Positions 1 through 64,000 of a DNA stretch of 64,000 nucleotides are shown here, in pieces. The position numbers and the translations under genes were made by a program. The first letter of the stretch is position 1. Each line of letters begins with the position of its first letter. The DNA lies in the NCBI GenBank assembly GCA_034530875.2, contig JAVRCJ020000030.1:24939-88938 (forward strand). The letters run 5' to 3'. The DNA comes from Nostoc sp. DedSLP01 (GTDB lineage Bacteria > Cyanobacteriota > Cyanobacteriia > Cyanobacteriales > Nostocaceae). Under the pieces are notes generated by a model that was not told where the DNA came from, searched no databases, and was given only the letters and a program-made list of their open reading frames with translations.

Positions 1-58
1 TCCACAACTCCCCATCTCCCCATCTCCCCATCTCCCACACCTCCCCGCTTGCCCCAAC
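1..58. repeat. Short tandem repeat tract (CCCCATCT-like units)
   Basis: ccccatctccccatctccccatctcccacacctcccc: tandem 8-mer-like units typical of Nostocales intergenic DNA. Confidence 0.75.
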
Positions 59-156
59 TCGGATAAAAAGTAACAAACACCAGTTAACATTTAGGCGGCT
101 TGAAGGTATCGTAATATGCATGACTTCAAAAGCACGTTCAGGCTGAAACTTGCAAT

Positions 157-1308
157 ATGAGGCTATGTCATTCCTCAATCCTGGTATTTACCTGTTTTTC
201 TTGCCTGGGTTTTTCTACAAATACCCCAAGCACAGCTACATCTATTCCAGTAGCTGAAGTTTTAGAGTTTGCACAAGCTAATTCAACGGTTTCTCCTATT
301 CCACCTACTTTAGGACTTGATAGCGAAGGGTCAGATGTCAAGAGGCTACAAGTCCAATTAAAGAAATTAGGATATTACAATGGCGTAGTAGATGGGAAAT
401 ATGGCGTTACTACTGAAATCGCTGTGGCTAAATTCCAAAAAGTCAAAGGCTTAAAAGTAGATGGCATTTTTGGTTTGGAAACGAGGAGAAAACTGCAAAC
501 AGCCGTAGCAGCCAAAACTCAGTTAATTACTTCTCCAATTGTTACCCCTCCAATTGTTACCTCTGACGTTGAGACTCCCGAACCAACTGCACAACCTAAA
601 TCCACCGAGAGAGGTTTTCTTTGGTGGTTAATATTTGCCCTTGGCGTTTTAGGAACTATTGGAGCATTTCTTTATTTAGTAAGGTGGTTTCTTCAAGTCA
701 AGCAAGTGCAAAAGCTGCAAATATCAAATACTAAAAGTTTGACTGAAGTTAAAAAAGACTCAATAGCAGTTCCTTCATCAGAGAATTTAACTAATCTGCA
801 AATAGATAATGTACCGCCTACTACAAAATTACTGCTACCAGAAAAAACTTCCCGCCTTGCAAAACTCAATATCGTTGACGAATTAATTCAAGACTTACGC
901 AGCCCTGACCCGACAAAGCGGCGTAAGGCGATTTGGGATTTGGGGCAGCAGGGAGATTCGCGGGCAATTCAGCCAATGGTTGACCTGATGATTGATGCTG
1001 ATTCTCAAGAAAGCAGTTTAATTTTGGCAGCTTTAGCAGAAATTAGTTCCCGGACACTCAAACCGATGAATCGCGCTTTGGCAATATCCATGCAAGATGA
1101 AAGTCCACAAGTGCGGCAAAATGCAATCCGGGACTTGACGCGTGTTTATGACATGATGAGTCAAATGAGTCAGATACTATGTCATGCCTTAGATGACCCA
1201 GATGCCGAAGTCCAAGCAACAGCACGATATGCTTTGAATCAGATGAATAAAATACGCGCCTTGCCCGAACAACAGAATATACCAAAAGATTCGCAAACTG
1301 ATTCGTAA
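157..1308 (+). CDS. Peptidoglycan-binding domain + TM helix + HEAT (PBS-lyase-like) repeat protein
   Basis: PG_binding_1 pattern (L..G.EGSDVKRLQ.QLKKLGYY.G.VDG.YG..TE.AV.KFQ...GL.VDGI.G.ET), then a Pro/Thr linker, a TM segment (FLWWLIFALGVLGTIGAFLYLV) and HEAT repeats (L..PDP..RRKAIWDLGQ.GD; L.DPD.EVQ.TA.YAL). Confidence 0.85.
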   Translation: MRLCHSSILVFTCFSCLGFSTNTPSTATSIPVAEVLEFAQANSTVSPIPPTLGLDSEGSDVKRLQVQLKKLGYYNGVVDGKYGVTTEIAVAKFQKVKGLKVDGIFGLETRRKLQTAVAAKTQLITSPIVTPPIVTSDVETPEPTAQPKSTERGFLWWLIFALGVLGTIGAFLYLVRWFLQVKQVQKLQISNTKSLTEVKKDSIAVPSSENLTNLQIDNVPPTTKLLLPEKTSRLAKLNIVDELIQDLRSPDPTKRRKAIWDLGQQGDSRAIQPMVDLMIDADSQESSLILAALAEISSRTLKPMNRALAISMQDESPQVRQNAIRDLTRVYDMMSQMSQILCHALDDPDAEVQATARYALNQMNKIRALPEQQNIPKDSQTDS

Positions 1309-1330
1309 GCTTCCCTAGATTGGGATAATT

Positions 1331-1783
1331 CTAAAAATATTTCAGTTGGACTTGGATATTAGTGTTCGGGCCTGCTAAAAAAAATGCTGCTTCGCTAAAT
1401 TTGGGAGCACCTGTTTTGATTTCTGGATTGCTGGAAAATCCAAAGCCTTCGACAGGTATACCAAGAAGATTACGATTGAGTGTCGAATCGCTGTTGCGAT
1501 CGTGGATGACAGCAACGGCATAATTACCTGCTTTTAAGTTCTCAAAGGTCATTAACAAGGGAGTTTCAGTAATCTTGATACACTGCTTTTGTAAAACGCG
1601 ATCGCCTTCGTTAGGAAATCCTTTACTGCTAGCAAAGATACCCGCACAAACTTGCCCTTCTTTATTCTTTAATCCATCAATTTCCACAGTCAGTTTGCCA
1701 TTATAATTAGCCTTGGCACTCAATGACCATGCTAAACTTCCCAAAACTGCCAATAGCAGTACGCTAATCAATCCTCTCGCCAT
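1331..1783 (-). CDS. DUF2141-like secreted protein
   Basis: Signal peptide; G.YAVAVIHD.N....L.RN.LGIP.EGFGFS.NP motif. Confidence 0.85.
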   Translation of the reverse strand: MARGLISVLLLAVLGSLAWSLSAKANYNGKLTVEIDGLKNKEGQVCAGIFASSKGFPNEGDRVLQKQCIKITETPLLMTFENLKAGNYAVAVIHDRNSDSTLNRNLLGIPVEGFGFSSNPEIKTGAPKFSEAAFFLAGPNTNIQVQLKYF

Positions 1784-1804
1784 AAAATTTTTCCTTTCTT
1801 ATTA

Positions 1805-2068
1805 ATTATTAGTCATTAGTGATTAGTCATTAGTTATATCAAGTTTGGCCGATCGCTTAGCATAAAATATATTTGCATTTCTTTGAATCGCAGCGCCTTT
1901 GCATCTCCCTTAAGAGAATTTCAGATTACTGTAATTTACTGCTTTGACTTTTGTTTGAGCTAGCCTAAATTATCAGTCTTTAAGGGGACATCATATCATC
2001 ATTCTTTGCGATTTACTATTTATCTAAAACAAATGACCAATGACTAATGACCAATGACTAATGACTAA
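1805..2068. repeat. STRR-type heptamer tracts (ATTAGTC at ~1805-1835; ATGAC[C/T]A at ~2033-2068) in inverted orientation
   Basis: attagtcattagtgattagtcattagt ... atgaccaatgactaatgaccaatgactaatgactaa. Confidence 0.75.
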
Positions 2069-3882
2069 TCACTATTAATAGGTAATGTAAACCAGAATGT
2101 TGCTCCTGCTTGAGGGCTGGTATTAATACCAATTTCCCCGCTATGAGCGTTAATGATTTGCTTGCATATATACAAACCCAATCCCAAACCTACAGAATTG
2201 CGGATATTAGTACCTCGAAAGTAAAGTTCAAAAAGGCGATCGCTTTGTTTTTGGCTAATGCCCACGCCGTTATCGCTAACAGTACAATAAATTTTGTCGT
2301 CCTCAACACTAGCATTAATTGTCAAAAGCAATCCAGGAGGATTGTGTTTGAGAGCATTGACAATTAAGTTAGAAAAAACTCGCCATAATTGTGTGGGATC
2401 TACATTTACTAATGGTAAATCTGGCGATACTGAATTTGTGAGAGTTGCTTGATTTTGTACTAAAAACGGCTCTAAATCTGCGATCGCTGCTTCGACAATT
2501 GATAATAATTGTACGGGTTGACGTTGTAAAACAATACCTTGCACTTCGCTGATATGAGCTTCCATCAAGGAATTAATTAAGCTCAGCTGGCGATCGCTAC
2601 TTTGAACCATTCGCTCTAAAATTGAGCGCGGCACAGGGATTGTCGAATCTGAAGAGGCAGAGGGGCGGGGTGCAGGGGAAAACTCTTGTTTGCTGCTCCC
2701 TGCTCCCCTGCTTTCCCCTCCCTGATTTAACAAATTATTTAGCACCATCAAAGTACCCAACACCGGGTTGCGTAAGTCGTGGGAAACTGCATGAAAAAAT
2801 ACTCGCAGTTCTTCTTGGGCTTGTTTGCGCTGTGTGATGTCTTCAGTCAAACCTTCGTAGTACAAAAGGTTTCCTCCTTCGTCACGGACTGCATAACCTT
2901 TTTCAGAAATCCAAACAATACTCCCATCTCGGCGATAAATTTGAGACTCGAACTCGGAAACTCTGCCATATTTTTCCATCAGGCGGACAAATTCTGCTCG
3001 GCGGTTGGGATCGACATACAATTGATGTTCGATATCAGTGAAATTTGCTGTCACTTCCTCTGCTGAAGAGTAGCCATAAATACTTGCTAAAGCCGGGTTT
3101 GCCGTAATATAACGTCCATCGGGACTGCTTTGAAAGATACCTTCAACGGCGTTTTCAAAAATGCTGCGATATTTCGCTTCTGCAACTTTGAGTTTTTGAT
3201 AGGCAGATTCAAGTTCTTGACGGGCGAAAAACTCAGAACCTTGCAGGCGATCGTAGAGATAAACGCCAATATCACATATCGTACAAAACCAAAAAATGTA
3301 TAAAACAAACGTTACATTATATATTTGTGGGTGTTCTGGAATTGGGGTTTTTAGTCCAAGTATTGTATTTACACCAAAATAGTAAATCAGCACTGCTGCT
3401 TGAGACAACAAGTGAAGCACCCAGCAGACTGGCATTAATATAGCTTGACTCAAGAACAACAGCGACCACCCGATGCTATCGGGTAGTGCAAAACCTTTGA
3501 AAGTTGCAAATAACTGCGATCCTAAACTAATAGACCAAGAAGAACCCAAAAATAATAAATCTGGACGATTGCGGCCGAATTGAGTTTTATGTAAGGCAAA
3601 GCAGATAAGTAGATTTAGAAGCATTGCAACATTAATTACAAGGCTTCTAGGTTGAGCTAATCCTGACAGCTTCTTCAACTCTTGAAACGGAAAAAAGAAG
3701 CCATAAATATCTCGCAAAATAAAAGACAACAAACAAATCAGCGCCAGCCACAACCATAAACGCAATCTCTGCCACAAAAATCGGTTGCGCCAACTTTGGT
3801 AAAGAAGAGTGATTTCATCTGTTTTTGGTGCAGAAAAGGTTTCTCTCCACCAGCTTTGCACTGTTGTAAATGGGGTAGCCAT
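2065..3882 (-). CDS. Membrane-bound PAS sensor histidine kinase (intact)
   Basis: Several N-terminal TM helices; PAS/PAC (YRSIFENAVEGIFQ...); H-box SHDLRNP; N-box NLIVNALKH; G1 DNGVGI; G2 GLGLGLYIC. Confidence 0.92.
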   Translation of the reverse strand: MATPFTTVQSWWRETFSAPKTDEITLLYQSWRNRFLWQRLRLWLWLALICLLSFILRDIYGFFFPFQELKKLSGLAQPRSLVINVAMLLNLLICFALHKTQFGRNRPDLLFLGSSWSISLGSQLFATFKGFALPDSIGWSLLFLSQAILMPVCWVLHLLSQAAVLIYYFGVNTILGLKTPIPEHPQIYNVTFVLYIFWFCTICDIGVYLYDRLQGSEFFARQELESAYQKLKVAEAKYRSIFENAVEGIFQSSPDGRYITANPALASIYGYSSAEEVTANFTDIEHQLYVDPNRRAEFVRLMEKYGRVSEFESQIYRRDGSIVWISEKGYAVRDEGGNLLYYEGLTEDITQRKQAQEELRVFFHAVSHDLRNPVLGTLMVLNNLLNQGGESRGAGSSKQEFSPAPRPSASSDSTIPVPRSILERMVQSSDRQLSLINSLMEAHISEVQGIVLQRQPVQLLSIVEAAIADLEPFLVQNQATLTNSVSPDLPLVNVDPTQLWRVFSNLIVNALKHNPPGLLLTINASVEDDKIYCTVSDNGVGISQKQSDRLFELYFRGTNIRNSVGLGLGLYICKQIINAHSGEIGINTSPQAGATFWFTLPINSD

Positions 3883-4250
3883 CTGGCATTGCTTAGCAGT
3901 CTTTAGTAATACTTAGCATATATAGCAGGGAACAGGGAAAAGGGAAAAGGTAACAGGGGGATAAGTTTGAAAGCCGCTTAGTATCTATGTTTGATAATTA
4001 GTCCTTGCCCTAATCTATCTGGCAACTGCTATAGATCGCTAGTATTTACTTTCCCATTTTTTGGTAATTTATGGGTCAATACAGTCAGTTGAGATAAAAC
4101 TTTTTTTCTTTCTCTGCCTCCTGTGCTTCCCCTGCCTGCCTCAAAAGCCAAGCTTATTGATTTATCGTAAATAAAAAGGTTTAAGACCCCTACCTCTACA
4201 GGTAGCCCCAGTTTCACTCGGGGTAACAGTCCCCTTGAAGAAATTGTCTT

Positions 4251-4276
4251 TAATTTTGAATTTTGAATTTTGAATT
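4251..4276. repeat. AATTTTG heptamer tandem repeat
   Basis: taattttgaattttgaattttgaattg directly after the stop codon of the 4279-6894 kinase. Confidence 0.7.
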
Positions 4277-4278
4277 GT

Positions 4279-6894
4279 TTATGGGTGATTTGTGGTGGAT
4301 GGAGTTGCCAGAGGTAATGTGAACCAGAAAATTAACCCACGTTTGCGGTTATTCATGACACCAATTTCGCCGCCATGTGCCTTAATAACTTGGCGACAAA
4401 GATACATTTTTAAACCAATGCTTGTGGAACAACAATCTTGGGGATCGCGGACGTGTAGATCGAAAAGGCGATCGCACTCTAGTTTAGTCATGGCTACACC
4501 GTCATCTTGAATCTGAGTGCGAATCATTCCCGCTTCAACGGTGGCGCTGAGGGTAAAGTTTAACCCTGGCGGATTATTTTGCAAGCTATGGGTAACTAAG
4601 TGCGCCACAACTTTTTGTAAGCGAGTTGCATCAGCCATGACTAAGGGTAAATCTGCGGTAACCAAGTTTTTGAGAGTCGCTTGGTTTTGTGTCAGCGTGG
4701 GTTCCAACTGAGCGAAGATTCCTGTTAGTAAGGTGCTAAACTGCACGAGTTCGAGTTGAATTTCCAGACCTTGTTTTTCACAAGAATTAATTTCTAACAA
4801 TGAGTTAATCATCGTCAGTTGGCGATCGTTTCCTTGAATCATGCGCTCGATGATTGAGCGAGATACGGGAATTGGGGATTGGGGACTGGGGACTGGGGAT
4901 TGGGGATTGGGGATTGGGAATTGCAGACTGGTTATTCCTCTTGTCCCCTTGTCCCTTTGTCTCCTTGTCCCCTTGTCCTCTTGTTCCCAGTCCCCGGTTC
5001 CTAGTCCCCAGTCCCCAGTCCCCAGCCCCTGATTTAACAAATTCTGCAACACCATCAAATTACCCATGACGGAAGTTCGTAAATCGTGGGCGACTGTGTG
5101 TAAAACTACATCTTTAACACGATGTAATTCTTCAACTTCTTGGATTTTCTGTTGTAATTGTGCTGTACGTTCTCGTACTTGGTGTTCTAAATTAGTGTTG
5201 AGTTGTGCTAGTTCTCGGTAAATTCGGCTTTGGTGAATGGCGATCGCTACTTGTTCTGACATTTGTTGTAGCAAATCAATTTCTATTGGCTGCCAATGAC
5301 GCGGTGCCGAACATTGATTGGCAATTAACGCACCAAATAGTTCTTCATCTAACATTATTGGTACTGCCAAAGCAGCCCTTGTTTGAAATTTTTCACAGTG
5401 TGTTGTCACTTTAGAAGATGCTGGCATTTGCGTTATATCTTCAACAACACGCACGACATTATCTTGAAGAAAGTTTTTTAATTCTTGGAGATAAGCTTCA
5501 TCATTTGTAGACCAACCAGAAACTGATGGATATTTGGGATCTACCGATTCGGCAAGAGTTCTAACCCCGGAAGTAGCATTATACAAACCAATAAAAACTC
5601 GGTCGGCTTGCAAAAACTGCCTGACTTCCGTTACCGTAGTTTGGAGAATTTCTTCTAAATTTAGCGAAGATCGAATTCGCACTAGAGTCTCTGCTAACAA
5701 GCGATCGCGTTGTGCCGCTATAAGTAATTGGGCTTCTACTTGCTTGCGTTCTGTAATATCATGATGAACTGCTAGTAGGCAAGGATTACCATCTAAATCA
5801 ATGATTTCCGCTGAAAGCAAAATTGTAATTATCTTTCCAGATTTTTGTCGAAAATCTAATTCTAAATTTCGGATTACTCCTGTAGTTTGTAATTCTTGTA
5901 TTATCTTCAAGCGATCGCTTGCATTTATCCACAGATTTAAATCAAAAGAAGTCTTCCCAATTGCTTCATCTCGCTCGTAACCTGAAAGCCTTACAAAACT
6001 GTCGTTAACTTCTATGAAGCGTCCTTCTATGAGCGTACTAATGGTAATTGAATCGGGGCTGCAACTAAAAGCTTTTGCAAATTTTTGGGCGAGATTTTGG
6101 AGAGTAATTTCTGCTTGTTTGCGTTCTGTAATATCTCGAACAATTGCTACTACCTCATCTATACCACTAACTACCAACCGCGCTTCATAATCTCTGATTC
6201 CCAAAGGCGTTGCTAGCTGATATTCGTAAGTTTGTAAACTTCCAGTGTCTAAAGTTTTAGCGATCGCTTCTTGGCTAATGGCTGCAACATCACTCGGCAA
6301 TAATTCTTGCAAATTTCTTCCTACTATTTCTTCTCGATTCAGGGTGACATTTGCTCCCTCACTTTTCAAATCGAGATATTCGCCATCACGGCTAATGCGA
6401 AACATCAAATCGGGAATCGCAGACAAAATTGCTTTATACTGCGCCTCACTTGCTTGCAATTTTGCTTGTGCTTGTTTTTGCTCTGTAATATCTATAACTA
6501 AGCCATTCCAAAGCACATCCCCCTCTTGTTGGGTTTCTGGGGCAAAATTAGCTTGAACCCACTTTAATTTGCCACTAGGCGTAAAGATCCGACCTTCCCA
6601 TTGCCAAGGTGTTAAAGTTTCCTTACAAACAGTTATAGATTTTGTAAAAGCTTTTATATCCTGTGGATGAATCAGTTCATATAACACGCGAAAGTTTGCT
6701 TCTATAACTTCTGGTTCTATTTCATACAAATTTTTACAACCAGAACTTACATAAACCACGGACACAGAAGCATCCTGTTGTTGCAGAACTTGGAAAATAA
6801 CTCCTGGTAAATTGACAGCAATTTTTGATAGCAGGTTAGTAACATGTTGCTGGCAACTTGCTGTATGCACTGATTTTGTAACGATTTCACCCAC
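4279..6894 (-). CDS. Cytoplasmic PAS-PAS-PAS-GAF histidine kinase-like protein with degenerate HATPase domain
   Basis: Three PAS/PAC domains (ending DITE), a GAF domain (IRSSLNLEEILQTTVTEVRQFLQADRV...), H-box AHDLRTS; N-box HLVTHSLQN, G1 DDGVAM and G2 SIGLKMY are all degenerate. Confidence 0.88.
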   Translation of the reverse strand: MGEIVTKSVHTASCQQHVTNLLSKIAVNLPGVIFQVLQQQDASVSVVYVSSGCKNLYEIEPEVIEANFRVLYELIHPQDIKAFTKSITVCKETLTPWQWEGRIFTPSGKLKWVQANFAPETQQEGDVLWNGLVIDITEQKQAQAKLQASEAQYKAILSAIPDLMFRISRDGEYLDLKSEGANVTLNREEIVGRNLQELLPSDVAAISQEAIAKTLDTGSLQTYEYQLATPLGIRDYEARLVVSGIDEVVAIVRDITERKQAEITLQNLAQKFAKAFSCSPDSITISTLIEGRFIEVNDSFVRLSGYERDEAIGKTSFDLNLWINASDRLKIIQELQTTGVIRNLELDFRQKSGKIITILLSAEIIDLDGNPCLLAVHHDITERKQVEAQLLIAAQRDRLLAETLVRIRSSLNLEEILQTTVTEVRQFLQADRVFIGLYNATSGVRTLAESVDPKYPSVSGWSTNDEAYLQELKNFLQDNVVRVVEDITQMPASSKVTTHCEKFQTRAALAVPIMLDEELFGALIANQCSAPRHWQPIEIDLLQQMSEQVAIAIHQSRIYRELAQLNTNLEHQVRERTAQLQQKIQEVEELHRVKDVVLHTVAHDLRTSVMGNLMVLQNLLNQGLGTGDWGLGTGDWEQEDKGTRRQRDKGTRGITSLQFPIPNPQSPVPSPQSPIPVSRSIIERMIQGNDRQLTMINSLLEINSCEKQGLEIQLELVQFSTLLTGIFAQLEPTLTQNQATLKNLVTADLPLVMADATRLQKVVAHLVTHSLQNNPPGLNFTLSATVEAGMIRTQIQDDGVAMTKLECDRLFDLHVRDPQDCCSTSIGLKMYLCRQVIKAHGGEIGVMNNRKRGLIFWFTLPLATPSTTNHP
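4870..5030. repeat. In-frame STRR1 (CCCCA[A/G]T) inverted arrays flanking TTGTCCCC octamers inside the kinase CDS
   Basis: (attgggg/actgggg)n at ~4871-4918, (ttgtcccc)n at ~4941-4985, (ccccagt)n at ~4986-5029. Confidence 0.9.
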
Positions 6895-7271
6895 TCTTCG
6901 ACCCTTTATAAAGAACTTATTAATGTATAATTAAAATCTAGAATAGCCAATTAAGCAGTTTTGATTCTGTGAGCGATGATGCTTATAGAATTAAAACTGC
7001 ATCTTCTTTTAGAGTAGTTCGTGAGTGGGCGATCGCATTCACCCGATTGGGTGAACCATTTATCGTGGGTCGAATCAGTTCCTTAGTATATTAAGTTTTA
7101 AGCCCGGGATTACCGAGATATTGTTTGGTAGAAGTTAACACTCCAAGTTTATCGAGTTGACGAGCCTTAATTTTGTTTAACGAGAAATAGCGCGATCGCT
7201 AACAACCAAAGCAACTACATTAAAAAATATTAAAAAATTGATTAAATTAGGGTTTTTAAATACATATAAAA

Positions 7272-7527
7272 CAATACGGTTGGTGTTAACGTTTTAATCT
7301 TCTTAAGATCCCCCCAACCCCCCTTAAAAAGGGGGGCAAAAAAGTCTCAAAGTCCCCCTTTTTAAGGGGGATTTAGGGAGATATAAGACGATTTTGGCTT
7401 TGTTCCAGAGATGTGTGTACACCGTAGGGCTTATAAAGGGGGGAACCAGAAAAACGATCGAAGTCCCCCTTTTTAAGGGGGATTTAGGGGGATCTAGATA
7501 TGTGCAACTTCACATTAAATTGGTATA
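7272..7527. mobile_element. Composite MITE/REP-like element with CCCCCTTTTTAAGGGGG palindromic units
   Basis: gatccccccaaccccccttaaaaaggggggc (7307-7337), plus two near-identical gtccccctttttaagggggatttaggg[a/g]gat copies (7352-7382, 7463-7496) in the opposite orientation; no transposase; boundaries approximate. Confidence 0.7.
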
Positions 7528-7535
7528 ACCCTGTT

Positions 7536-7565
7536 TGTAGAGACAATTTATCTATTGTCTCTACA
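7536..7565. terminator. GTAG-type REP hairpin / putative terminator at the 3' end of the glycan locus
   Basis: TGTAGAGACAAT-6nt-ATTGTCTCTACA perfect 12-bp stem, ~30 nt past the stop of the last cluster gene. Confidence 0.6.
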
Positions 7566-7592
7566 CAAATCACACTTATTTGTCTTAACTGC

Positions 7593-9365
7593 TCATAAAT
7601 GCGCCATCGCCTCACCTGATACCCTAGATTCCGATTTAATATCTTTGCGTTCTACATAATAGGAACCCAAAACCAATGCATCCATGTGAGTTCTCAAAAA
7701 GCACCCAATTGCTTCTGTAGGCGTCCTTACAATCGGTTCGTTTTCATTGAGTGATGTGTTTAAAACGATGGGAACGCCAGTACGTTGAGCAAAAATATTA
7801 ATCAAATCCCAATAAAGGGGATTAGTTTGGCGGCTGACACTTTGTAAGCGACCGGTACCATCAACATGAGTAACAGCTGGAATTTGCTCTCTTTTTTCAG
7901 GGCGAATTTTAAAGACTTTTTCCATGAATGGTGCTGGTTCATCAATCTCAAAAAATTCGCTTACCCGTTCTTCGAGAATGCTAGGAGCAAAAGGACGGAA
8001 CTTTTCTCGGAATTTAATTTTGAGGTTGATAATATCCCGCATATCGCCACGACGGGGATCGGCGAGGAGGGTTCTGTTGCCCAAAGCTCTAGCAGCAAAC
8101 TCCATTCTCCCTTGAAACCAACCGACTACTTTTCCTTCACAAAGGGCGTCAACAACATGATGTAACAGTGCTTCTTTTTCTAGTTTTTGAGGTTGTAAAT
8201 CGTGAGATTGCAATGCTAGCAAGCATTCTTCATCAGTAAACTCAGAACCCCAATCAGCACGATCTAAAACAAACTGACGTGGTTGCTTGAGCAGATGATT
8301 CCAGATAAAAAAGGCCGCCCCAATTGATGTACCATTGTCAGCAGCACCAACTGGAATATAGACATTTTTAAAGGGTGTATTTTGAGTAATCTTGCCATTA
8401 GCAACAGAATTCATCGCTACACCACCTGCTAAGCAGAGATTTTCACTCTCGTAGCGATCGCTCAATCGATTAATTAAATGAAAAATGATTTCTTCGGTCA
8501 CCGCCTGCACAGAAGCAGCAATATTTTGATGCTTTTGGGTAACTTCTGACTTCGGATGTCGCGCCGGCCCGAATAATTTTTCTAGTTCTGGACTGTGGAA
8601 AGGTTCAACAATTGGCGCTCCATTATCCCACTTCATGGCAATACCTTGTTCGTGGTGAGTGAAGTAATCTAAATTCAACTCAAAACTATCACCTTGAGGA
8701 TAAATAATTCGTCGAAACGCTTCCAAATATTCTGGTTCTCCATAAGGTGCTAATCCCATCACCTTATATTCATCTCCATAAGCAGGAAACCCTAAATAAA
8801 GGGTGATGGCATTGTAAAGATAACCGATGGAATGAGGGTAATAAGTACGAGAAAAGTACTCTAAATGGTTACCTTCACCCGCAGCAGCCAGCGTACTTAC
8901 AAAGTCTCCCATACCATCAATAGATAAGATGGCTGCTTTTTCAAAAGGAGAAACAAAAAAAGCACTTGCTAGGTGAGTTGTATGGTGTTCCAGGTTATGG
9001 ATTGTCGCCCTAATCTCTTCAGGTTGAGAATAACAAGCTTCTGCTAACTGTTGCTTCAGACTCGTAGATTTACTTTGTTTGTTAAACCGATCTAAAAGCG
9101 ATGATAGGGAAGGACGTTGTTGGAGAGTAAACAGAAGTTTGCGATTGAGGTTGGCTTTGGGGTTAAAAGATACCGCCACATGGTCTAAATCTGCGGCACT
9201 AATACCACCAACTTTCAAGCAATAGCGAATAGATTCTGCGGGAAATCCAGCCCAATGTTTAACTCTATTAAACCTTTCTTCTTCAACTGCGGCAATCAAT
9301 TGACCATCTTGAACTAGACAAGCTGAAGCATCACCGTGGTAAGCGTTAATTCCAAGAATATTCAT
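7593..9365 (-). CDS. Carbamoyltransferase (NodU/CmcH family)
   Basis: ILGINAYHGDASACL..DG..IAAVEEERFNRVKH; EHH..HLASAF; DGMGD; GEYK-like DEYKVMGLAPYG; KFRE.FRPFAPS; HVDGT.RLQ; LNTS.N. Confidence 0.95.
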   Translation of the reverse strand: MNILGINAYHGDASACLVQDGQLIAAVEEERFNRVKHWAGFPAESIRYCLKVGGISAADLDHVAVSFNPKANLNRKLLFTLQQRPSLSSLLDRFNKQSKSTSLKQQLAEACYSQPEEIRATIHNLEHHTTHLASAFFVSPFEKAAILSIDGMGDFVSTLAAAGEGNHLEYFSRTYYPHSIGYLYNAITLYLGFPAYGDEYKVMGLAPYGEPEYLEAFRRIIYPQGDSFELNLDYFTHHEQGIAMKWDNGAPIVEPFHSPELEKLFGPARHPKSEVTQKHQNIAASVQAVTEEIIFHLINRLSDRYESENLCLAGGVAMNSVANGKITQNTPFKNVYIPVGAADNGTSIGAAFFIWNHLLKQPRQFVLDRADWGSEFTDEECLLALQSHDLQPQKLEKEALLHHVVDALCEGKVVGWFQGRMEFAARALGNRTLLADPRRGDMRDIINLKIKFREKFRPFAPSILEERVSEFFEIDEPAPFMEKVFKIRPEKREQIPAVTHVDGTGRLQSVSRQTNPLYWDLINIFAQRTGVPIVLNTSLNENEPIVRTPTEAIGCFLRTHMDALVLGSYYVERKDIKSESRVSGEAMAHL

Positions 9366-9473
9366 AGTTTAAGTTTGATTATTTGAAATATTGAAATTGC
9401 TTAAATATCAGCAATCCAGAATATTGGTATGAATAAGCAACGCCTAAAACTTCTTGTTGCTCGTAATCTTCTT

Positions 9474-10598
9474 TCATACAAGAGCTTGGGAATGTCGCTT
9501 CCGGAAATAAGGTGCTTCAAGCCAATGGTAGGAGAGAGAAGACAAGGGAATCAACACTACGAGGGACAATATTAGGGCAATATGCTGAGTAAAAGGTGTT
9601 TCACCAAACTGTTTGGCAACTAATTGTGAAATCCATGCACAAGGATACCAATGCCATAAATAAAGGCTGTATGACCAACGACCAATGGCTTGGATGAAAC
9701 GATGACTGAGCCATTTTTCAAACACAGAACTGCTGGCGATCGCATTCCAGAGCATGAGGCTATAGCCGAGAGTTAAAACAGGTTCGGCTAGAATTTTACA
9801 TATATATCCAAAAGAGCTAGCTAAATTTACTACTTCAGTAACCATTAACAAACGACCGAAATAGGCGATGCTAAATGCAATTAAAAAACCCTTCTCCGCC
9901 GACAAAATTTTCGGGGGCATAATTTTTTTGATATATAACCAGGCTATACACATACCCCAAGCAAACTCCACTAGGCGGATAGGTATTTGAGGTTTCCAAA
10001 TCAGTTCTAATTCGGCAGGACTCGCATACATCCAAGTACGGCATCCCATCGAAAATAAAATAGTTACAGTAATTACAGGCCAAAATCCCCACTGTGCCGC
10101 AGCCCAAATAAATAAAGGCACAAACAGGTAAAAGTGCCACTCTGTTGCCAGCGACCAAAAAGGAGAAGCTAACCTTCCTGTATTCGGAAAAAAGATATGG
10201 GTAAAACTTGCATGAGACAACAAATCAACCCAAGGTAAAGATTTGCCTACAAAAATATAGATAATTGCACATACTGATGCTGATATATAGAAAGCCGGGG
10301 CAATTCTTAACCAACGGTTTTTCAGAAAAGTAACGTAACTAGTCCAGGCAAACTGAGTTTGTTGGCGGGTATACATTAAATACATGCAAAACCCACTAAT
10401 CACGAAAAACATATCTACTCCCGTGCCAATCATTGACACAGCTCTATTCAAGTCCAAATCAATAGAAGCAATTTTTCCCAATGATAAAATTGGGTTACCG
10501 CAGAAGAACCAAACATGGGCCCATACTACTCCTAGAACGGCGATACCACGCAAGCCGTCCACTGGGACAATTCGAGAATTAGCACGAACTTCAGCCAT
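9474..10598 (-). CDS. Acyltransferase family 3 (OafA-like O-acyltransferase)
   Basis: DGLRGIAVL.VV..H; GVD.FFVISGF; R.LRIAP; WSLATEWHFY; SYSLYLWH. Confidence 0.92.
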   Translation of the reverse strand: MAEVRANSRIVPVDGLRGIAVLGVVWAHVWFFCGNPILSLGKIASIDLDLNRAVSMIGTGVDMFFVISGFCMYLMYTRQQTQFAWTSYVTFLKNRWLRIAPAFYISASVCAIIYIFVGKSLPWVDLLSHASFTHIFFPNTGRLASPFWSLATEWHFYLFVPLFIWAAAQWGFWPVITVTILFSMGCRTWMYASPAELELIWKPQIPIRLVEFAWGMCIAWLYIKKIMPPKILSAEKGFLIAFSIAYFGRLLMVTEVVNLASSFGYICKILAEPVLTLGYSLMLWNAIASSSVFEKWLSHRFIQAIGRWSYSLYLWHWYPCAWISQLVAKQFGETPFTQHIALILSLVVLIPLSSLSYHWLEAPYFRKRHSQALV

Positions 10599-10659
10599 AA
10601 TAAAATTAAATTTTGAAGATTGCAGAAAAAATAACCAACCAAATTCTGATGGCTGACCA

Positions 10660-10840
10660 AGCCCCGTTGGGGCGCTTTGTTGGTTGTAGGGTGTGGGGTG
10701 TTAGGGAAGAAAAAGCCCCAACCACCTCCTTCTTTACAAGCCCTGCCCTTGAGGGCAATTGTGTTGGTAGGGGATACAAGCCCCTTCCAACACACTTTTC
10801 ACTACACCCTACACCCCACACCCCACACCCCACACCCTAT
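10660..10840. repeat. Inverted GGGGTGT/ACACCCC heptamer arrays with a small GC palindrome
   Basis: gtagggtgtggggtgttaggg ... ctacaccctacaccccacaccccacaccccacaccc; gccccgttggggc. Confidence 0.7.
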
Positions 10841-10864
10841 TTTTGACGTCTTGATTTTTTCTAG

Positions 10865-11638
10865 TTAATTTGTATTTTCGGCTTCTATTAGCCGAATTAC
10901 TAGCAGAATTTCTGCCAGTACGCGCTGCAATGCATAGTACCAACCATGCCAGCCATCTAAAATACCTCCTTTCAATATCAGGCAGTAAATTAAGATGATG
11001 AAGGGAGCTAGGATTTTTTGTTTGCGGATGCGATCGCCTAAACTAAGTTCGTTTTCTGGAGTTTCTAGTAATTTTTTTGCTTCGATCGCCATATAGCGAT
11101 CCTGCGCCCACAACCAACGGCTTAGGGGTTTGCGATCGTCGTGAAAAATGCAAGCTAAAAGTTTTTGAGAATTTCCCTCCACAATCACGCGATGCGCGTG
11201 TCCATCATCTTGATAAATCGCTTTTTTTGACTTATATAAAACTTTCCGTGGTGGTAGTAACGTACCGTGCAAAGGTTTGCCAAAAATACAATATTTAAAT
11301 GGCACAATATAACTATTTATTTCCGATTTTTCTGGTAAAAAATTAATTTCATTAATTAATTCTTCACTCAGAATATAATCAGCATCTAAAGAAAGAACCC
11401 AGGTAGTATCAATTTTTGATAAGCCATAATTGCATTGATTGGCAAAGGAATCAAATTTTCTATAAAAAACTTTTACTTGAGGATAATTTTGCAGGATGTC
11501 TACAGTATCATCATCACTATAACTGTCAATAACAATAATCTTGTTTGCCCAGGTCAGGCGCTCGATGACGCGATGAATATTTGGGGATTCGTTGTAAGTA
11601 AGGATGAGAGGAGTAATTCTCTCTAAGATAGATGCCAT
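10865..11638 (-). CDS. Glycosyltransferase family 2
   Basis: ILTYNE; VIDSYSDD.T; WVLSLDAD (DxD). Confidence 0.92.
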   Translation of the reverse strand: MASILERITPLILTYNESPNIHRVIERLTWANKIIVIDSYSDDDTVDILQNYPQVKVFYRKFDSFANQCNYGLSKIDTTWVLSLDADYILSEELINEINFLPEKSEINSYIVPFKYCIFGKPLHGTLLPPRKVLYKSKKAIYQDDGHAHRVIVEGNSQKLLACIFHDDRKPLSRWLWAQDRYMAIEAKKLLETPENELSLGDRIRKQKILAPFIILIYCLILKGGILDGWHGWYYALQRVLAEILLVIRLIEAENTN

Positions 11639-11777
11639 AAATCAATCAAGTTTATTAAGGATTGCCGAGTGTTTTCACTTAATCGCAGTCCACAAGAAAA
11701 AGCAGTCTGACGAATAAATTTGATGCGCTAGTCTTGAGAGCGATCGCTAAATACAGTCTCTTGATGACTTCGATATG

Positions 11778-12974
11778 CTAAATTATTGTTTGAGATAGTA
11801 ATTCTTGCTTGAGAAGTTTCGTATATATATCCATAAGATTTTTAGCAATGCGATTCCAGGTATAGTTCTCCAAAACTAATTGACGAGCGCGATCGCCCAT
11901 TTCTATACCGACTTGAGGATGGCTCAAATAGCGATCGATAGCTTCGGCAATTGCTGAAACATCCATTTGGGCAATGTAACCAAGCTGATTTTGTTGCACC
12001 ACACTAGCTAAAGCCACACCAGGAGTTAGTAAAACGGGAACGCCTACAGCTAAAGCCTCCAAAACAGCTACTCCAAAATTTTCCGAGTGGGATGTGAGTG
12101 CAAATAAATCCGAGCCTTGGATGAATAAGTTTTTTGTCTCTCCAGCCACAAATCCAGGCAGATAGGTGCGATGGCGAATGCCAGTTTTGACTAGAAGAGA
12201 CTCTATTTCCGCTTCGTATTCTTTGGTACCGCTACCTGCTAAAACAAAACTAAAACGGCGATCGCTCAATTTACCCAAGGCTTTGATGAGATAATCTAGT
12301 CCTTTTTTAGGATGCAAACGAGATAAAAATAAGATCACAGGTTCATCTGCTGGCAGGTTGAGGTATTGACGGAGGCGATGACGAGCGTTAGCTACAGGTT
12401 CGGGAATCAACAGTCCGTGAGGTAAAACAAAGCTAGGAACCCTCAAACCTAAATCAGCAACTTCCTGTTGTTCTTGTTGTGAGGTAAGGTGCAGTGCTTG
12501 GGCGTGGTTGAGGTTAGCTCGTTCGATGGACTGGAGATAAATCTGTTTTTTGCGGGCACTTTGCTGGAGCGACCATTCACACAGTTGTCCTAAAGGGCGA
12601 ACAATGTAAGGAATGTTTTTAATTCGAGCGATCGCCATCGCCACTGTAGAAGCGTATGAAAAAATAGCGTGGACATGTAACAAGTCGTAGTTACCAGCAT
12701 TTTGCCACAACCACCAAGTTAGCTGACTAGAAAAGGCAAATTCCCTAATGAAGTTAACTTGAGGAGAAAAACGCGAGAAAAACCAAATTGGTACTTGTTT
12801 ATACTCGATGCACTGTTTTAAAGGCACATCAAGTAAATCGTTGCCATTATCATTAGTGGTGGCAATTTCTGCTGCAACTCCTTGATTTCGCAGTGCTTTA
12901 ACTGTTTCTAATACTGCTTGACTAGGCCCGCCTCGCACTGATGCCACAGAAGGAATAATATGAAGAATTTTCAT
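11778..12974 (-). CDS. Glycosyltransferase family 4
   Basis: GGPSQAV; FLSRLHPKKGLD; SHSENFGVAVLEALA (E-x7-E). Confidence 0.92.
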   Translation of the reverse strand: MKILHIIPSVASVRGGPSQAVLETVKALRNQGVAAEIATTNDNGNDLLDVPLKQCIEYKQVPIWFFSRFSPQVNFIREFAFSSQLTWWLWQNAGNYDLLHVHAIFSYASTVAMAIARIKNIPYIVRPLGQLCEWSLQQSARKKQIYLQSIERANLNHAQALHLTSQQEQQEVADLGLRVPSFVLPHGLLIPEPVANARHRLRQYLNLPADEPVILFLSRLHPKKGLDYLIKALGKLSDRRFSFVLAGSGTKEYEAEIESLLVKTGIRHRTYLPGFVAGETKNLFIQGSDLFALTSHSENFGVAVLEALAVGVPVLLTPGVALASVVQQNQLGYIAQMDVSAIAEAIDRYLSHPQVGIEMGDRARQLVLENYTWNRIAKNLMDIYTKLLKQELLSQTII

Positions 12975-13116
12975 GTTTATCCAAAACTTTTACGTTTTGA
13001 AATAGGAGTTATCAAACTAAGAATATTTGTTTTCTTACTATATAGAAATATAAATTTAATTTATTCTACAAGATTTCTAATTTTGATTGTGGGAATTTTC
13101 TCGTTCATTTTAAAAC

Positions 13117-14925
13117 TTATACTGCAACTTGCTGCCACCAAGAATGGAGAATTGCTAAACTCCAACGACGATACCATAGTTTGAGATTAATATCTTTACT
13201 GAATTCATGAACTGGAAAATAATCGCTCCAATCTTTCTCTATCCATTCCTGGAATGGAAAAAAGAATCCTCGCTTGGGACGATTAAGCAACCAACTTGGT
13301 AACTCAGGAATTGCTTGAATTAATAATTGTTTACCTGGTGCGAGACGCATCTGGCTAGGAATAGAAGCGATCGCTTCTAGTAAAGCTCGGTCAACTAAGG
13401 GAACTCGCAATTCTAAACCCCATGCCATACTCATAATATCGCTATCGCGCAACAACTGATTACGCATATAACAGCTCAGTTCTAAACGGCTAACTTCATC
13501 TTCCAAAGAAGGGAGATTTTTAGTGAGGTTGCTATCTGGAAAAATCATTCCCTCCCAAATCGGAAAATAGGAATCTTTGAGGTAGTGCCGAGTAATTTTC
13601 CAAGCTTCTGTTTGGGAGAAAATGCCTCTAAAACTACGGTAAGCTGCTGCACTTGTTGGCTTTTGTTGTAAAAAGTCTCCTAAACGTTTGATTCGTGGCG
13701 ATGTCCCCCAAGTTGCTAATCCTTTGCCTACAGTGTTACTGATGGGTTGAATTTTGTGGAGTTGCTGACCCCAACGAACCATATTTGGCACTTGCTGAAA
13801 TGTTTTATAGCCACCAAATAATTCATCTCCACCTAATCCAGATAAAACTACTTTAGTCCCATCTTTGCAGGCAATTTGGGAGACACAAAAAGTATTGAAG
13901 CCGTCAATACTAGGTTGGTCGATACTTGCTAAAAATTTTGGTAATAAATCTCGTCCTAAAGAGGAAGTTACTCGATATTCTGTATGTTCGGTATCAAATT
14001 CTTGAGCAATCTTTTGGGCGAGTTCTCCTTCATTCCACTCATTTTCTTCAAAGCCAATTGAGTAGGTGCGTAAATTCCCTTTTTGAGTTTGACGAGCTAA
14101 GGCAACAATTGAGCTTGAGTCAATTCCACCACTTAAAAATATTCCTACTGGCACATCGCTGATAAAGTGATGTTCGGTAGAGTCAATGAGTGCATTACGG
14201 ACTTTTTCTTTAGCTTCTGCCAGAGAAATTGTTTCCGAACCAAAGTTAATTTGCCAATATTGTTTTTGGATGAGATTACCTGCTTGCCATCGCAACCAAT
14301 GGCCGGCTTGTAAACAGCGAATTCCGGCAATTAAGGTGTGAGGTTCTGGTACTGTTCCACTGACAAGATAGCCATATAAACCCTCTGGACTTAAGGCAAT
14401 GCTAGGTAATTTCGATGCTAGAATTGCTCTAATTTCTGAAGCGAATATTAAATTCGCTCCAGATTGCCAATAGTATAAAGGTTTAATTCCTAAAGGATCG
14501 CGGGCAATAAAGCAGGTTTGTTCTTGGTTATCCCAAATCGCAAAAGCAAACATACCGCGCAATTTATCGACGCATTCTGCTCCTTGCTGCTGATAAAGTT
14601 TGAGAATAACTTCAGTATCGGTTTGGGAAGAAAATTTTTCTCCTTTTGCTTCTAGAGTTTGCCGCAGTTCTAGAAAGTTGTAAATTTCTCCATTAAAAGT
14701 AATCCAATAGCGTCCGTCAGCTGTAGACATCGGTTGATGTCCTGCTGCACTCAGGTCAAGAATGGAAAGGCGAGTATGAGCAAAACCAACTTCTCTATCT
14801 GGAGAAATATAAATTCCTCGGTCGTCAGGGCCGCGATGCTGGAGCGCATTTTGCATTCTCAGCATTAAGGTTTCCAAACTGTTTTTAATCTCAGTTTGCG
14901 TTAAAATTCCGGCAATGCCACACAT
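13117..14925 (-). CDS. asnB: Asparagine synthase-like glutamine amidotransferase (polysaccharide amidation, WbpS-like by context)
   Basis: N-terminal MCGIAG (Ntn Cys); HRGPDD; FNGEIYNF; LSGGIDSS; SGLGGDELFGGY; located within a glycan locus. Confidence 0.93.
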   Translation of the reverse strand: MCGIAGILTQTEIKNSLETLMLRMQNALQHRGPDDRGIYISPDREVGFAHTRLSILDLSAAGHQPMSTADGRYWITFNGEIYNFLELRQTLEAKGEKFSSQTDTEVILKLYQQQGAECVDKLRGMFAFAIWDNQEQTCFIARDPLGIKPLYYWQSGANLIFASEIRAILASKLPSIALSPEGLYGYLVSGTVPEPHTLIAGIRCLQAGHWLRWQAGNLIQKQYWQINFGSETISLAEAKEKVRNALIDSTEHHFISDVPVGIFLSGGIDSSSIVALARQTQKGNLRTYSIGFEENEWNEGELAQKIAQEFDTEHTEYRVTSSLGRDLLPKFLASIDQPSIDGFNTFCVSQIACKDGTKVVLSGLGGDELFGGYKTFQQVPNMVRWGQQLHKIQPISNTVGKGLATWGTSPRIKRLGDFLQQKPTSAAAYRSFRGIFSQTEAWKITRHYLKDSYFPIWEGMIFPDSNLTKNLPSLEDEVSRLELSCYMRNQLLRDSDIMSMAWGLELRVPLVDRALLEAIASIPSQMRLAPGKQLLIQAIPELPSWLLNRPKRGFFFPFQEWIEKDWSDYFPVHEFSKDINLKLWYRRWSLAILHSWWQQVAV

Positions 14926-14992
14926 AATTTTTTAATTACTAAAAAATTTTTACATAATAAGAGATTGAAAATAATTGTCATTTTTAAAGCAT

Positions 14993-16180
14993 TTATTTGC
15001 AATAATTATGGTTGAAAATAAATGCTTGGTAAACATCAATAATTTTAGTTACTATTTTCTCCCAAGTGTATTTTTCTCTAATCGTTTGACGAGCGCGATC
15101 GCCCATATTTTTACCTTCTTGGGGATGAGTCAGATATTTTTCGATAGCTAAAGCGATCGCCACTACATCCATTTGAACAACGTAACCCAGTTGGTGTTCT
15201 TGAACCACACTAGCCAAAGCAACACCAGGGGTAAGCAAAACGGGAACGCCGACAGCTAAAGCCTCTAGAACTGCTAAACCGAAGTTTTCAGTATGCGAAG
15301 TTAAGGCAAACAGATCCGAGCCTTGAAGTAAGAGGTCTTTTGTCTCTCCAACAACAAATCCTGTAAAATGAGTGCGATCGCGAATGTTATTTGCAACCAG
15401 CGCCGACTCAATCTCTGTTTCATATTCTTGAGAACCACTACCTGCGATCGCAAAGGTGAAACGATGGTGAGTGAGTTTGCCCAAAGCAGGAATCAGATAG
15501 TCTAGTCCTTTTTTGGGATGCAGGCGGGATAAAAATAAAATAATGGGTTCGTCTGGTGGGACTTTTAAATGTTGGCGGAGTAGATAACGGGCATTGAAAA
15601 TCGGTTGGGGTGTAGAAAGTCCGTGAGGTAATACAAAAATAGGGGCTTTGAGTCTTAATTGAGCAACTTCTTCATGTTCTTGTTGGGAGGTAAGATGGAT
15701 AGCCTGAGAGCGATCGAGGTTAGCTTGCTCGATTAACCTCATGTAAATTTGCTTTCTGCGGCTGCTTTGCTGCAAAGACCATTGGCATAATAAGCCATGC
15801 GGCATCGTAATATAGGGAACATTTTTTAGGCGAGCGATCGCCATTGCGATCGTTGATGTATAAGAGAATATCGCATGAATATGTAAAATATCGTAGTCGC
15901 AAATATTATCCCACAGCCACACTGTTAGCTGCCAAGAAAAAGCGTATTCTCTGATAATTTTTATCGGGGGTGAAAAGCGATAGAAAAACGTAATTGGAAC
16001 TTGTTTATATTCAATAAGTTTCTGTAAAGGAACATCAAGTAAGTAGTTGCCATTGTCGTTAGTTGTGGCAATTTCAGCATCAATATTTTTAGCTCGTAAT
16101 GCCTTAACTATATCCATAACAACAAGACTTGGGCCGCCCCGCACATGAGAAACAGATGGAATAATATGGAGAACTCTCAT
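14993..16180 (-). CDS. Glycosyltransferase family 4 (close paralog of 11778-12974)
   Basis: MRVLHIIPSV..VRGGPS; FLSRLHPKKGLD; ENFGLAVLEALA; ATG at 16180 chosen by alignment to the paralog (ORF track starts at 16198). Confidence 0.92.
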   Translation of the reverse strand: MRVLHIIPSVSHVRGGPSLVVMDIVKALRAKNIDAEIATTNDNGNYLLDVPLQKLIEYKQVPITFFYRFSPPIKIIREYAFSWQLTVWLWDNICDYDILHIHAIFSYTSTIAMAIARLKNVPYITMPHGLLCQWSLQQSSRRKQIYMRLIEQANLDRSQAIHLTSQQEHEEVAQLRLKAPIFVLPHGLSTPQPIFNARYLLRQHLKVPPDEPIILFLSRLHPKKGLDYLIPALGKLTHHRFTFAIAGSGSQEYETEIESALVANNIRDRTHFTGFVVGETKDLLLQGSDLFALTSHTENFGLAVLEALAVGVPVLLTPGVALASVVQEHQLGYVVQMDVVAIALAIEKYLTHPQEGKNMGDRARQTIREKYTWEKIVTKIIDVYQAFIFNHNYCK

Positions 16181-16218
16181 AATGGAGTTTTGTAGCACTG
16201 TCGAGGAATATCCACTAT

Positions 16219-17379
16219 TTAATCTTTTGAAACAAGGCGTTGTTTACTCGCTATAAAATTAAATTTTTCATTAATGGCCTGATGATAAACTTTAATATAC
16301 TCGTAAACCATTTTATCTGCGGAAAATCTTTGAGAATTCACAAATCCTTTTAACTTTAATGTTTTTAGTGTAGGCAGATTACAAATAATAATTTCGGCAG
16401 TTTCTTGTGGTTGATCCGGTTCTATATATATAGCTGCTTCTCCTCCCACATCTTTCATTGGAGAACGATTTGATGTAAATACAGGGCAACCACAAGCTTG
16501 AGCTTCTATAATCGGCCAACCAAAACCTTCATACAGAGAAGGAAAAAGTAAGGCTGTCGCAGTAGAATAAATAGCTCTGAGATTTTCGTTATCAATTTCT
16601 ACTAGCTCTATTACCTTTTGAGCAATATTATGAGTTTTGATAAAGTGATGCATTTCATCAGTCATGGGTTTACCTACCATGACCAAGTAAAACTCTGGTT
16701 CGTTCAATTGCCCAATCAAATTATAAAAGATTGATAATACTCCCAATCGATTTTTATACCAGTGATTTGCTCCTACATGCAGAATAAATTGGCAATTTTC
16801 CGGAATTCCCAAAGCTTTTAAACGTGCTTGCGATTCTGTAGATGCCATCGGATTATAGGGATAGTTTAAGCCCATCTGAATCACAGATACAGCACTATCC
16901 GGCAGAGAAGAAAGACGCAACACATCACTTTTAGTCGCTTGGGAAACACAAGCAACTTTTTGCGCTTGATTAAGTCCCCTCATCACCATCTGCTGCAATT
17001 GCTTACCAGTCCATCCAGTACGATATTCTGGAAATTCTCCCAAACCAGAACGAATCGGGAATAAGTCATGACAAGTAATAATATGGGGAATATTTTGTAA
17101 ATATTTTGCATAAAACGCATTACCTTGATCGCAAATATGAACTACATCTGCCCAAGATAATGCTTGACGCAATTGCACCGGGAAGATAACTAATTTATCA
17201 ATATAACCTAACCATTTTCGTAAAAAAGCTGATGAAATTAGATTCCCAAACCAAGGAGTTGGGCGAATAACTTGTACTTGATGCCCAAGTTTGGTTAAGT
17301 AATTTTCCAACATAGAGGCAAATATATCCATACTTATAATTGCATCTAATTGGTAATTAGCTATTAACAAAATTTTCAT
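16219..17379 (-). CDS. Glycosyltransferase family 4 (mannosyltransferase-like)
   Basis: TCHDL; FPSLYEGFGWPIIEAQACGCPV. Confidence 0.9.
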   Translation of the reverse strand: MKILLIANYQLDAIISMDIFASMLENYLTKLGHQVQVIRPTPWFGNLISSAFLRKWLGYIDKLVIFPVQLRQALSWADVVHICDQGNAFYAKYLQNIPHIITCHDLFPIRSGLGEFPEYRTGWTGKQLQQMVMRGLNQAQKVACVSQATKSDVLRLSSLPDSAVSVIQMGLNYPYNPMASTESQARLKALGIPENCQFILHVGANHWYKNRLGVLSIFYNLIGQLNEPEFYLVMVGKPMTDEMHHFIKTHNIAQKVIELVEIDNENLRAIYSTATALLFPSLYEGFGWPIIEAQACGCPVFTSNRSPMKDVGGEAAIYIEPDQPQETAEIIICNLPTLKTLKLKGFVNSQRFSADKMVYEYIKVYHQAINEKFNFIASKQRLVSKD

Positions 17380-17394
17380 TAATTATTATAAATT

Positions 17395-18363
17395 TTATTT
17401 GTGCCGAGAATATTTTGATTTTAGACACCAGAGTATTCGCTTGGCATTAATTATAGTTTCTGGAGGCAATATAGACTTGATAAGGTTTTTGTTAATTGCC
17501 TCAAAGATTTTGGGTAACAATTGCTTTTGTAACTCTAAAATATCTTCCAGTTTCATAGTAGCAATAGAAGTGTTAGGAAAAGCTGGATAATCTCTTTTAA
17601 AACCAAATCCCAGATAATCCATTACCTCTGGTGTGAGATTATCAAGATACTCAGTATTTACGAGATTTTTCTCACCATGTCCTATATTTTTACTCCCAAC
17701 TTCATCGACTTGAAAAAGTAAGGTAGTTCTGTCGTAGGTTTTATCTTGAAAAGGTTCTGCTCTATGTATTCCGTGGATATCGCATAAGATAAAACTTCCC
17801 TTGGGCATGGGAAATGTTAGGATATCTTTGCTATATTTACTCTCAATATAACTATCGCTCAAGTAAATCTCATTTCTATATTTTCTAGACCATTTATGAG
17901 AATCCTTGATATATTGAAAAGCATTTTTTTCAACATCAGATAAATAAAACAAAAATAACAGACCAGGCATATTATGTTTTTCAGATAATTGTTTGCCTAC
18001 TTGACGGTTGTTATCCGTATGCCAGGGCATGTGCGAATTTTTAGATATTTGATAAACTCGATGATTAGTTAACTTATAACTATCCGTAAAATATTGTTTA
18101 CAAATCTCTAAAACTTTTTTTGAAGTAATGACATCGTAGGTTTTTTTAGATCCGGCTAGGCAATGAGTAAAAAATTTAATATCTTGAGCCTTAACTACAC
18201 CAATATCATTAGTATTTAGAAGTATTTGATTGAAATCAATTTCTTGAAGTAGTTCGTCAATATATTGTGAGTTTAATGCTTGTTCAAAAGCAAAATAACC
18301 TTTATTTCTCAGGTCATTTACGATTTTACTAGTACTAAAATTGGCAAAATATGGATTAAACAT
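17395..18363 (-). CDS. Phytanoyl-CoA dioxygenase (PhyH)-like 2OG-Fe(II) oxygenase
   Basis: PWHTD (HxD); LFYLSDV; SHKW; distal HGIHRA His. Confidence 0.75.
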   Translation of the reverse strand: MFNPYFANFSTSKIVNDLRNKGYFAFEQALNSQYIDELLQEIDFNQILLNTNDIGVVKAQDIKFFTHCLAGSKKTYDVITSKKVLEICKQYFTDSYKLTNHRVYQISKNSHMPWHTDNNRQVGKQLSEKHNMPGLLFLFYLSDVEKNAFQYIKDSHKWSRKYRNEIYLSDSYIESKYSKDILTFPMPKGSFILCDIHGIHRAEPFQDKTYDRTTLLFQVDEVGSKNIGHGEKNLVNTEYLDNLTPEVMDYLGFGFKRDYPAFPNTSIATMKLEDILELQKQLLPKIFEAINKNLIKSILPPETIINAKRILWCLKSKYSRHK

Positions 18364-18387
18364 AATTTATTAAATTTTATATAACTA

Positions 18388-19551
18388 TCAGTTACATATA
18401 TAATATTTTTCTAAATAGCTACCTAGAGTTTTTTTAAATTGTTCAAAGCCAAATTTTTCAATTACCTTTTTTCTCAAAGTCTCTGGTTGATAGATGAGGG
18501 GATTAGGATAAGTACCCTGTAGGATTTGAATTATTGTTTTGGCGATCGCATTTATATCATCCGGATCGACTAGCGCACCTAACTCGCCCTGACAGAGGGC
18601 ATCTTGCGCCCCATCTTGATTGCCTCCAAGGGTAGGTTTACCGCAGCCGAGAGCCTCTAGGTAAACAATACCAAATCCTTCTCCTTTGCTTGGCATCGCA
18701 AATAAATCGCACAGCTGGTAATGGGAACTAAGTTCTTCATCAGCAACGAAGCCAGTTAAAGTTACGCAATCTTCGAGTTGATATTGAGAAATTAGCTGTT
18801 CGATTCGGGGTTTATCGTCTCCCTTACCTACTAAAATGTAACGAACATCAGGAATTGCCTGACGAATTTGGGGTAAGGCAGCTAGAATTTTATCGTAGCC
18901 TTTGTAATGCTCTGATTGGGAAAGCCGAGCAACGGTAAGGATAATAGGTTGTTCGGGTTTCAAACCATATCGTTTGAGGAGGCTATCTGGTTTAGGTGCA
19001 ATCTGAAAATTATTGGCATCGAAAGTATTGGGTAGAACGACGACTTTATCGGGGTCGAGGTTTTGTTCTTGGAGGAGGCGATCGCGTGTATAGTGACTAA
19101 CGGCTAGAATTTTGTCAGCATATTTCAGGGCTGTCTGTAGATTAGAATTCTGAAGATTCCAAACCTCAATTCCATGAGCTACAACCCAGTAAGGAATGCC
19201 TATTAGTCGTTTTAATAAGTAAGTAGCAACGCTAAAGTTGAGATGAGAAGTGATAATCAAGCTAGGAGATTGTAGAATTCCATATCCGATAATTTGACTA
19301 GCAAAGACAATTGTCCGTAAAGGTAACGGCCAAGTTCCTGCAAAGTAAAATTCGGTGTTAGCGTTAAAAAAAGATTTTTTTGAGCAGCGAGTATCTTGTT
19401 TGAGAAAAATATTATAGTTTACCTTGGGATATAAGTATTGTAATGCTTCCAGTAAAAATACTGAATAAACTTGAATTCCACCCTTCAATTCAAAAATCTC
19501 CGGAAACCATAAGGAGATTTTTTTATATTTTTGATATTTGTATTTTTCCAT
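18388..19551 (-). CDS. Glycosyltransferase family 4
   Basis: GGIQVY; TVARL...E.YKGYD; MPSKGEGFGIVYLEAL. Confidence 0.92.
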   Translation of the reverse strand: MEKYKYQKYKKISLWFPEIFELKGGIQVYSVFLLEALQYLYPKVNYNIFLKQDTRCSKKSFFNANTEFYFAGTWPLPLRTIVFASQIIGYGILQSPSLIITSHLNFSVATYLLKRLIGIPYWVVAHGIEVWNLQNSNLQTALKYADKILAVSHYTRDRLLQEQNLDPDKVVVLPNTFDANNFQIAPKPDSLLKRYGLKPEQPIILTVARLSQSEHYKGYDKILAALPQIRQAIPDVRYILVGKGDDKPRIEQLISQYQLEDCVTLTGFVADEELSSHYQLCDLFAMPSKGEGFGIVYLEALGCGKPTLGGNQDGAQDALCQGELGALVDPDDINAIAKTIIQILQGTYPNPLIYQPETLRKKVIEKFGFEQFKKTLGSYLEKYYICN

Positions 19552-19587
19552 AACAAAACCTCAGACTATGAGTCTGAATTATCTCTA

Positions 19588-21057
19588 CTATAATGCTGCT
19601 TGTTGTTTGATTCGCTGCCTACGCAAGATAAATCTAAAGAGGAAATATATGGATAATGTAATATTAAAAACACTTCCAAACATCAGGGAAAAATTCCACT
19701 CGTGGGAAGTAAAAAAATACAAAACCGCAATTCCTATGACAATTTCTAGAGTACCCATTTTCGGAGAATTAAGCTTTTGCTCAAACAAAGCAAATAAAGC
19801 TCCTAAAAGTGACATTCCTATAGGTACGCCTAAAGCTCCGAAATTAGCATACATTTCTACCATCAATGGTAGATTAATAGTAGTAGAGTAATCATTTTTT
19901 TCTACATATTTGTAACGCCTCCCAAATACATTGCCTATAATTTCTGAAGGTTTATTAGGCCACAAAATACGTGGAATAAACTTTGTCAAGATGCCCAAGT
20001 AACTTTCACCATTCCAATAAGGAATTCGTTTAGGAGTATCTGCAATGATATTTGAAAAAAGTATAATGTGTGCCGTTCTGGACATAGCAGCGGCCGTCGA
20101 AGACTCTTTTTTTTCTGATTGATTCTCAGGATTAAAGTAATGTTTCATTGTAATATCTATAAACAATTGAGCCTTTTCTATCGGACTTGCATTAGAGTAT
20201 GGCCCGTACCAAGTTAACTGACGATACTCTCCTTTTACTACATTAAAAGTAATAAAAAATATCAATAATATACCAATCAACAGAAATGGGATGCGTTTGC
20301 GTTCGTAGAAAATAACTATACCCATGAACGTACCGATAAATCCAATATTTGCTAAAGCACCTCCAACAAAACGTAGAAGCAAATCGAATAAAAAACATGA
20401 ACCGACAATTAGTTTAGTTTGAAGAGATAGTTTTTCACCGCGAGACCAGAGAATATAAAACATTCCATAACCTATATTCCCAATTGCATCTGAAAGTTGA
20501 TCTACAGATGGAAGTTTAATAAAGTAAGAAAAAATAATATGCGATATTACTAATAATCTCACTGGAATTACCAGATTAGTTAAAGAATAATTAGGTAACT
20601 TCAAATAAGAAACTTTTTTCCATAGAGAAAATTTCGATACATAGAAAGACACGAGCATCGCAAGTAATCCGATCGCCGTCAGTTGCAACGACTCAGTACT
20701 AACATGAATTTGAGACCAACGACCTATGCCTAATTTCTCATGAGAAAACATAGGTAAAGCGAAGCTATTAGCGTAAAAAATGCCCATTAATGGCAGAAAT
20801 GGCATCGGTGGACGCTGACGATCTAGTAGATAATGGATACTTGGGAGAAAGGCTAGCCAGATTATATTCAGTGCAAGAATTGCTTTATCACTTGAGAGTG
20901 ATGGTGGACAGTGTTCCCATAAATAAAAACTACCTCCACCAAGACCAAATAAAAGCAATAGGCAAATTCTTTTTAAATAACTATCCTGCTTTTTTTTTAC
21001 TCGAACAACAGCAATTTCATAATGGTTTTGTGTCTGTTCGGTATAATAATTATGCAT
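19588..21057 (-). CDS. Polytopic membrane protein, Wzy/O-antigen polymerase-like
   Basis: About 10-11 TM segments with a large loop; IPRILWP.KP and E.Y.NFG..G motifs typical of Wzy-like polymerases. Confidence 0.65.
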   Translation of the reverse strand: MHNYYTEQTQNHYEIAVVRVKKKQDSYLKRICLLLLFGLGGGSFYLWEHCPPSLSSDKAILALNIIWLAFLPSIHYLLDRQRPPMPFLPLMGIFYANSFALPMFSHEKLGIGRWSQIHVSTESLQLTAIGLLAMLVSFYVSKFSLWKKVSYLKLPNYSLTNLVIPVRLLVISHIIFSYFIKLPSVDQLSDAIGNIGYGMFYILWSRGEKLSLQTKLIVGSCFLFDLLLRFVGGALANIGFIGTFMGIVIFYERKRIPFLLIGILLIFFITFNVVKGEYRQLTWYGPYSNASPIEKAQLFIDITMKHYFNPENQSEKKESSTAAAMSRTAHIILFSNIIADTPKRIPYWNGESYLGILTKFIPRILWPNKPSEIIGNVFGRRYKYVEKNDYSTTINLPLMVEMYANFGALGVPIGMSLLGALFALFEQKLNSPKMGTLEIVIGIAVLYFFTSHEWNFSLMFGSVFNITLSIYFLFRFILRRQRIKQQAAL

Positions 21058-21069
21058 TGGTTTATTTAA

Positions 21070-22314
21070 CTAATTTTTTGCTAACTTACTAAAATTGGCT
21101 AAATCCTGTATCTTCGCAAACAAAGATGAAAAAGCCGACTCGTAATTGTACTTCTCTTCAAAAGCTCGTCTAGCTGATAAACACATTTTTTCGTATTTAT
21201 CAAAGTTAGTTAATATATTTTTAACAGCAAATGCAATAGATTCAGGATTATCAGGATCGGCAAAACTAACCCAAGTCTCGCCTGCAAGATGTTCTCGATA
21301 GTCAGGCTGATCGCTAACAATCACAGGTAATCCGCAAGCAGCATATTCATAAATTTTATTTGATGCTGTTCCCATAGTTTGATGGTTAACGTTTGTTTTT
21401 TGATATAAACAAACACCTATAGAAGCCTCCCAAGTATGCCAAGGAAGTTCATTGTAGGGAACTGGCGGAACATACTGAACGCGTTCGGCTACCTGATTGC
21501 GGATAACCAAATCTTTCATTAAATCTTTTTCTTCTTCTTTAATTGGCCCGATAAGTTTAAGTTCTACGGAACTATCTAAATAACTGAGAGAATTAATTAA
21601 TTCCAGCAAAGAATTTTTTATGGAGATAGTACCTTGTAGTAATATATTAGGTTTTTGAAACCGTTCTAATATAAGTTTCGTGAAATTTACATGTTCTTTA
21701 AAATATGATTTTCTCGGGAAATTGGGTACTATCATGAGTTCCCCATTGAAATTTGTCAGCCTTTTGAATAACAAAGCTCGTTCTTGAGAGGGAAAGACAA
21801 GAAGATTAGCTTTATGTACCCACTTTAGTTCTCCTCTCTGAACCCATCCTGATAAAGAAGACAGACTAAACAACTGATAGTTTAGGTCATGATTATGGTA
21901 GATAAGTGGAGTTTGCTGATGTTGGAGTAGCCGACAAAGGTAGGCAGATGTATATCCAAAAGCATCGTAAGCATAAATTAAAGATACATTTGTGAGAAGG
22001 CGGCTTGCTTGAGCAATAAATTTAATATATTCCCATAGTTTAACCCCCGCAGAAGCTTGCTCCCGTTCTTGTACTGATGTGTATTCACCCAAACGATGAA
22101 CGCTGACATTAGAAGGATATTGCCAATGAGGAGGATGTTGATTTCGGCCAATCAAAATGATATCAAAATGTTCTGATAATAAATGAACAGCATTAATTGT
22201 TGGAGGATAGTAATCTGGGTTGGCATATATAAGTATTCCAATACTTTTTTTACCCATTGCTGTATTTGAGATAGAGTTATTAAAAATTTTTGATCCACTT
22301 AAGAATTTAAGCAA
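21070..22314 (-). CDS. Glycosyltransferase family 4
   Basis: SNKIYEYAACGLPVIVSD; the true start may be the ATG of MGKK further inside. Confidence 0.88.
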   Translation of the reverse strand: MLKFLSGSKIFNNSISNTAMGKKSIGILIYANPDYYPPTINAVHLLSEHFDIILIGRNQHPPHWQYPSNVSVHRLGEYTSVQEREQASAGVKLWEYIKFIAQASRLLTNVSLIYAYDAFGYTSAYLCRLLQHQQTPLIYHNHDLNYQLFSLSSLSGWVQRGELKWVHKANLLVFPSQERALLFKRLTNFNGELMIVPNFPRKSYFKEHVNFTKLILERFQKPNILLQGTISIKNSLLELINSLSYLDSSVELKLIGPIKEEEKDLMKDLVIRNQVAERVQYVPPVPYNELPWHTWEASIGVCLYQKTNVNHQTMGTASNKIYEYAACGLPVIVSDQPDYREHLAGETWVSFADPDNPESIAFAVKNILTNFDKYEKMCLSARRAFEEKYNYESAFSSLFAKIQDLANFSKLAKN

Positions 22315-22322
22315 AGCAAGAT

Positions 22323-23288
22323 TTAATGGGAATTATTAAAGGCTGATTTCATGTTATGAACCAGTAAATCTGGTGGTTGCATAGACTCAGGATCGAAACC
22401 CCCCTCAAATACAGTTTGGCTGACATCGGCAGAGAAAACACCTGCATGGAAATGTGCTGGATGCCATATAGTAGGGCACTTTCCTAAATACGAAGCCCAG
22501 TAGCTAAATGTACTTCCACTAGAAGTAATTAAGACCTTACTTTGAGATAAAGTAAGCATATCGGATAAAGCAGAGGCAGTAGATGCACGCGAAATTTGGG
22601 AAAGCGTGAGTAATTCACTTAGCTCGCGATCGCGACCATCTGAGAATATAGTCACAGGCACATCATAACCAGCAATTGCCCGAATAGCATCAATAACCCT
22701 AATAAACCAACTAAAAGGAGTGCGAACACCACCTAATTTAGTAAAATCATCCTCTGGTTTTAGGGCTTTAAAGTCACCCATTCTAATATGAATTCCGATT
22801 TGGGGTGCTGGACGCACAGAAATAGCTTCAAGTACAGAGGGACGAATAGTAGTAAGTAATTTCTCCTTGATAATGGGTTGATATTCTTTTAAATCTACAA
22901 AGAAGTCGCTCCAATGCGGCAATTGGTTAAAAATAAATAAATAAAAATTTGCTTCTGATGGTTCTAAATTAAATAGTTCTATCTTAGATATGGCAGGATT
23001 GTGATAAATATGTATGTTCTTTTTTAACCTTGCCATGAAATAATTAATCGACGATACATAATTTTTGTTAGAAAATAGATGACCGTAATATCTTTTATCT
23101 CGTTCGCCTCTTATATAAGGCCCAATTACCAACTTACCCCAAGCTGGGGCAACAATATGAAGGTCATTAATATGAGCAAATAAAACAGCTCTAGCCCAAA
23201 CTAAAAGCATATTGCCTAAGCCCGCTTTTGGTAATTTGGGATAGACTAAAAATTTATATTTTTTAGACATCTGCATACATTTTGGCAA
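22323..23288 (-). CDS. GT11-like alpha-1,2-fucosyltransferase family protein
   Basis: AGLGNML (GxGNQ-like), IHIRMGDF (HxRxGD), STFSYWA motifs. Confidence 0.75.
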   Translation of the reverse strand: MPKCMQMSKKYKFLVYPKLPKAGLGNMLLVWARAVLFAHINDLHIVAPAWGKLVIGPYIRGERDKRYYGHLFSNKNYVSSINYFMARLKKNIHIYHNPAISKIELFNLEPSEANFYLFIFNQLPHWSDFFVDLKEYQPIIKEKLLTTIRPSVLEAISVRPAPQIGIHIRMGDFKALKPEDDFTKLGGVRTPFSWFIRVIDAIRAIAGYDVPVTIFSDGRDRELSELLTLSQISRASTASALSDMLTLSQSKVLITSSGSTFSYWASYLGKCPTIWHPAHFHAGVFSADVSQTVFEGGFDPESMQPPDLLVHNMKSAFNNSH

Positions 23289-23316
23289 TAATTAATTGAT
23301 ATAAATAAACTTAAAT

Positions 23317-24465
23317 TTACTGTAATATCTTTGAATAAGCACTAATTATTTTCTGTCCGTAGTCATCCCAAGAAAGAGATTTACGAGCCTGCTTTAAAGC
23401 GTTATTTGCCATTTCAAGTCGCCTATCGGGGTTTTCATATAAAAAAAGAATTTTTTCTTTAATAGCCTCTACATCTCGAATAGGCACGCAAAAACCATCA
23501 ATCCCATCTCGTACAATATCCTCACCACCTGTATTAGTGGTATGAATTATAGGTAGCCCGCAAGCCATTGCTTGAGGTTGAACCATTGCTAAACCTTCTT
23601 CGATTGATGCAAGGCAAAATACCGAACATTGGGAATAGAACCATCGCAATTGATTTTGAGGCTGCTTACCTTTGTAGATAATTTTATCGTTCTGATATTT
23701 TGCTAAAAAAGGCTCTATTTCTGGATCGGTTGAACCTACAAACCAAAGTTCGGCATCTGGTAAATTTAATTCATGAAAAGCTTGCAATAAGTACTGTACG
23801 CCTTTACGCAGTGAAATAGTACCACAGTGAATAACTCGAAAGATATTATCTTCCTTTGGAACTGGATAAAATTCTGCTAAAGAAGTTCCATAAGGAACAT
23901 GAATGAGCTTCTTTTCTGGTATTCCCTGTTCTAAAAAAGTTCGCTTCACGAAGAGACTAGGAATAGCAATTTTATCAGCATCATCATAAGATTTGATTTC
24001 TCTTGTATATATTCCAGGATGAGTTTCTGTAAATTGCAATCCCCACCTTTCATATTCTTCTTTGAGAATTTCTGTTTGGTAATGTATGTGGCTGCTACCG
24101 CGCTCGATTATTGTTTTAGCGCCGAGTTCTTTAGCCTTATGCACAGACCAAAAACTAGCTCCCGACCAACCTACAAATAAGTCAAAGCCAGGTGATAATA
24201 ATTTTGTGACTGAGGAATCAAACTGCTCTAAAAACCATAATTGTAAGTTGCGATCGCCCCTTAGCCAATTTGGTAATCGATACCAACTACGCGATAGAAC
24301 TTCTAAATACCAAATAGAACTAATAAAATCTCTATCAATACCATACTTAGTAATTTCAAAAGTTGGATATGTAGAAATTAACCTATGTAAATAATCTCTT
24401 TTTTGCAATTGCTGGGCTAGGTAAAATCCCCAAAAACGCCCAAAAACCGATATAGTAACTTTCAT
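23317..24465 (-). CDS. Glycosyltransferase family 4
   Basis: RKGVQYLL.AF; SIEEGLAMVQPQAMACGLP. Confidence 0.9.
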   Translation of the reverse strand: MKVTISVFGRFWGFYLAQQLQKRDYLHRLISTYPTFEITKYGIDRDFISSIWYLEVLSRSWYRLPNWLRGDRNLQLWFLEQFDSSVTKLLSPGFDLFVGWSGASFWSVHKAKELGAKTIIERGSSHIHYQTEILKEEYERWGLQFTETHPGIYTREIKSYDDADKIAIPSLFVKRTFLEQGIPEKKLIHVPYGTSLAEFYPVPKEDNIFRVIHCGTISLRKGVQYLLQAFHELNLPDAELWFVGSTDPEIEPFLAKYQNDKIIYKGKQPQNQLRWFYSQCSVFCLASIEEGLAMVQPQAMACGLPIIHTTNTGGEDIVRDGIDGFCVPIRDVEAIKEKILFLYENPDRRLEMANNALKQARKSLSWDDYGQKIISAYSKILQ

Positions 24466-24487
24466 TATTAAGAATAAAAACCGATTG

Positions 24488-25318
24488 CTAGATTTTTTCA
24501 GCCATCACGATAACAACATCTTGCTGACTTTTAGCCACTGCTTTTTCTGGAAACGCATCCCATGAATTATAAAACCCTCGAATTTTAAAGCCATATTTCG
24601 GAAGATTATTTTCAAAAAATTCACTTGAAAAACCTAATGGATGGACTGCTCCTATAATAGATAAAGATTGTTTGCCAAATTTTGTATAATCAAAATTTGG
24701 TACTTCAATCAAAAGTAAACCTTTACTATTCAGAAGCAAGTAAATATCTTTAAAGATAGTTGAGAGATCGGTAAAATGCTCTAGAGTATGTGCTGTATAA
24801 ACAATATCAAACAGTCTGCAATCCAGCTTGTTAATATTTTCAACAATCTCTACTCCCAGATTTTGGATTCCAAATAAACGGCGTGGCTCGCTAATTTCTA
24901 AACCAGTCACTTTAAATCCATACTGTTGTGCTTGATAAAGAAAATATCCCCAAGACGAACCAAGTTCTAGGAGATTACCTTCTGGAGAAAGTAACTTAAT
25001 TGCTTTGAGTCGATCGCCAAAGTATTTATCCGATCCTTGGAAACAATTGTTTTTTAGTGCAATTAATTCATCATTACTTGGTAGGCGAGTAATAGAACCC
25101 TCGGCAGAGTAGAAGTAATCATACAAACTAGATGTGAGTAAAGGCTGATAAATCGGGCTTGTAAAACATAGTTTGCAAGAACAGCATTGCTTAACTTCCA
25201 CTAAAATATATTTTCTGGCTATTGTTTGATAATGTTGAGTTTTACAATGAGGGCAAAACTCTTGTTTTCTGAACAAGGACTGTGTTAAAAATTCTAATCT
25301 TGGTAGTATGTTGCTCAT
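24488..25318 (-). CDS. Class I SAM-dependent methyltransferase with N-terminal Cys4 motif
   Basis: CPHC...CCSC; LLELGSSWGYFL; HTLEH; IEVPN. Confidence 0.85.
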   Translation of the reverse strand: MSNILPRLEFLTQSLFRKQEFCPHCKTQHYQTIARKYILVEVKQCCSCKLCFTSPIYQPLLTSSLYDYFYSAEGSITRLPSNDELIALKNNCFQGSDKYFGDRLKAIKLLSPEGNLLELGSSWGYFLYQAQQYGFKVTGLEISEPRRLFGIQNLGVEIVENINKLDCRLFDIVYTAHTLEHFTDLSTIFKDIYLLLNSKGLLLIEVPNFDYTKFGKQSLSIIGAVHPLGFSSEFFENNLPKYGFKIRGFYNSWDAFPEKAVAKSQQDVVIVMAEKI

Positions 25319-25385
25319 TTATTTTTGATTTACTTTTCAATCTCTAACCTTGGTTTTATTAAAAATAAATGGTAAAACTGTAGAA

Positions 25386-26420
25386 CTAAACTTGTAATTT
25401 TTTAGATTTAATATTATTGTAAATACTGAAAATTTCTAAAATTCTATGGCTAATTTTATTTTTTAATGTTTTTTGATAACCAGCTTTATTAATAGCTTCA
25501 ACTACATCAGAATTGTTTAAAAGATATTCAAACTTTCGTCTTAATTCATCAGGATCGGAAAAATAAACTGCTTCTTTATCTTCTACAAATAAATTTAGTA
25601 ATTCCTCACTTCTTTCACTAAGCATCAATCTGCCTGTTGCAGGAATTTCGTAAGTTCTAATGTTATGTCCATCTTCATTTTGAGGACGGAGAATATTAAG
25701 ACCCATTTTAGCAGAGCCTAAAACTTGAGGAATTTCTTGGTAACTGCACATTCCTTGACACAGACCTTTTAAAGAGGCTTCTTGGCAATGAGTATTCCAG
25801 TAATTTGAACCCCAAAGTCCTAATCGATAATCAGCGATCGCTTTTAAATATCGCTCTCGTTTACGGCTAGCATCCCAGTTACCGATAAATGCCAAATCGT
25901 ATATTGGATTAGTTTGTCGTTGAGGAAAATGATATTCAACATCGCTACAAAAGGGATGAAAAAAAGCTTGTTTAACACCATTTTTATTTAAACGCTCAAC
26001 AAGTTGCTGACTCCAAATAAAAGCTGCATCCCATAAGGGAAATCCACGTTTTATCCAGGAATTAGTGTGGGTATGATGAGCATCTACAGGGTTATCTGTA
26101 TAAAATACAAAGGCTAAACCATTTTGCTGTAAAGCCAAAATACTATCAGGGTGAATTAGCCGAGGTGAAATGACTAAAGTTAAATCAGGTTGAAACTGAT
26201 TTGCCTGTTCTACTAATTTAGAATTCGCTGACTTTGCTAGTAGTTGCCATGCTAATCGCCAAGCAACTCTATCCCACAAGCTACCCAAAGATAAATTAGA
26301 TGTTACTTCTTTCCAGCTGAAATGTTGTACCTTACATCCGAAGGCAGAAAACCCTCGTCCGTACAGTTCCTCGGTACGCCCTATTTCTAATTCTTCTCCT
26401 ACAATTAATACTTTTTTCAT
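25386..26420 (-). CDS. Glycosyltransferase, CgeB-like (Glyco_trans_1_2)
   Basis: YDLAFIGN; LNILR...HNIRTYEIPATG..MLSE; LF.EDKEAV.F. Confidence 0.82.
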   Translation of the reverse strand: MKKVLIVGEELEIGRTEELYGRGFSAFGCKVQHFSWKEVTSNLSLGSLWDRVAWRLAWQLLAKSANSKLVEQANQFQPDLTLVISPRLIHPDSILALQQNGLAFVFYTDNPVDAHHTHTNSWIKRGFPLWDAAFIWSQQLVERLNKNGVKQAFFHPFCSDVEYHFPQRQTNPIYDLAFIGNWDASRKRERYLKAIADYRLGLWGSNYWNTHCQEASLKGLCQGMCSYQEIPQVLGSAKMGLNILRPQNEDGHNIRTYEIPATGRLMLSERSEELLNLFVEDKEAVYFSDPDELRRKFEYLLNNSDVVEAINKAGYQKTLKNKISHRILEIFSIYNNIKSKKLQV

Positions 26421-26489
26421 TTCAGGTATTTTTACTTACAAAGTAAATCTAAATAAGTTGCCAACAATCAATAAATATGTTTGCTACTC

Positions 26490-27407
26490 TCATTTTTTAA
26501 AATATCCTACTATCCATTCTCCTCTTTGAAAGCGATTGCCTAAATTATTTATAATAATTGGTAAATAGTATTTGAAAAATGGCTTAACAGAAATATTCTG
26601 CCATTTTTTTCTAGTTAAAAGTCCATCGTAAAACATGGGGTAATAAGTTCTATCTCCCATGCTCGTAGTAAATACATTGATTGATTCAAATAGCATCAAG
26701 CTAGTCAAATTTATTAGAGATTTTGGAGAAAAGCCGAGAACGTGCATGTCAGGGTAAACAGCACAAGTTAATCTTGGTTTCTCCGACCTCAGCCGCCGAA
26801 ATATATTCACCACCATAGAACATAGTGGTTCGCAATTCGGCACAATAATCATCAAAATGCCGCCTGGCTTGAGAATGCGATGTAATTTTGCCAAAAATTC
26901 TTGTGGTTCTGGTACGTGTTCTAGAACATGAGATATCCGAATAACATCAAATGTATTTTCGGAGAATTCATCTAAGTTAGACGTATATTTAATATTAAAA
27001 TTATTTTTAGCAAAATAAGTACCATGTTCGCTTTCTTCAGCACCGAATACCTGCCAATTTTTATTTTTAGCTATTGCTAGAAATATCCCTATACCGCAAC
27101 CAATATCAATAATTTTTTTTCCTGGAGCTAACTTTTCTAAAACAGTAAGCTGTCTTGAATAAGCTTCTTCCATGTCACTAATAAAACTATCAACCCAACT
27201 CTGAGGGCAATCCTTAAGGTCTTCATACCAATCGTTATCATTAGCAGAATTAGGACGGATAGATTTTTTCAAAAAAGATAAATCGCAAGAATGGCAATGA
27301 ATGACTTCTGCTGACAATGATGTTCCAATTACTAAGCCTTGGTTTCCACATGAAGGACATTGATATTCGCGATTAGCTGCAAATTGAGTTAGTTTCTGTT
27401 CCAGCAT
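26490..27407 (-). CDS. Class I SAM-dependent methyltransferase with N-terminal Cys4 motif
   Basis: CPSC...CHSC; IDIGCGIG; HVLEHV; LKPGG.L.I.VPN. Confidence 0.9.
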   Translation of the reverse strand: MLEQKLTQFAANREYQCPSCGNQGLVIGTSLSAEVIHCHSCDLSFLKKSIRPNSANDNDWYEDLKDCPQSWVDSFISDMEEAYSRQLTVLEKLAPGKKIIDIGCGIGIFLAIAKNKNWQVFGAEESEHGTYFAKNNFNIKYTSNLDEFSENTFDVIRISHVLEHVPEPQEFLAKLHRILKPGGILMIIVPNCEPLCSMVVNIFRRLRSEKPRLTCAVYPDMHVLGFSPKSLINLTSLMLFESINVFTTSMGDRTYYPMFYDGLLTRKKWQNISVKPFFKYYLPIIINNLGNRFQRGEWIVGYFKK

Positions 27408-27503
27408 AAGTATCTTTCTTATTGTTATGTAATTTTTTTTAAATCAAATTAATGCTTTAGGTTCGCTAATTTATAACCACACATTTAATAAATAGATTAA
27501 TAA

Positions 27504-28694
27504 TTATGTTGATACCAGGGAATTTAAAGCTTGTTTGAGTCCTTGTATATCTTCTTGATAGCTCCACTTCTGAATTATTTGGAGGCTGCAATCTCCAGCC
27601 AAATTATAGTTAGCGATCGCCCAGCGAATTGACTCTGCTAAAGCCGCAATATCCCCTACAGGATAAATCCGTCCATTTTGTTTTTCTTTCACTAAATTCA
27701 ATGCACAGCCTACCCGATCGCTCACAACTACTGCTTTACCTGCATTCATGACTTCATTGATTGCTAATCCCCAAGGCTCGAAACCAGATGGTAAAACAAA
27801 TACGTCGCACAAATCGTACATAACAGGCATTTGAGATTGATTCTGAAAACCTAAAAAGCGAATTGACTGCCAACCTGTTTCTTGGGCTTGAGATTCCAGA
27901 GTTGGGCGTAATACTCCATCTCCCACAAACAAAAGGTAAGGCTCTGGCTCTTGCACGCCATCGGATGAAAGCAATCGATAAGCCGCTAACAAATCATAGG
28001 GACGCTTAACATCAATGAGTTTGGCAGCATAAAGAATAATCGGTCTATGTGGATCTAAATTGAGCGATCGCCGTAGTTCTTCGCGCTTAGCGCTAGCTAG
28101 TATCGCCCGCTTCTGGAAATAGTCATTATCAACGGCATACGGCATAGAAAACAGGCGATCGTCCTCAATCCCATAACTCTTGTAAAACTGATAGTTGGAA
28201 GTTCCTATGTACAAAAACCCAGCAATTTTCTCAAACAGCCATTTCAAAAAAACTCTTTTTAATTTTTCTTTAATGAGATTGCTCGGTTTGCTTAAGTTAT
28301 TAGCTTCTCCTCTGAGCAACACAGGAATCTCCAAGTGATTTGCTGCTAATACTGCTTGGATACCACAAAACCAAGACCATCCATGCACCCAAACCGCATC
28401 AAATTGACCTTGTTTTAACTGTTGAAAAATATCTTTAGCAAGAGATTGTTGTAAACCACTTTGCTGTTTATTACTCCGCCAACAGTCTAAAAAGTGATAA
28501 TCATAGCCCTCTGTTAGAGGCACATCCCACTCAATTAATCGTCCAAAACCTTCATCTTGATATGCTTTTAAAGAAAAATCACTGTAGAAAAAAACTTTGA
28601 GATCGATTTCAAAGTCAGCTGCGATCGCTCGCAACAAAGGAGCCTGATACTGAATTGGATGAGAAACAAAGTAAGCTAAATGCAGCATTAGCAA
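27504..28694 (-). CDS. Glycosyltransferase family 4
   Basis: SHPIQYQAPL; LPSGFEPWGLAINEVMNAG. Confidence 0.92.
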   Translation of the reverse strand: MLMLHLAYFVSHPIQYQAPLLRAIAADFEIDLKVFFYSDFSLKAYQDEGFGRLIEWDVPLTEGYDYHFLDCWRSNKQQSGLQQSLAKDIFQQLKQGQFDAVWVHGWSWFCGIQAVLAANHLEIPVLLRGEANNLSKPSNLIKEKLKRVFLKWLFEKIAGFLYIGTSNYQFYKSYGIEDDRLFSMPYAVDNDYFQKRAILASAKREELRRSLNLDPHRPIILYAAKLIDVKRPYDLLAAYRLLSSDGVQEPEPYLLFVGDGVLRPTLESQAQETGWQSIRFLGFQNQSQMPVMYDLCDVFVLPSGFEPWGLAINEVMNAGKAVVVSDRVGCALNLVKEKQNGRIYPVGDIAALAESIRWAIANYNLAGDCSLQIIQKWSYQEDIQGLKQALNSLVST

Positions 28695-28729
28695 GCAAGG
28701 TTGTGAAGGTATATAGTATTTATTTAGTA

Positions 28730-29506
28730 TTAATGATTGCTGTGAGATGGTTTAACTACTTGTACATACAGTGAAAAAGGCACGCTTGGATTCAAATAAT
28801 CCAATCGTTGTAAAGGTAAAGCGAGAAGAAATAAGGGTATTGCTGGTATCTCTCCCAATTTGCATCTGACAGCCACCATTGCCTTGTCTAAGGCTACTAA
28901 TAATGGAGAACCTAATCCTACACTTTTGACAATTTGAAAACCTACTGGTTGTAAAAGCTTTTTATAGCTTTCCAGTGTGTAGCCATCTCGAACGTGGCCT
29001 CCATCTTCTGGATCGTCTATACGTCCTAAATTATGGTCTGGGTGTAGTGAAAACGGACAGCACAAATGTAGAACACCTCCGGGTTTGAGGATATCATAAA
29101 AATATTTCACGATCGCATCATCCTTCTGGATATGCTCTAGAGTTTCACTACAAATAATTTGATCGAACTTACGATTTAGTTGAGATAGATCGTAAAGGTT
29201 ACAAACTTGGAACTGTAACCGTTCTGGATCGGTATTCAGTGCAGAGAAAAAAGTACGAGCTTTTTCTACTTGTGTGCGATCGTAAGTTACACCTAATACG
29301 CGATTACCCAGATTGTAAGCAGCATAAGAGAGCGCACCATTACCAAATCCAGCATCTAGTGTCTCAATTTCTCCAGAGCGAAAGAATTTTGGTAAAAAGT
29401 GGCTACGACATCTTGTGTGTAAATCAATTCCAGGAAACAACAATCTCTTGCCTAATAATTTTATTTGAGAGATTGGAGATTGTTCTGCAACTATAGATTG
29501 TTCCAT
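28730..29506 (-). CDS. Class I SAM-dependent methyltransferase
   Basis: LDAGFGNG; FDQIICSETLEHI; LKPGG; GGHVRDGY. Confidence 0.88.
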   Translation of the reverse strand: MEQSIVAEQSPISQIKLLGKRLLFPGIDLHTRCRSHFLPKFFRSGEIETLDAGFGNGALSYAAYNLGNRVLGVTYDRTQVEKARTFFSALNTDPERLQFQVCNLYDLSQLNRKFDQIICSETLEHIQKDDAIVKYFYDILKPGGVLHLCCPFSLHPDHNLGRIDDPEDGGHVRDGYTLESYKKLLQPVGFQIVKSVGLGSPLLVALDKAMVAVRCKLGEIPAIPLFLLALPLQRLDYLNPSVPFSLYVQVVKPSHSNH

Positions 29507-29619
29507 GCTCGAAATTTATCCCTTTTTTACACTTGAAGACATTTGTTAAATAGCTTTGTGCGTTTACTTTTTTCATTTAGAAGATATGGTGTTGGATAAT
29601 ACTTAATATCTCAAAACCA

Positions 29620-30597
29620 TCAACCCAGAAAAGTTGTTGCCAGCCGAGGAAGTCCGCGACTGTAGAATAAACTAGCCCAATAGCCACCTCCACAGTAGTG
29701 TCCAGCTACCAGGCCGGGTTCATCTGTACTTGGGCAAATTGCATAGGTATCTGGTAAGGCAACGGTATTTGATTTGCTTAATTCCATAGCCCATAGAGTT
29801 AGTTCAGCATAATAATTACCTGTACCATCTGCATTCCAAAAATGAGGATGTTGCAGATATCGCTCTATCCTCTCAAAATCTAGAGTATCTTTACGAGAAC
29901 GAACCACGCCAGGATTAAATTTTTCGATACAATCTTTTCCTAATAAATTTGCTAATTCTGTTGATTGCAAGCAATATCTATAACCATTATCAGGAGAATA
30001 TAAATTAGTTACCTCAGAAGGATATGCAGTAGCTTTCATTCCTGCAATCAGTTCTTTAGGGTGAGAAAAAAATAAGACGTCAGAATCTAGCAATATAAAA
30101 AAGTTATTTTTTGAGAAAAAAAACGGATCGAATAATTTCAGCGCAAAAATCAGTTGCTGACGGAATTGGGCACATTTGATTAGTCCTCTACTAGTAAAAT
30201 AACTAATCACTACTGAGTCTGCTGTCTCCCTGTCTATAATCTGACATTGAGGAAAAACTTTATTTAATATCTCTAAATCTAAATTAGTTAAAGACCCATC
30301 ATTATGGACTACTATTCGGCATGGTTGAGCGCAAAAATAAGCAAAAGAATATAATGACCACAAACCTTCATAAATGCGTTTATGATGCAGAAGCATGTGT
30401 ACTTCGATCGCACCTTCTCCTGCGGAAATAGGCTTGGCGTTTAAGATATTAGTTAGGTAGTAACGTTTAGCTAGATTCATCTTAATCGCTCCTGGAATAG
30501 TGAGCGCCCTAAGTTGATGAATCTTGAGAAGTGCTTTACCAAGTTTGAGCTTGCGAACGTTTGTTTGCAGCAATTTTATTAATTGATTTTCACTCAT
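29620..30597 (-). CDS. Putative GT-A fold glycosyltransferase
   Basis: VHNDGSL; KLFD; LLDSDVLFF (DxD); FNPG; late HY; stop/start overlap with the upstream GT. Confidence 0.6.
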   Translation of the reverse strand: MSENQLIKLLQTNVRKLKLGKALLKIHQLRALTIPGAIKMNLAKRYYLTNILNAKPISAGEGAIEVHMLLHHKRIYEGLWSLYSFAYFCAQPCRIVVHNDGSLTNLDLEILNKVFPQCQIIDRETADSVVISYFTSRGLIKCAQFRQQLIFALKLFDPFFFSKNNFFILLDSDVLFFSHPKELIAGMKATAYPSEVTNLYSPDNGYRYCLQSTELANLLGKDCIEKFNPGVVRSRKDTLDFERIERYLQHPHFWNADGTGNYYAELTLWAMELSKSNTVALPDTYAICPSTDEPGLVAGHYCGGGYWASLFYSRGLPRLATTFLG

Positions 30598-31937
30598 AAA
30601 GACACTATTTTATTTTTAGTATTTAAACTTGAATAAATCCTTTGCATTTCTTGTGCAACGGTAGCCATTGTTTGAGGTTGTCGAATACCAGATCTCAGAT
30701 GCATCAATAGATCTCTGTTGTGGCATAGTCGCTCTAGGGCTTGACTCCAAGCTACAACAGAAGCAGGTTCTACTAAAATGCCATTAACTCCGGACTCAAC
30801 AAGTTCGGCAATACCGCCTAAATCAGAACCGATTATCGGTACTTTAGCTGCAAACGCTTCCAATACTACCAAAGGCCCAGTTTCCAACAACTGAGACGGA
30901 ACAGCCAATAAGTCATAGTTGGCTAAGGTTGCTGTCACTTGTGCTGACGAAACTGGAGCTTTGAAGTTAATTCGGGAGTCTTTTTGTGCCAAACTATGTA
31001 ATTTCTGTTGGTAGGGATCGTTTGCGCCACGAGAAATGCCATAAATGTCTAAGCAAATTGGTAACTGAGGCACTGCTTGCAACGCTTCGATCAAAATGTG
31101 AATTCCTTTTGTCGGATCGAGCCGACCCAAGAAAGCAATTTTTAAGATTGATGCACTATGCTTTTGACTGTGGTTGGTTTTTTCTGGTAAGTTTTGACAA
31201 AGAGCTTGGCGAATAACGGTTATTTTGTGAGACGGGACATGGTTGACTAGCAAAACATCCCTGACCCAGTTACATACCGCTACAATACGATCGACCTCGG
31301 ACAGTAGAGCCTCCAGAACAGTATGGTGCAGGCTAACTAACTCTGTCATTCGCAAGGCTGTACATACTCTCCCCTGTAAATTCAAGTTGCCTAGCCAACG
31401 TCCTACCTGAGGCGGTACACTAGCGATCGCCTTAGCACTACTTCGATCCAGCCCCAAACCCTGTAACGTACACTGGGTGCAAGTATGCAAATCTATTTTT
31501 CCATCACATATCTGAGTACCCCATCGCATCATAGTTCCCCGTTGACAGCTCGCTGTGGGAGTATGGTAGGTAAACACAACGGGTATTTGCAGCTTTTTAG
31601 CAGCTTGCACTAACCGCAGGGAAACGCCACTTGTAAAAGCGTGGAGATGCACGACATCAGGCTGTTCTGCTTCTAAAATGCGGCTGAACTCCAAAGCAGC
31701 TTGGCGATCGCCTTGTCCATAAATTTCACGCAGATTTTCGATTCTTGGTGATAATGCAAAGCGGCGTACTCTTAGCTGGTTATGTAGGTAGAATTGATTC
31801 ACTTGCCCAGGAGCAGCCACCAGAATCTCAATTCCTTGTTGCTGCAAGTGCTGGGATAAAGCTTCTACATAGACTTCAGTACCGCCTACAGAGTCAGGGT
31901 AGAAACAGAATGGAACTTGAATAACTCGCATAATCAA
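30594..31937 (-). CDS. Glycosyltransferase family 4
   Basis: GGTEVY; PDVVHLH; FLGRLDPTKG; ETGPLVVLEAFA. Confidence 0.92.
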   Translation of the reverse strand: MIMRVIQVPFCFYPDSVGGTEVYVEALSQHLQQQGIEILVAAPGQVNQFYLHNQLRVRRFALSPRIENLREIYGQGDRQAALEFSRILEAEQPDVVHLHAFTSGVSLRLVQAAKKLQIPVVFTYHTPTASCQRGTMMRWGTQICDGKIDLHTCTQCTLQGLGLDRSSAKAIASVPPQVGRWLGNLNLQGRVCTALRMTELVSLHHTVLEALLSEVDRIVAVCNWVRDVLLVNHVPSHKITVIRQALCQNLPEKTNHSQKHSASILKIAFLGRLDPTKGIHILIEALQAVPQLPICLDIYGISRGANDPYQQKLHSLAQKDSRINFKAPVSSAQVTATLANYDLLAVPSQLLETGPLVVLEAFAAKVPIIGSDLGGIAELVESGVNGILVEPASVVAWSQALERLCHNRDLLMHLRSGIRQPQTMATVAQEMQRIYSSLNTKNKIVSL

Positions 31938-32045
31938 TCCTCTAGTGGCAAAATAATGTTATTTCTAAATTGACTTGCCACAAATTTCTCATGCTTCACG
32001 AACAGATAAGGCGTAATTTTTTAACTGCTGGAATCATTTTTCTTA

Positions 32046-33125
32046 TCAAATATGATTACTATATTCGATCCTAGACTGTCGAAATTTATCTATAGGTTCT
32101 TCTATATACAACACAAGAAGACTAGAAAATATCGTAGTTAGTATTACAGCTATCAAGCCATTATTCGTCTTGATAACCAATGTCTGTATTTGTATTAATA
32201 GCATGTGCGATACATACATCGGGTAAGATAAATTACCGATAAATCTATCTATTTTATTTTGACTAGTCAGCAAAAATAATGGTTTCAACAGAATCGCAAA
32301 AACTAGATAAATTAAAGGAATATAGATAAAACTTAAACTAGATTCTCCAATGAAAGGAAATGCAATTACTAAAAAGTTAAATAATATCCAACAACTGATA
32401 ATTGCTATTTTGCCAAGATGAATACTTGGGAAAAATTTTTCCTTATATATCAATATACCCAAACAGAAAAAGCATAACTGAGGCAGAAAGAAAAAGTAAT
32501 TCCAATTACTCCCAATAGAAAATAAAAATATTTTTAATATGGCAGTTAAAAAAATAATTATTAAAAGCTTGCTAGTGCTAATTCTAAACAACAGTGGAGC
32601 TAAAAAATAAAACCATATTTCTACACCAATAGACCATGCTTGACCAATTACTCGAAGATTACCACCCCAAATTAACCCAGAATCAGTTTTTCCTGTATCC
32701 ATGCTATTTAAAATAGCTATAGAACCATCGGTGTCAATGTAAAAGATAGATAGTAAATCTATTCCAAATAGTGAGGTGTTAGAAAATAAGGTAAATAGCT
32801 TTAGTAAAATTGGCATATTACTAAAGGGTTCTCCCCAACTTGTTGCAGGCATTTTGCCAAGATAAAGCCATACCATAGCAAATAGCACCCAGGAAGCAGC
32901 CAAAACTATTAAGTAAGTTGGAAGCAGCCTCAAAAAGCGATTGCTAATGAATGTTGTAAACTGATGATGCGTATATTTTTTGTCAAGAATCAGACTCATG
33001 TAAAAGCCAGAAATTATAAAGAAGAGTTGAACAGCATGATTTCCTGGTAGTAAAGTAGTGCCAAAAATTGATGTCGAATGAGACACAATCACACTTAATG
33101 CAAGTAAAAAACGTATAAATCCCAC
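32046..33125 (-). CDS. Acyltransferase family 3
   Basis: RFLLALSVI.SH; AV.LFFIISGF; RFLRLLP; WSIGVEIWFY; SYPMYVSH. Confidence 0.88.
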   Translation of the reverse strand: MGFIRFLLALSVIVSHSTSIFGTTLLPGNHAVQLFFIISGFYMSLILDKKYTHHQFTTFISNRFLRLLPTYLIVLAASWVLFAMVWLYLGKMPATSWGEPFSNMPILLKLFTLFSNTSLFGIDLLSIFYIDTDGSIAILNSMDTGKTDSGLIWGGNLRVIGQAWSIGVEIWFYFLAPLLFRISTSKLLIIIFLTAILKIFLFSIGSNWNYFFFLPQLCFFCLGILIYKEKFFPSIHLGKIAIISCWILFNFLVIAFPFIGESSLSFIYIPLIYLVFAILLKPLFLLTSQNKIDRFIGNLSYPMYVSHMLLIQIQTLVIKTNNGLIAVILTTIFSSLLVLYIEEPIDKFRQSRIEYSNHI

Positions 33126-33169
33126 GATATTCCAATCTAATTTTATGTATTTAACCTGACTTGAATAAG

Positions 33170-34183
33170 TTAAAAAATAGCGGTAGGTCGGCTAATAGCC
33201 AAAATTGAGGAAAATACAAACATTAATTTATTTAAAAACTTCTTAACTCGACGGTAAGCTAAAGCCATCGCTTCAGCCTGTTCGTATCCAAACCATTTTG
33301 AAAGCTGTCGCAAAGCTCTAGGACGAGAAGGAAGGTAATTTGGATTTAGGTTATAAATTATAGCTAGTACTTCATAAAACTTTGAGCGATCGTGTTCAAA
33401 GTAGAACCGGGCTAAGTGTTCGTAAGCTTCCAGAAGGAATTTTTGTCGCTGCGTAAATATTGTATCTGTTTGTTCTTGCCAAGCTGCTTCTACGAGTCTG
33501 ACATTAGTTAAACAACCTGCATAAAATTCTAGAGAATTCCGAGTTCCTAAAGAGGAGAAAGTCTGATATTTGCGATACAAAAGACAAATTTTTTCAGACT
33601 TATCTTTAACAAATTGAGCGCCACTTAAACCTAATCTTAGATATAGATTGACATCTTCGATACAATGCATATCTACTCTAAACCCACCAACTTTTAGAAT
33701 TGCTTGGCGACGAAACAGTATCGCACCAATTTGGCAGAAATTGTCAGCACCCAACAAACGGACTATCAGATCGCCAGAGTAATCAGGAATTGTTACATCC
33801 TGTGGTACAAAAATTCCTTTCTCCATTTCCTGATAAGCTTGCCACGAGCCGTACACAACATCTGCTTGATAACTAATTCCTATTTGTAGATGTCGTGAGA
33901 GTTTCCCAGGCATGAGGATATCATCAGCATCTAAAAACTGTATCCATTCACCACGAGCGCAAGATAAGCCAGTATTCCGAGCTGCACTCACCCCTCTATC
34001 TAAACTTGAAATCACTCTTATGGGCAAAGTAGAAGAGTACAAATTTGCTACTTTGACACTCTCATCTGTAGAGGCATCATCGACTAAAATAACCTCAGTA
34101 ATATTTTCCTGTTGCTGAAGGCTAGTTAAAGTTTCAGGAAGCCACTGAGCAGAATTATGACAGGGTATGATAACTGAAATCAT
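33170..34183 (-). CDS. Glycosyltransferase family 2
   Basis: ISVIIPCHN; VDDASTD; ARNTGL; FLDADD; IED. Confidence 0.93.
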   Translation of the reverse strand: MISVIIPCHNSAQWLPETLTSLQQQENITEVILVDDASTDESVKVANLYSSTLPIRVISSLDRGVSAARNTGLSCARGEWIQFLDADDILMPGKLSRHLQIGISYQADVVYGSWQAYQEMEKGIFVPQDVTIPDYSGDLIVRLLGADNFCQIGAILFRRQAILKVGGFRVDMHCIEDVNLYLRLGLSGAQFVKDKSEKICLLYRKYQTFSSLGTRNSLEFYAGCLTNVRLVEAAWQEQTDTIFTQRQKFLLEAYEHLARFYFEHDRSKFYEVLAIIYNLNPNYLPSRPRALRQLSKWFGYEQAEAMALAYRRVKKFLNKLMFVFSSILAISRPTAIF

Positions 34184-34258
34184 AGGTTGGTTCGTAAGCC
34201 CTGTTTGTCGATAATTTATTGTAGATATTTCGCTATGTCACTTATTACAAATTTATTC

Positions 34259-35926
34259 TTAAAGCTTTATTGAGGGCAGCTTCATAAACAATTGAGATAA
34301 GCGCCAGTGAAGCCATTGGGGTAGCAGAAGGTTTAACCGACCCATCCGACCAAAGCCGCGCATTTTAAGCAGTTTGAACCACAGCCGTAAACGTTCATCA
34401 AATGGCATAAACCCTACATTGTTCTGGATTGTTTCGTCAATATTGATATGTTCTTTATTCGGTAGCTGATAAAATGCGCGTTGCAAGAAAATATCAGGTT
34501 CGCCAAGAAAAATTCGATCGCTTGTTACGGTTCTCAAGTCTATCCTGGGGACAGTGTTGACCCTGACGTATAGATCCTCTAAAAAACACTGCCAATTACT
34601 TGTTGTATGTATATTGACAATCTGTTTTTTGGTTCTCTCTCCAAGGCACAACCTGAATTCCTCATTTTCTACTAAGTGTGACAGTACTGCTATGTACTCC
34701 TCAATGTCCCGCACGCGAATGAGATTGCCAGTCAAACCAGGCATATCAGCACCAAGGATTTGGCACTCATCGGAGTATGGGTAACGACTAACCAAAGGCA
34801 CTCCGTAGCTTCCTGCTTCTAGTAAGGATGTAATTGACACAAAGGGGAACGAGTCCACGTATATGTCAGCAGCCTGATAAAAAACAGCAGTGTCTTCACG
34901 CTCAGCAAATACTTTTATTCTTCCTTGAGTTTGCTGGATGGCTGCCGACCAATCTTCTTTCTCGCCGGGACCAACAACAATTAAAATACCTTGCTCGTAC
35001 TGTTTGAGTAAAGGAACGTGTGCATCAGCAAAATTAGTACCATCAATTGTTTTGTACTTCACTGCTCTGGCAATAGAGAGTAGCAGGATGCTCTTTTCGG
35101 GAAGGCCGAGCTGTCGTTTCGCTTCTGCTTGGGAAAGCACTCTTTGAATAGGTTCGACAATAGTAGGAAGGAGAGTGTTACGCTCTGCTTCGATACCTCT
35201 ACGTTCTCGCGATAACTTCATACCAGACTTACGAAGATTAGCGACGATATCGGCAATCCCAACTCCCAGCCAAAAGCGTTCGTCGGCATGATTTACAAAA
35301 ATAACTGGTGGAGATTTCTGTTTATCTGCAAATGCGATGATTGGAATGATGTCATCAATTGTATGCAAAACCACGACATCTGCTGATGCAGCAATTTCAC
35401 GCAGTCGTTTCGCTTTTGCGATATAGCTACCGATTGTTTTGTTCAGTGTGTATATCTTGCCATGACTATTAAATACAGAGTCTTTGAGCGATTTAGGCAC
35501 AGAAGCAATAGATTGCTGGGTCAACACAACTGAATGGACTCGCTGATTATCTTGCTGAATCCAGCGCCAAATTAGTCTCGAATGCCCACCTATGCTCCAT
35601 ACACCGAAAACAACATGCAGTATATTTTTTGGTGTTCCATTCAGAGAGTTATTTTTGCAGCGATCGCCCTTACTTTTTATCGCCTTTGTTCCAATTGTAA
35701 GCAGAATCTGTTCGAGTTCCGGGCTAGAAAACAAACCACAATGTTTAATGTAAGTTGCATGATAACTGGCTATACTTGCGTAAACAGCGGCCATATTATA
35801 CTTCCCAATCTCAGTGAAATGTCTCGCCTGAGAAACCAGGTTATGAAAAACCTCAAAGTTTTCTTGAATGAGGTGGGCGTCTTCTTCTTGCCAATGGGTG
35901 AGTGTATCGTGAGTTATTTTCTCCAT
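34259..35926 (-). CDS. GT-B fold glycosyltransferase (GT4-like) with N-terminal extension
   Basis: GGHSRLI; YQAADIYVDSFP...TSLLEA.SYGVP. Confidence 0.75.
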   Translation of the reverse strand: MEKITHDTLTHWQEEDAHLIQENFEVFHNLVSQARHFTEIGKYNMAAVYASIASYHATYIKHCGLFSSPELEQILLTIGTKAIKSKGDRCKNNSLNGTPKNILHVVFGVWSIGGHSRLIWRWIQQDNQRVHSVVLTQQSIASVPKSLKDSVFNSHGKIYTLNKTIGSYIAKAKRLREIAASADVVVLHTIDDIIPIIAFADKQKSPPVIFVNHADERFWLGVGIADIVANLRKSGMKLSRERRGIEAERNTLLPTIVEPIQRVLSQAEAKRQLGLPEKSILLLSIARAVKYKTIDGTNFADAHVPLLKQYEQGILIVVGPGEKEDWSAAIQQTQGRIKVFAEREDTAVFYQAADIYVDSFPFVSITSLLEAGSYGVPLVSRYPYSDECQILGADMPGLTGNLIRVRDIEEYIAVLSHLVENEEFRLCLGERTKKQIVNIHTTSNWQCFLEDLYVRVNTVPRIDLRTVTSDRIFLGEPDIFLQRAFYQLPNKEHINIDETIQNNVGFMPFDERLRLWFKLLKMRGFGRMGRLNLLLPQWLHWRLSQLFMKLPSIKL

Positions 35927-36002
35927 ACAAGTCCTTGATTAAAATTTGCGCCGCTTTCTTGTCTGAGCATTTTATCTTTTCAAGGAGAAAAAGTAATGTG
36001 CA

Positions 36003-36040
36003 AAGCGATCGCATGATGGTTATGATTCATGCGATCGCTT
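36003..36040. promoter_or_regulatory. 14-bp perfect inverted repeat built from two HIP1 sites
   Basis: AAGCGATCGCATGA-10nt-TCATGCGATCGCTT in the largest internal gap of the operon. Confidence 0.55.
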
Positions 36041-36241
36041 ATTTTTACTTTCTCTGCACTTCAGCCTAAATTCTGGGAGTTTGGCTGTTATTTGTTTTGG
36101 AAATTGGTATTAATACTTTCTTATTTCTCAATCAGTTGACTATATCTTTCCTGAAAAATTGATATTTTAGTATTTCACGTATTTCTTCAAACAAACATGG
36201 AAAATTAACAGCAGAACATTATGGCAAGTCAGATTCTAGTA

Positions 36242-37264
36242 CTAAAAAGAGAACGCCAACTTTTCTCCTAGAAACTTACCTACTAACTCCATGTCACCAG
36301 TTTTTACCTCTACCCTAAACAGGACATTGCTTTTTCTACTACTGTCAGCAGCTAGTGCGTACAATTGACCAGAGGAAGAGAAAGCCAAGTCTTTAACATC
36401 ATCAATCAAATGGCGTCCTTGATATTTCAAGGCGTTCAGCCTTTTAATTTTGACCTTGCCCGTAATTATAGCTTTTTCCTGCAAGTTCATCGCGATTAAA
36501 ATGGGAACACCGTCGGGGCCAGTCTCAGTTGCGAAAATATTTCCTTTAAGATCTTGGCATAGGTTAGCAAATCGATGATTGAGTGGCAGTGAGGGTAAAG
36601 CTAGTTCATTTCCAGGAAGAATTTTACCTGTTGTGTAATCTAACGTTGTCATGGTAAACGGTGGAATCCCATCAGTTCCTACCAGACACAGAAGTTTATT
36701 ATTAGGAAGGTTGAGCAAACTTTCAACAGTCTGATTAGATTTTTTAAAGTCTAAAACTTTTTTCGCTCTGATTTTAATGTTATTACTATTACCACTTCCA
36801 ACAACAGAAACAAGATGGTTGAAATAACCTTTGTTGGTGTGAGAGACTGTAGAAATTACAACAGTCTTATCTGCAAGTACTATCCCTTTCGTAATGCGAT
36901 CGGACTCAGGTAAGAAGAAAGCGCGAGGTTGTTTAGGTACAGACAATGGATTGTCAACAGACACAACTGGCAGATTCACCTTAGAAAGAATCTTCACATC
37001 TGGTAGATTCACCTTCAAATCTAGCAGATTAGCTTTAGGCAAAACCTTTAGCGTCGCTACATCGATAGTATTTAACTCTATTGGCGGAGTTTGATTTTCT
37101 CGGTTGCGAGAGTTAGACGAGCTAGAAAGATTTAGTGCGTAAAGAATATCTTTGCTCGACTCACTTGACTGAGCAAGTACCTTACTCGAAATGTCGGCAA
37201 CAACAGTAGAAGTAAAACTGGCTGCTACGAGCTTGCCAAATTGACGGCGTTGTAGTGGTGTCAT
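36242..37264 (-). CDS. Tat-signal protein of unknown function (beta-rich, possibly propeller-like)
   Basis: N-terminal LQRRQFGK twin-arginine motif, hydrophobic stretch, VLA|Q cleavage-like site; DLAFSSSGQLYA blade-like motif. Confidence 0.7.
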   Translation of the reverse strand: MTPLQRRQFGKLVAASFTSTVVADISSKVLAQSSESSKDILYALNLSSSSNSRNRENQTPPIELNTIDVATLKVLPKANLLDLKVNLPDVKILSKVNLPVVSVDNPLSVPKQPRAFFLPESDRITKGIVLADKTVVISTVSHTNKGYFNHLVSVVGSGNSNNIKIRAKKVLDFKKSNQTVESLLNLPNNKLLCLVGTDGIPPFTMTTLDYTTGKILPGNELALPSLPLNHRFANLCQDLKGNIFATETGPDGVPILIAMNLQEKAIITGKVKIKRLNALKYQGRHLIDDVKDLAFSSSGQLYALAADSSRKSNVLFRVEVKTGDMELVGKFLGEKLAFSF

Positions 37265-37287
37265 TCTTGTACTCCTGGTGGAATGTT

Positions 37288-40200
37288 TTAAGGAACAATC
37301 AGGTTTGCGCTTGGTGCTTGGGGTCTAGCTCCCATATCTGCTAAGATATTGGTAGTTATTTGCTTGACGCGATTATCTTCCCGAGCTGGGCTGACACCAT
37401 CACTATCTAATCCCCATGCCCATTGAATAGTCCCAGAAGCAAAGACTTTAGCTCCACTAGCGGCGGTGTAGCGGGCTGAGTGGGATATAGTGAAATTCTG
37501 GTTAGCAGGGAGGGCTTCTTCTCCAGGCGGTTCGTCAAAGTTTGGCAATAAAGCAGCAGGCTGGACTGGTGATTGCGATAAAGTGACAAGACCCGGAGGA
37601 GTAGAGCCGTTATTAACGATAAAATCCCATTCATAACCTACTAACAAACTCAGCTGATTCCCATTCTGGAGTCCTGTGTTCGCATAGTACGGATCGCTAC
37701 TATTGCTGACAACAAAATTAAAACCACCGTAGATATCTAAGTCACTACCGTACATGACTCCTAACAAAGCGTTTTCTGGCCGCTGGTTCTGGACGCTGCG
37801 AAATTTATTAGTGGCTGCCAAGGGGCCTTGTTGTTGGGCGACTGGATCTAATGTCCAATCTTGTTTGTAACAGGCCATCACTCGGTTGGGCTTCAGTTGC
37901 CCAGCAGCAATAGTAGAACTTTCAAATCTCACACGCCAATAGCAAGTATTGGCAGAGAAAAACCCTAAATTAATGCCGCTATTACGAGCAACCTCGACGG
38001 CATCGCGCATTTCTTTAGACCAGTACTCATCGTGGCCAACAGACAAGAATACTTTGTGACTGAGCAATCTTTGACCATTGGTATGAACCTGCATATTATC
38101 CGTATAGGTCACATCGTAACCTAGAGATTCCAACCAACGCACCATATTGTATTCCCATCGCAGAGGTGTATCGGCCTCGTAGGACTCTTGATAAGTTGCT
38201 TGGGAGAAGGGCCGATCGTAAGAAACCTTGTAAGCTCTTTGCCCGCCAATGCTGTTAAAGCTGTATAAGCTGTAACCCCCCATTGTGCTGTAGGCTAAGA
38301 CACAAGAAACGGCGCTCTGGAATAAAATATCAGCTGTGCTGCTATCATCGCGGACAACAAACCACACGTGCGCTATTTTGCTACTTGCTTGGTCAGTCAG
38401 CTTAGCAACGTAAATACCGCTAGTCCAATTATTCCCTACCTGCAATACGTAGGAAGTTGTCCAGTTACATTCGACTAACCGGGTATCAGGATCTATAGTA
38501 CAAGCGGCTTGAGTCGTACCATTGAGCAGGCCACTGCTCTTCATCAGCCTGCCGCCCTTGCCCCCATAATAGCCCAAGCGGTAGACGTCGATGCTAAACT
38601 GTCCGGGTTGTGCCAGAGAAACCTTAATGTCCAGAGATCCTCCTTTGTTGACACTGGTTGCGGAGGCATAACCAGCAATTTCTCCACTACCTCGGTTGAC
38701 AAGCTTCCAGTCAGTTGTGCCAGGATTTTGATTTTCTAAATAGATGGGATTGGGGTTGGCCGGAATTGCTGAAGCCGAGAAAGTAACACTGCCGATGCCT
38801 TCTGCTGTCGCTGTTACTACTACCCCTCCAGGGGCGGTAGGAACGGCCCCTAGTATTAAACTTGTACTTGCTTGACCGCTAGCATTAGTTACTACACTGG
38901 CAGACGAAAATGAACCCCCACCGCTAGTAACAGCAAAGTTCACTGTTACCCCTGGCTGAGGACTATTTTGAGCGTCTATGACTTGCACGACTAACGGATT
39001 GGGTAGAGGCGATCCCGTCGCACCAATCTGATTGTCTCCACTAAATTTAAGCAAGGCACTTCCGATGACAAAGGCTATGTCACGAAAATAGTTACTATTC
39101 CTGTAAGAACCAGTTGGAAAAGAATGTGTTGTTATGTTATATACGCCATTATTGCCATCTGCTACTGAGCTAAGCTGTCCATTAACTATATCTCCATTAA
39201 CTATGGAGTTACTCAATTGCTCGTAAGTGCAAACATAGTAAGCATTAACATTAACAGAAACCACATAAGTTGTATTGGCTGGGATGCTGACTGATGTTTC
39301 TAGAAGTTGCTCCTGCCAGCCAGAAGCTGTTTCCTCAGTAAAGGTGACACTTGCCAGCAGAGTTCCTGCGGCCGTCCAAATCTTACCAACATGAGTTCCT
39401 GTCTCGCTAGGGGCTTTCCAAAAGCGAATGGCGGTAATTTTTCCCCCTCTAGTGCTGCGGAATTTCATCCCTAATTCATAGGAAACGTTATCACTAGCAT
39501 TGGCAATACTCGGAACTTGAGTTGTCAGAACTGTTTTTATATTCCCTGGGGGAGTGGCAAGAGCTGAGAAACTAACGCTACCAACTCCGACTGCTGTGGC
39601 GCTTACTTTATTAGTCACATAAGTTGTTGCCCCAGGGCTAGCTCCCAGAGTTAAGGTGGTACTAGCCTCACCGTTAGCATTAGTTACTGCACTGACAGAT
39701 GAGACTGAACCCCCTCCATTGGTAACGGCAAAGTTTACTGTGACTCCGGATTGAGGATTACCAGCGCTATCTTTGACCTGAACAACAAAAGGGTTGGCTA
39801 AGGCAGTTCCGGTTTCAGCAGTCTGATTGTCACCGCTAACTATGTTAATAGTCGGCACGGCGACAGCAATAAAGTCGATGTCACGATAATAGTTGGTATT
39901 CCGGTAGGAATTAGCTGGGAAAGCTCCTGCAAATCCATTAAATACACCATTGCTGCCGTCTGCTACCGAGCTGAGATCGCCATTGACTATGGAGGTGTCT
40001 AGTTGATCGTAGGTGGCGACATAATAAGCATTGATGTTAACCGAGACAACATAGGTTGTATTAGCTTGAATATTAAGTGGTGTGTCGAGAGCCTGTTGTT
40101 GCCAGCCAGAACCGGTTTCCTGAGTAAACGTGACGCTTGCTAAGAGGGTTCCCGTTGCTGTCCAAATCTTGCCAATATGAGTTCCTGTCTCGCTAGGGGC

Positions 40201-40326
40201 TTTCCAAAAGCGAATGGCGGTAATTTGTCCCCCTTGAGCGCTCCGGAATTTCATGCCTAATTCGTAGGGAATGTTATCAGTAAAATTTTGAATGCTCGGT
40301 ACTTGATTAGTAAAAAGGATAGTCAT
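37288..40326 (-). CDS. 2x(DUF4082 + bacterial Ig-like) + N,N-dimethylformamidase large-subunit-like domain protein
   Basis: Two YELGMKFRS...ITAIRFWK...GWQ...TTYVVS...NY.RD repeats, each followed by SGDNQ...V.V.D..G.PQ.GVTVNFAV Ig-like units; C-terminal IYLENQ.PG, YRLGYYGG.GGR, W.SGIY.AKL, VSYDRP, SVGHDEYWS, G.NL.FFS.N..YW, GYEWD; no signal peptide. Confidence 0.85.
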   Translation of the reverse strand: MTILFTNQVPSIQNFTDNIPYELGMKFRSAQGGQITAIRFWKAPSETGTHIGKIWTATGTLLASVTFTQETGSGWQQQALDTPLNIQANTTYVVSVNINAYYVATYDQLDTSIVNGDLSSVADGSNGVFNGFAGAFPANSYRNTNYYRDIDFIAVAVPTINIVSGDNQTAETGTALANPFVVQVKDSAGNPQSGVTVNFAVTNGGGSVSSVSAVTNANGEASTTLTLGASPGATTYVTNKVSATAVGVGSVSFSALATPPGNIKTVLTTQVPSIANASDNVSYELGMKFRSTRGGKITAIRFWKAPSETGTHVGKIWTAAGTLLASVTFTEETASGWQEQLLETSVSIPANTTYVVSVNVNAYYVCTYEQLSNSIVNGDIVNGQLSSVADGNNGVYNITTHSFPTGSYRNSNYFRDIAFVIGSALLKFSGDNQIGATGSPLPNPLVVQVIDAQNSPQPGVTVNFAVTSGGGSFSSASVVTNASGQASTSLILGAVPTAPGGVVVTATAEGIGSVTFSASAIPANPNPIYLENQNPGTTDWKLVNRGSGEIAGYASATSVNKGGSLDIKVSLAQPGQFSIDVYRLGYYGGKGGRLMKSSGLLNGTTQAACTIDPDTRLVECNWTTSYVLQVGNNWTSGIYVAKLTDQASSKIAHVWFVVRDDSSTADILFQSAVSCVLAYSTMGGYSLYSFNSIGGQRAYKVSYDRPFSQATYQESYEADTPLRWEYNMVRWLESLGYDVTYTDNMQVHTNGQRLLSHKVFLSVGHDEYWSKEMRDAVEVARNSGINLGFFSANTCYWRVRFESSTIAAGQLKPNRVMACYKQDWTLDPVAQQQGPLAATNKFRSVQNQRPENALLGVMYGSDLDIYGGFNFVVSNSSDPYYANTGLQNGNQLSLLVGYEWDFIVNNGSTPPGLVTLSQSPVQPAALLPNFDEPPGEEALPANQNFTISHSARYTAASGAKVFASGTIQWAWGLDSDGVSPAREDNRVKQITTNILADMGARPQAPSANLIVP

Positions 40327-40409
40327 AGCTATCTCCTCTAAAGTTTAGTAACTACGGGTTATAAAAAGTAACTTTCCTAAATAGATTTTCTGAGCCATCG
40401 CACCATGAA

Positions 40410-41636
40410 TTACTGTTGACAAGCGATTTTTAAAACTTCCACCACATAATCCTGTTCCTGTTCGGTCAGCTGATGAAACAGGGGTAGCAGGATAGTACGG
40501 TCTTGTGCTTGCTCGCTCTCCCAAAGGCGATCGCATTTTTGAACTCCACACTCACAAGCTTTGGCCTCAACTCCACACGACCAAGTTTCAGTTTGATAAG
40601 CACTTTCGCGGTGAGCGCACATAATCCCGCGCCGCGTGGCAATGCCAGCATCTAGCATTTGCTGCATGACTTCTACCTGGTGTGATTTCTCTGTCAACCG
40701 CACGCAAAAACTCTGCCAGTTAGTTTTTGCCCAATTTGGTTGGGTGGGTAACTTTAATCCCGGTATGTCTGCTAGTTTTTCCTGATATCGTTGTGCCAAA
40801 TAACGCCGTCGTTCCACAATCTCTGGCAGACGTTTGAGTTGTTCTCGCCCGACTGCGGCTTGAATATCAGTCATGCGGTAGTTGTAACCAAGCATGGGGT
40901 AGGATTCAAATATTACCTGCTTTGCTCCGTGGCGTACAGTATCGGGGACGCTCATTCCATGTTGCCGCCAGAGGCGAAATTGCTTGTCCCATTCAGGATT
41001 ATTGGTAGTAAGCATCCCACCGTCACCAGTACTAATTATTTTTCGCGGGTGAAAAGAAAAGCAGGCAATATCTCCATGCGGCTTGCCGATTTTTTCCCAG
41101 TTTCCATCCCAGAGAATTTCACTACCGATGGCACAAGCTGCATCTTCAATTACTCGCAACTCGTAACGACGAGCAATATCGAGGATGGCTTTGAGGTCGC
41201 AAGGCATCCCGATCTGATGGACAATGAGAATAGCACGGGTGCGTTCGGCTATGCCGCGCTGTAAGCGATCGCTAATCGCATCCTCAATTAACATCGGGTT
41301 GATGTTGTATGTCTGTGGTTCAATATCCACAAATACTGGAATTGCCCCACAGTAGCGAATGCTGTTGGCAGTGGCAATATAAGAATGACTGACGGTAATC
41401 ACTTCATCCCCTGGTTGCACGCCGACAGCTAACAGTGCTAGATGCAATGCTGTGGTGCAATTGGAGACGGCACAAGCGTAATTTGCACCTACGTAAGCGG
41501 CAAACTCTTGCTCAAAAGCGGCAACTTCCGACCCTTGGGTTACCCAGCCAGACATAATCGGCCGTTTAGCTGCTTCTGCCTCAGCTTCACCCATCCAAGG
41601 TTTGGCGATGGGGATGTAGTGGATTTTCTCAGACAT
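40410..41636 (-). CDS. DegT/DnrJ/EryC1/StrS aminotransferase
   Basis: SNCTTALHLAL; IEDAACAIG; FSFHPRKIISTGDGG (PLP Lys); GYNYRMTDIQAA. Confidence 0.95.
   Translation of the reverse strand: MSEKIHYIPIAKPWMGEAEAEAAKRPIMSGWVTQGSEVAAFEQEFAAYVGANYACAVSNCTTALHLALLAVGVQPGDEVITVSHSYIATANSIRYCGAIPVFVDIEPQTYNINPMLIEDAISDRLQRGIAERTRAILIVHQIGMPCDLKAILDIARRYELRVIEDAACAIGSEILWDGNWEKIGKPHGDIACFSFHPRKIISTGDGGMLTTNNPEWDKQFRLWRQHGMSVPDTVRHGAKQVIFESYPMLGYNYRMTDIQAAVGREQLKRLPEIVERRRYLAQRYQEKLADIPGLKLPTQPNWAKTNWQSFCVRLTEKSHQVEVMQQMLDAGIATRRGIMCAHRESAYQTETWSCGVEAKACECGVQKCDRLWESEQAQDRTILLPLFHQLTEQEQDYVVEVLKIACQQ
41241..41272. mobile_element. SDR5-like 24-nt insertion in a HIP1 site (in-frame, +8 aa)
   Basis: GCG[TTCGGCTATGCCGCGCTGTAAGCG]ATCGC; removing the bracket restores GCGATCGC and a normal-length AISDRTRAIL. 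Confidence 0.8.
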
Positions 41637-42603
41637 TGCTTACTTCCTGTGCCAATTTCTGTTCGCGCCACCAACTCACTAGCCGACGCAATCCTTCTTC
41701 TAGAGATACCTGCGCCTCAAAGCCCAACAATTCTTTAGCTTTACTCACATCTGCTAGTCGGCGTGCCACAGGGTTAACTTTGCGTTCTGTCCCGTATTCT
41801 GGCTGTAAATCTGACCCCATCACCTTAGCCAAACTATAAGCTAGGTCGTTTAAGCTGGTTTCTACATTACTGGCAATATTAAACACCTCATCGGTGACCT
41901 CGGCTTTGGCTGCCAAGATATTTGCTCTGGCGATGTCTTCGATATATACAAAGTCCATTGTCTGTTTGCCATCACCGAAAATCAGTGGTGGCTGTCCTTT
42001 AGCAATGCGCTCCATCCAGCGAATCAATACTTCAGTGTATACGCCGTAAATATCCATACGCGGCCCGTAGACGTTAAAGTACCGCAATGCTACATAGTCC
42101 AAGCCATACATATCGTAAAAGCTGCGTAATAAGCCTTCATTAAAGACCTTTGCTGCACCGTAGAGAGTGCGGTTATTGTAGGGGTGATGAGATTCAGTTG
42201 TTGGAAATTCCTCTGCCATACCGTAGATAGAAGCTGATGAGGCAGCGACTACCTTTTTTACTCCAGCTTTCACAGCTGCTTCCAAGACATTGAAAGTACC
42301 ATCTGCTAGCACTTCCAAAGCTAGACGTGGTTCTTCGGCACATTGAGTGATGCGGATTGCTGCCTGATGAAAGACTATATCTACACCTTGCATCACTTCA
42401 CCCAGGAGTTGGCGATCGCGAATGTCGCCTTTAAGAATTACTAAAGGCCCGCCCTCTTTTGCCCAAGCAAGGTTTTTTAATTGTCCGCGAGTAAAATTAT
42501 CTAAAACAATAATTTCAGAGACTCCTTCCTTTACCAATAAATCTGCTATATGGGAGCCAACTAAACCTGCACCACCTGTAATTAGAATTCGCTTATTTTC
42601 CAT
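41629..42603 (-). CDS. NAD-dependent epimerase/dehydratase (extended SDR)
   Basis: ITGGAGLVGS; SSASIYG; YGAAK; LRYFNVYGP. Confidence 0.95.
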   Translation of the reverse strand: MENKRILITGGAGLVGSHIADLLVKEGVSEIIVLDNFTRGQLKNLAWAKEGGPLVILKGDIRDRQLLGEVMQGVDIVFHQAAIRITQCAEEPRLALEVLADGTFNVLEAAVKAGVKKVVAASSASIYGMAEEFPTTESHHPYNNRTLYGAAKVFNEGLLRSFYDMYGLDYVALRYFNVYGPRMDIYGVYTEVLIRWMERIAKGQPPLIFGDGKQTMDFVYIEDIARANILAAKAEVTDEVFNIASNVETSLNDLAYSLAKVMGSDLQPEYGTERKVNPVARRLADVSKAKELLGFEAQVSLEEGLRRLVSWWREQKLAQEVSNV

Positions 42604-42611
42604 ATTCTTCC

Positions 42612-43298
42612 TTATAATTGTTCGTATCCTTCTCGCCAGCGTAAAAACTTAGCAGGGACACCAGCTACGATCGCAAATGGTGGTACATCCTTGGTAACAA
42701 CTGCTCCAGCACCAACGATACTGTTTTTGCCAATTGTTACCCCTGGTAGAATGGTTGCATTCATACCAATATCGGCTCCAGTTTCCACTTTTACCGATTG
42801 AATTTCTAAATCTGTTTGAATGATGGGAATATCAATTGGTAAGCCAGTGTGAGTTGAACCTAATACTTTTGCACCCGGCCCCCATCCCACATAATCTTCA
42901 ATAATCAAATCGCGGGCGTCAAAGTAGCTTTGGGGACCAATCCAAACATGGTTACCTATGATGCAAGTACCATCGAATCTTCCCTGAAGATAGCTTTGAG
43001 AACCAATAAATACGCCATCGCCAATTTCAAAGGTTTCGAGGTGTTTAAAGCCTACACCATTGCTGATACGAACGTTATGTCCGAATTTGCGTGCTACTGC
43101 CCGCCAAATCACGCGCCGCATTAGACCGTCAAAGTCGCCGTCGCTGGTAGCAAAGCGTGCGTATAATTCGATTAACGATTTTTGTTCGTATTGGGTATTT
43201 AAATATGCTGCCAGTTGAATTTCAAAGTCAGGGTCTAGCTTTTGAGCTTGTAAGCCGTGGACAGCTGTGACTATCTTAGTCTTAAGAGGCTCGGACAT
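42612..43298 (-). CDS. Hexapeptide-repeat acyltransferase
   Basis: LbH repeats; [38 protein letters not shown]. Confidence 0.92.
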
Positions 43299-44400
43299 TG
43301 AATTCCTTGGTTATATTGAGTGGCGTTACAGCCTTGGCAACCTGAGTTTGTAACTCTGTTGTGAGTTCTGCATACATTGGCAGAGATAATACTTCCCTTG
43401 ATGCTGCTTCTGAATGAGGAAAATCTCCGGGTTTGTAACCCAATTGTGCATACGCTGGTTGCAGATGAATGGGGATTGGGTAATGAATGCCTGTCTGAAT
43501 TTCCTGCCCTTGTAGTCTTTGTTGTAGGATGTCTCTTTGAGGCGATCGCACTGCATACACATGGTAAACGTGACGGCTGTAAGGCATCACAGTCGGGGTG
43601 CTAACACCACTCAAAAGTTGGTCGTAATGCCCTGCGTGGGTTCTTCTAGCTTCTGTCCAGGCTTCCAAATAGCGTAACTTCACCCGTAAAATCGCCCCTT
43701 GGATGCCATCCATGCGGTAGTTGTAACCTTGAAGGACATGGTGATATCTGCGCTCTTGACCCCAATCGCGCAGCATTCCCATAGTACGCGCATATTCTGG
43801 ATTGTTGGTGACTGCCATACCTCCTTCACCGTAAGCGCCTAGATTTTTACCAGGGTAAAAGCTAAAACAACCAATGTCCCCGATACTACCGACCCGTTGC
43901 CCTTTGTATTCTGCTCCGTGAGCTTGGGCTGCATCTTCGATAACCGCCAAACCATGACGGCGAGCAATATCCAAAATTGGCTCCATGTCTGCTGGTTGCC
44001 CGTACAAATGCACTGGGAGAATCGCTTTGGTGCGCTCGGTTATTGCTTTTTCAATTTGGCTGACGTCTATGGTGTAGGAAACAGGGTCGATATCTACGAA
44101 AACAGGTGTGGCTTGGGTATAACAAATTGCTGCTGTGGTGGCTACGAAGGTGAAAGGCACGGTAATTACTTCGTCACCAGCACCGATACCAGCTGCGATT
44201 AATGCTAGATGCAAGGCACTAGTACCAGTATTGACAGCAACGCCATAATCTGCACTACAGTAATCTGCAAATTCTTGTTCTAAAGCTTTAACTTCATTGC
44301 CTAAGATGAATTGCGTACTTGCAAGTACTTTCAAGACAGCAGTATCAATTTCGTCTTTAATACTCAAGTATTGAGCTTTTAGGTCTACAAATGGAATCAC
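43282..44400 (-). CDS. DegT/DnrJ/EryC1/StrS aminotransferase (WbpE/GnnB-like)
   Basis: [50 protein letters not shown]. Confidence 0.95.
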
Positions 44401-45425
44401 GCTGCTACCTCTGCCACATTCAGTTCAATTAATCGACCTTGCTTTTTGAGAGACTGGGTTGCAGCTTCGAGAATTCTGACTACTCGCAGTCCTGCTTCTC
44501 CGTCAGTAAGTGGACGATGGCCTTGCTCGATACAATTAATGAAGTGTAAGCCTTCTGTCTTCAATGCCTCTGTCATCTCCAATTTTGGCGACCACATATC
44601 TCCTGTGCGATAGCCAATCATCATCTGATAGACGCTTTCAGGAGAGCCATTGACTGTAATACCCTTGTCGTAAATCTTGAGTTTCTCACTTGGTTCTAAG
44701 TCATCGTAAACAATCATCCGTTGACTGCCACCAATCAATGTGCGGCGGACTTTTACTGGTGCGAGCCAATTGACATTGATGTGAGCGATGAGATTGTTTT
44801 CAAAGAATAAGGTCAAGTAAGCGGTATTTTCTGGCTCTCCAGAAACATGACTGATGCCTGTAGCCGATACAGCATAAGGTTGGGACGGCAAAACGTAGTT
44901 CATAATCGATAGGTCGTGGACTGCCAAATCCCAGATGACATTCACATCATGCTGAAAAAGTCCCAGGTTGACGCGTACAGAATCATAGTAGTAAATATCG
45001 CCCAAGGAATTAGCGGCGATCAAATCGTGCATTTTGCGTACAGCACCCGTGTAAACAAAGGTATGATCGACCATTAACACTAGGTTGCGTTTTTCTGCCT
45101 CTTCAATTAGCCGCATTGCTTGTTCGGAGGTAGTAGTCATTGGCTTTTCTACCAAAACATGTTTGCCAGTCTGCAATGCTGCTAAAGCTAATTCAAAGTG
45201 AGTTGAAACTGGCGTGGCGATCGCGACAGCATCAATTTGAGGATCTGTAAATATATCTTGACAATCTTGAGTAACTTGAATTGTAGGATAGCGAGCTTGG
45301 ACTTTTGCCAATAATTCTGGTTTAAAATCGCTGACTGTTTTCACCCGCACGCCTGGCATTTCGACAAAATTTCTGACTAGATTTGGCCCCCAATAACCAT
45401 AGCCGATGACACCGATATTAATCAT
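44397..45425 (-). CDS. Gfo/Idh/MocA oxidoreductase (WbpB/GnnA-like sugar 3-dehydrogenase)
   Basis: [27 protein letters not shown]. Confidence 0.92.
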
Positions 45426-45580
45426 GTTTCCTGTTACTTTTAATTAATCAGAATTTATTTTTATGCATGATAAATTACTGCCATGTAAAGTTGGCAATAA
45501 TTCATAGCTAGCTCTAAAAAACTTTTATTTTTATCAGGTTTTAGAACCGAACAATGAGTTATTTAATATTGACAACGCTT

Positions 45581-46111
45581 TCACAAACTGCTGACTGAGA
45601 TTGACAAATTTTGGCGATCGCCTACGGCGGGGCGTAGCCCATCGCGTACATCCCCAATCACCCGAGCTGGGACTCCAACTACAATTGCATGATCGGGAAC
45701 ATCACGAGTTACTGTTGCTCCAGAACCAACAATCGCTTTTTCACCAATAGTTACTCCTGGCAGGATGGTAGCATTACTACCAATAGATGCACGCCGTTTC
45801 ACAAGAGTTTTGATTGTATGCCAATCATCATCAGTTTTTAAACTACCATCTTCATTGGTTGCCTGAGGATAAAGGTCATTAGTAAACATGACTCCATGAC
45901 CGATAAATACTTCATCTTCTAAAACAACACCTTCACATAAAAAACTGTGGGATGAAATTTTACATCTATTTCCTACCGTGACATCTTTCTGAATCTCTAC
46001 AAACGTACCAATTTTGGTTTCATCACCAATAACGCAACCGTAGAGGTTGACGAGATGGGGATGAAAAATCTTCACGTTTTTCCCTAACTTCACATCATCA
46101 TTTACTGCCAT
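45581..46111 (-). CDS. Hexapeptide-repeat N-acyltransferase (WbpD/QdtC-like)
   Basis: [41 protein letters not shown]; likely ATG at 46111 (ORF track start 46162 overlaps wzt). Confidence 0.9.
45614..45645. mobile_element. SDR5-like 24-nt insertion in a HIP1 site (in-frame, +8 aa)
   Basis: Minus strand GCG[ATGGGCTACGCCCCGCCGTAGGCG]ATCGC, encoding [11 protein letters not shown]. Confidence 0.85.
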
Positions 46112-46130
46112 TATTTCATCTGCCTTGAAA

Positions 46131-47411
46131 TTAATACTTTTCCACGGTTTGCCAAATAGCATCTTCTAAATAAGTACATTCATCAGCTTGCCATTGATAC
46201 TCTGGACGCTCAAAATTGTGCATCGTAACTTCAAACGGGCAAATTTCCCTGAGGTTTTCTAGCAGAGTCTCGTTACGACGGTTAGAAAACCATGTAGTTA
46301 AGGTATAGGAACCCATGTATAGTCTAAATTTGGGAATCTCGCATCGCAGAATAAACGTTCCTGGCTCTCGACAAAAGGGAGCATCAGACTTGAAAAACCA
46401 AAAGATACAAACAGCTTGTTGTAACAAGTTGACTATCTGAAAGGAAAAACGCAGACTTTCATGAGGTTCAGTTATATGTAGAGCAAACTCAAAGGTAATC
46501 GGTTTTCCCCAACAGTGAATTCCTCGTGCTTCAGAGGTGTGTGCTTTCACCCAAGCTACATAATTACCACTTTTGCTCGTAGGAGCTTGGTAATAACCTT
46601 GTGAAACAGAATCATCTTTCTGTCCAGCTAGATATAGTTGTACTGCTTTGCTAGTATGACCATCAAAGTCGACATTTCCTTTAGAAAGGAGTAGGCAGCG
46701 TTTGGTGAGTTGATTAATAGCTTGCATACTATGACTGACGAATAAAACTGTTCGTCCTTCTTTGGTTGCAACATCACCCATTTTCCCCAAGCACTTCTTC
46801 TGAAATGCCGCATCACCTACAGCCAAAACTTCATCGACAATTAAAATCTCCGGCTCTAAATGGGCAGCAACGGAAAAAGCAAGACGCACATACATTCCTG
46901 AAGAATAGCGCTTGACTGGGGTATCTAAAAACTTCTCAATATCAGCAAAGACAACTATTTCATCAAATTTCTTCTTGATTTCGGCTCTACTCATTCCCAA
47001 TATGGAACCGTTGAGATAAATGTTCTCTCTTCCTGTAAGTTCTGGATGAAATCCTGTCCCTACTTCTAATAAACTTGCTACTCGTCCTTTGATGGCGATA
47101 CGTCCCCTAGTCGGTTCGGTAATCCGGCTCAGAACTTTTAAAAGCGTGGATTTACCAGCACCATTGCGCCCAATCACACCGATGGCTTCACCTTGCTTAA
47201 CCTCAAAGGAAACATCTTTTAATGCCCAAAATTCTTCCCGCGTTGGGTTGGGCATTTTTTGGCCGCTAGGTTTAATAAATGTTTTGGCAAAAGATTTAGC
47301 ACCATCAGCAATTACATCCCGCAGGGCTTTGTAGCGACTTCCTTGCTCCTGTTGGTGAGCGATAATATATTTTTTGCTTAAATTCTCTACAATAATCATA
47401 TTTTCAGACAT
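46131..47411 (-). CDS. wzt: Polysaccharide ABC exporter ATPase with C-terminal Wzt_C-like domain
   Basis: [40 protein letters not shown]; ~170-aa C-terminal beta domain. Confidence 0.93.
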
Positions 47412-47427
47412 CTGCACGGATCGAAAG

Positions 47428-48270
47428 CTAAATTACGTCAGCAAATGTCCGTTCCATTCTGCGGAAGTACCAAATGCCACTTACTAATAACAGGGCAACT
47501 AGTCCTAGAGATAGTGTGAATCCAGCCCAGTAAAGTTGGGATCCCCCTAAAATTGCCCAGCGGAACCCATCAATCACGCCTACCATTGGGTTCAAATAAT
47601 AGACCAAACGCCATTGCTCTGGAATAATGCTGCTACTAAAACCTACGGGGGATATGTATAAGCCAAACTGCACAATAAACGGCACAATGTAGCGAAAGTC
47701 TCGATATCCCACATTCAAAGCTGCCAACCACAACCCTACTCCCAAGGAAGCAGCAAAGGCAATGCTAATAAATAGGGGTAAGGATAATATCCGCCAAGAG
47801 GGAACAAAATTATACCAAGCCATCAGCCCTAAAAGAATCATTCCAGAAACGAGAAAGTCTACAAAACTAACAATCACGGAACTGGCAGGGACAATCAAGC
47901 GCGGAAAGTATACCTTAGAAATTAAGTTGGCATTACTAATTAAACTGTTGCTACACTCACTTAGGGCATTGGCAAAAAACTGCCAAGGTAATAAGGCAGC
48001 AAATACTAGTATCGGATAAGGTGCTGTTCCCTCTGAAGGTAATTTCGCTAGCTTGCCGAAGATGATGCTAAACACGACCATCGTCAAAAATGGTCGAATC
48101 AGCGCCCAGAGCATACCAATTACTGTTTGTTTGTAGCGTACTAAAATGTCACGCCAAGCTAGAAAATAAAATAGTTCTCGATAGCGCCACAAGTCTTTCC
48201 AATATTGCTGCTCTGTTTGTCCGGCTTCAATTATTAACTCTGGTTTTGAGGCAATTTCTTGACTACTCAT
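47428..48270 (-). CDS. wzm: Polysaccharide ABC exporter permease
   Basis: YRELFYFLAWRDILVRYKQT.IG.LWA; LISKVYFPR; NPM.GVIDGFR; ERTFADVI. Confidence 0.93.
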   Translation of the reverse strand: MSSQEIASKPELIIEAGQTEQQYWKDLWRYRELFYFLAWRDILVRYKQTVIGMLWALIRPFLTMVVFSIIFGKLAKLPSEGTAPYPILVFAALLPWQFFANALSECSNSLISNANLISKVYFPRLIVPASSVIVSFVDFLVSGMILLGLMAWYNFVPSWRILSLPLFISIAFAASLGVGLWLAALNVGYRDFRYIVPFIVQFGLYISPVGFSSSIIPEQWRLVYYLNPMVGVIDGFRWAILGGSQLYWAGFTLSLGLVALLLVSGIWYFRRMERTFADVI

Positions 48271-48302
48271 AAATATTGATTAAAGACCGCTGCTTTTAAG
48301 CA

Positions 48303-48731
48303 TTAATCAACGAACTGAAAATCTTTGATGGTGTGATAGTTAAGTACCTTGGCCTGCCTGCGAGTAAACTCCCCTACAGAAGGGTTTCCTTGAGGATCGA
48401 TCGCTCCTGTTACCTGTTGCCACAAATCTTGTGACACTAGGGAAACTCTATAGGTGCGTTCGTTTGATTTGCAGACGTGATACCACTTTGTTTGCTGACA
48501 CTCGTCACACCAAAAAGCCTCTACCCATTCCCCCTCTATGGCAACTGCGGTTTGGCTTGCTACCAAGAGTAATGCACTCCGGCGGCTCATACCACGCTGC
48601 TGCAACTGCCCTGCTCGATCGGCAAACAACTGATATTTTTGGCTCCTGCTTTCGAGGTAGCAGCCATGCTGCGGACAGTAAATAGCCCGTCGTTTTGAAC
48701 GTTTCCGATTTCGGTCACACCTTCTCTGCAA
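48303..48731 (-). CDS. Small basic Cys/His-rich hypothetical protein (putative Zn ribbon)
   Basis: RRCDRNRKRSKRR; CPQH...CDEC; probable TTG start at 48731 behind a GGGAGG SD (the ORF track uses the ATG at 48818). Confidence 0.75.
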   Translation of the reverse strand: MQRRCDRNRKRSKRRAIYCPQHGCYLESRSQKYQLFADRAGQLQQRGMSRRSALLLVASQTAVAIEGEWVEAFWCDECQQTKWYHVCKSNERTYRVSLVSQDLWQQVTGAIDPQGNPSVGEFTRRQAKVLNYHTIKDFQFVD

Positions 48732-48735
48732 TTCG

Positions 48736-48822
48736 ACCTCCCACTTGAATAAACAGACAGCAAAATTCTGGAAGGTTACGTTGGAGGGACTGAGATCGAA
48801 AAGACCATCGAAGCCCATCTCC
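48736..48822 (-). promoter_or_regulatory. Putative structured 5' leader with SD-sequestering stem
   Basis: Minus-strand hairpin GGAG-AT-GGGCT...AGTCC-CTCC, then ACCTTCCA...TGGGAGGT pairing over the SD (G-U pairs favour the minus strand). Confidence 0.45.
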
Positions 48823-49427
48823 TAAAGCTAAAAATAAATACTATTTAGTTACAATAAACCGCTCGACAAAGATTCTTAAATAAGTAATCTCTTTTGATAA
48901 TGTCGCAACAAGCTTGACCTTGTTTTCAGACGCTTGTATTACCTAATCTCTCTAAATAAGCGATTATTTTTGAATGTCAATCTGTCTTAGAGCATAACAT
49001 ATTCTCTGGAATTTGTATTATCTGTATCAAACTCTTTAGCTGGAGACATAAACTTTTTTTTAGCGAGAAAATCAGCCTGTAAGTAACTAGATTTTTCTTG
49101 CAGACATGACAATTTTATTTAAGCAAGGCTTAGTATAGCTTAAATAAAAATATATATTTCTCTGAAGAAATAGTATTTTCTATTGACTTATTGCATTAAC
49201 TTTTTAGTATTAAAAAAGTATTACCAAAATCAAAAGATGATGATAAATACTTGCGATGAATAGACAATTGCCTATTGATTGCTATTACTAATAGAATTGC
49301 AATGAGAACAGAGATAGGAAAAGAAACCAAAAGCTCGTAGTTTCTCAGCTTGTTTTTTCAAGGTTGGGTAAAAAAAATCAGCAGCTTTAGAGCTGACATA
49401 AACCTGTATCTATTATTCCTCCAATAA

Positions 49428-50780
49428 CTATTTGGTATGAGTTTTATACATAGCTTTTACATCATGGGGTAATATCGCTTGCTGCAAAATATCAAAGTAT
49501 TGTTGAGAGATGATCTTAGGTGTGAAATGCGATCGCAAATACTGACGACCTGCCTTGCCCATACGCTCTGCTAATTGTCGATCGCGACTGAGTAAGCGAA
49601 TAAATTGTGCAAGAGCATGACTATCTCCATTATCAAAAGTGCCGCCGCAGTCAGCTTCAGTAACCAGTTCTCTGAGGTATGAATACTGCGAACAAATCAC
49701 AGCCACCGGTCGCCCTGATGCTAAAGCTGAGTACAGTTTGCTAGGAACGACTAAACTCTCAGTGGATGCATCTACGGTCACTAGTGATAGGTCGCAAGCT
49801 GTTAAAGAATAAGGCAGCACCTCTTTGTCTTGATATGGCAGAAATGTAAAATTCGACAGTCCTAACTCTTTTACTTGTTGAATCAATTCATCGCGTTTGG
49901 CACCACCACCTATACAGACAAACTCAATTGGCTCATTTTCCAGTTCTTGAGCAGTTTGAAGGATAGTTGCCATATCATGGCAGCGTCCCATATTTCCAGA
50001 GTAGAGTACGGTAAATTTGTTTACCAAGTGATGCTTCCAGGCAAACCAATTTTCTTGCTTGGCAATTGGTACGATTAATTCCGGATTCGCCCAACTGTGA
50101 ATTACCGAAATTTTATCGGCTATTTGCGGACAATGTGCTAACACTTGCTGCTTCATAGCTGGACTGAGAACCACAATTCCCTCAGCATTTTGCCAAACCT
50201 GTATATTAATAGCACGCCATAAACGTACCAGCCAGTTATGCCTAGAAAGTACTCCTAGAGCGATCGCAATATCGGGATACAGATCGTAGAGAATGCAAAC
50301 ATAAGGAAATCGAAACAACAGATGAGCTATATATCCAACCATCGGCAAGAATGGCGGGGCTGTAGTTACCAACAATACATTGCTGCGCTGCCAAGCTCTA
50401 AGTAGATACAGTCCAGCACGCAAGGTGTATAAAACACCATTGACGGCTTTGCCCCGAATTCGCCCAGGCCAAAGGTGAGCTGTACGCGATCGCTGAACTC
50501 GGATTGTACCGATACGTTCAACTGCTAAAGCGTCAATATCAGAATTAAACGCATATCCTGGCTGACTGGTAAAAACCTCAATCTCAACTCCTTGCTGTCC
50601 TAACTGTCTTACGAGTTCCTCAATCAACTGTCCTGTAGGCGCATAGTCCGGCGGGAAAAACTGAGTGATTACAGACAATTTGATGGATTGCTGAGTATTA
50701 ATAAAATAGTCATTCTTGACTTCTAACCGTGTAGAAATGGATTGCAAAAACTTTTGATTAATCCATTTATTAAGTCTCAT
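49428..50780 (-). CDS. Glycosyltransferase family 4 (WcaI/WbuB-like)
   Basis: ITQFFPPD...TGQLI.EL; YDLYPD; YSGNMGRCH; VPSKLY..LASGRP. Confidence 0.9.
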   Translation of the reverse strand: MRLNKWINQKFLQSISTRLEVKNDYFINTQQSIKLSVITQFFPPDYAPTGQLIEELVRQLGQQGVEIEVFTSQPGYAFNSDIDALAVERIGTIRVQRSRTAHLWPGRIRGKAVNGVLYTLRAGLYLLRAWQRSNVLLVTTAPPFLPMVGYIAHLLFRFPYVCILYDLYPDIAIALGVLSRHNWLVRLWRAINIQVWQNAEGIVVLSPAMKQQVLAHCPQIADKISVIHSWANPELIVPIAKQENWFAWKHHLVNKFTVLYSGNMGRCHDMATILQTAQELENEPIEFVCIGGGAKRDELIQQVKELGLSNFTFLPYQDKEVLPYSLTACDLSLVTVDASTESLVVPSKLYSALASGRPVAVICSQYSYLRELVTEADCGGTFDNGDSHALAQFIRLLSRDRQLAERMGKAGRQYLRSHFTPKIISQQYFDILQQAILPHDVKAMYKTHTK

Positions 50781-51241
50781 CAGTTGTATCCTAACTCTAG
50801 AAATCTAACATTGCATACCTTACTGAATTGCTCAAGCCTTTAATATACAGATATTTTGTGCGATCGCTCGATATTTTCACTTTGCTTGGAGCGCATTGAT
50901 TAATTTATTGGTATACAAATAGATTAATTTAGCTCACATGTATATCTGCGAGCTGTGGTGGCAGTTCAGCAACCTAGAAGTTACTTATATCCGTTTAGAT
51001 TTGTATACGCGATCGTTATTGGGACAGGGGAACACAAAAAACAAACTTCTTAACAGGTAGGGCAATCTTTAGATATATGATATTACCCTAAAAAATGCCT
51101 TTTACAGGATTTCAGAAATTTTACTTAATGTCTAAACGACACTAATAGCTATTATTTACTGATATTGGCTAAGAACGTGGAAGCTGATATTCATTGGATT
51201 TTGGATGTTGTTACTTACTTCATTTTCAATTTGTTTAAGCA

Positions 51242-51265
51242 ATATTTCTTACATGTAAGAAATAT
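51242..51265. promoter_or_regulatory. Perfect 24-bp palindrome in the divergent GT4/wzc promoter region
   Basis: ATATTTCTTACA|TGTAAGAAATAT. Confidence 0.5.
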
Positions 51266-51771
51266 GTATTGTGTTGTTATTCAATGTCACCGTTGAGACG
51301 TAATTTTCTACAACAATACCACGAGAAAAGTATGTTTTAAATTTACCAATATACTTTACCAAGATTTTATATACGACGGGAGTAAATAAATAAAAACTTT
51401 ATAAACTAATTTATTTTTCCAGACAAATAATTGATTCATGAAAACTTAGTACACTTATTATAAGCGTGACTACCTTTTTATTTTTAACAATAAATCAAAT
51501 ATCAGCCTTGTATACATAAGGTTAATAATTATATAATCTGATGCTTACAAAAATAGTTTTGCAAGACAGGGAAAGGGTTTTTTCTTAGCCCTTGACCCTT
51601 TACTGTTTACCCTTTTCGCATTTCTGGAAGAAATCGATTGATGGGGTCAAAAAAAACTTATCTCATCCTGTACAGATACGATTAATCACCTGGTATTTAC
51701 TGGCTACGGGAGCAAATTAGTGCAAAATCCAATACTAGCAATAATATAAAAACATTATTTAATTTTTAATA

Positions 51772-51785
51772 GTATGAAATTTTAC
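51772..51785. promoter_or_regulatory. Possible NtcA box (GTA-N8-TAC)
   Basis: GTATGAAATTTTAC with extended ATAGTA...TACTAT symmetry; a chance match is plausible in AT-rich DNA. Confidence 0.3.
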
Positions 51786-52131
51786 TATACTCAAACAAAG
51801 CCAGTGTTTTAAAAATAACAATCGATTGGTTATTCGTCGATATTGAAATGACTCTGGCTAGAATTAAGATCGAAGAGCGATCGCCTGCTTTCAACAGACG
51901 ACACTTTGGTGTAATTGCAAAGTAAATTTGACTTAACTATGATATGTTTTTCAAAAAATGTATACTCAATAACAGAAGTATTATTACCATTGCCCACTCA
52001 TATAGAATCTCAAGCAAATTAAAAAAACCATAAACTTAACAGTTGAAACTAATTAAACATCATCTTGTGAGATTGCTGAAGCTGCCATAGATATTTTTTC
52101 TAGCTATTTATTCATAAGTGTTTTTAAATAA

Positions 52132-54294
52132 ATGGAGAATCATTCTTCTAAATCATCAAATTATGAAGGCAATAGGAACTCTGCACAGCCATTTGTTCAA
52201 CCTCAATCTTCACCGTGGCCTGAAGAGGAAGCAAATGATTTTCGTTTCTCAGATTTACTAAATGTTGTACGACGACGAGGGTTAGTTATTGTAGGTGTAA
52301 CTATTATTCTAACCACAGTTCTTTTTGCCACCTTGATACGAAACCGTGAGTTACCAGTGTATGAAGGAAATTTTCGTCTATTAGTAGAACCTGTGACTGA
52401 TGACACCAAAGTAGTGGATATTATCAAAGACCCTAGCGCTAGCCAATCTGGTCTAGATTACGACAGCCAAATTGAGGTTCTCAAAAGTCCTGAATTGATG
52501 GAAGAGATTGTACAGGACTTGCAAACTACTTATCCAAACATCAGTTATGACTCTGCGATCGCAAATCTGACGATTTCTCGGGTTGCTGAAACTAAGATTA
52601 TAGAAGTTCGCTATCGGAGTCACGATCCAAATCAGATTCAAATTGTACTCGACCAAATCGCTAAGAATTATCTAGATTATAGCCGGGAAAGGCGGCAAAC
52701 TAAATTACGGCAAGGGATTAGCTTTGTTGAAAAACAACTGCCATTTATACAAAGCCGAGTTGACCAGTTTCAGAAAGAACTGCAATCATTCAGGCAAAAA
52801 TACGACTTTGTTGACCCAGACGCCCAGTCCGGACAACTTGCGGCTCGCATCAATAGTTTGTCCGAGCAACGACAAGGTATCGAGAGTCAATTAGCACAAG
52901 CTCGCGCCAGTCTTTCTTCTTTAAAGGAGAAAGATGGTCAGTTGGCAGCCCTAAAGGACGCTGCTTTATATCAACAGTTGTTGGCTGAGCTACAGAAACT
53001 AGACGTGCAAATTGCTACAGAGTCAACTCGTTTGCAAGATAATAACCCAACCATCCAAACATTAAAGCAGAAACGGGCAACGCTGTTAACAGTTGTCAAT
53101 ACCGAAGCGCAGCGTTTTCTAAGTACAAAAATTGCCGAAGTAACGACTCAACTTCAAACTCTAGAAGTGCAAAGCCAAGAGCTTGCGAAAGTAGAAGAGA
53201 AAACTGAAATGCAGCGTAAGCAATGGCCTATCTTGGCACGACAATACACTGAACTACAGCGAAAATTACAGGTCGCCACCGAGAGCCTGAATCGTTTTTT
53301 ATCTACTCGCGAAAGTCTTCAAATTCAGAACTCTCAGACAGAACTTGGCTGGCAGTTACTTAAGGCACCAAGTAAGCCTATGTTTCCGATTTCTAATTCG
53401 AGCATCAAGCGTTATTTAATGCCAGGATTGCTTGCGAGTATGGCCTTAGGAATTGGTATCGCTATGCTACTGGAAAAGCTCGATAATACCTACCATAGCG
53501 TTGAGGTATTAAAGGCAAAGGTCAAACTACCGTTGTTAGGAAATATCCCATTTGAAAAGCAAGTTGAAAGCACTCAATACCGCATATTTGAGCGAAAATT
53601 TCCCACAGAAACCATCCAAAGTCAGATTTGGAAAAGAATTCCTGCTTTGCAATTTTTAGGAGAAAAAAACTATAGCAACAACTCGGCAAAATTTTTAGAA
53701 GCTTTGCAGGTACTTTATACTAATATCCAATTAGTCAGTTGCGATCGCCCTATTACTTCTATGCTCGTTAGCTCTGCTATGCATGGTGATGGTAAGTCTA
53801 CTATTGCCTTGCATCTAGCTCAAGTAGCTGCAAATATGGGAAAACGAGTACTACTTGTAGATGCTGATTTACGTCAACCTCAGATTCACAACTTGTTAAA
53901 TTTAAATAACTTATGGGGTTTAAGTAATTTAATCTCGACAAACATAGCAACCAGCGAAGCAATCCAGCAACTATCGTCCATAAATCGACTATCTGTGATT
54001 ACTGCTGGATCTGTACCGTCCGATGCTACAAAACTGCTCGCCTCTGAAAAGATGAAGCAACTGATGAGAGATTTTCATAATACTTTTGACTTAGTAATTT
54101 ATGACACTCCTCCTTTATTAGATTTAGCTGATGTTAGCTTGTTGGCATCCCAAACTGATGGCATGTTACTAGTGGTAAGACTCGATAAAACAGACTCATC
54201 AATGATAAAGCGAACTTTAGAGCATCTAAAAACTTATCAGATGAATGTCTTAGGTATGGTTAGTAACGGTCACAGGAGCAGTAACAGTAATTAA
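52132..54294 (+). CDS. wzc: Polysaccharide co-polymerase / BY-kinase (GumC/Wzc family)
   Basis: Two TM segments around a coiled-coil periplasmic domain; Walker A GDGKST; VDADLR; YDTPP; no terminal Tyr cluster. Confidence 0.9.
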   Translation: MENHSSKSSNYEGNRNSAQPFVQPQSSPWPEEEANDFRFSDLLNVVRRRGLVIVGVTIILTTVLFATLIRNRELPVYEGNFRLLVEPVTDDTKVVDIIKDPSASQSGLDYDSQIEVLKSPELMEEIVQDLQTTYPNISYDSAIANLTISRVAETKIIEVRYRSHDPNQIQIVLDQIAKNYLDYSRERRQTKLRQGISFVEKQLPFIQSRVDQFQKELQSFRQKYDFVDPDAQSGQLAARINSLSEQRQGIESQLAQARASLSSLKEKDGQLAALKDAALYQQLLAELQKLDVQIATESTRLQDNNPTIQTLKQKRATLLTVVNTEAQRFLSTKIAEVTTQLQTLEVQSQELAKVEEKTEMQRKQWPILARQYTELQRKLQVATESLNRFLSTRESLQIQNSQTELGWQLLKAPSKPMFPISNSSIKRYLMPGLLASMALGIGIAMLLEKLDNTYHSVEVLKAKVKLPLLGNIPFEKQVESTQYRIFERKFPTETIQSQIWKRIPALQFLGEKNYSNNSAKFLEALQVLYTNIQLVSCDRPITSMLVSSAMHGDGKSTIALHLAQVAANMGKRVLLVDADLRQPQIHNLLNLNNLWGLSNLISTNIATSEAIQQLSSINRLSVITAGSVPSDATKLLASEKMKQLMRDFHNTFDLVIYDTPPLLDLADVSLLASQTDGMLLVVRLDKTDSSMIKRTLEHLKTYQMNVLGMVSNGHRSSNSN

Positions 54295-54394
54295 TCCAGC
54301 GTTGCTGGTTAATTATTTTAGGCGATCGCTTATTCACATTTAAGTTAAAAAATCACATCATTTACCAATTCCAGAAAAAAATGAAATAGATACG

Positions 54395-54560
54395 TAGGTT
54401 GGGTTGTAGCTTGCTTAAGAGTAGGGGTACAGAGTGAAACCCAACATCCCAAAGTCTTGCAATTGTTGGGTTACCCTGCGGGAAGCAAGCTACGTTTCTC
54501 AAACGCCACTTGCTTTAAGCCGGGAAACCCGTCCAACGCAGTGGCTCCCCAACCTGCACC
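54395..54560. mobile_element. Nested REP/SDR-like micro-elements between the convergent wzc and Mn-catalase genes
   Basis: GTAGGTTGGGTT...AAACCCAACA / TGTTGGGTT...CCCAACCTGC scaffold, interrupted by GTAGCTTGCTT... / ...AAGCAAGCTAC and GCCACTTG...CAGTGGC units. Confidence 0.7.
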
Positions 54561-54592
54561 CACATGATATTTTTTGTGAAATGGTATGAGTA

Positions 54593-55513
54593 TTAGCTAC
54601 CAATTGTCGTGCGCTCAGTTACAGAAGGCGCATCCGAACCACTGCCCTGTATTTGTCCGGGTTTCGGGGTACCATGTAGACGAGGATCGGGCTGGGGTGG
54701 TTCTGGTTCTGGCCCCAGTGGTTTGGGATTTGGCACATACTGGAATTCACCTTTACCATCCATTGATTGGCCTTTCGCCCAACGGCCATCAGAACTTTCG
54801 ATTCCTTCTGAGTGATTCCAGAACTGATAAGAAAACTCGCGTTTCTCCAATTCCAATGGGAAGGAACTAGGAACTGGAGTGCTTTCCAGTCCAGAACTTT
54901 CCAAATCTTCAATGGTTGCTAGCCACAGGTTTTGATGCATCGTATCGCGGGCAATCATGAAGCTCAAGGTATCTTTCACACCGGGATCGTTGCTCATCTC
55001 ATACAGTCGTACTGCTTGCAAACGTCCCTGACTTTCTGCGTGGAGATTCGAGCGAAAGTCTGCTAAAAGGTTACCACTGGAGACAACAAAGCGACCGTTC
55101 CAAGGATAGCCGACGCTATCAGATGGCGTCGGGCCCAAACCAGAAACAATGGCATGTTGGGGGTTCATCGCCGCTGCCATAATCACATCTCGGGGGTTAG
55201 AACCGCCCATTACTGCACCCACAACGGGATCCTGTGCACCTTCTTCTTGTACTTTGAGTGGTGCTTTATCCAGAAGATGGGCAATCATTGTAGCCAGCAT
55301 CTCAACGTGGCCGATTTCCTCAGTACCAACATCTAACAGCATATCCCGATACTTAACAGGCCCTCGACAGTTCCAGCCTTGAAACAGGTACTGCATCATC
55401 ACGGTCATTTCCCCAAAAGTCCCGCCAATGAGTTCTTGAATTTTCATGGCGTAGACCGGATCTGGTTTTTCTGGCGGCTTAAAATACTGTAGTTTCTTGG
55501 TGTGATAAAACAT
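54593..55513 (-). CDS. Manganese catalase family protein
   Basis: QELIGG.FGEM...MQYLFQ; DVGTEEIGHVEM; N..AESQGR; RDTMHQ. Confidence 0.93.
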   Translation of the reverse strand: MFYHTKKLQYFKPPEKPDPVYAMKIQELIGGTFGEMTVMMQYLFQGWNCRGPVKYRDMLLDVGTEEIGHVEMLATMIAHLLDKAPLKVQEEGAQDPVVGAVMGGSNPRDVIMAAAMNPQHAIVSGLGPTPSDSVGYPWNGRFVVSSGNLLADFRSNLHAESQGRLQAVRLYEMSNDPGVKDTLSFMIARDTMHQNLWLATIEDLESSGLESTPVPSSFPLELEKREFSYQFWNHSEGIESSDGRWAKGQSMDGKGEFQYVPNPKPLGPEPEPPQPDPRLHGTPKPGQIQGSGSDAPSVTERTTIGS

Positions 55514-55704
55514 TTGGATTCCTTTTTAATTGCAGATATTGCCAACGCAAATAAACGCAAAAGAAAATTATTGCCAAGCTTTTATTCGATATTTGCGTTG
55601 CCTCTTCTTCTCTAGGAAACTAAGTAAATGCTTTATGTTCATCAGCCTCTAGTCTGATAAAAATGTGGCAGAATTTTAGCAAATTTAAAACTATGGAGGC
55701 ATAT

Positions 55705-55733
55705 AAAAAAACACAGATGAACAATCATCTGTG
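55705..55733 (-). terminator. Intrinsic terminator after the cupin gene
   Basis: CACAGATGA-4nt-TCATCTGTG stem followed by a U7 tract on the minus strand. Confidence 0.7.
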
Positions 55734-55758
55734 CTAAACCAATTTGAAGTTTTAGTTT

Positions 55759-56100
55759 TTAATTTTCATCGCGTCCATGAACTTGAGCAGGGGGACTGGT
55801 TGCCTCAACAGCAGTAAATGGTTCTAGAATTTTATATGTGTGGCTGGCTCCTTTTGGAACTACCCAAGAGTTCCCCGGCTCTAACAAAATCGTTTGCCCC
55901 TCAATGTGCAATTCTGCACGACCATTAATGACATAACCCACAGTTTCATATTCCCGTGCTGCTGATTCTTTAGGTTCATTTGGTTGTTCATTTTCCCATA
56001 GACGCATGGAAATAGTTTTACCCGATGCGAGATATTTTTGGCCAAGTTGGCCTTTGGGAGAATAAGCTGAGTCTATCTTGGTAACAGTTTTATCGGTCAT
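55759..56100 (-). CDS. Cupin domain protein
   Basis: YETVGYVI.GRAELHIEGQ...L.PG.SWVVPKGA.H.Y. Confidence 0.88.
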   Translation of the reverse strand: MTDKTVTKIDSAYSPKGQLGQKYLASGKTISMRLWENEQPNEPKESAAREYETVGYVINGRAELHIEGQTILLEPGNSWVVPKGASHTYKILEPFTAVEATSPPAQVHGRDEN

Positions 56101-56419
56101 ATTTTCTTCCTTGATAATTTATGGTGCTTGTATATTGATTTATGAATTCCTACGCAATAAATAGCCAAAAATTTTAGCTAGCAAATTTATTCCGAAGCTA
56201 AAATATGGCTTAAAAACTCGTGTTTCTGCGTTACTACGACTGTGTGCCAAAAATCAAAGCTTCTATCTTTGGTAAAATCCGAAGTGCTATTACTTATTAA
56301 GGTAGGCAATAGGGAATTGCCTATTGCCTCTTGTTTCTTGTCTTAGGTGTACTTGATTTATGTAAGCGATCGCATTAGATTGCTATAGCAAGTCACAAAT
56401 TTCCAAACTTGCTAAAATT

Positions 56420-56818
56420 CTAGTCTCTGTCTCTAACCGATGTGCCAGGAGCATATTGGTAATAACCTTGGGTATCTCTCTGTAATCGGCTATTTGTGTC
56501 TGCGCCTTTGTTTTTTGTAGAATCAAAAAACTCTTTTGTAGCTTGGGGAGTTTCTTCGTCTAAGTTGAGCTTTTCACGGACATTATCAAAAGCGTTTTTG
56601 ATTTTATTTTGAGAATTTTGGATTTGGTTATTGTTTCTATTGTCAACTTGGGAGTCTGGTACGCCTTTATAATAAGTACCCTCTGGTGTGATCGTATCTG
56701 CTTGTGCGATATTGCCAAAGCTAAAAGCTTGGCCGAGCAAAAACATAAATCCTACCAGAAAAGCCACAATAATCTGGCGCATACGAATATTTTTTAGCCA
56801 AGAAGTTAGTCGGTTCAT
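56420..56818 (-). CDS. Hypothetical secreted/membrane-anchored hydrophilic protein
   Basis: ATG at 56818 with GAGG SD; N-terminal hydrophobic segment ending AQA; NVREKLNLDE motif; hydrophilic tail. Confidence 0.7.
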   Translation of the reverse strand: MNRLTSWLKNIRMRQIIVAFLVGFMFLLGQAFSFGNIAQADTITPEGTYYKGVPDSQVDNRNNNQIQNSQNKIKNAFDNVREKLNLDEETPQATKEFFDSTKNKGADTNSRLQRDTQGYYQYAPGTSVRDRD

Positions 56819-56997
56819 AGAAATCCTCAATTTGATTATGTTTGGTGTAAAATTCGTAAATTTGAATGACTGTTTGCCATTCATTATTTGATAACAACTT
56901 CCTCGAAGTTGTCTTTCTTTTTTCAAGAGGCAAAGCCTCTATATCTGCATTTCTAGGCTATTGCTAGAAACGAGAATTGAAGAAAGTCTGTTTTTCG

Positions 56998-57023
56998 TAG
57001 GGAAGCACAACTTTGCTTCCCTA
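56998..57023. terminator. GTAG-type hairpin after the DJ-1/PfpI gene
   Basis: TAGGGAAGCA-6nt-TGCTTCCCTA. Confidence 0.55.
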
Positions 57024-57033
57024 TAATGACTAT

Positions 57034-58131
57034 TTACATCGATACGGCAGCACCTGTAGTAGGCTTGGGAGGCTGAATTTGAGAAGCTGTCCGCGCCCGA
57101 TACAATTCTAGTAATCGCTGTTCGTACTTCAATAAATCCTGGTAAATTTCTTTAAAAATAGCAGTTGCTACCGGATCGGTGTACATTGCCGACAAATTTC
57201 CAATATCGCCAATGCCAGTTTGCAAATCTCCCAAAGCAGAACGTAATTGATATATGTCGTCACTTCCTGTTAAGGCACTTTTCACTTTGGCATACTGATT
57301 GGCAATATTCGCGCTTAAAGAGGGTTTTTCGCCCAAAATTTGGAGATATGTTTCTAGCTTTTGAATATGGCGTTGTTTGTTGCCAATCATTTCTTGAAAA
57401 AGAGATTTTATTTCGCTATCTGACTCTTTTTCAAAGTATTTTTCTAAAGCTTCTAAAGAGTAACGTTCGCCAGCTAGGGCAGTATTTACACCTCTGCCAA
57501 TTTCGCTTTTTGTTGAACCACCCCAAGCATCAGCTAATTTCCACCATTCGGCAGTTGTATCTTTTTCATCTGGCAATGCTGCATCTTTGCCTCCATAACC
57601 TAAGCGACTCAGAATAGCTGTGGTGAAAATTGCCAAGTCTCCAGGTTCCCTAGATGTAATTAAATTTCCATCTACTACTAAGGGTTCATCTATATATTTT
57701 GCGCCGGCATTAATGATGTCTTTGCTAATAGCACTAAAGCCAGTAACTTGTTTACCTTGAAGTAAATCGCCTTCAATTAAAAGCTGCGGCCCGTGGCAAA
57801 CGGCAGCTATTAATTTTCCTTGCTGTGTGGCTTCTTGTACGAAGCGTACCATGTTAGGGTTGCGGCGCATTCTGTCAGGAGCCATACCACCAGGAATTAC
57901 TACCGCATCGAATTGGGCTGCGATCGCTTCTGTTGTAGTGCCATCGGCTTGTATGCTTAGTTTACCGCGTTTTCCCTTGTATTTTTCATTCATCCGGGAA
58001 CCAAGGACTACTACTTCTATTCCTGCTTGTTTGAGTCCATTATAAGGAACTGTAAATTCTGGATCCTCTACCGCTTGTTCAATAAGGATAGCAACTTTTT
58101 TCTTACCAGAATGATTGTTAATTTGAGTCAT
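57034..58131 (-). CDS. DJ-1/PfpI family protein fused to a C-terminal ferritin-like four-helix domain
   Basis: VEDPEF; FDAVVIPGG.APDRMR; AAVCHGPQ (nucleophile Cys); DGNLITSR.P.DL; helical C-terminal half (E....ALE.Y...E.....RH...LE). Confidence 0.88.
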   Translation of the reverse strand: MTQINNHSGKKKVAILIEQAVEDPEFTVPYNGLKQAGIEVVVLGSRMNEKYKGKRGKLSIQADGTTTEAIAAQFDAVVIPGGMAPDRMRRNPNMVRFVQEATQQGKLIAAVCHGPQLLIEGDLLQGKQVTGFSAISKDIINAGAKYIDEPLVVDGNLITSREPGDLAIFTTAILSRLGYGGKDAALPDEKDTTAEWWKLADAWGGSTKSEIGRGVNTALAGERYSLEALEKYFEKESDSEIKSLFQEMIGNKQRHIQKLETYLQILGEKPSLSANIANQYAKVKSALTGSDDIYQLRSALGDLQTGIGDIGNLSAMYTDPVATAIFKEIYQDLLKYEQRLLELYRARTASQIQPPKPTTGAAVSM

Positions 58132-58249
58132 AGTATGGTATTGCCTATTTTTTCTAGTATTTAACTAGCTAGTATTTTCATCAATGAGAACAATTAAACA
58201 ACTAGAATCTTGCGCTTATAAGTGTTTAAATCGTTCGTTATGCCAGTGC

Positions 58250-58639
58250 TTAACCTGTTGGCGAAGCAGCAAACAATTGTTCATAGTCGCGAGATAAATG
58301 GGCGTGAAAAGCACCAAATATTTCTGGGTCGATCGCGTTTTGCAACACAGCAAATACAGCCCGGACATGAATTGCAGTAATAGTTGGTTCTATATTTTCT
58401 TTTTGACTCGCACGTGCTATAAATTCTTGTAAGCTGAAATAACGATCGCTATTTCCTTCTCCCCCTCGTAAGAAATTGCCTAGTTTTTCGGGTAAGTTTG
58501 CAGCTAATTGTTGTGCTTCATCAGATGCGATTCGTTCTTTAAGGGTTTCTAATTTGGCGCGAGTAGCACGTTCTGCCTCTTCACGAGAATCTGATTGAGC
58601 CAGAGTTTGTACGTGGGTAATGAACTCGTCGTATTCCAT
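58250..58639 (-). CDS. DUF2267-like protein
   Basis: YDEFI..VQ.....SREEAERATRA.LETL.ERI...EA..LAA.LP; AVF.VL..AI. Confidence 0.8.
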   Translation of the reverse strand: MEYDEFITHVQTLAQSDSREEAERATRAKLETLKERIASDEAQQLAANLPEKLGNFLRGGEGNSDRYFSLQEFIARASQKENIEPTITAIHVRAVFAVLQNAIDPEIFGAFHAHLSRDYEQLFAASPTG

Positions 58640-59006
58640 TGCCTACCTCCGCTGTTGAAAATTATTGAATGTTTTGTTGTTTAACATTCAGGTAGTTAAC
58701 GACATTAATAAAATAAAATGTTAAATAACTAATTTAAAAGTTGAATTTTGTCTGCTAAAAAATAGTTACAAGTCAGAAGCTGATTATCGACTTATATCGG
58801 TTTAGTAACTCCTAACTCATAACTAAATAACTTCAACTACAAGTTGCTTGACCATGAATTTATGTTTCCAATCTTAACGCTGCGATCGCCAATTTTTCTT
58901 CGTACTAAGGGGATAGATTATTTTATGACTAAAGCCATACATCTTTAGAAAGACAACTTATTGCTCAGAAAACGTTATTGTAAGAGTGCAGAAAATAGCT
59001 AGTAAT

Positions 59007-59405
59007 ATGGCACAAAAAAATCAGAATGAAAAAATAGAAAGCGATGATTTGCCGCAAGAAATTACTGAATCTTACGGTACTGGTGTGAAAGAGTTGCCAG
59101 GGTACAATATTGGCGGGCGATCGCTACAAACCGAAAGACACGAGTACACAGAAACTAGCCCGGAACTGACTGGTGGGGATGTCGATGCTTATTGGCAGGA
59201 TGCAGACGCAGTTGGAGATGAAGCTGTTGGCGGTACTACTGCCACTCCCGATCAAAATGTAACTGAAGAATTAGAAGCCGCAGTAGGCTTGGAAATGGAT
59301 GATTTGGCGTTTCTACGTACCAACGATATTTTAGAAGAACGTGACGATAGACGCTGGGAACTAGATCCCAAGTCTGCCGAAGATTATCAGGAACGGCGAG
59401 AATAA
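59007..59405 (+). CDS. Small acidic hypothetical protein (DUF6335-like)
   Basis: SPELTGGDVDA.WQ.A..VGDEAVGG...TPDQNV; RWELDPKSAED; ATG at 59007 (ORF track GTG at 58986). Confidence 0.75.
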   Translation: MAQKNQNEKIESDDLPQEITESYGTGVKELPGYNIGGRSLQTERHEYTETSPELTGGDVDAYWQDADAVGDEAVGGTTATPDQNVTEELEAAVGLEMDDLAFLRTNDILEERDDRRWELDPKSAEDYQERRE

Positions 59406-59504
59406 ACTGGGCATGGGGCACAACAGGCAGAGGGGCAGAGGGGCAGAGGGGAAAGACTGCTGGAACTACTCCTCTGCTCCTATCTCCCCAGTCCCTTTTA
59501 AAAG

Positions 59505-59864
59505 CTATTCTTCTTGGACATCAATCCAAATACTGCCTTCTTCGACGCGAATCGGAAAAACTGGCAGTGGTTTCTCTTGTGAAACCAAGGAGAGTACTTT
59601 ACCTACAGCAGGCGGCCAAGTACACCAAGTTTTTGGCTCACCAGTACTTAGGTCAAAACTGCTGCGATGGAAAGAACAAACAATTGCCCCATCTTCTGTA
59701 ATTTTTGCACTTTTCAAAGGCAAATTTAAGTGGGGACACTTGCCATCTACGGCATAAAGCTGATTTTCGTGATTTAATACTAGGATTTTGCGATTACCAA
59801 CTTTTACCACTTGTCGCGTACCTGGTGAAAGCGCTTCGGCTGCAAGAACTTTAGTCCAACTCAT
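59505..59864 (-). CDS. Rieske [2Fe-2S] ferredoxin
   Basis: CPH...CSFH; likely start MSWTKV at 59864. Confidence 0.9.
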   Translation of the reverse strand: MSWTKVLAAEALSPGTRQVVKVGNRKILVLNHENQLYAVDGKCPHLNLPLKSAKITEDGAIVCSFHRSSFDLSTGEPKTWCTWPPAVGKVLSLVSQEKPLPVFPIRVEEGSIWIDVQEE

Positions 59865-59959
59865 TAGGTTCTCTCTTTCTAATAGATCTGCTTTTAGTTT
59901 CTCGCAATTGTGGCTAGCGCGATCGCTTTTCAAGAATCAGAGGCGGGGAGTCGAGTATC

Positions 59960-60970
59960 TCAACAAAGCTTAAAACCAAGGTTTTCACTTACAGTACAAG
60001 CCGTATCTGGGTAGTCGCTAAATACGCCATCAATACCTAAGTTGAAAAATAGTTCGTATTCACCTTGGGGATTTCCTTGAAAATCTAATGGTAAAAAGTA
60101 GTCTTCATTGCGGAAAGTCCAAACATGAACCAGCAAACCAGCTGCACGAGCATCAATGGCTAAAGATGTAGGTGAGAGTAATTTATTAGTAGCACTATCT
60201 TGAGAAACCAGTAAATTTTTATGGACTCCAATCCCCTGGGCATATTTAGCAATTTCTTTTAAACCTGAAGCAGTCGCTAAATCTGCATAGTTAGTATCGC
60301 TACCATTCACGACAAGATCGTAAGGTTTCCCACTATTATTTAGTAATTGCACTAAAGGTAAATCAGTTTTTGTCGATAAATCTTGTAAATTACTCACTTC
60401 AAAAGATTGGATAAAAACCGATGCATTAGATCCTTGATAACCGTTAGCTGTTAAAGTTGCCAATAAAGGTGTTTCTAAGGGTAATCCAATAGATTTAAAG
60501 TAAGTTGGGTGTTTAGTTTCTGGATAAATGCCAATCTCAGTATTCGTTTTGGCGCTTTTATCTTTGACTAAATTAATGATTTCTTGGAATGTGGGAATTT
60601 CAAATAATCCATCATACAAGATATTTTGCGGCCGTATTTGGGGGATTCGCTCTTTGGCTCGTAGTGTTTTTAGTTCTGCAAGGGTAAAGTCTTCAGTAAA
60701 CCAGCCTGTTTTTGATTCTCCATCAATTATTTTAGTAGTTTGGCGACTGGCAAATTCTTGATGCTGAGCCACATCAGTAGTTTCAGAAATTTCATTTTCG
60801 TGACGAGCGACTAAAACACCGTCTTTTGTAGAGACTAAATCTGGTTCAATATAGTTAGCCCCTAGTGCGATCGCTAATTCATAAGCGGCTAAAGTATGTT
60901 CTGGACGATAGCCGCTAGCACCTCTATGTGCAATGATAATTGGGGGGTTTCCTGTGAATGTTTTAGCCAT
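59960..60970 (-). CDS. glpQ: Glycerophosphodiester phosphodiesterase
   Basis: IIAHRGASGYRPEHTL; IEPDLV.TKDG.LVARHE; ETKHP; IQSFE; DGVFSDYP. Confidence 0.93.
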   Translation of the reverse strand: MAKTFTGNPPIIIAHRGASGYRPEHTLAAYELAIALGANYIEPDLVSTKDGVLVARHENEISETTDVAQHQEFASRQTTKIIDGESKTGWFTEDFTLAELKTLRAKERIPQIRPQNILYDGLFEIPTFQEIINLVKDKSAKTNTEIGIYPETKHPTYFKSIGLPLETPLLATLTANGYQGSNASVFIQSFEVSNLQDLSTKTDLPLVQLLNNSGKPYDLVVNGSDTNYADLATASGLKEIAKYAQGIGVHKNLLVSQDSATNKLLSPTSLAIDARAAGLLVHVWTFRNEDYFLPLDFQGNPQGEYELFFNLGIDGVFSDYPDTACTVSENLGFKLC

Positions 60971-61041
60971 TTCTCATTTTTAAGTCTTTGAGAAACTTAT
61001 ATTATTCACTATCAACTTCTCAAATTACAAGTGTTATTTTT

Positions 61042-62592
61042 TTATTTTTTCCTTGTAAACCTATATAGTTTAATATAACGCCAACTTTCTTCATTTTCTA
61101 AGTTATATAATTGAATCATTTCCGGTTTAAAACTATCTTTTCGTTCCCAAGAATAATCTCGATTCAGCAAAATAAACACCGTATTTGCATTATCGGTAGC
61201 TTTATTAATTTTTTCTGCCAAATTGTTGCCACTGATTGTTTCGAGAATATATTTTGGTAAATATATAGCCGTTGGATATCCGTAATACTTTAATAATCTA
61301 GGCTGTCCCAATAGAACTACAGTTTTGGTCGATTCATTTTGATTTTTGACCAGATACTGAACAGCTGAGCGATAATCATCTTTTCCATATTCTGGAATGA
61401 GATAATAATTAAAGTTTGAATACACATTCATTACTATCAAAAAGATAGTAGCGATTTTTGCAATTTTAGATGCTTGGTAAAGTTTATCTTTATCTTTATC
61501 TTCCGGCTGATATTTATGTAAAAAGCTTGATGGTATCAAAATAAAAAGTGGAATGCATAGGTAAAAAGAATGGCGTGGTAGCCAATTGATTTTAGTACCT
61601 AGAGCAAACAGAAAAGTTAGTAGAAATGATATTGCTAGAATTAATGCAAATAAATAATCCGCACGCTGATACTTTTTCGCTTTGAAATCTTTGAATAAAC
61701 TTTTACCTAAAGCCAGAAAAATAACAATCAGAACAATAAAAAAAATTAGTAGCTGAGGCCAGAAATGAAGCACAACACTTATTTTATTATCACCGCGCAA
61801 ATTCTCTAGTGGTGGGCCGTAGGATGTCCCAACTAATATACCGTAAAGCACAAACATAATGTTTTGAACTATAGGTAATCCACTACGAGTAACTGCTGTA
61901 GCTGTGGGATCGGATGCAGCAGGGGAAGACAAATAAAACCAAATCATTGGTGCAGCAAAAATTACTGGAGGTATGACCCATTTGAGCCATTCTTTCAAGT
62001 TTTTAAAAACGAGTGCATGAGATAAAATCAGCGCTGTACTAAACATCATTGTTAAAACGCTGCCAAAACTTGCTATTCCAGTAAAAATGCCGAAAAACAC
62101 TCGTGGGATAATATTATTTTTTTGGTCATCCTTGAGCGAGTAACTAAAGAAATATACCTGAAGCGCAGCTATAAATATTAGTAAGGAGTATGGTCTAGCA
62201 TCTTGACTATAGAATACGCTAAATGAACTTACAGCTAATATTAAAGATGACCAAAATGCGTGTTTTATTCCATAAACACGCAGGCAAGTAAAGTATATGG
62301 TAATTACCGAACCAATTCCAAACAAAGCTGAGAGCGATCGAATTGCAAATTCACTCTCTCCAAAAAGCGATCGCCAATAGAACAATACCAAGTAGTAAAG
62401 CGGTTGGTATTTGTCGCCAGCTTCTCTATTGATAATTCTATAGAGATTTTCTTGAACGCTGCTAGCATCAGATAAAGCTAGGCTCCAGCCTTCATCAAAC
62501 CAAAGACTTTGGTTTTGTAATAAGAAAAAACGGGTAAAAATGCTAATTAGAACAATCGTAAAAAACACAATATAGGGTTTTGATTCTTTCAT
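61042..62592 (-). CDS. GT-C fold glycosyltransferase (GT39/PMT_2-like)
   Basis: SLWFDE; PLYY..L..W..LFG.SEFAIRSLS; YSQDARPYSL; many TM segments; ATG at 62592 with GGAGG SD. Confidence 0.85.
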   Translation of the reverse strand: MKESKPYIVFFTIVLISIFTRFFLLQNQSLWFDEGWSLALSDASSVQENLYRIINREAGDKYQPLYYLVLFYWRSLFGESEFAIRSLSALFGIGSVITIYFTCLRVYGIKHAFWSSLILAVSSFSVFYSQDARPYSLLIFIAALQVYFFSYSLKDDQKNNIIPRVFFGIFTGIASFGSVLTMMFSTALILSHALVFKNLKEWLKWVIPPVIFAAPMIWFYLSSPAASDPTATAVTRSGLPIVQNIMFVLYGILVGTSYGPPLENLRGDNKISVVLHFWPQLLIFFIVLIVIFLALGKSLFKDFKAKKYQRADYLFALILAISFLLTFLFALGTKINWLPRHSFYLCIPLFILIPSSFLHKYQPEDKDKDKLYQASKIAKIATIFLIVMNVYSNFNYYLIPEYGKDDYRSAVQYLVKNQNESTKTVVLLGQPRLLKYYGYPTAIYLPKYILETISGNNLAEKINKATDNANTVFILLNRDYSWERKDSFKPEMIQLYNLENEESWRYIKLYRFTRKK

Positions 62593-62808
62593 TAAAACCT
62601 CCAAAGTATTATTAATAAATGCGATTTCAAGATGTCAAACTCTCAAAAACGCATCCTACTGATGACAAATTTTTTAGTATAAAAAAACTATATTGGTCTA
62701 TGCATAATCTCAACTACGGAAAACATTATCACATACATGATAATTTGATAGTGTTAATTGTTCCGCTTCAAGAAGTAAACTTTACTCAAACTTTGTCTAA
62801 ATGAGTAG

Positions 62809-63168
<360 letters not shown>

Positions 63169-63176
63169 TACTACGA

Positions 63177-63207
63177 GGTGAATTGCGTCTTTTAGACGCG
63201 ATTCATC
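63177..63207 (+). terminator. Hairpin after the HIT gene
   Basis: GGTGAATTGCGTCT-3nt-AGACGCGATTCATC with G-U pairs. Confidence 0.55.
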
Positions 63208-63251
63208 ATTTCAAGAAATTAGAGTCATAATCAATCTTTATTAAAACTTTA

Positions 63252-63280
63252 TTTACAAAACTTAATTTTAGTTTTAACCT
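63252..63280 (+). promoter_or_regulatory. Putative psbA promoter (-35 TTTACA, 17 bp, -10 TAACCT)
   Basis: Spacing and -35 match the known TTTACA-type cyanobacterial psbA promoters. Confidence 0.55.
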
Positions 63281-63344
63281 AGTAAACATAGGTAAGTAAG
63301 TTTACTTACTGAAATTATAGATACACAACCGCATTTATAAAACA

Positions 63345-64000
63345 ATGACAGCAACCATTCAACAGCGCTCCAGCGCCAACGTCTGGGATCGCTTCGCCAA
63401 CTGGATAACCAGCACCAACAACCGCCTTTACATCGGTTGGTTCGGCGTCCTGATGATCCCCACCCTACTAGCAGCAACCGCCTGCTTCGTCATCGCCTTC
63501 ATCGCAGCACCTCCCGTTGACATCGACGGCATCCGCGAACCAGTAGCAGGTTCGTTACTGTACGGAAACAACATCATCTCCGGAGCAGTAGTACCTTCCT
63601 CCAACGCCATCGGATTGCACTTCTACCCAATTTGGGAAGCAGCATCCTTAGATGAATGGCTTTACAACGGCGGTCCTTACCAACTAGTAATCTTCCACTT
63701 CCTGATTGGCGTATTCTGCTACTTAGGACGTGAATGGGAACTTTCTTACCGCTTAGGAATGCGTCCTTGGATTTGCCTAGCATTCTCCGCACCTGTTGCA
63801 GCAGCAACCGCAGTCTTCTTGATTTACCCCATCGGACAAGGTTCCTTCTCTGACGGAATGCCCTTGGGAATCTCCGGAACCTTCAACTTCATGATTGTGT
63901 TCCAAGCAGAACACAACATCCTCATGCACCCCTTCCACATGTTAGGTGTGGCTGGTGTATTCGGCGGCAGCTTGTTCAGTGCAATGCACGGTTCTTTGGT
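63345..64000 (+). CDS. psbA: Photosystem II D1 protein, E130 (D1:2-type); truncated by the window end
   Basis: Manual translation [39 protein letters not shown]...[15 protein letters not shown]...[18 protein letters not shown]...[13 protein letters not shown]; missing from the ORF track because no stop lies in the window. Confidence 0.99.

Follow-up and report, generated by a model that had tools for sequence, protein, structure and literature searches.

A dimethylformamidase-fold enzyme in a Nostoc amino-sugar locus as a candidate glycan de-N-acylase with a predicted Tat-signal partner

An open reading frame of 1012 amino acids (positions 37288..40326, minus strand), present in a single copy in the genome of Nostoc sp. 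DedSLP01, combines two DUF4082-Big_1 units with a dimethylformamidase (DMFase)-fold domain and is located in a glycan locus of the window, by which we mean the whole stretch of 64,000 nucleotides that was analysed. Its domain make-up and locus arrangement are far beyond chance. We propose, with a probability of about one half, that this signal-less metallo-amidohydrolase is exported piggyback and de-N-acylates the glycan of the locus after assembly. The protein is very probably an active metallo-amidohydrolase, with iron or another metal; its export together with a beta-propeller is probable; and as the substrate we lean towards N-acyl groups on the glycan that the locus makes.

The gene is preceded on the same strand by hexapeptide acyltransferase 1 (45581..46162), a Gfo/Idh/MocA oxidoreductase (44397..45425; closest among NCBIfam models to UDP-GlcNAc 3-dehydrogenase, though below the cut-off), a DegT-family aminotransferase (43282..44400), hexapeptide acyltransferase 2 (42612..43298), an NAD-dependent epimerase/dehydratase (41629..42603), which marks this six-gene module, and a second DegT-family aminotransferase (40410..41636), followed by a gap of 83 bp. 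The original prediction had placed the enzyme directly behind amino-sugar and N-acylation modules, and this is the order found. A Wzt and Wzm ABC glycan exporter (46131..48270) is also encoded on the minus strand, and 23 bp downstream of the enzyme gene starts a propeller gene with a Tat signal (36242..37264, minus strand). The downstream glycan genes (7593..35926, minus strand) comprise about 13 glycosyltransferases, a Wzy-like polymerase, methyl- and acyltransferases, an AsnB-like amidotransferase (13117-14925) and a carbamoyltransferase (7593-9365). A scan for promoters and terminators gave no excess over shuffled sequences.

Pfam resolves the protein into two DUF4082 stretches (5e-81), two Big_1 domains (1e-17) and DMFA2_C (aa 579-974, 3.5e-110), and the profile search with PF20254 gave 369 bits against a cut-off of 27. 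On the minus strand, the first DUF4082 module (39862..40314, aa 5-155) is modelled as a jelly-roll beta-sandwich and is followed by an Ig spacer of the Big_1 type (39553..39852, aa 159-258), the second module (39061..39528, aa 267-422) and the second spacer (38764..39057, aa 424-521). The two DUF4082-Ig units share 66% identity across 261 aa. The DMFase-like head (37291..38742, aa 529-1012) consists of an Ig-like domain and a catalytic alpha/beta/alpha domain.

In the DMFase large subunit of Paracoccus sp. DMF, iron is bound by two tyrosines and one glutamate, and five of six residues were essential by mutagenesis (PMC7686228). The tyrosines and the SVGHDEYW motif that had been pointed out in the Nostoc sequence are located in LAY (38298-38290), SLY (38271-38263) and SVGHDEYW (38043-38020), all on the minus strand, and they align with the DMFase site: Y679 and Y688 (38263..38292) with the iron ligands Y399 and Y440, E767 with the ligand E521, and H765 with H519. 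N793 (37948..37950) matches N547, the proposed oxyanion residue, and E899 (37630..37632) matches E657, the proposed catalytic base, so that all six functional residues are kept. They are intact in 120/121 close and 135/153 distant domain rows, with Asp replacing Asn in 15 of the remainder.

The predicted structure (pLDDT 93) superimposes on N-acetyl-beta-phenylalanine acylase (8i5a) with Z 35.1 (rmsd 2.6, 414 residues aligned) and on DMFase (6lvb) with Z 33.8 (rmsd 3.0, 422 aligned), while the next fold match has Z 17.1, and Foldseek recovers the DMFase fold with E 1e-21. These models support the DMFase-type fold proposed for the catalytic domain. The active-site residues sit in blocks of pLDDT 92-97, and the match to the DMFase fold suggests that the ligands converge on one metal. 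The N-acetyl-(R)-beta-phenylalanine acylase structures (8i5a, 8huy, 8i59) are the best match by profile (E 1e-30) as well as by fold, and the name of 8i5a points to a fold capable of N-acetyl removal. This acylase differs in its low identity (about 22%), DMFase-type architecture and small-molecule substrate.

Profile and the fold of domains I and III make the head a member of the DMFase-large-subunit-like superfamily (PF20254). It lacks marks of a true dimethylformamidase (DmfA1/DmfA2): the profile skips DMFase residues 41-336, which include the pentraxin domain II, the tyrosine ligands are 9 residues apart instead of 37-40, and there is no adjacent gene for a 15-kDa small subunit, with 83 bp separating the enzyme gene from the DegT gene and 23 bp from the propeller gene. 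With a shorter loop between the tyrosines and no pentraxin domain, the site may be more open. What is shared with the Paracoccus enzyme is the fold of the Ig-like domain I and catalytic domain III, the six matched residues and, here as a prediction, a second protein at the substrate-entry side; what differs is the added DUF4082-Ig stalk, the separate clade, the glycan-locus context and the predicted fold of the partner. With 8682 clusters at 50% identity, the family is very large, and it already has a name in the databases; both points had been missed by the original prediction, together with the absent signal peptide and the Tat-signal gene behind the enzyme. A further protein considered as a family member, pRL90140, proved to be a beta-helix protein of another family.

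The DUF4082 fusions form one clade that is tied to amino-sugar loci in four phyla. At least two glycan genes were found within 10 kb in 29 of 37 loci of this clade (17/19 and 12/18 in its two subclades), as compared with 0/26 on the classical-DMFase side, 0/14 in a short cyanobacterial clade, 16/83 in the others and 363/2962 for the own-genome background, in a set of mutually related and partly hand-picked loci with gene labels from home-made profiles. DegT genes are within 10 kb in 15/19 and 9/18 loci of the two subclades, and Rhizobium homologs are accompanied by the same six genes in unchanged order. The DegT, Gfo and epimerase neighbours that had been expected were thus encountered across phyla. 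In the reverse search, the module epimerase was detected in 1/301 alphaproteobacterial and 3/251 actinobacterial genomes, each time on the same contig as a DUF4082 fusion, 0.5-26 kb away. The linked enzyme is absent from 6 of the 15 cyanobacteria that have the module epimerase, which indicates that it is an accessory and not an obligatory component of the amino-sugar system. The earlier idea of a glycan de-N-acylase or amidase gains from fold, residues and linkage, but the gene cannot be taken as integral to the locus.

One alternative, which we consider unlikely, is that the exported amidohydrolase has other targets, such as small N-acyl or N-formyl amides, amino-acid amides or foreign glycans, and resides in the locus for co-expression with the sheath that anchors it. 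The two family members that have been characterised have small-molecule substrates, the majority of the family is found outside glycan loci, the module can do without the gene, and two plasmid copies lie among metal-resistance genes. Some DUF4082 fusions (L036, L113, L131, L132, L147) have no glycan gene within 10 kb. Against this stand the clade-specific linkage in four phyla, the outcome of the epimerase search and the insertion of the enzyme gene inside the module at differing positions (L032, L206, L209-L211).

De-N-acylation, the reading that we prefer, agrees with the constant presence of acyltransferase and DegT genes near the clade. The substrate had been described as N-acylated, amidated or carbamoylated, and the latter two variants are weakly supported; AsnB or carbamoyltransferase genes occur within 10 kb of 0/37 clade loci, a distance too short to exclude them. 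In several relatives, hexapeptide acyltransferase 2 is swapped for a GNAT-like gene and an N-formyltransferase. We considered a specificity switch between formyl- and acetyl-type enzymes, but no alignment column separated the 7 formyl-type from the 18 acetyl-type loci (best 0.44, shuffled median 0.55). It is improbable, in our view, that the enzyme is instead a deamidase or decarbamoylase that acts after assembly, converting uronamide to uronic acid or removing carbamoyl groups and thereby tuning surface charge. The idea draws on the AsnB-like amidotransferase and carbamoyltransferase of the locus, on two AsnB genes that flank non-DUF4082 homologs (L095, L112) and on the fact that DMFase cleaves formamide, a primary amide, whereas a 66 kb Rhizobium region with two such enzymes has no annotated AsnB, and the Nostoc genome lacks a close UDP-GlcNAc dehydrogenase (best 26%). 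Its precedent is Bordetella WbmE, an amide-cleaving enzyme encoded among the genes for an amino-sugar polysaccharide, which it modifies once the polymer has been exported; WbmE has a papain-like transglutaminase fold without a metal site and cuts uronamide (PMC2615507). The Nostoc head is assigned to the DMFase fold instead, and the analogy is functional only.

No signal peptide is present in the enzyme: the maximal hydropathy over 12 residues in its first 60 aa is 0.91, compared with 1.99-3.18 in 13 signal-bearing homologs. A concealed upstream signal or a frameshift is excluded, because the open frame has only 1018 codons and AGAGGAG adjoins the ATG. The protein encoded downstream is a beta-propeller of 340 aa with a twin-arginine signal (RRQF...VLA-Q) and no match to a Pfam or NCBIfam family. 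Modelled as a complex, enzyme and propeller scored 0.85 and the best of three controls 0.00, on a scale whose mark is reached by 116/157 solved complexes and 2/215 mismatched pairs; at least 86% of contacts are shared between runs, and the partner pLDDT is at least 83. In the model, the propeller docks against both the Ig domain and the loop starting at ligand Y688, capping the metal-ligand loop, and it is predicted to sit where the small subunit of DMFase would, at the substrate-entry side. On the propeller, conservation is not enriched at the predicted interface compared with the remaining residues (0.66 vs 0.63, p 0.36).

In a sample of 61 genomes, 33 of 41 placed propellers are encoded directly behind a signal-less metalloenzyme, 16 behind this enzyme and 17 behind a GlxA-like copper oxidase, and 8 have neither cargo upstream. 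The propeller tree splits by cargo type; 50/55 propellers carry the RR motif, and none of 44 cargo reading frames has RR or a hydropathy above 1.9. The genome encodes TatC, and all gene-level marks of a Tat hitchhiker pair are present: the twin-arginine signal on the helper, the signal-less cargo and their adjacency. A first metagenome scan for the propeller gave no match, and an Atlas cluster named 'water stress protein' (0.89) is a possible lead. Among the matches listed in the literature searched, mostly open-access papers, nothing links the DMFase family to glycans or describes the propeller.

A comparable arrangement is that of Streptomyces MelC1/MelC2, where adjacent genes encode a helper with a Tat signal and a metalloenzyme, tyrosinase, that is exported in complex with it (PMC2758597). 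The folds are unrelated, the putative helper of our system is a propeller of 300 aa encoded downstream, and propellers of this one family accompany two enzymes that are unrelated to each other. The second cargo is a homolog (E 9e-77) of the Streptomyces copper radical oxidase GlxA (4unm), an enzyme of the cell surface with a link to a gene for a glycan synthase (PMC3543389). GlxA has its own signal peptide, which the cyanobacterial copies behind propellers do not have. In the stretches seen, these copies are not located in glycan loci.

The same location and partner could potentially be combined with other chemistry, the Tyr/Tyr/Glu site serving to trim or release the polymer by hydrolase, lyase or oxidase action on the glycan. 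An oxidase is indeed the other cargo, and the fold neighbours after the two amidohydrolases are non-catalytic domains of GH42/GH164 glycosidases, Agd3, PelA and NDST1 (Z 10-17). No CBM family and no CE4/CE14 deacetylase, either of which might nonetheless be related, was prominent in the fold-match lists. All six amidase residues are kept and both solved homologs are amidohydrolases, and we therefore give this option poor odds.

Polymers of the Wzm/Wzt type are assembled in the cytoplasm, where a signal-less enzyme could act. The enzyme might thus de-N-acylate a nucleotide sugar or a lipid-linked intermediate before export, in an ArnD-like step, with the propeller exported alone, and the formyltransferase variants recall the Arn pathway. 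We regard this as very unlikely: homologs elsewhere have their own signal peptides or lie in a DUF4347 or type I secretion context, the complex with the propeller is predicted, and the module works without the enzyme gene. The cysteines C609 and C620 (38467..38502, minus strand), a possible disulfide, also speak against it; they occur together in 10/12 propeller-partnered enzymes and are paired in 0/6 partner-less ones.

For the DUF4082 modules, the model (pLDDT 96) matches the lectin-like domain of Cwp84 with Z 12.7 (rmsd 2.6, 134 residues) and a PHR domain with Z 11.8 (3.2, 142). The lectin-like jelly roll is consistent with the binding role foreseen for them, but the PHR match is nearly as high and true CBMs reach only Z 5-8.5, with 8.5 for an esterase CBM; the literature has passing mentions of DUF4082. 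That the protein is a non-catalytic surface scaffold or adhesin that merely binds glycan, as its repeated Ig and DUF4082 modules and the cadherin-like domains of some homologs could suggest, is highly improbable given the near-invariant catalytic set and the versions lacking DUF4082 that remain in the module (L042, L135).

Under the export and de-N-acylation hypothesis, the metal would be loaded before the enzyme binds the Tat-signal propeller and rides with it through the Tat channel. Outside the cell, the DUF4082 modules may tether the enzyme to the polymer or the wall while N-acyl groups, here N-acetyl, would be stripped from the assembled amino-sugar polymer. Following the mechanism proposed for DMFase, a metal-activated water would attack the amide, E899 would act as the base and N793 would stabilise the intermediate, and the freed amines may alter the charge, cohesion or release of the sheath. 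COG0523 metallochaperone genes flank the alphaproteobacterial homologs, and since the rhizobial chaperone is closest to the zinc chaperone ZigA, iron is not certain. No CobW gene was located within 10 kb of the 19 cyanobacterial copies, and three CobW-like genes are found elsewhere in the genome.

Cyanobacterial DMFase homologs are listed as putative solvent degraders in a genome survey (10.1101/2021.03.18.435917). The locus described here names a candidate natural substrate for the fold and, if our hypothesis is correct, would give a natural function to thousands of proteins that are at present classed as degraders of a synthetic solvent. We tentatively suggest that the propellers are interchangeable caddies for at least two unrelated metalloenzyme folds in heterocystous and related cyanobacteria, and that the amidase is the first member of a new class of polysaccharide de-N-acylases. 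A carrier family with two unrelated cargoes would lend itself to the study of Tat hitchhiking and of quality control in metal loading, and the propeller might possibly serve as a tag for exporting folded enzymes from cyanobacterial cells. To our knowledge, Tyr/Tyr/Glu metal chemistry is not among that of the known glycan deacetylases, and such a de-N-acylase would matter for understanding how the charge of surface polymers is controlled in cyanobacteria and rhizobia.

The enzyme gene (37288..40326, minus strand) encodes 1012 amino acids, occurs once in the genome and has its nearest named homologs in Nostoc (89%). Pfam searches recovered two DUF4082 domains, two Big_1 domains and DMFA2_C at residues 579-974 (E = 3.5e-110), and local profiles placed the modules in the order DUF4082 (5-155), Big_1 (159-258), DUF4082 (267-422) and Big_1 (424-521). 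The motif positions of the original prediction were confirmed in this reading frame, and the observation behind it is real. The gene lies 83 bp from the end of a six-gene amino-sugar module (acyltransferase-Gfo-DegT-acyltransferase-epimerase-DegT). Both belong to a glycan locus on the minus strand that spans about 43 kb and also encodes Wzm/Wzt, a Wzy-like protein, many glycosyltransferases, an AsnB-like protein and a carbamoyltransferase. The presence in one locus of a Wzy-like polymerase (19588-21057), a Wzm/Wzt exporter (46131-48270) and a divergent Wzc (52132-54294) could mean that assembly follows two routes or that the polymer is a hybrid. Other features of the window are a PhyH-family 2-oxoglutarate dioxygenase amid the glycosyltransferases (17395-18363), possibly a sugar or acyl hydroxylase; a 325-aa gene in the glycosyltransferase run with no Pfam or NCBIfam match (29620-30597); a family-less 171-aa gene (48303-48818) that several relatives (loci L031, L041, L051, L146) retain immediately upstream of wzm; and a GC content down to about 0.35 across 16-28 kb.

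Searched against the PDB, a profile of the catalytic head (residues 529-1012), built from 88 homologs, matched only N-acetyl-(R)-beta-phenylalanine acylase and N,N-dimethylformamidase (DMFase) (E = 1e-30 to 3e-26), and the head model (pLDDT 93) resembled the same two proteins (Z 35.1 and 33.8; next entry 17.1). In DMFase, the iron ligands are Y399, Y440 and E521, and the variants Y440A, E521A, H519A, N547A and E657A are inactive (PMC7686228). Sequence alignment equates Y399, Y440, E521, H519, N547 and E657 with Y679, Y688, E767, H765, N793 and E899 of our protein. All six residues are preserved in 120 of the 121 close domain rows and in 135 of the 153 distant ones, and 15 of the remaining rows carry Asp in place of Asn. 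The two tyrosines are separated by 9 residues, as compared to 37-40 in 19 classical members, and the pentraxin domain of DMFase is missing. The enzyme is a member of the PF20254 superfamily, yet by its architecture no true DMFase. The accessible part of a genome survey names cyanobacterial homologs putative DMF degraders (10.1101/2021.03.18.435917). The family comprises 8682 clusters at 50% identity, and its members turned up in 24 of 401 genomes from Cyanobacteria, 42 of 251 from Actinobacteria and 58 of 301 from Alphaproteobacteria.

The DUF4082 model (pLDDT 96) is a jelly-roll sandwich, most similar to the lectin-like domain of Cwp84 (Z 12.7), PHR domains (Z 11.2-11.8) and viral domains, followed by the N-terminal domains of two esterases (Z 9.0 and 8.5) and by CBM32 and F-lectins (Z 5-6). 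The predicted fold is compatible with glycan binding, without proving it. We built a tree from our enzyme and 160 other catalytic domains, with two fragments dropped; it united all DUF4082 fusions in a single clade (support 0.97) that divides into two subclades. The loci were partly hand-chosen and comprised 20 regions covering 31 cyanobacterial places, 79 loci among the matches listed in another scan, 6 of 60 listed plasmid matches, 24 of 53 places in Actinobacteria and 23 regions standing for 112 places in Alphaproteobacteria. Labelled with home-made profiles, which may under-call in distant phyla, at least two glycan genes were located within 10 kb in 17/19 and 12/18 members of the two subclades, in none of 26 on the classical DMFase side, in none of 14 in the short signal-bearing cyanobacterial clade and in 16/83 remaining members (DegT, 5/83). 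The background in this Nostoc genome is 363 of 2962 ORFs, and 98 of 2962 for DegT. We give no p-value because related loci are not independent. The original prediction that such fusions neighbour DegT, Gfo and epimerase genes was borne out, with DegT within 10 kb in 15/19 and 9/18 members and the identical six genes in identical order beside enzyme homologs on Rhizobium plasmids, along with Wzx and Wza and at one locus a type I secretion system.

The reverse search identified orthologs of the module epimerase (41629..42603, minus strand) in a single alphaproteobacterial genome out of 301 and in three actinobacterial genomes out of 251; one of these three was itself a search centre, selected for carrying an enzyme homolog. 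In all four genomes a DUF4082 fusion lies 0.5-26 kb away. Among 15 of 401 cyanobacteria with this epimerase, the enzyme adjoins in 7, lies at 29 kb in 1 and is split across contig ends in 1. The enzyme is best described as an accessory of the amino-sugar pathway, because the other 6 have no linked copy; in 5 of these no PF20254/PF13313 match was found, where one genome is 87% complete and control genomes gave no signal either. Counter-examples to the glycan linkage are plasmid copies amid metal-resistance genes and loci L036, L113 and L147. Giant DUF4082-DMFase proteins on Arthrobacter and Methylobacterium plasmids (L131, L132) are surrounded by heavy-metal efflux genes; cyanobacterial homologs of about 550 aa that themselves carry Sec or Tat signals (L043-L050, L076, L100, L102, L103) are not in glycan loci; and a short Streptomyces homolog (L133:7860-10874) is immediately upstream of an LCP-family gene.

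Which amide is cut may be narrowed from the neighbours, of which Gfo, DegT and hexapeptide acyltransferases are constant. At ten loci (L034, L137, L139, L145, L148, L202, L206, L207, L209, L210), a GNAT-like gene and an N-formyltransferase replace the second module acyltransferase. In several relatives, this replacement stands beside enzymes 75-89% identical to ours, and no alignment columns followed it. The enzyme would then either accept both acyl groups or cut the constant acetamido group. An additional metallo-beta-lactamase/Rieske or flavin-reductase gene is present in the modules of L137, L139 and L142. N-acetyl seems favoured as the group removed in this Nostoc, because its genome has no sugar formyltransferase match except one at 29% and no close UDP-GlcNAc dehydrogenase. 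With an AsnB-like gene 22 kb downstream, the enzyme may also be a deamidase like WbmE, as described in the accessible part of PMC2615507.

Hydrophobic signals start the actinobacterial, Bacteroidota and short cyanobacterial homologs, DUF4347 starts three partner-less cyanobacterial homologs, and our enzyme has no signal. A gene 23 bp behind it (36242..37264, minus strand) encodes a 340-aa beta-propeller with a twin-arginine signal and no family name, resembling DUF4394/DUF6923 propellers. Within the subclade, propeller homologs lie no more than 10 kb from 12/13 members with DUF4082 or Big_1 at the very N-terminus and from 0/6 others, and a Cys pair occurs in 10/12 partnered versus 0/6 partner-less enzymes. 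The modelled head-propeller complex scored 0.85 (best control 0.00), with at least 86% of contacts alike between runs and propeller pLDDT of at least 83; the mark for this score is attained by 116/157 solved complexes and 2/215 mismatched pairs, counts that are only approximate for the alignments used here. The model would place the propeller on the Ig domain and on residues 688-697, the loop beginning at ligand Y688; in DMFase a small subunit of a different fold forms the substrate entry (PMC7686228). The enzyme-propeller complex would have a mass of about 140 kDa. Interface residues are not conserved above the rest of the protein, which counts against the model. A role of the propeller as piggyback carrier has good computational support. 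A second locus type surrounds the pair in L035, L038, L053, L215 and L223; L035 has a nucleotide-sugar dehydrogenase, Gfo, acyltransferase, DegT, two EamA-like small genes, flavin oxidoreductase, GT2 and UDP-GlcNAc 2-epimerase, and the others parts of this set. In Alphaproteobacteria, COG0523 GTPases nearest to ZigA flank the homologs in place of the propeller, which supports a putative metal in the enzyme, though not iron specifically. CobW/ZigA-like genes lie directly beside DUF4082-DMFase genes at L130:12906-14090, L130:19700-20932, L134:10676-11932 and in L154, and in Rhizobium there is one per enzyme, adjoining a type I secretion system.

The second propeller of this genome (G000:C44:29389-30393) lies 38 bp behind the gene for a signal-less 476-aa protein, the pair spanning G000:C44:27921-30393 (L197:5922-8394). 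This protein contains both kelch and GO-like E-set domains, matches GlxA at E = 9e-77, retains the Cys, Tyr, Tyr-His and His motifs, and is probably a GlxA-like copper radical oxidase. A second GlxA homolog of this genome, a single case, carries a signal itself and lacks a propeller. Propellers occur in 20 of 61 family genomes, and in fetched regions the gene directly before them is DMFase-fold in 16, GlxA-like in 17 and neither in 8 (L218, L221, L222, L225, L229, L230, L242, L243), counted without one contig-edge case, one fragment, four weak matches below 60 bits, three unfetched places and four known from earlier loci. The L230 propeller lies 39 bp behind a 307-aa gene of neither cargo kind. 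Of 12 close propellers from metagenomes, 11 come after a DMFase-fold gene, and the contig of the twelfth is too short. None of 44 cargo ORFs has a signal, and the propeller tree divides by cargo type (support 0.98). Up to three GlxA-like pairs stand in tandem (L233), and individual catalytic motifs are absent from a few. A short N-terminal extension that ends in a LIAQ-like motif is common to some cargoes of the two unrelated families (L215, L217, L219, L220, L223, L224, L227, L228, L231, L232, L235, L237) and absent from our enzyme.

In the literature covered, mainly open-access main texts, we found neither the propeller nor a connection of this family to glycans described. The known parallel is Streptomyces MelC1/MelC2, in which MelC2 hitchhikes on MelC1 for export (PMC2758597, accessible part). 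Both substrate and export are inferred here. The reading of the enzyme as an intact amidohydrolase with a link to amino-sugar polymers is well supported, and it most likely works like Bordetella WbmE (PMC2615507, accessible part) in place of action and like MelC1/MelC2 in export.
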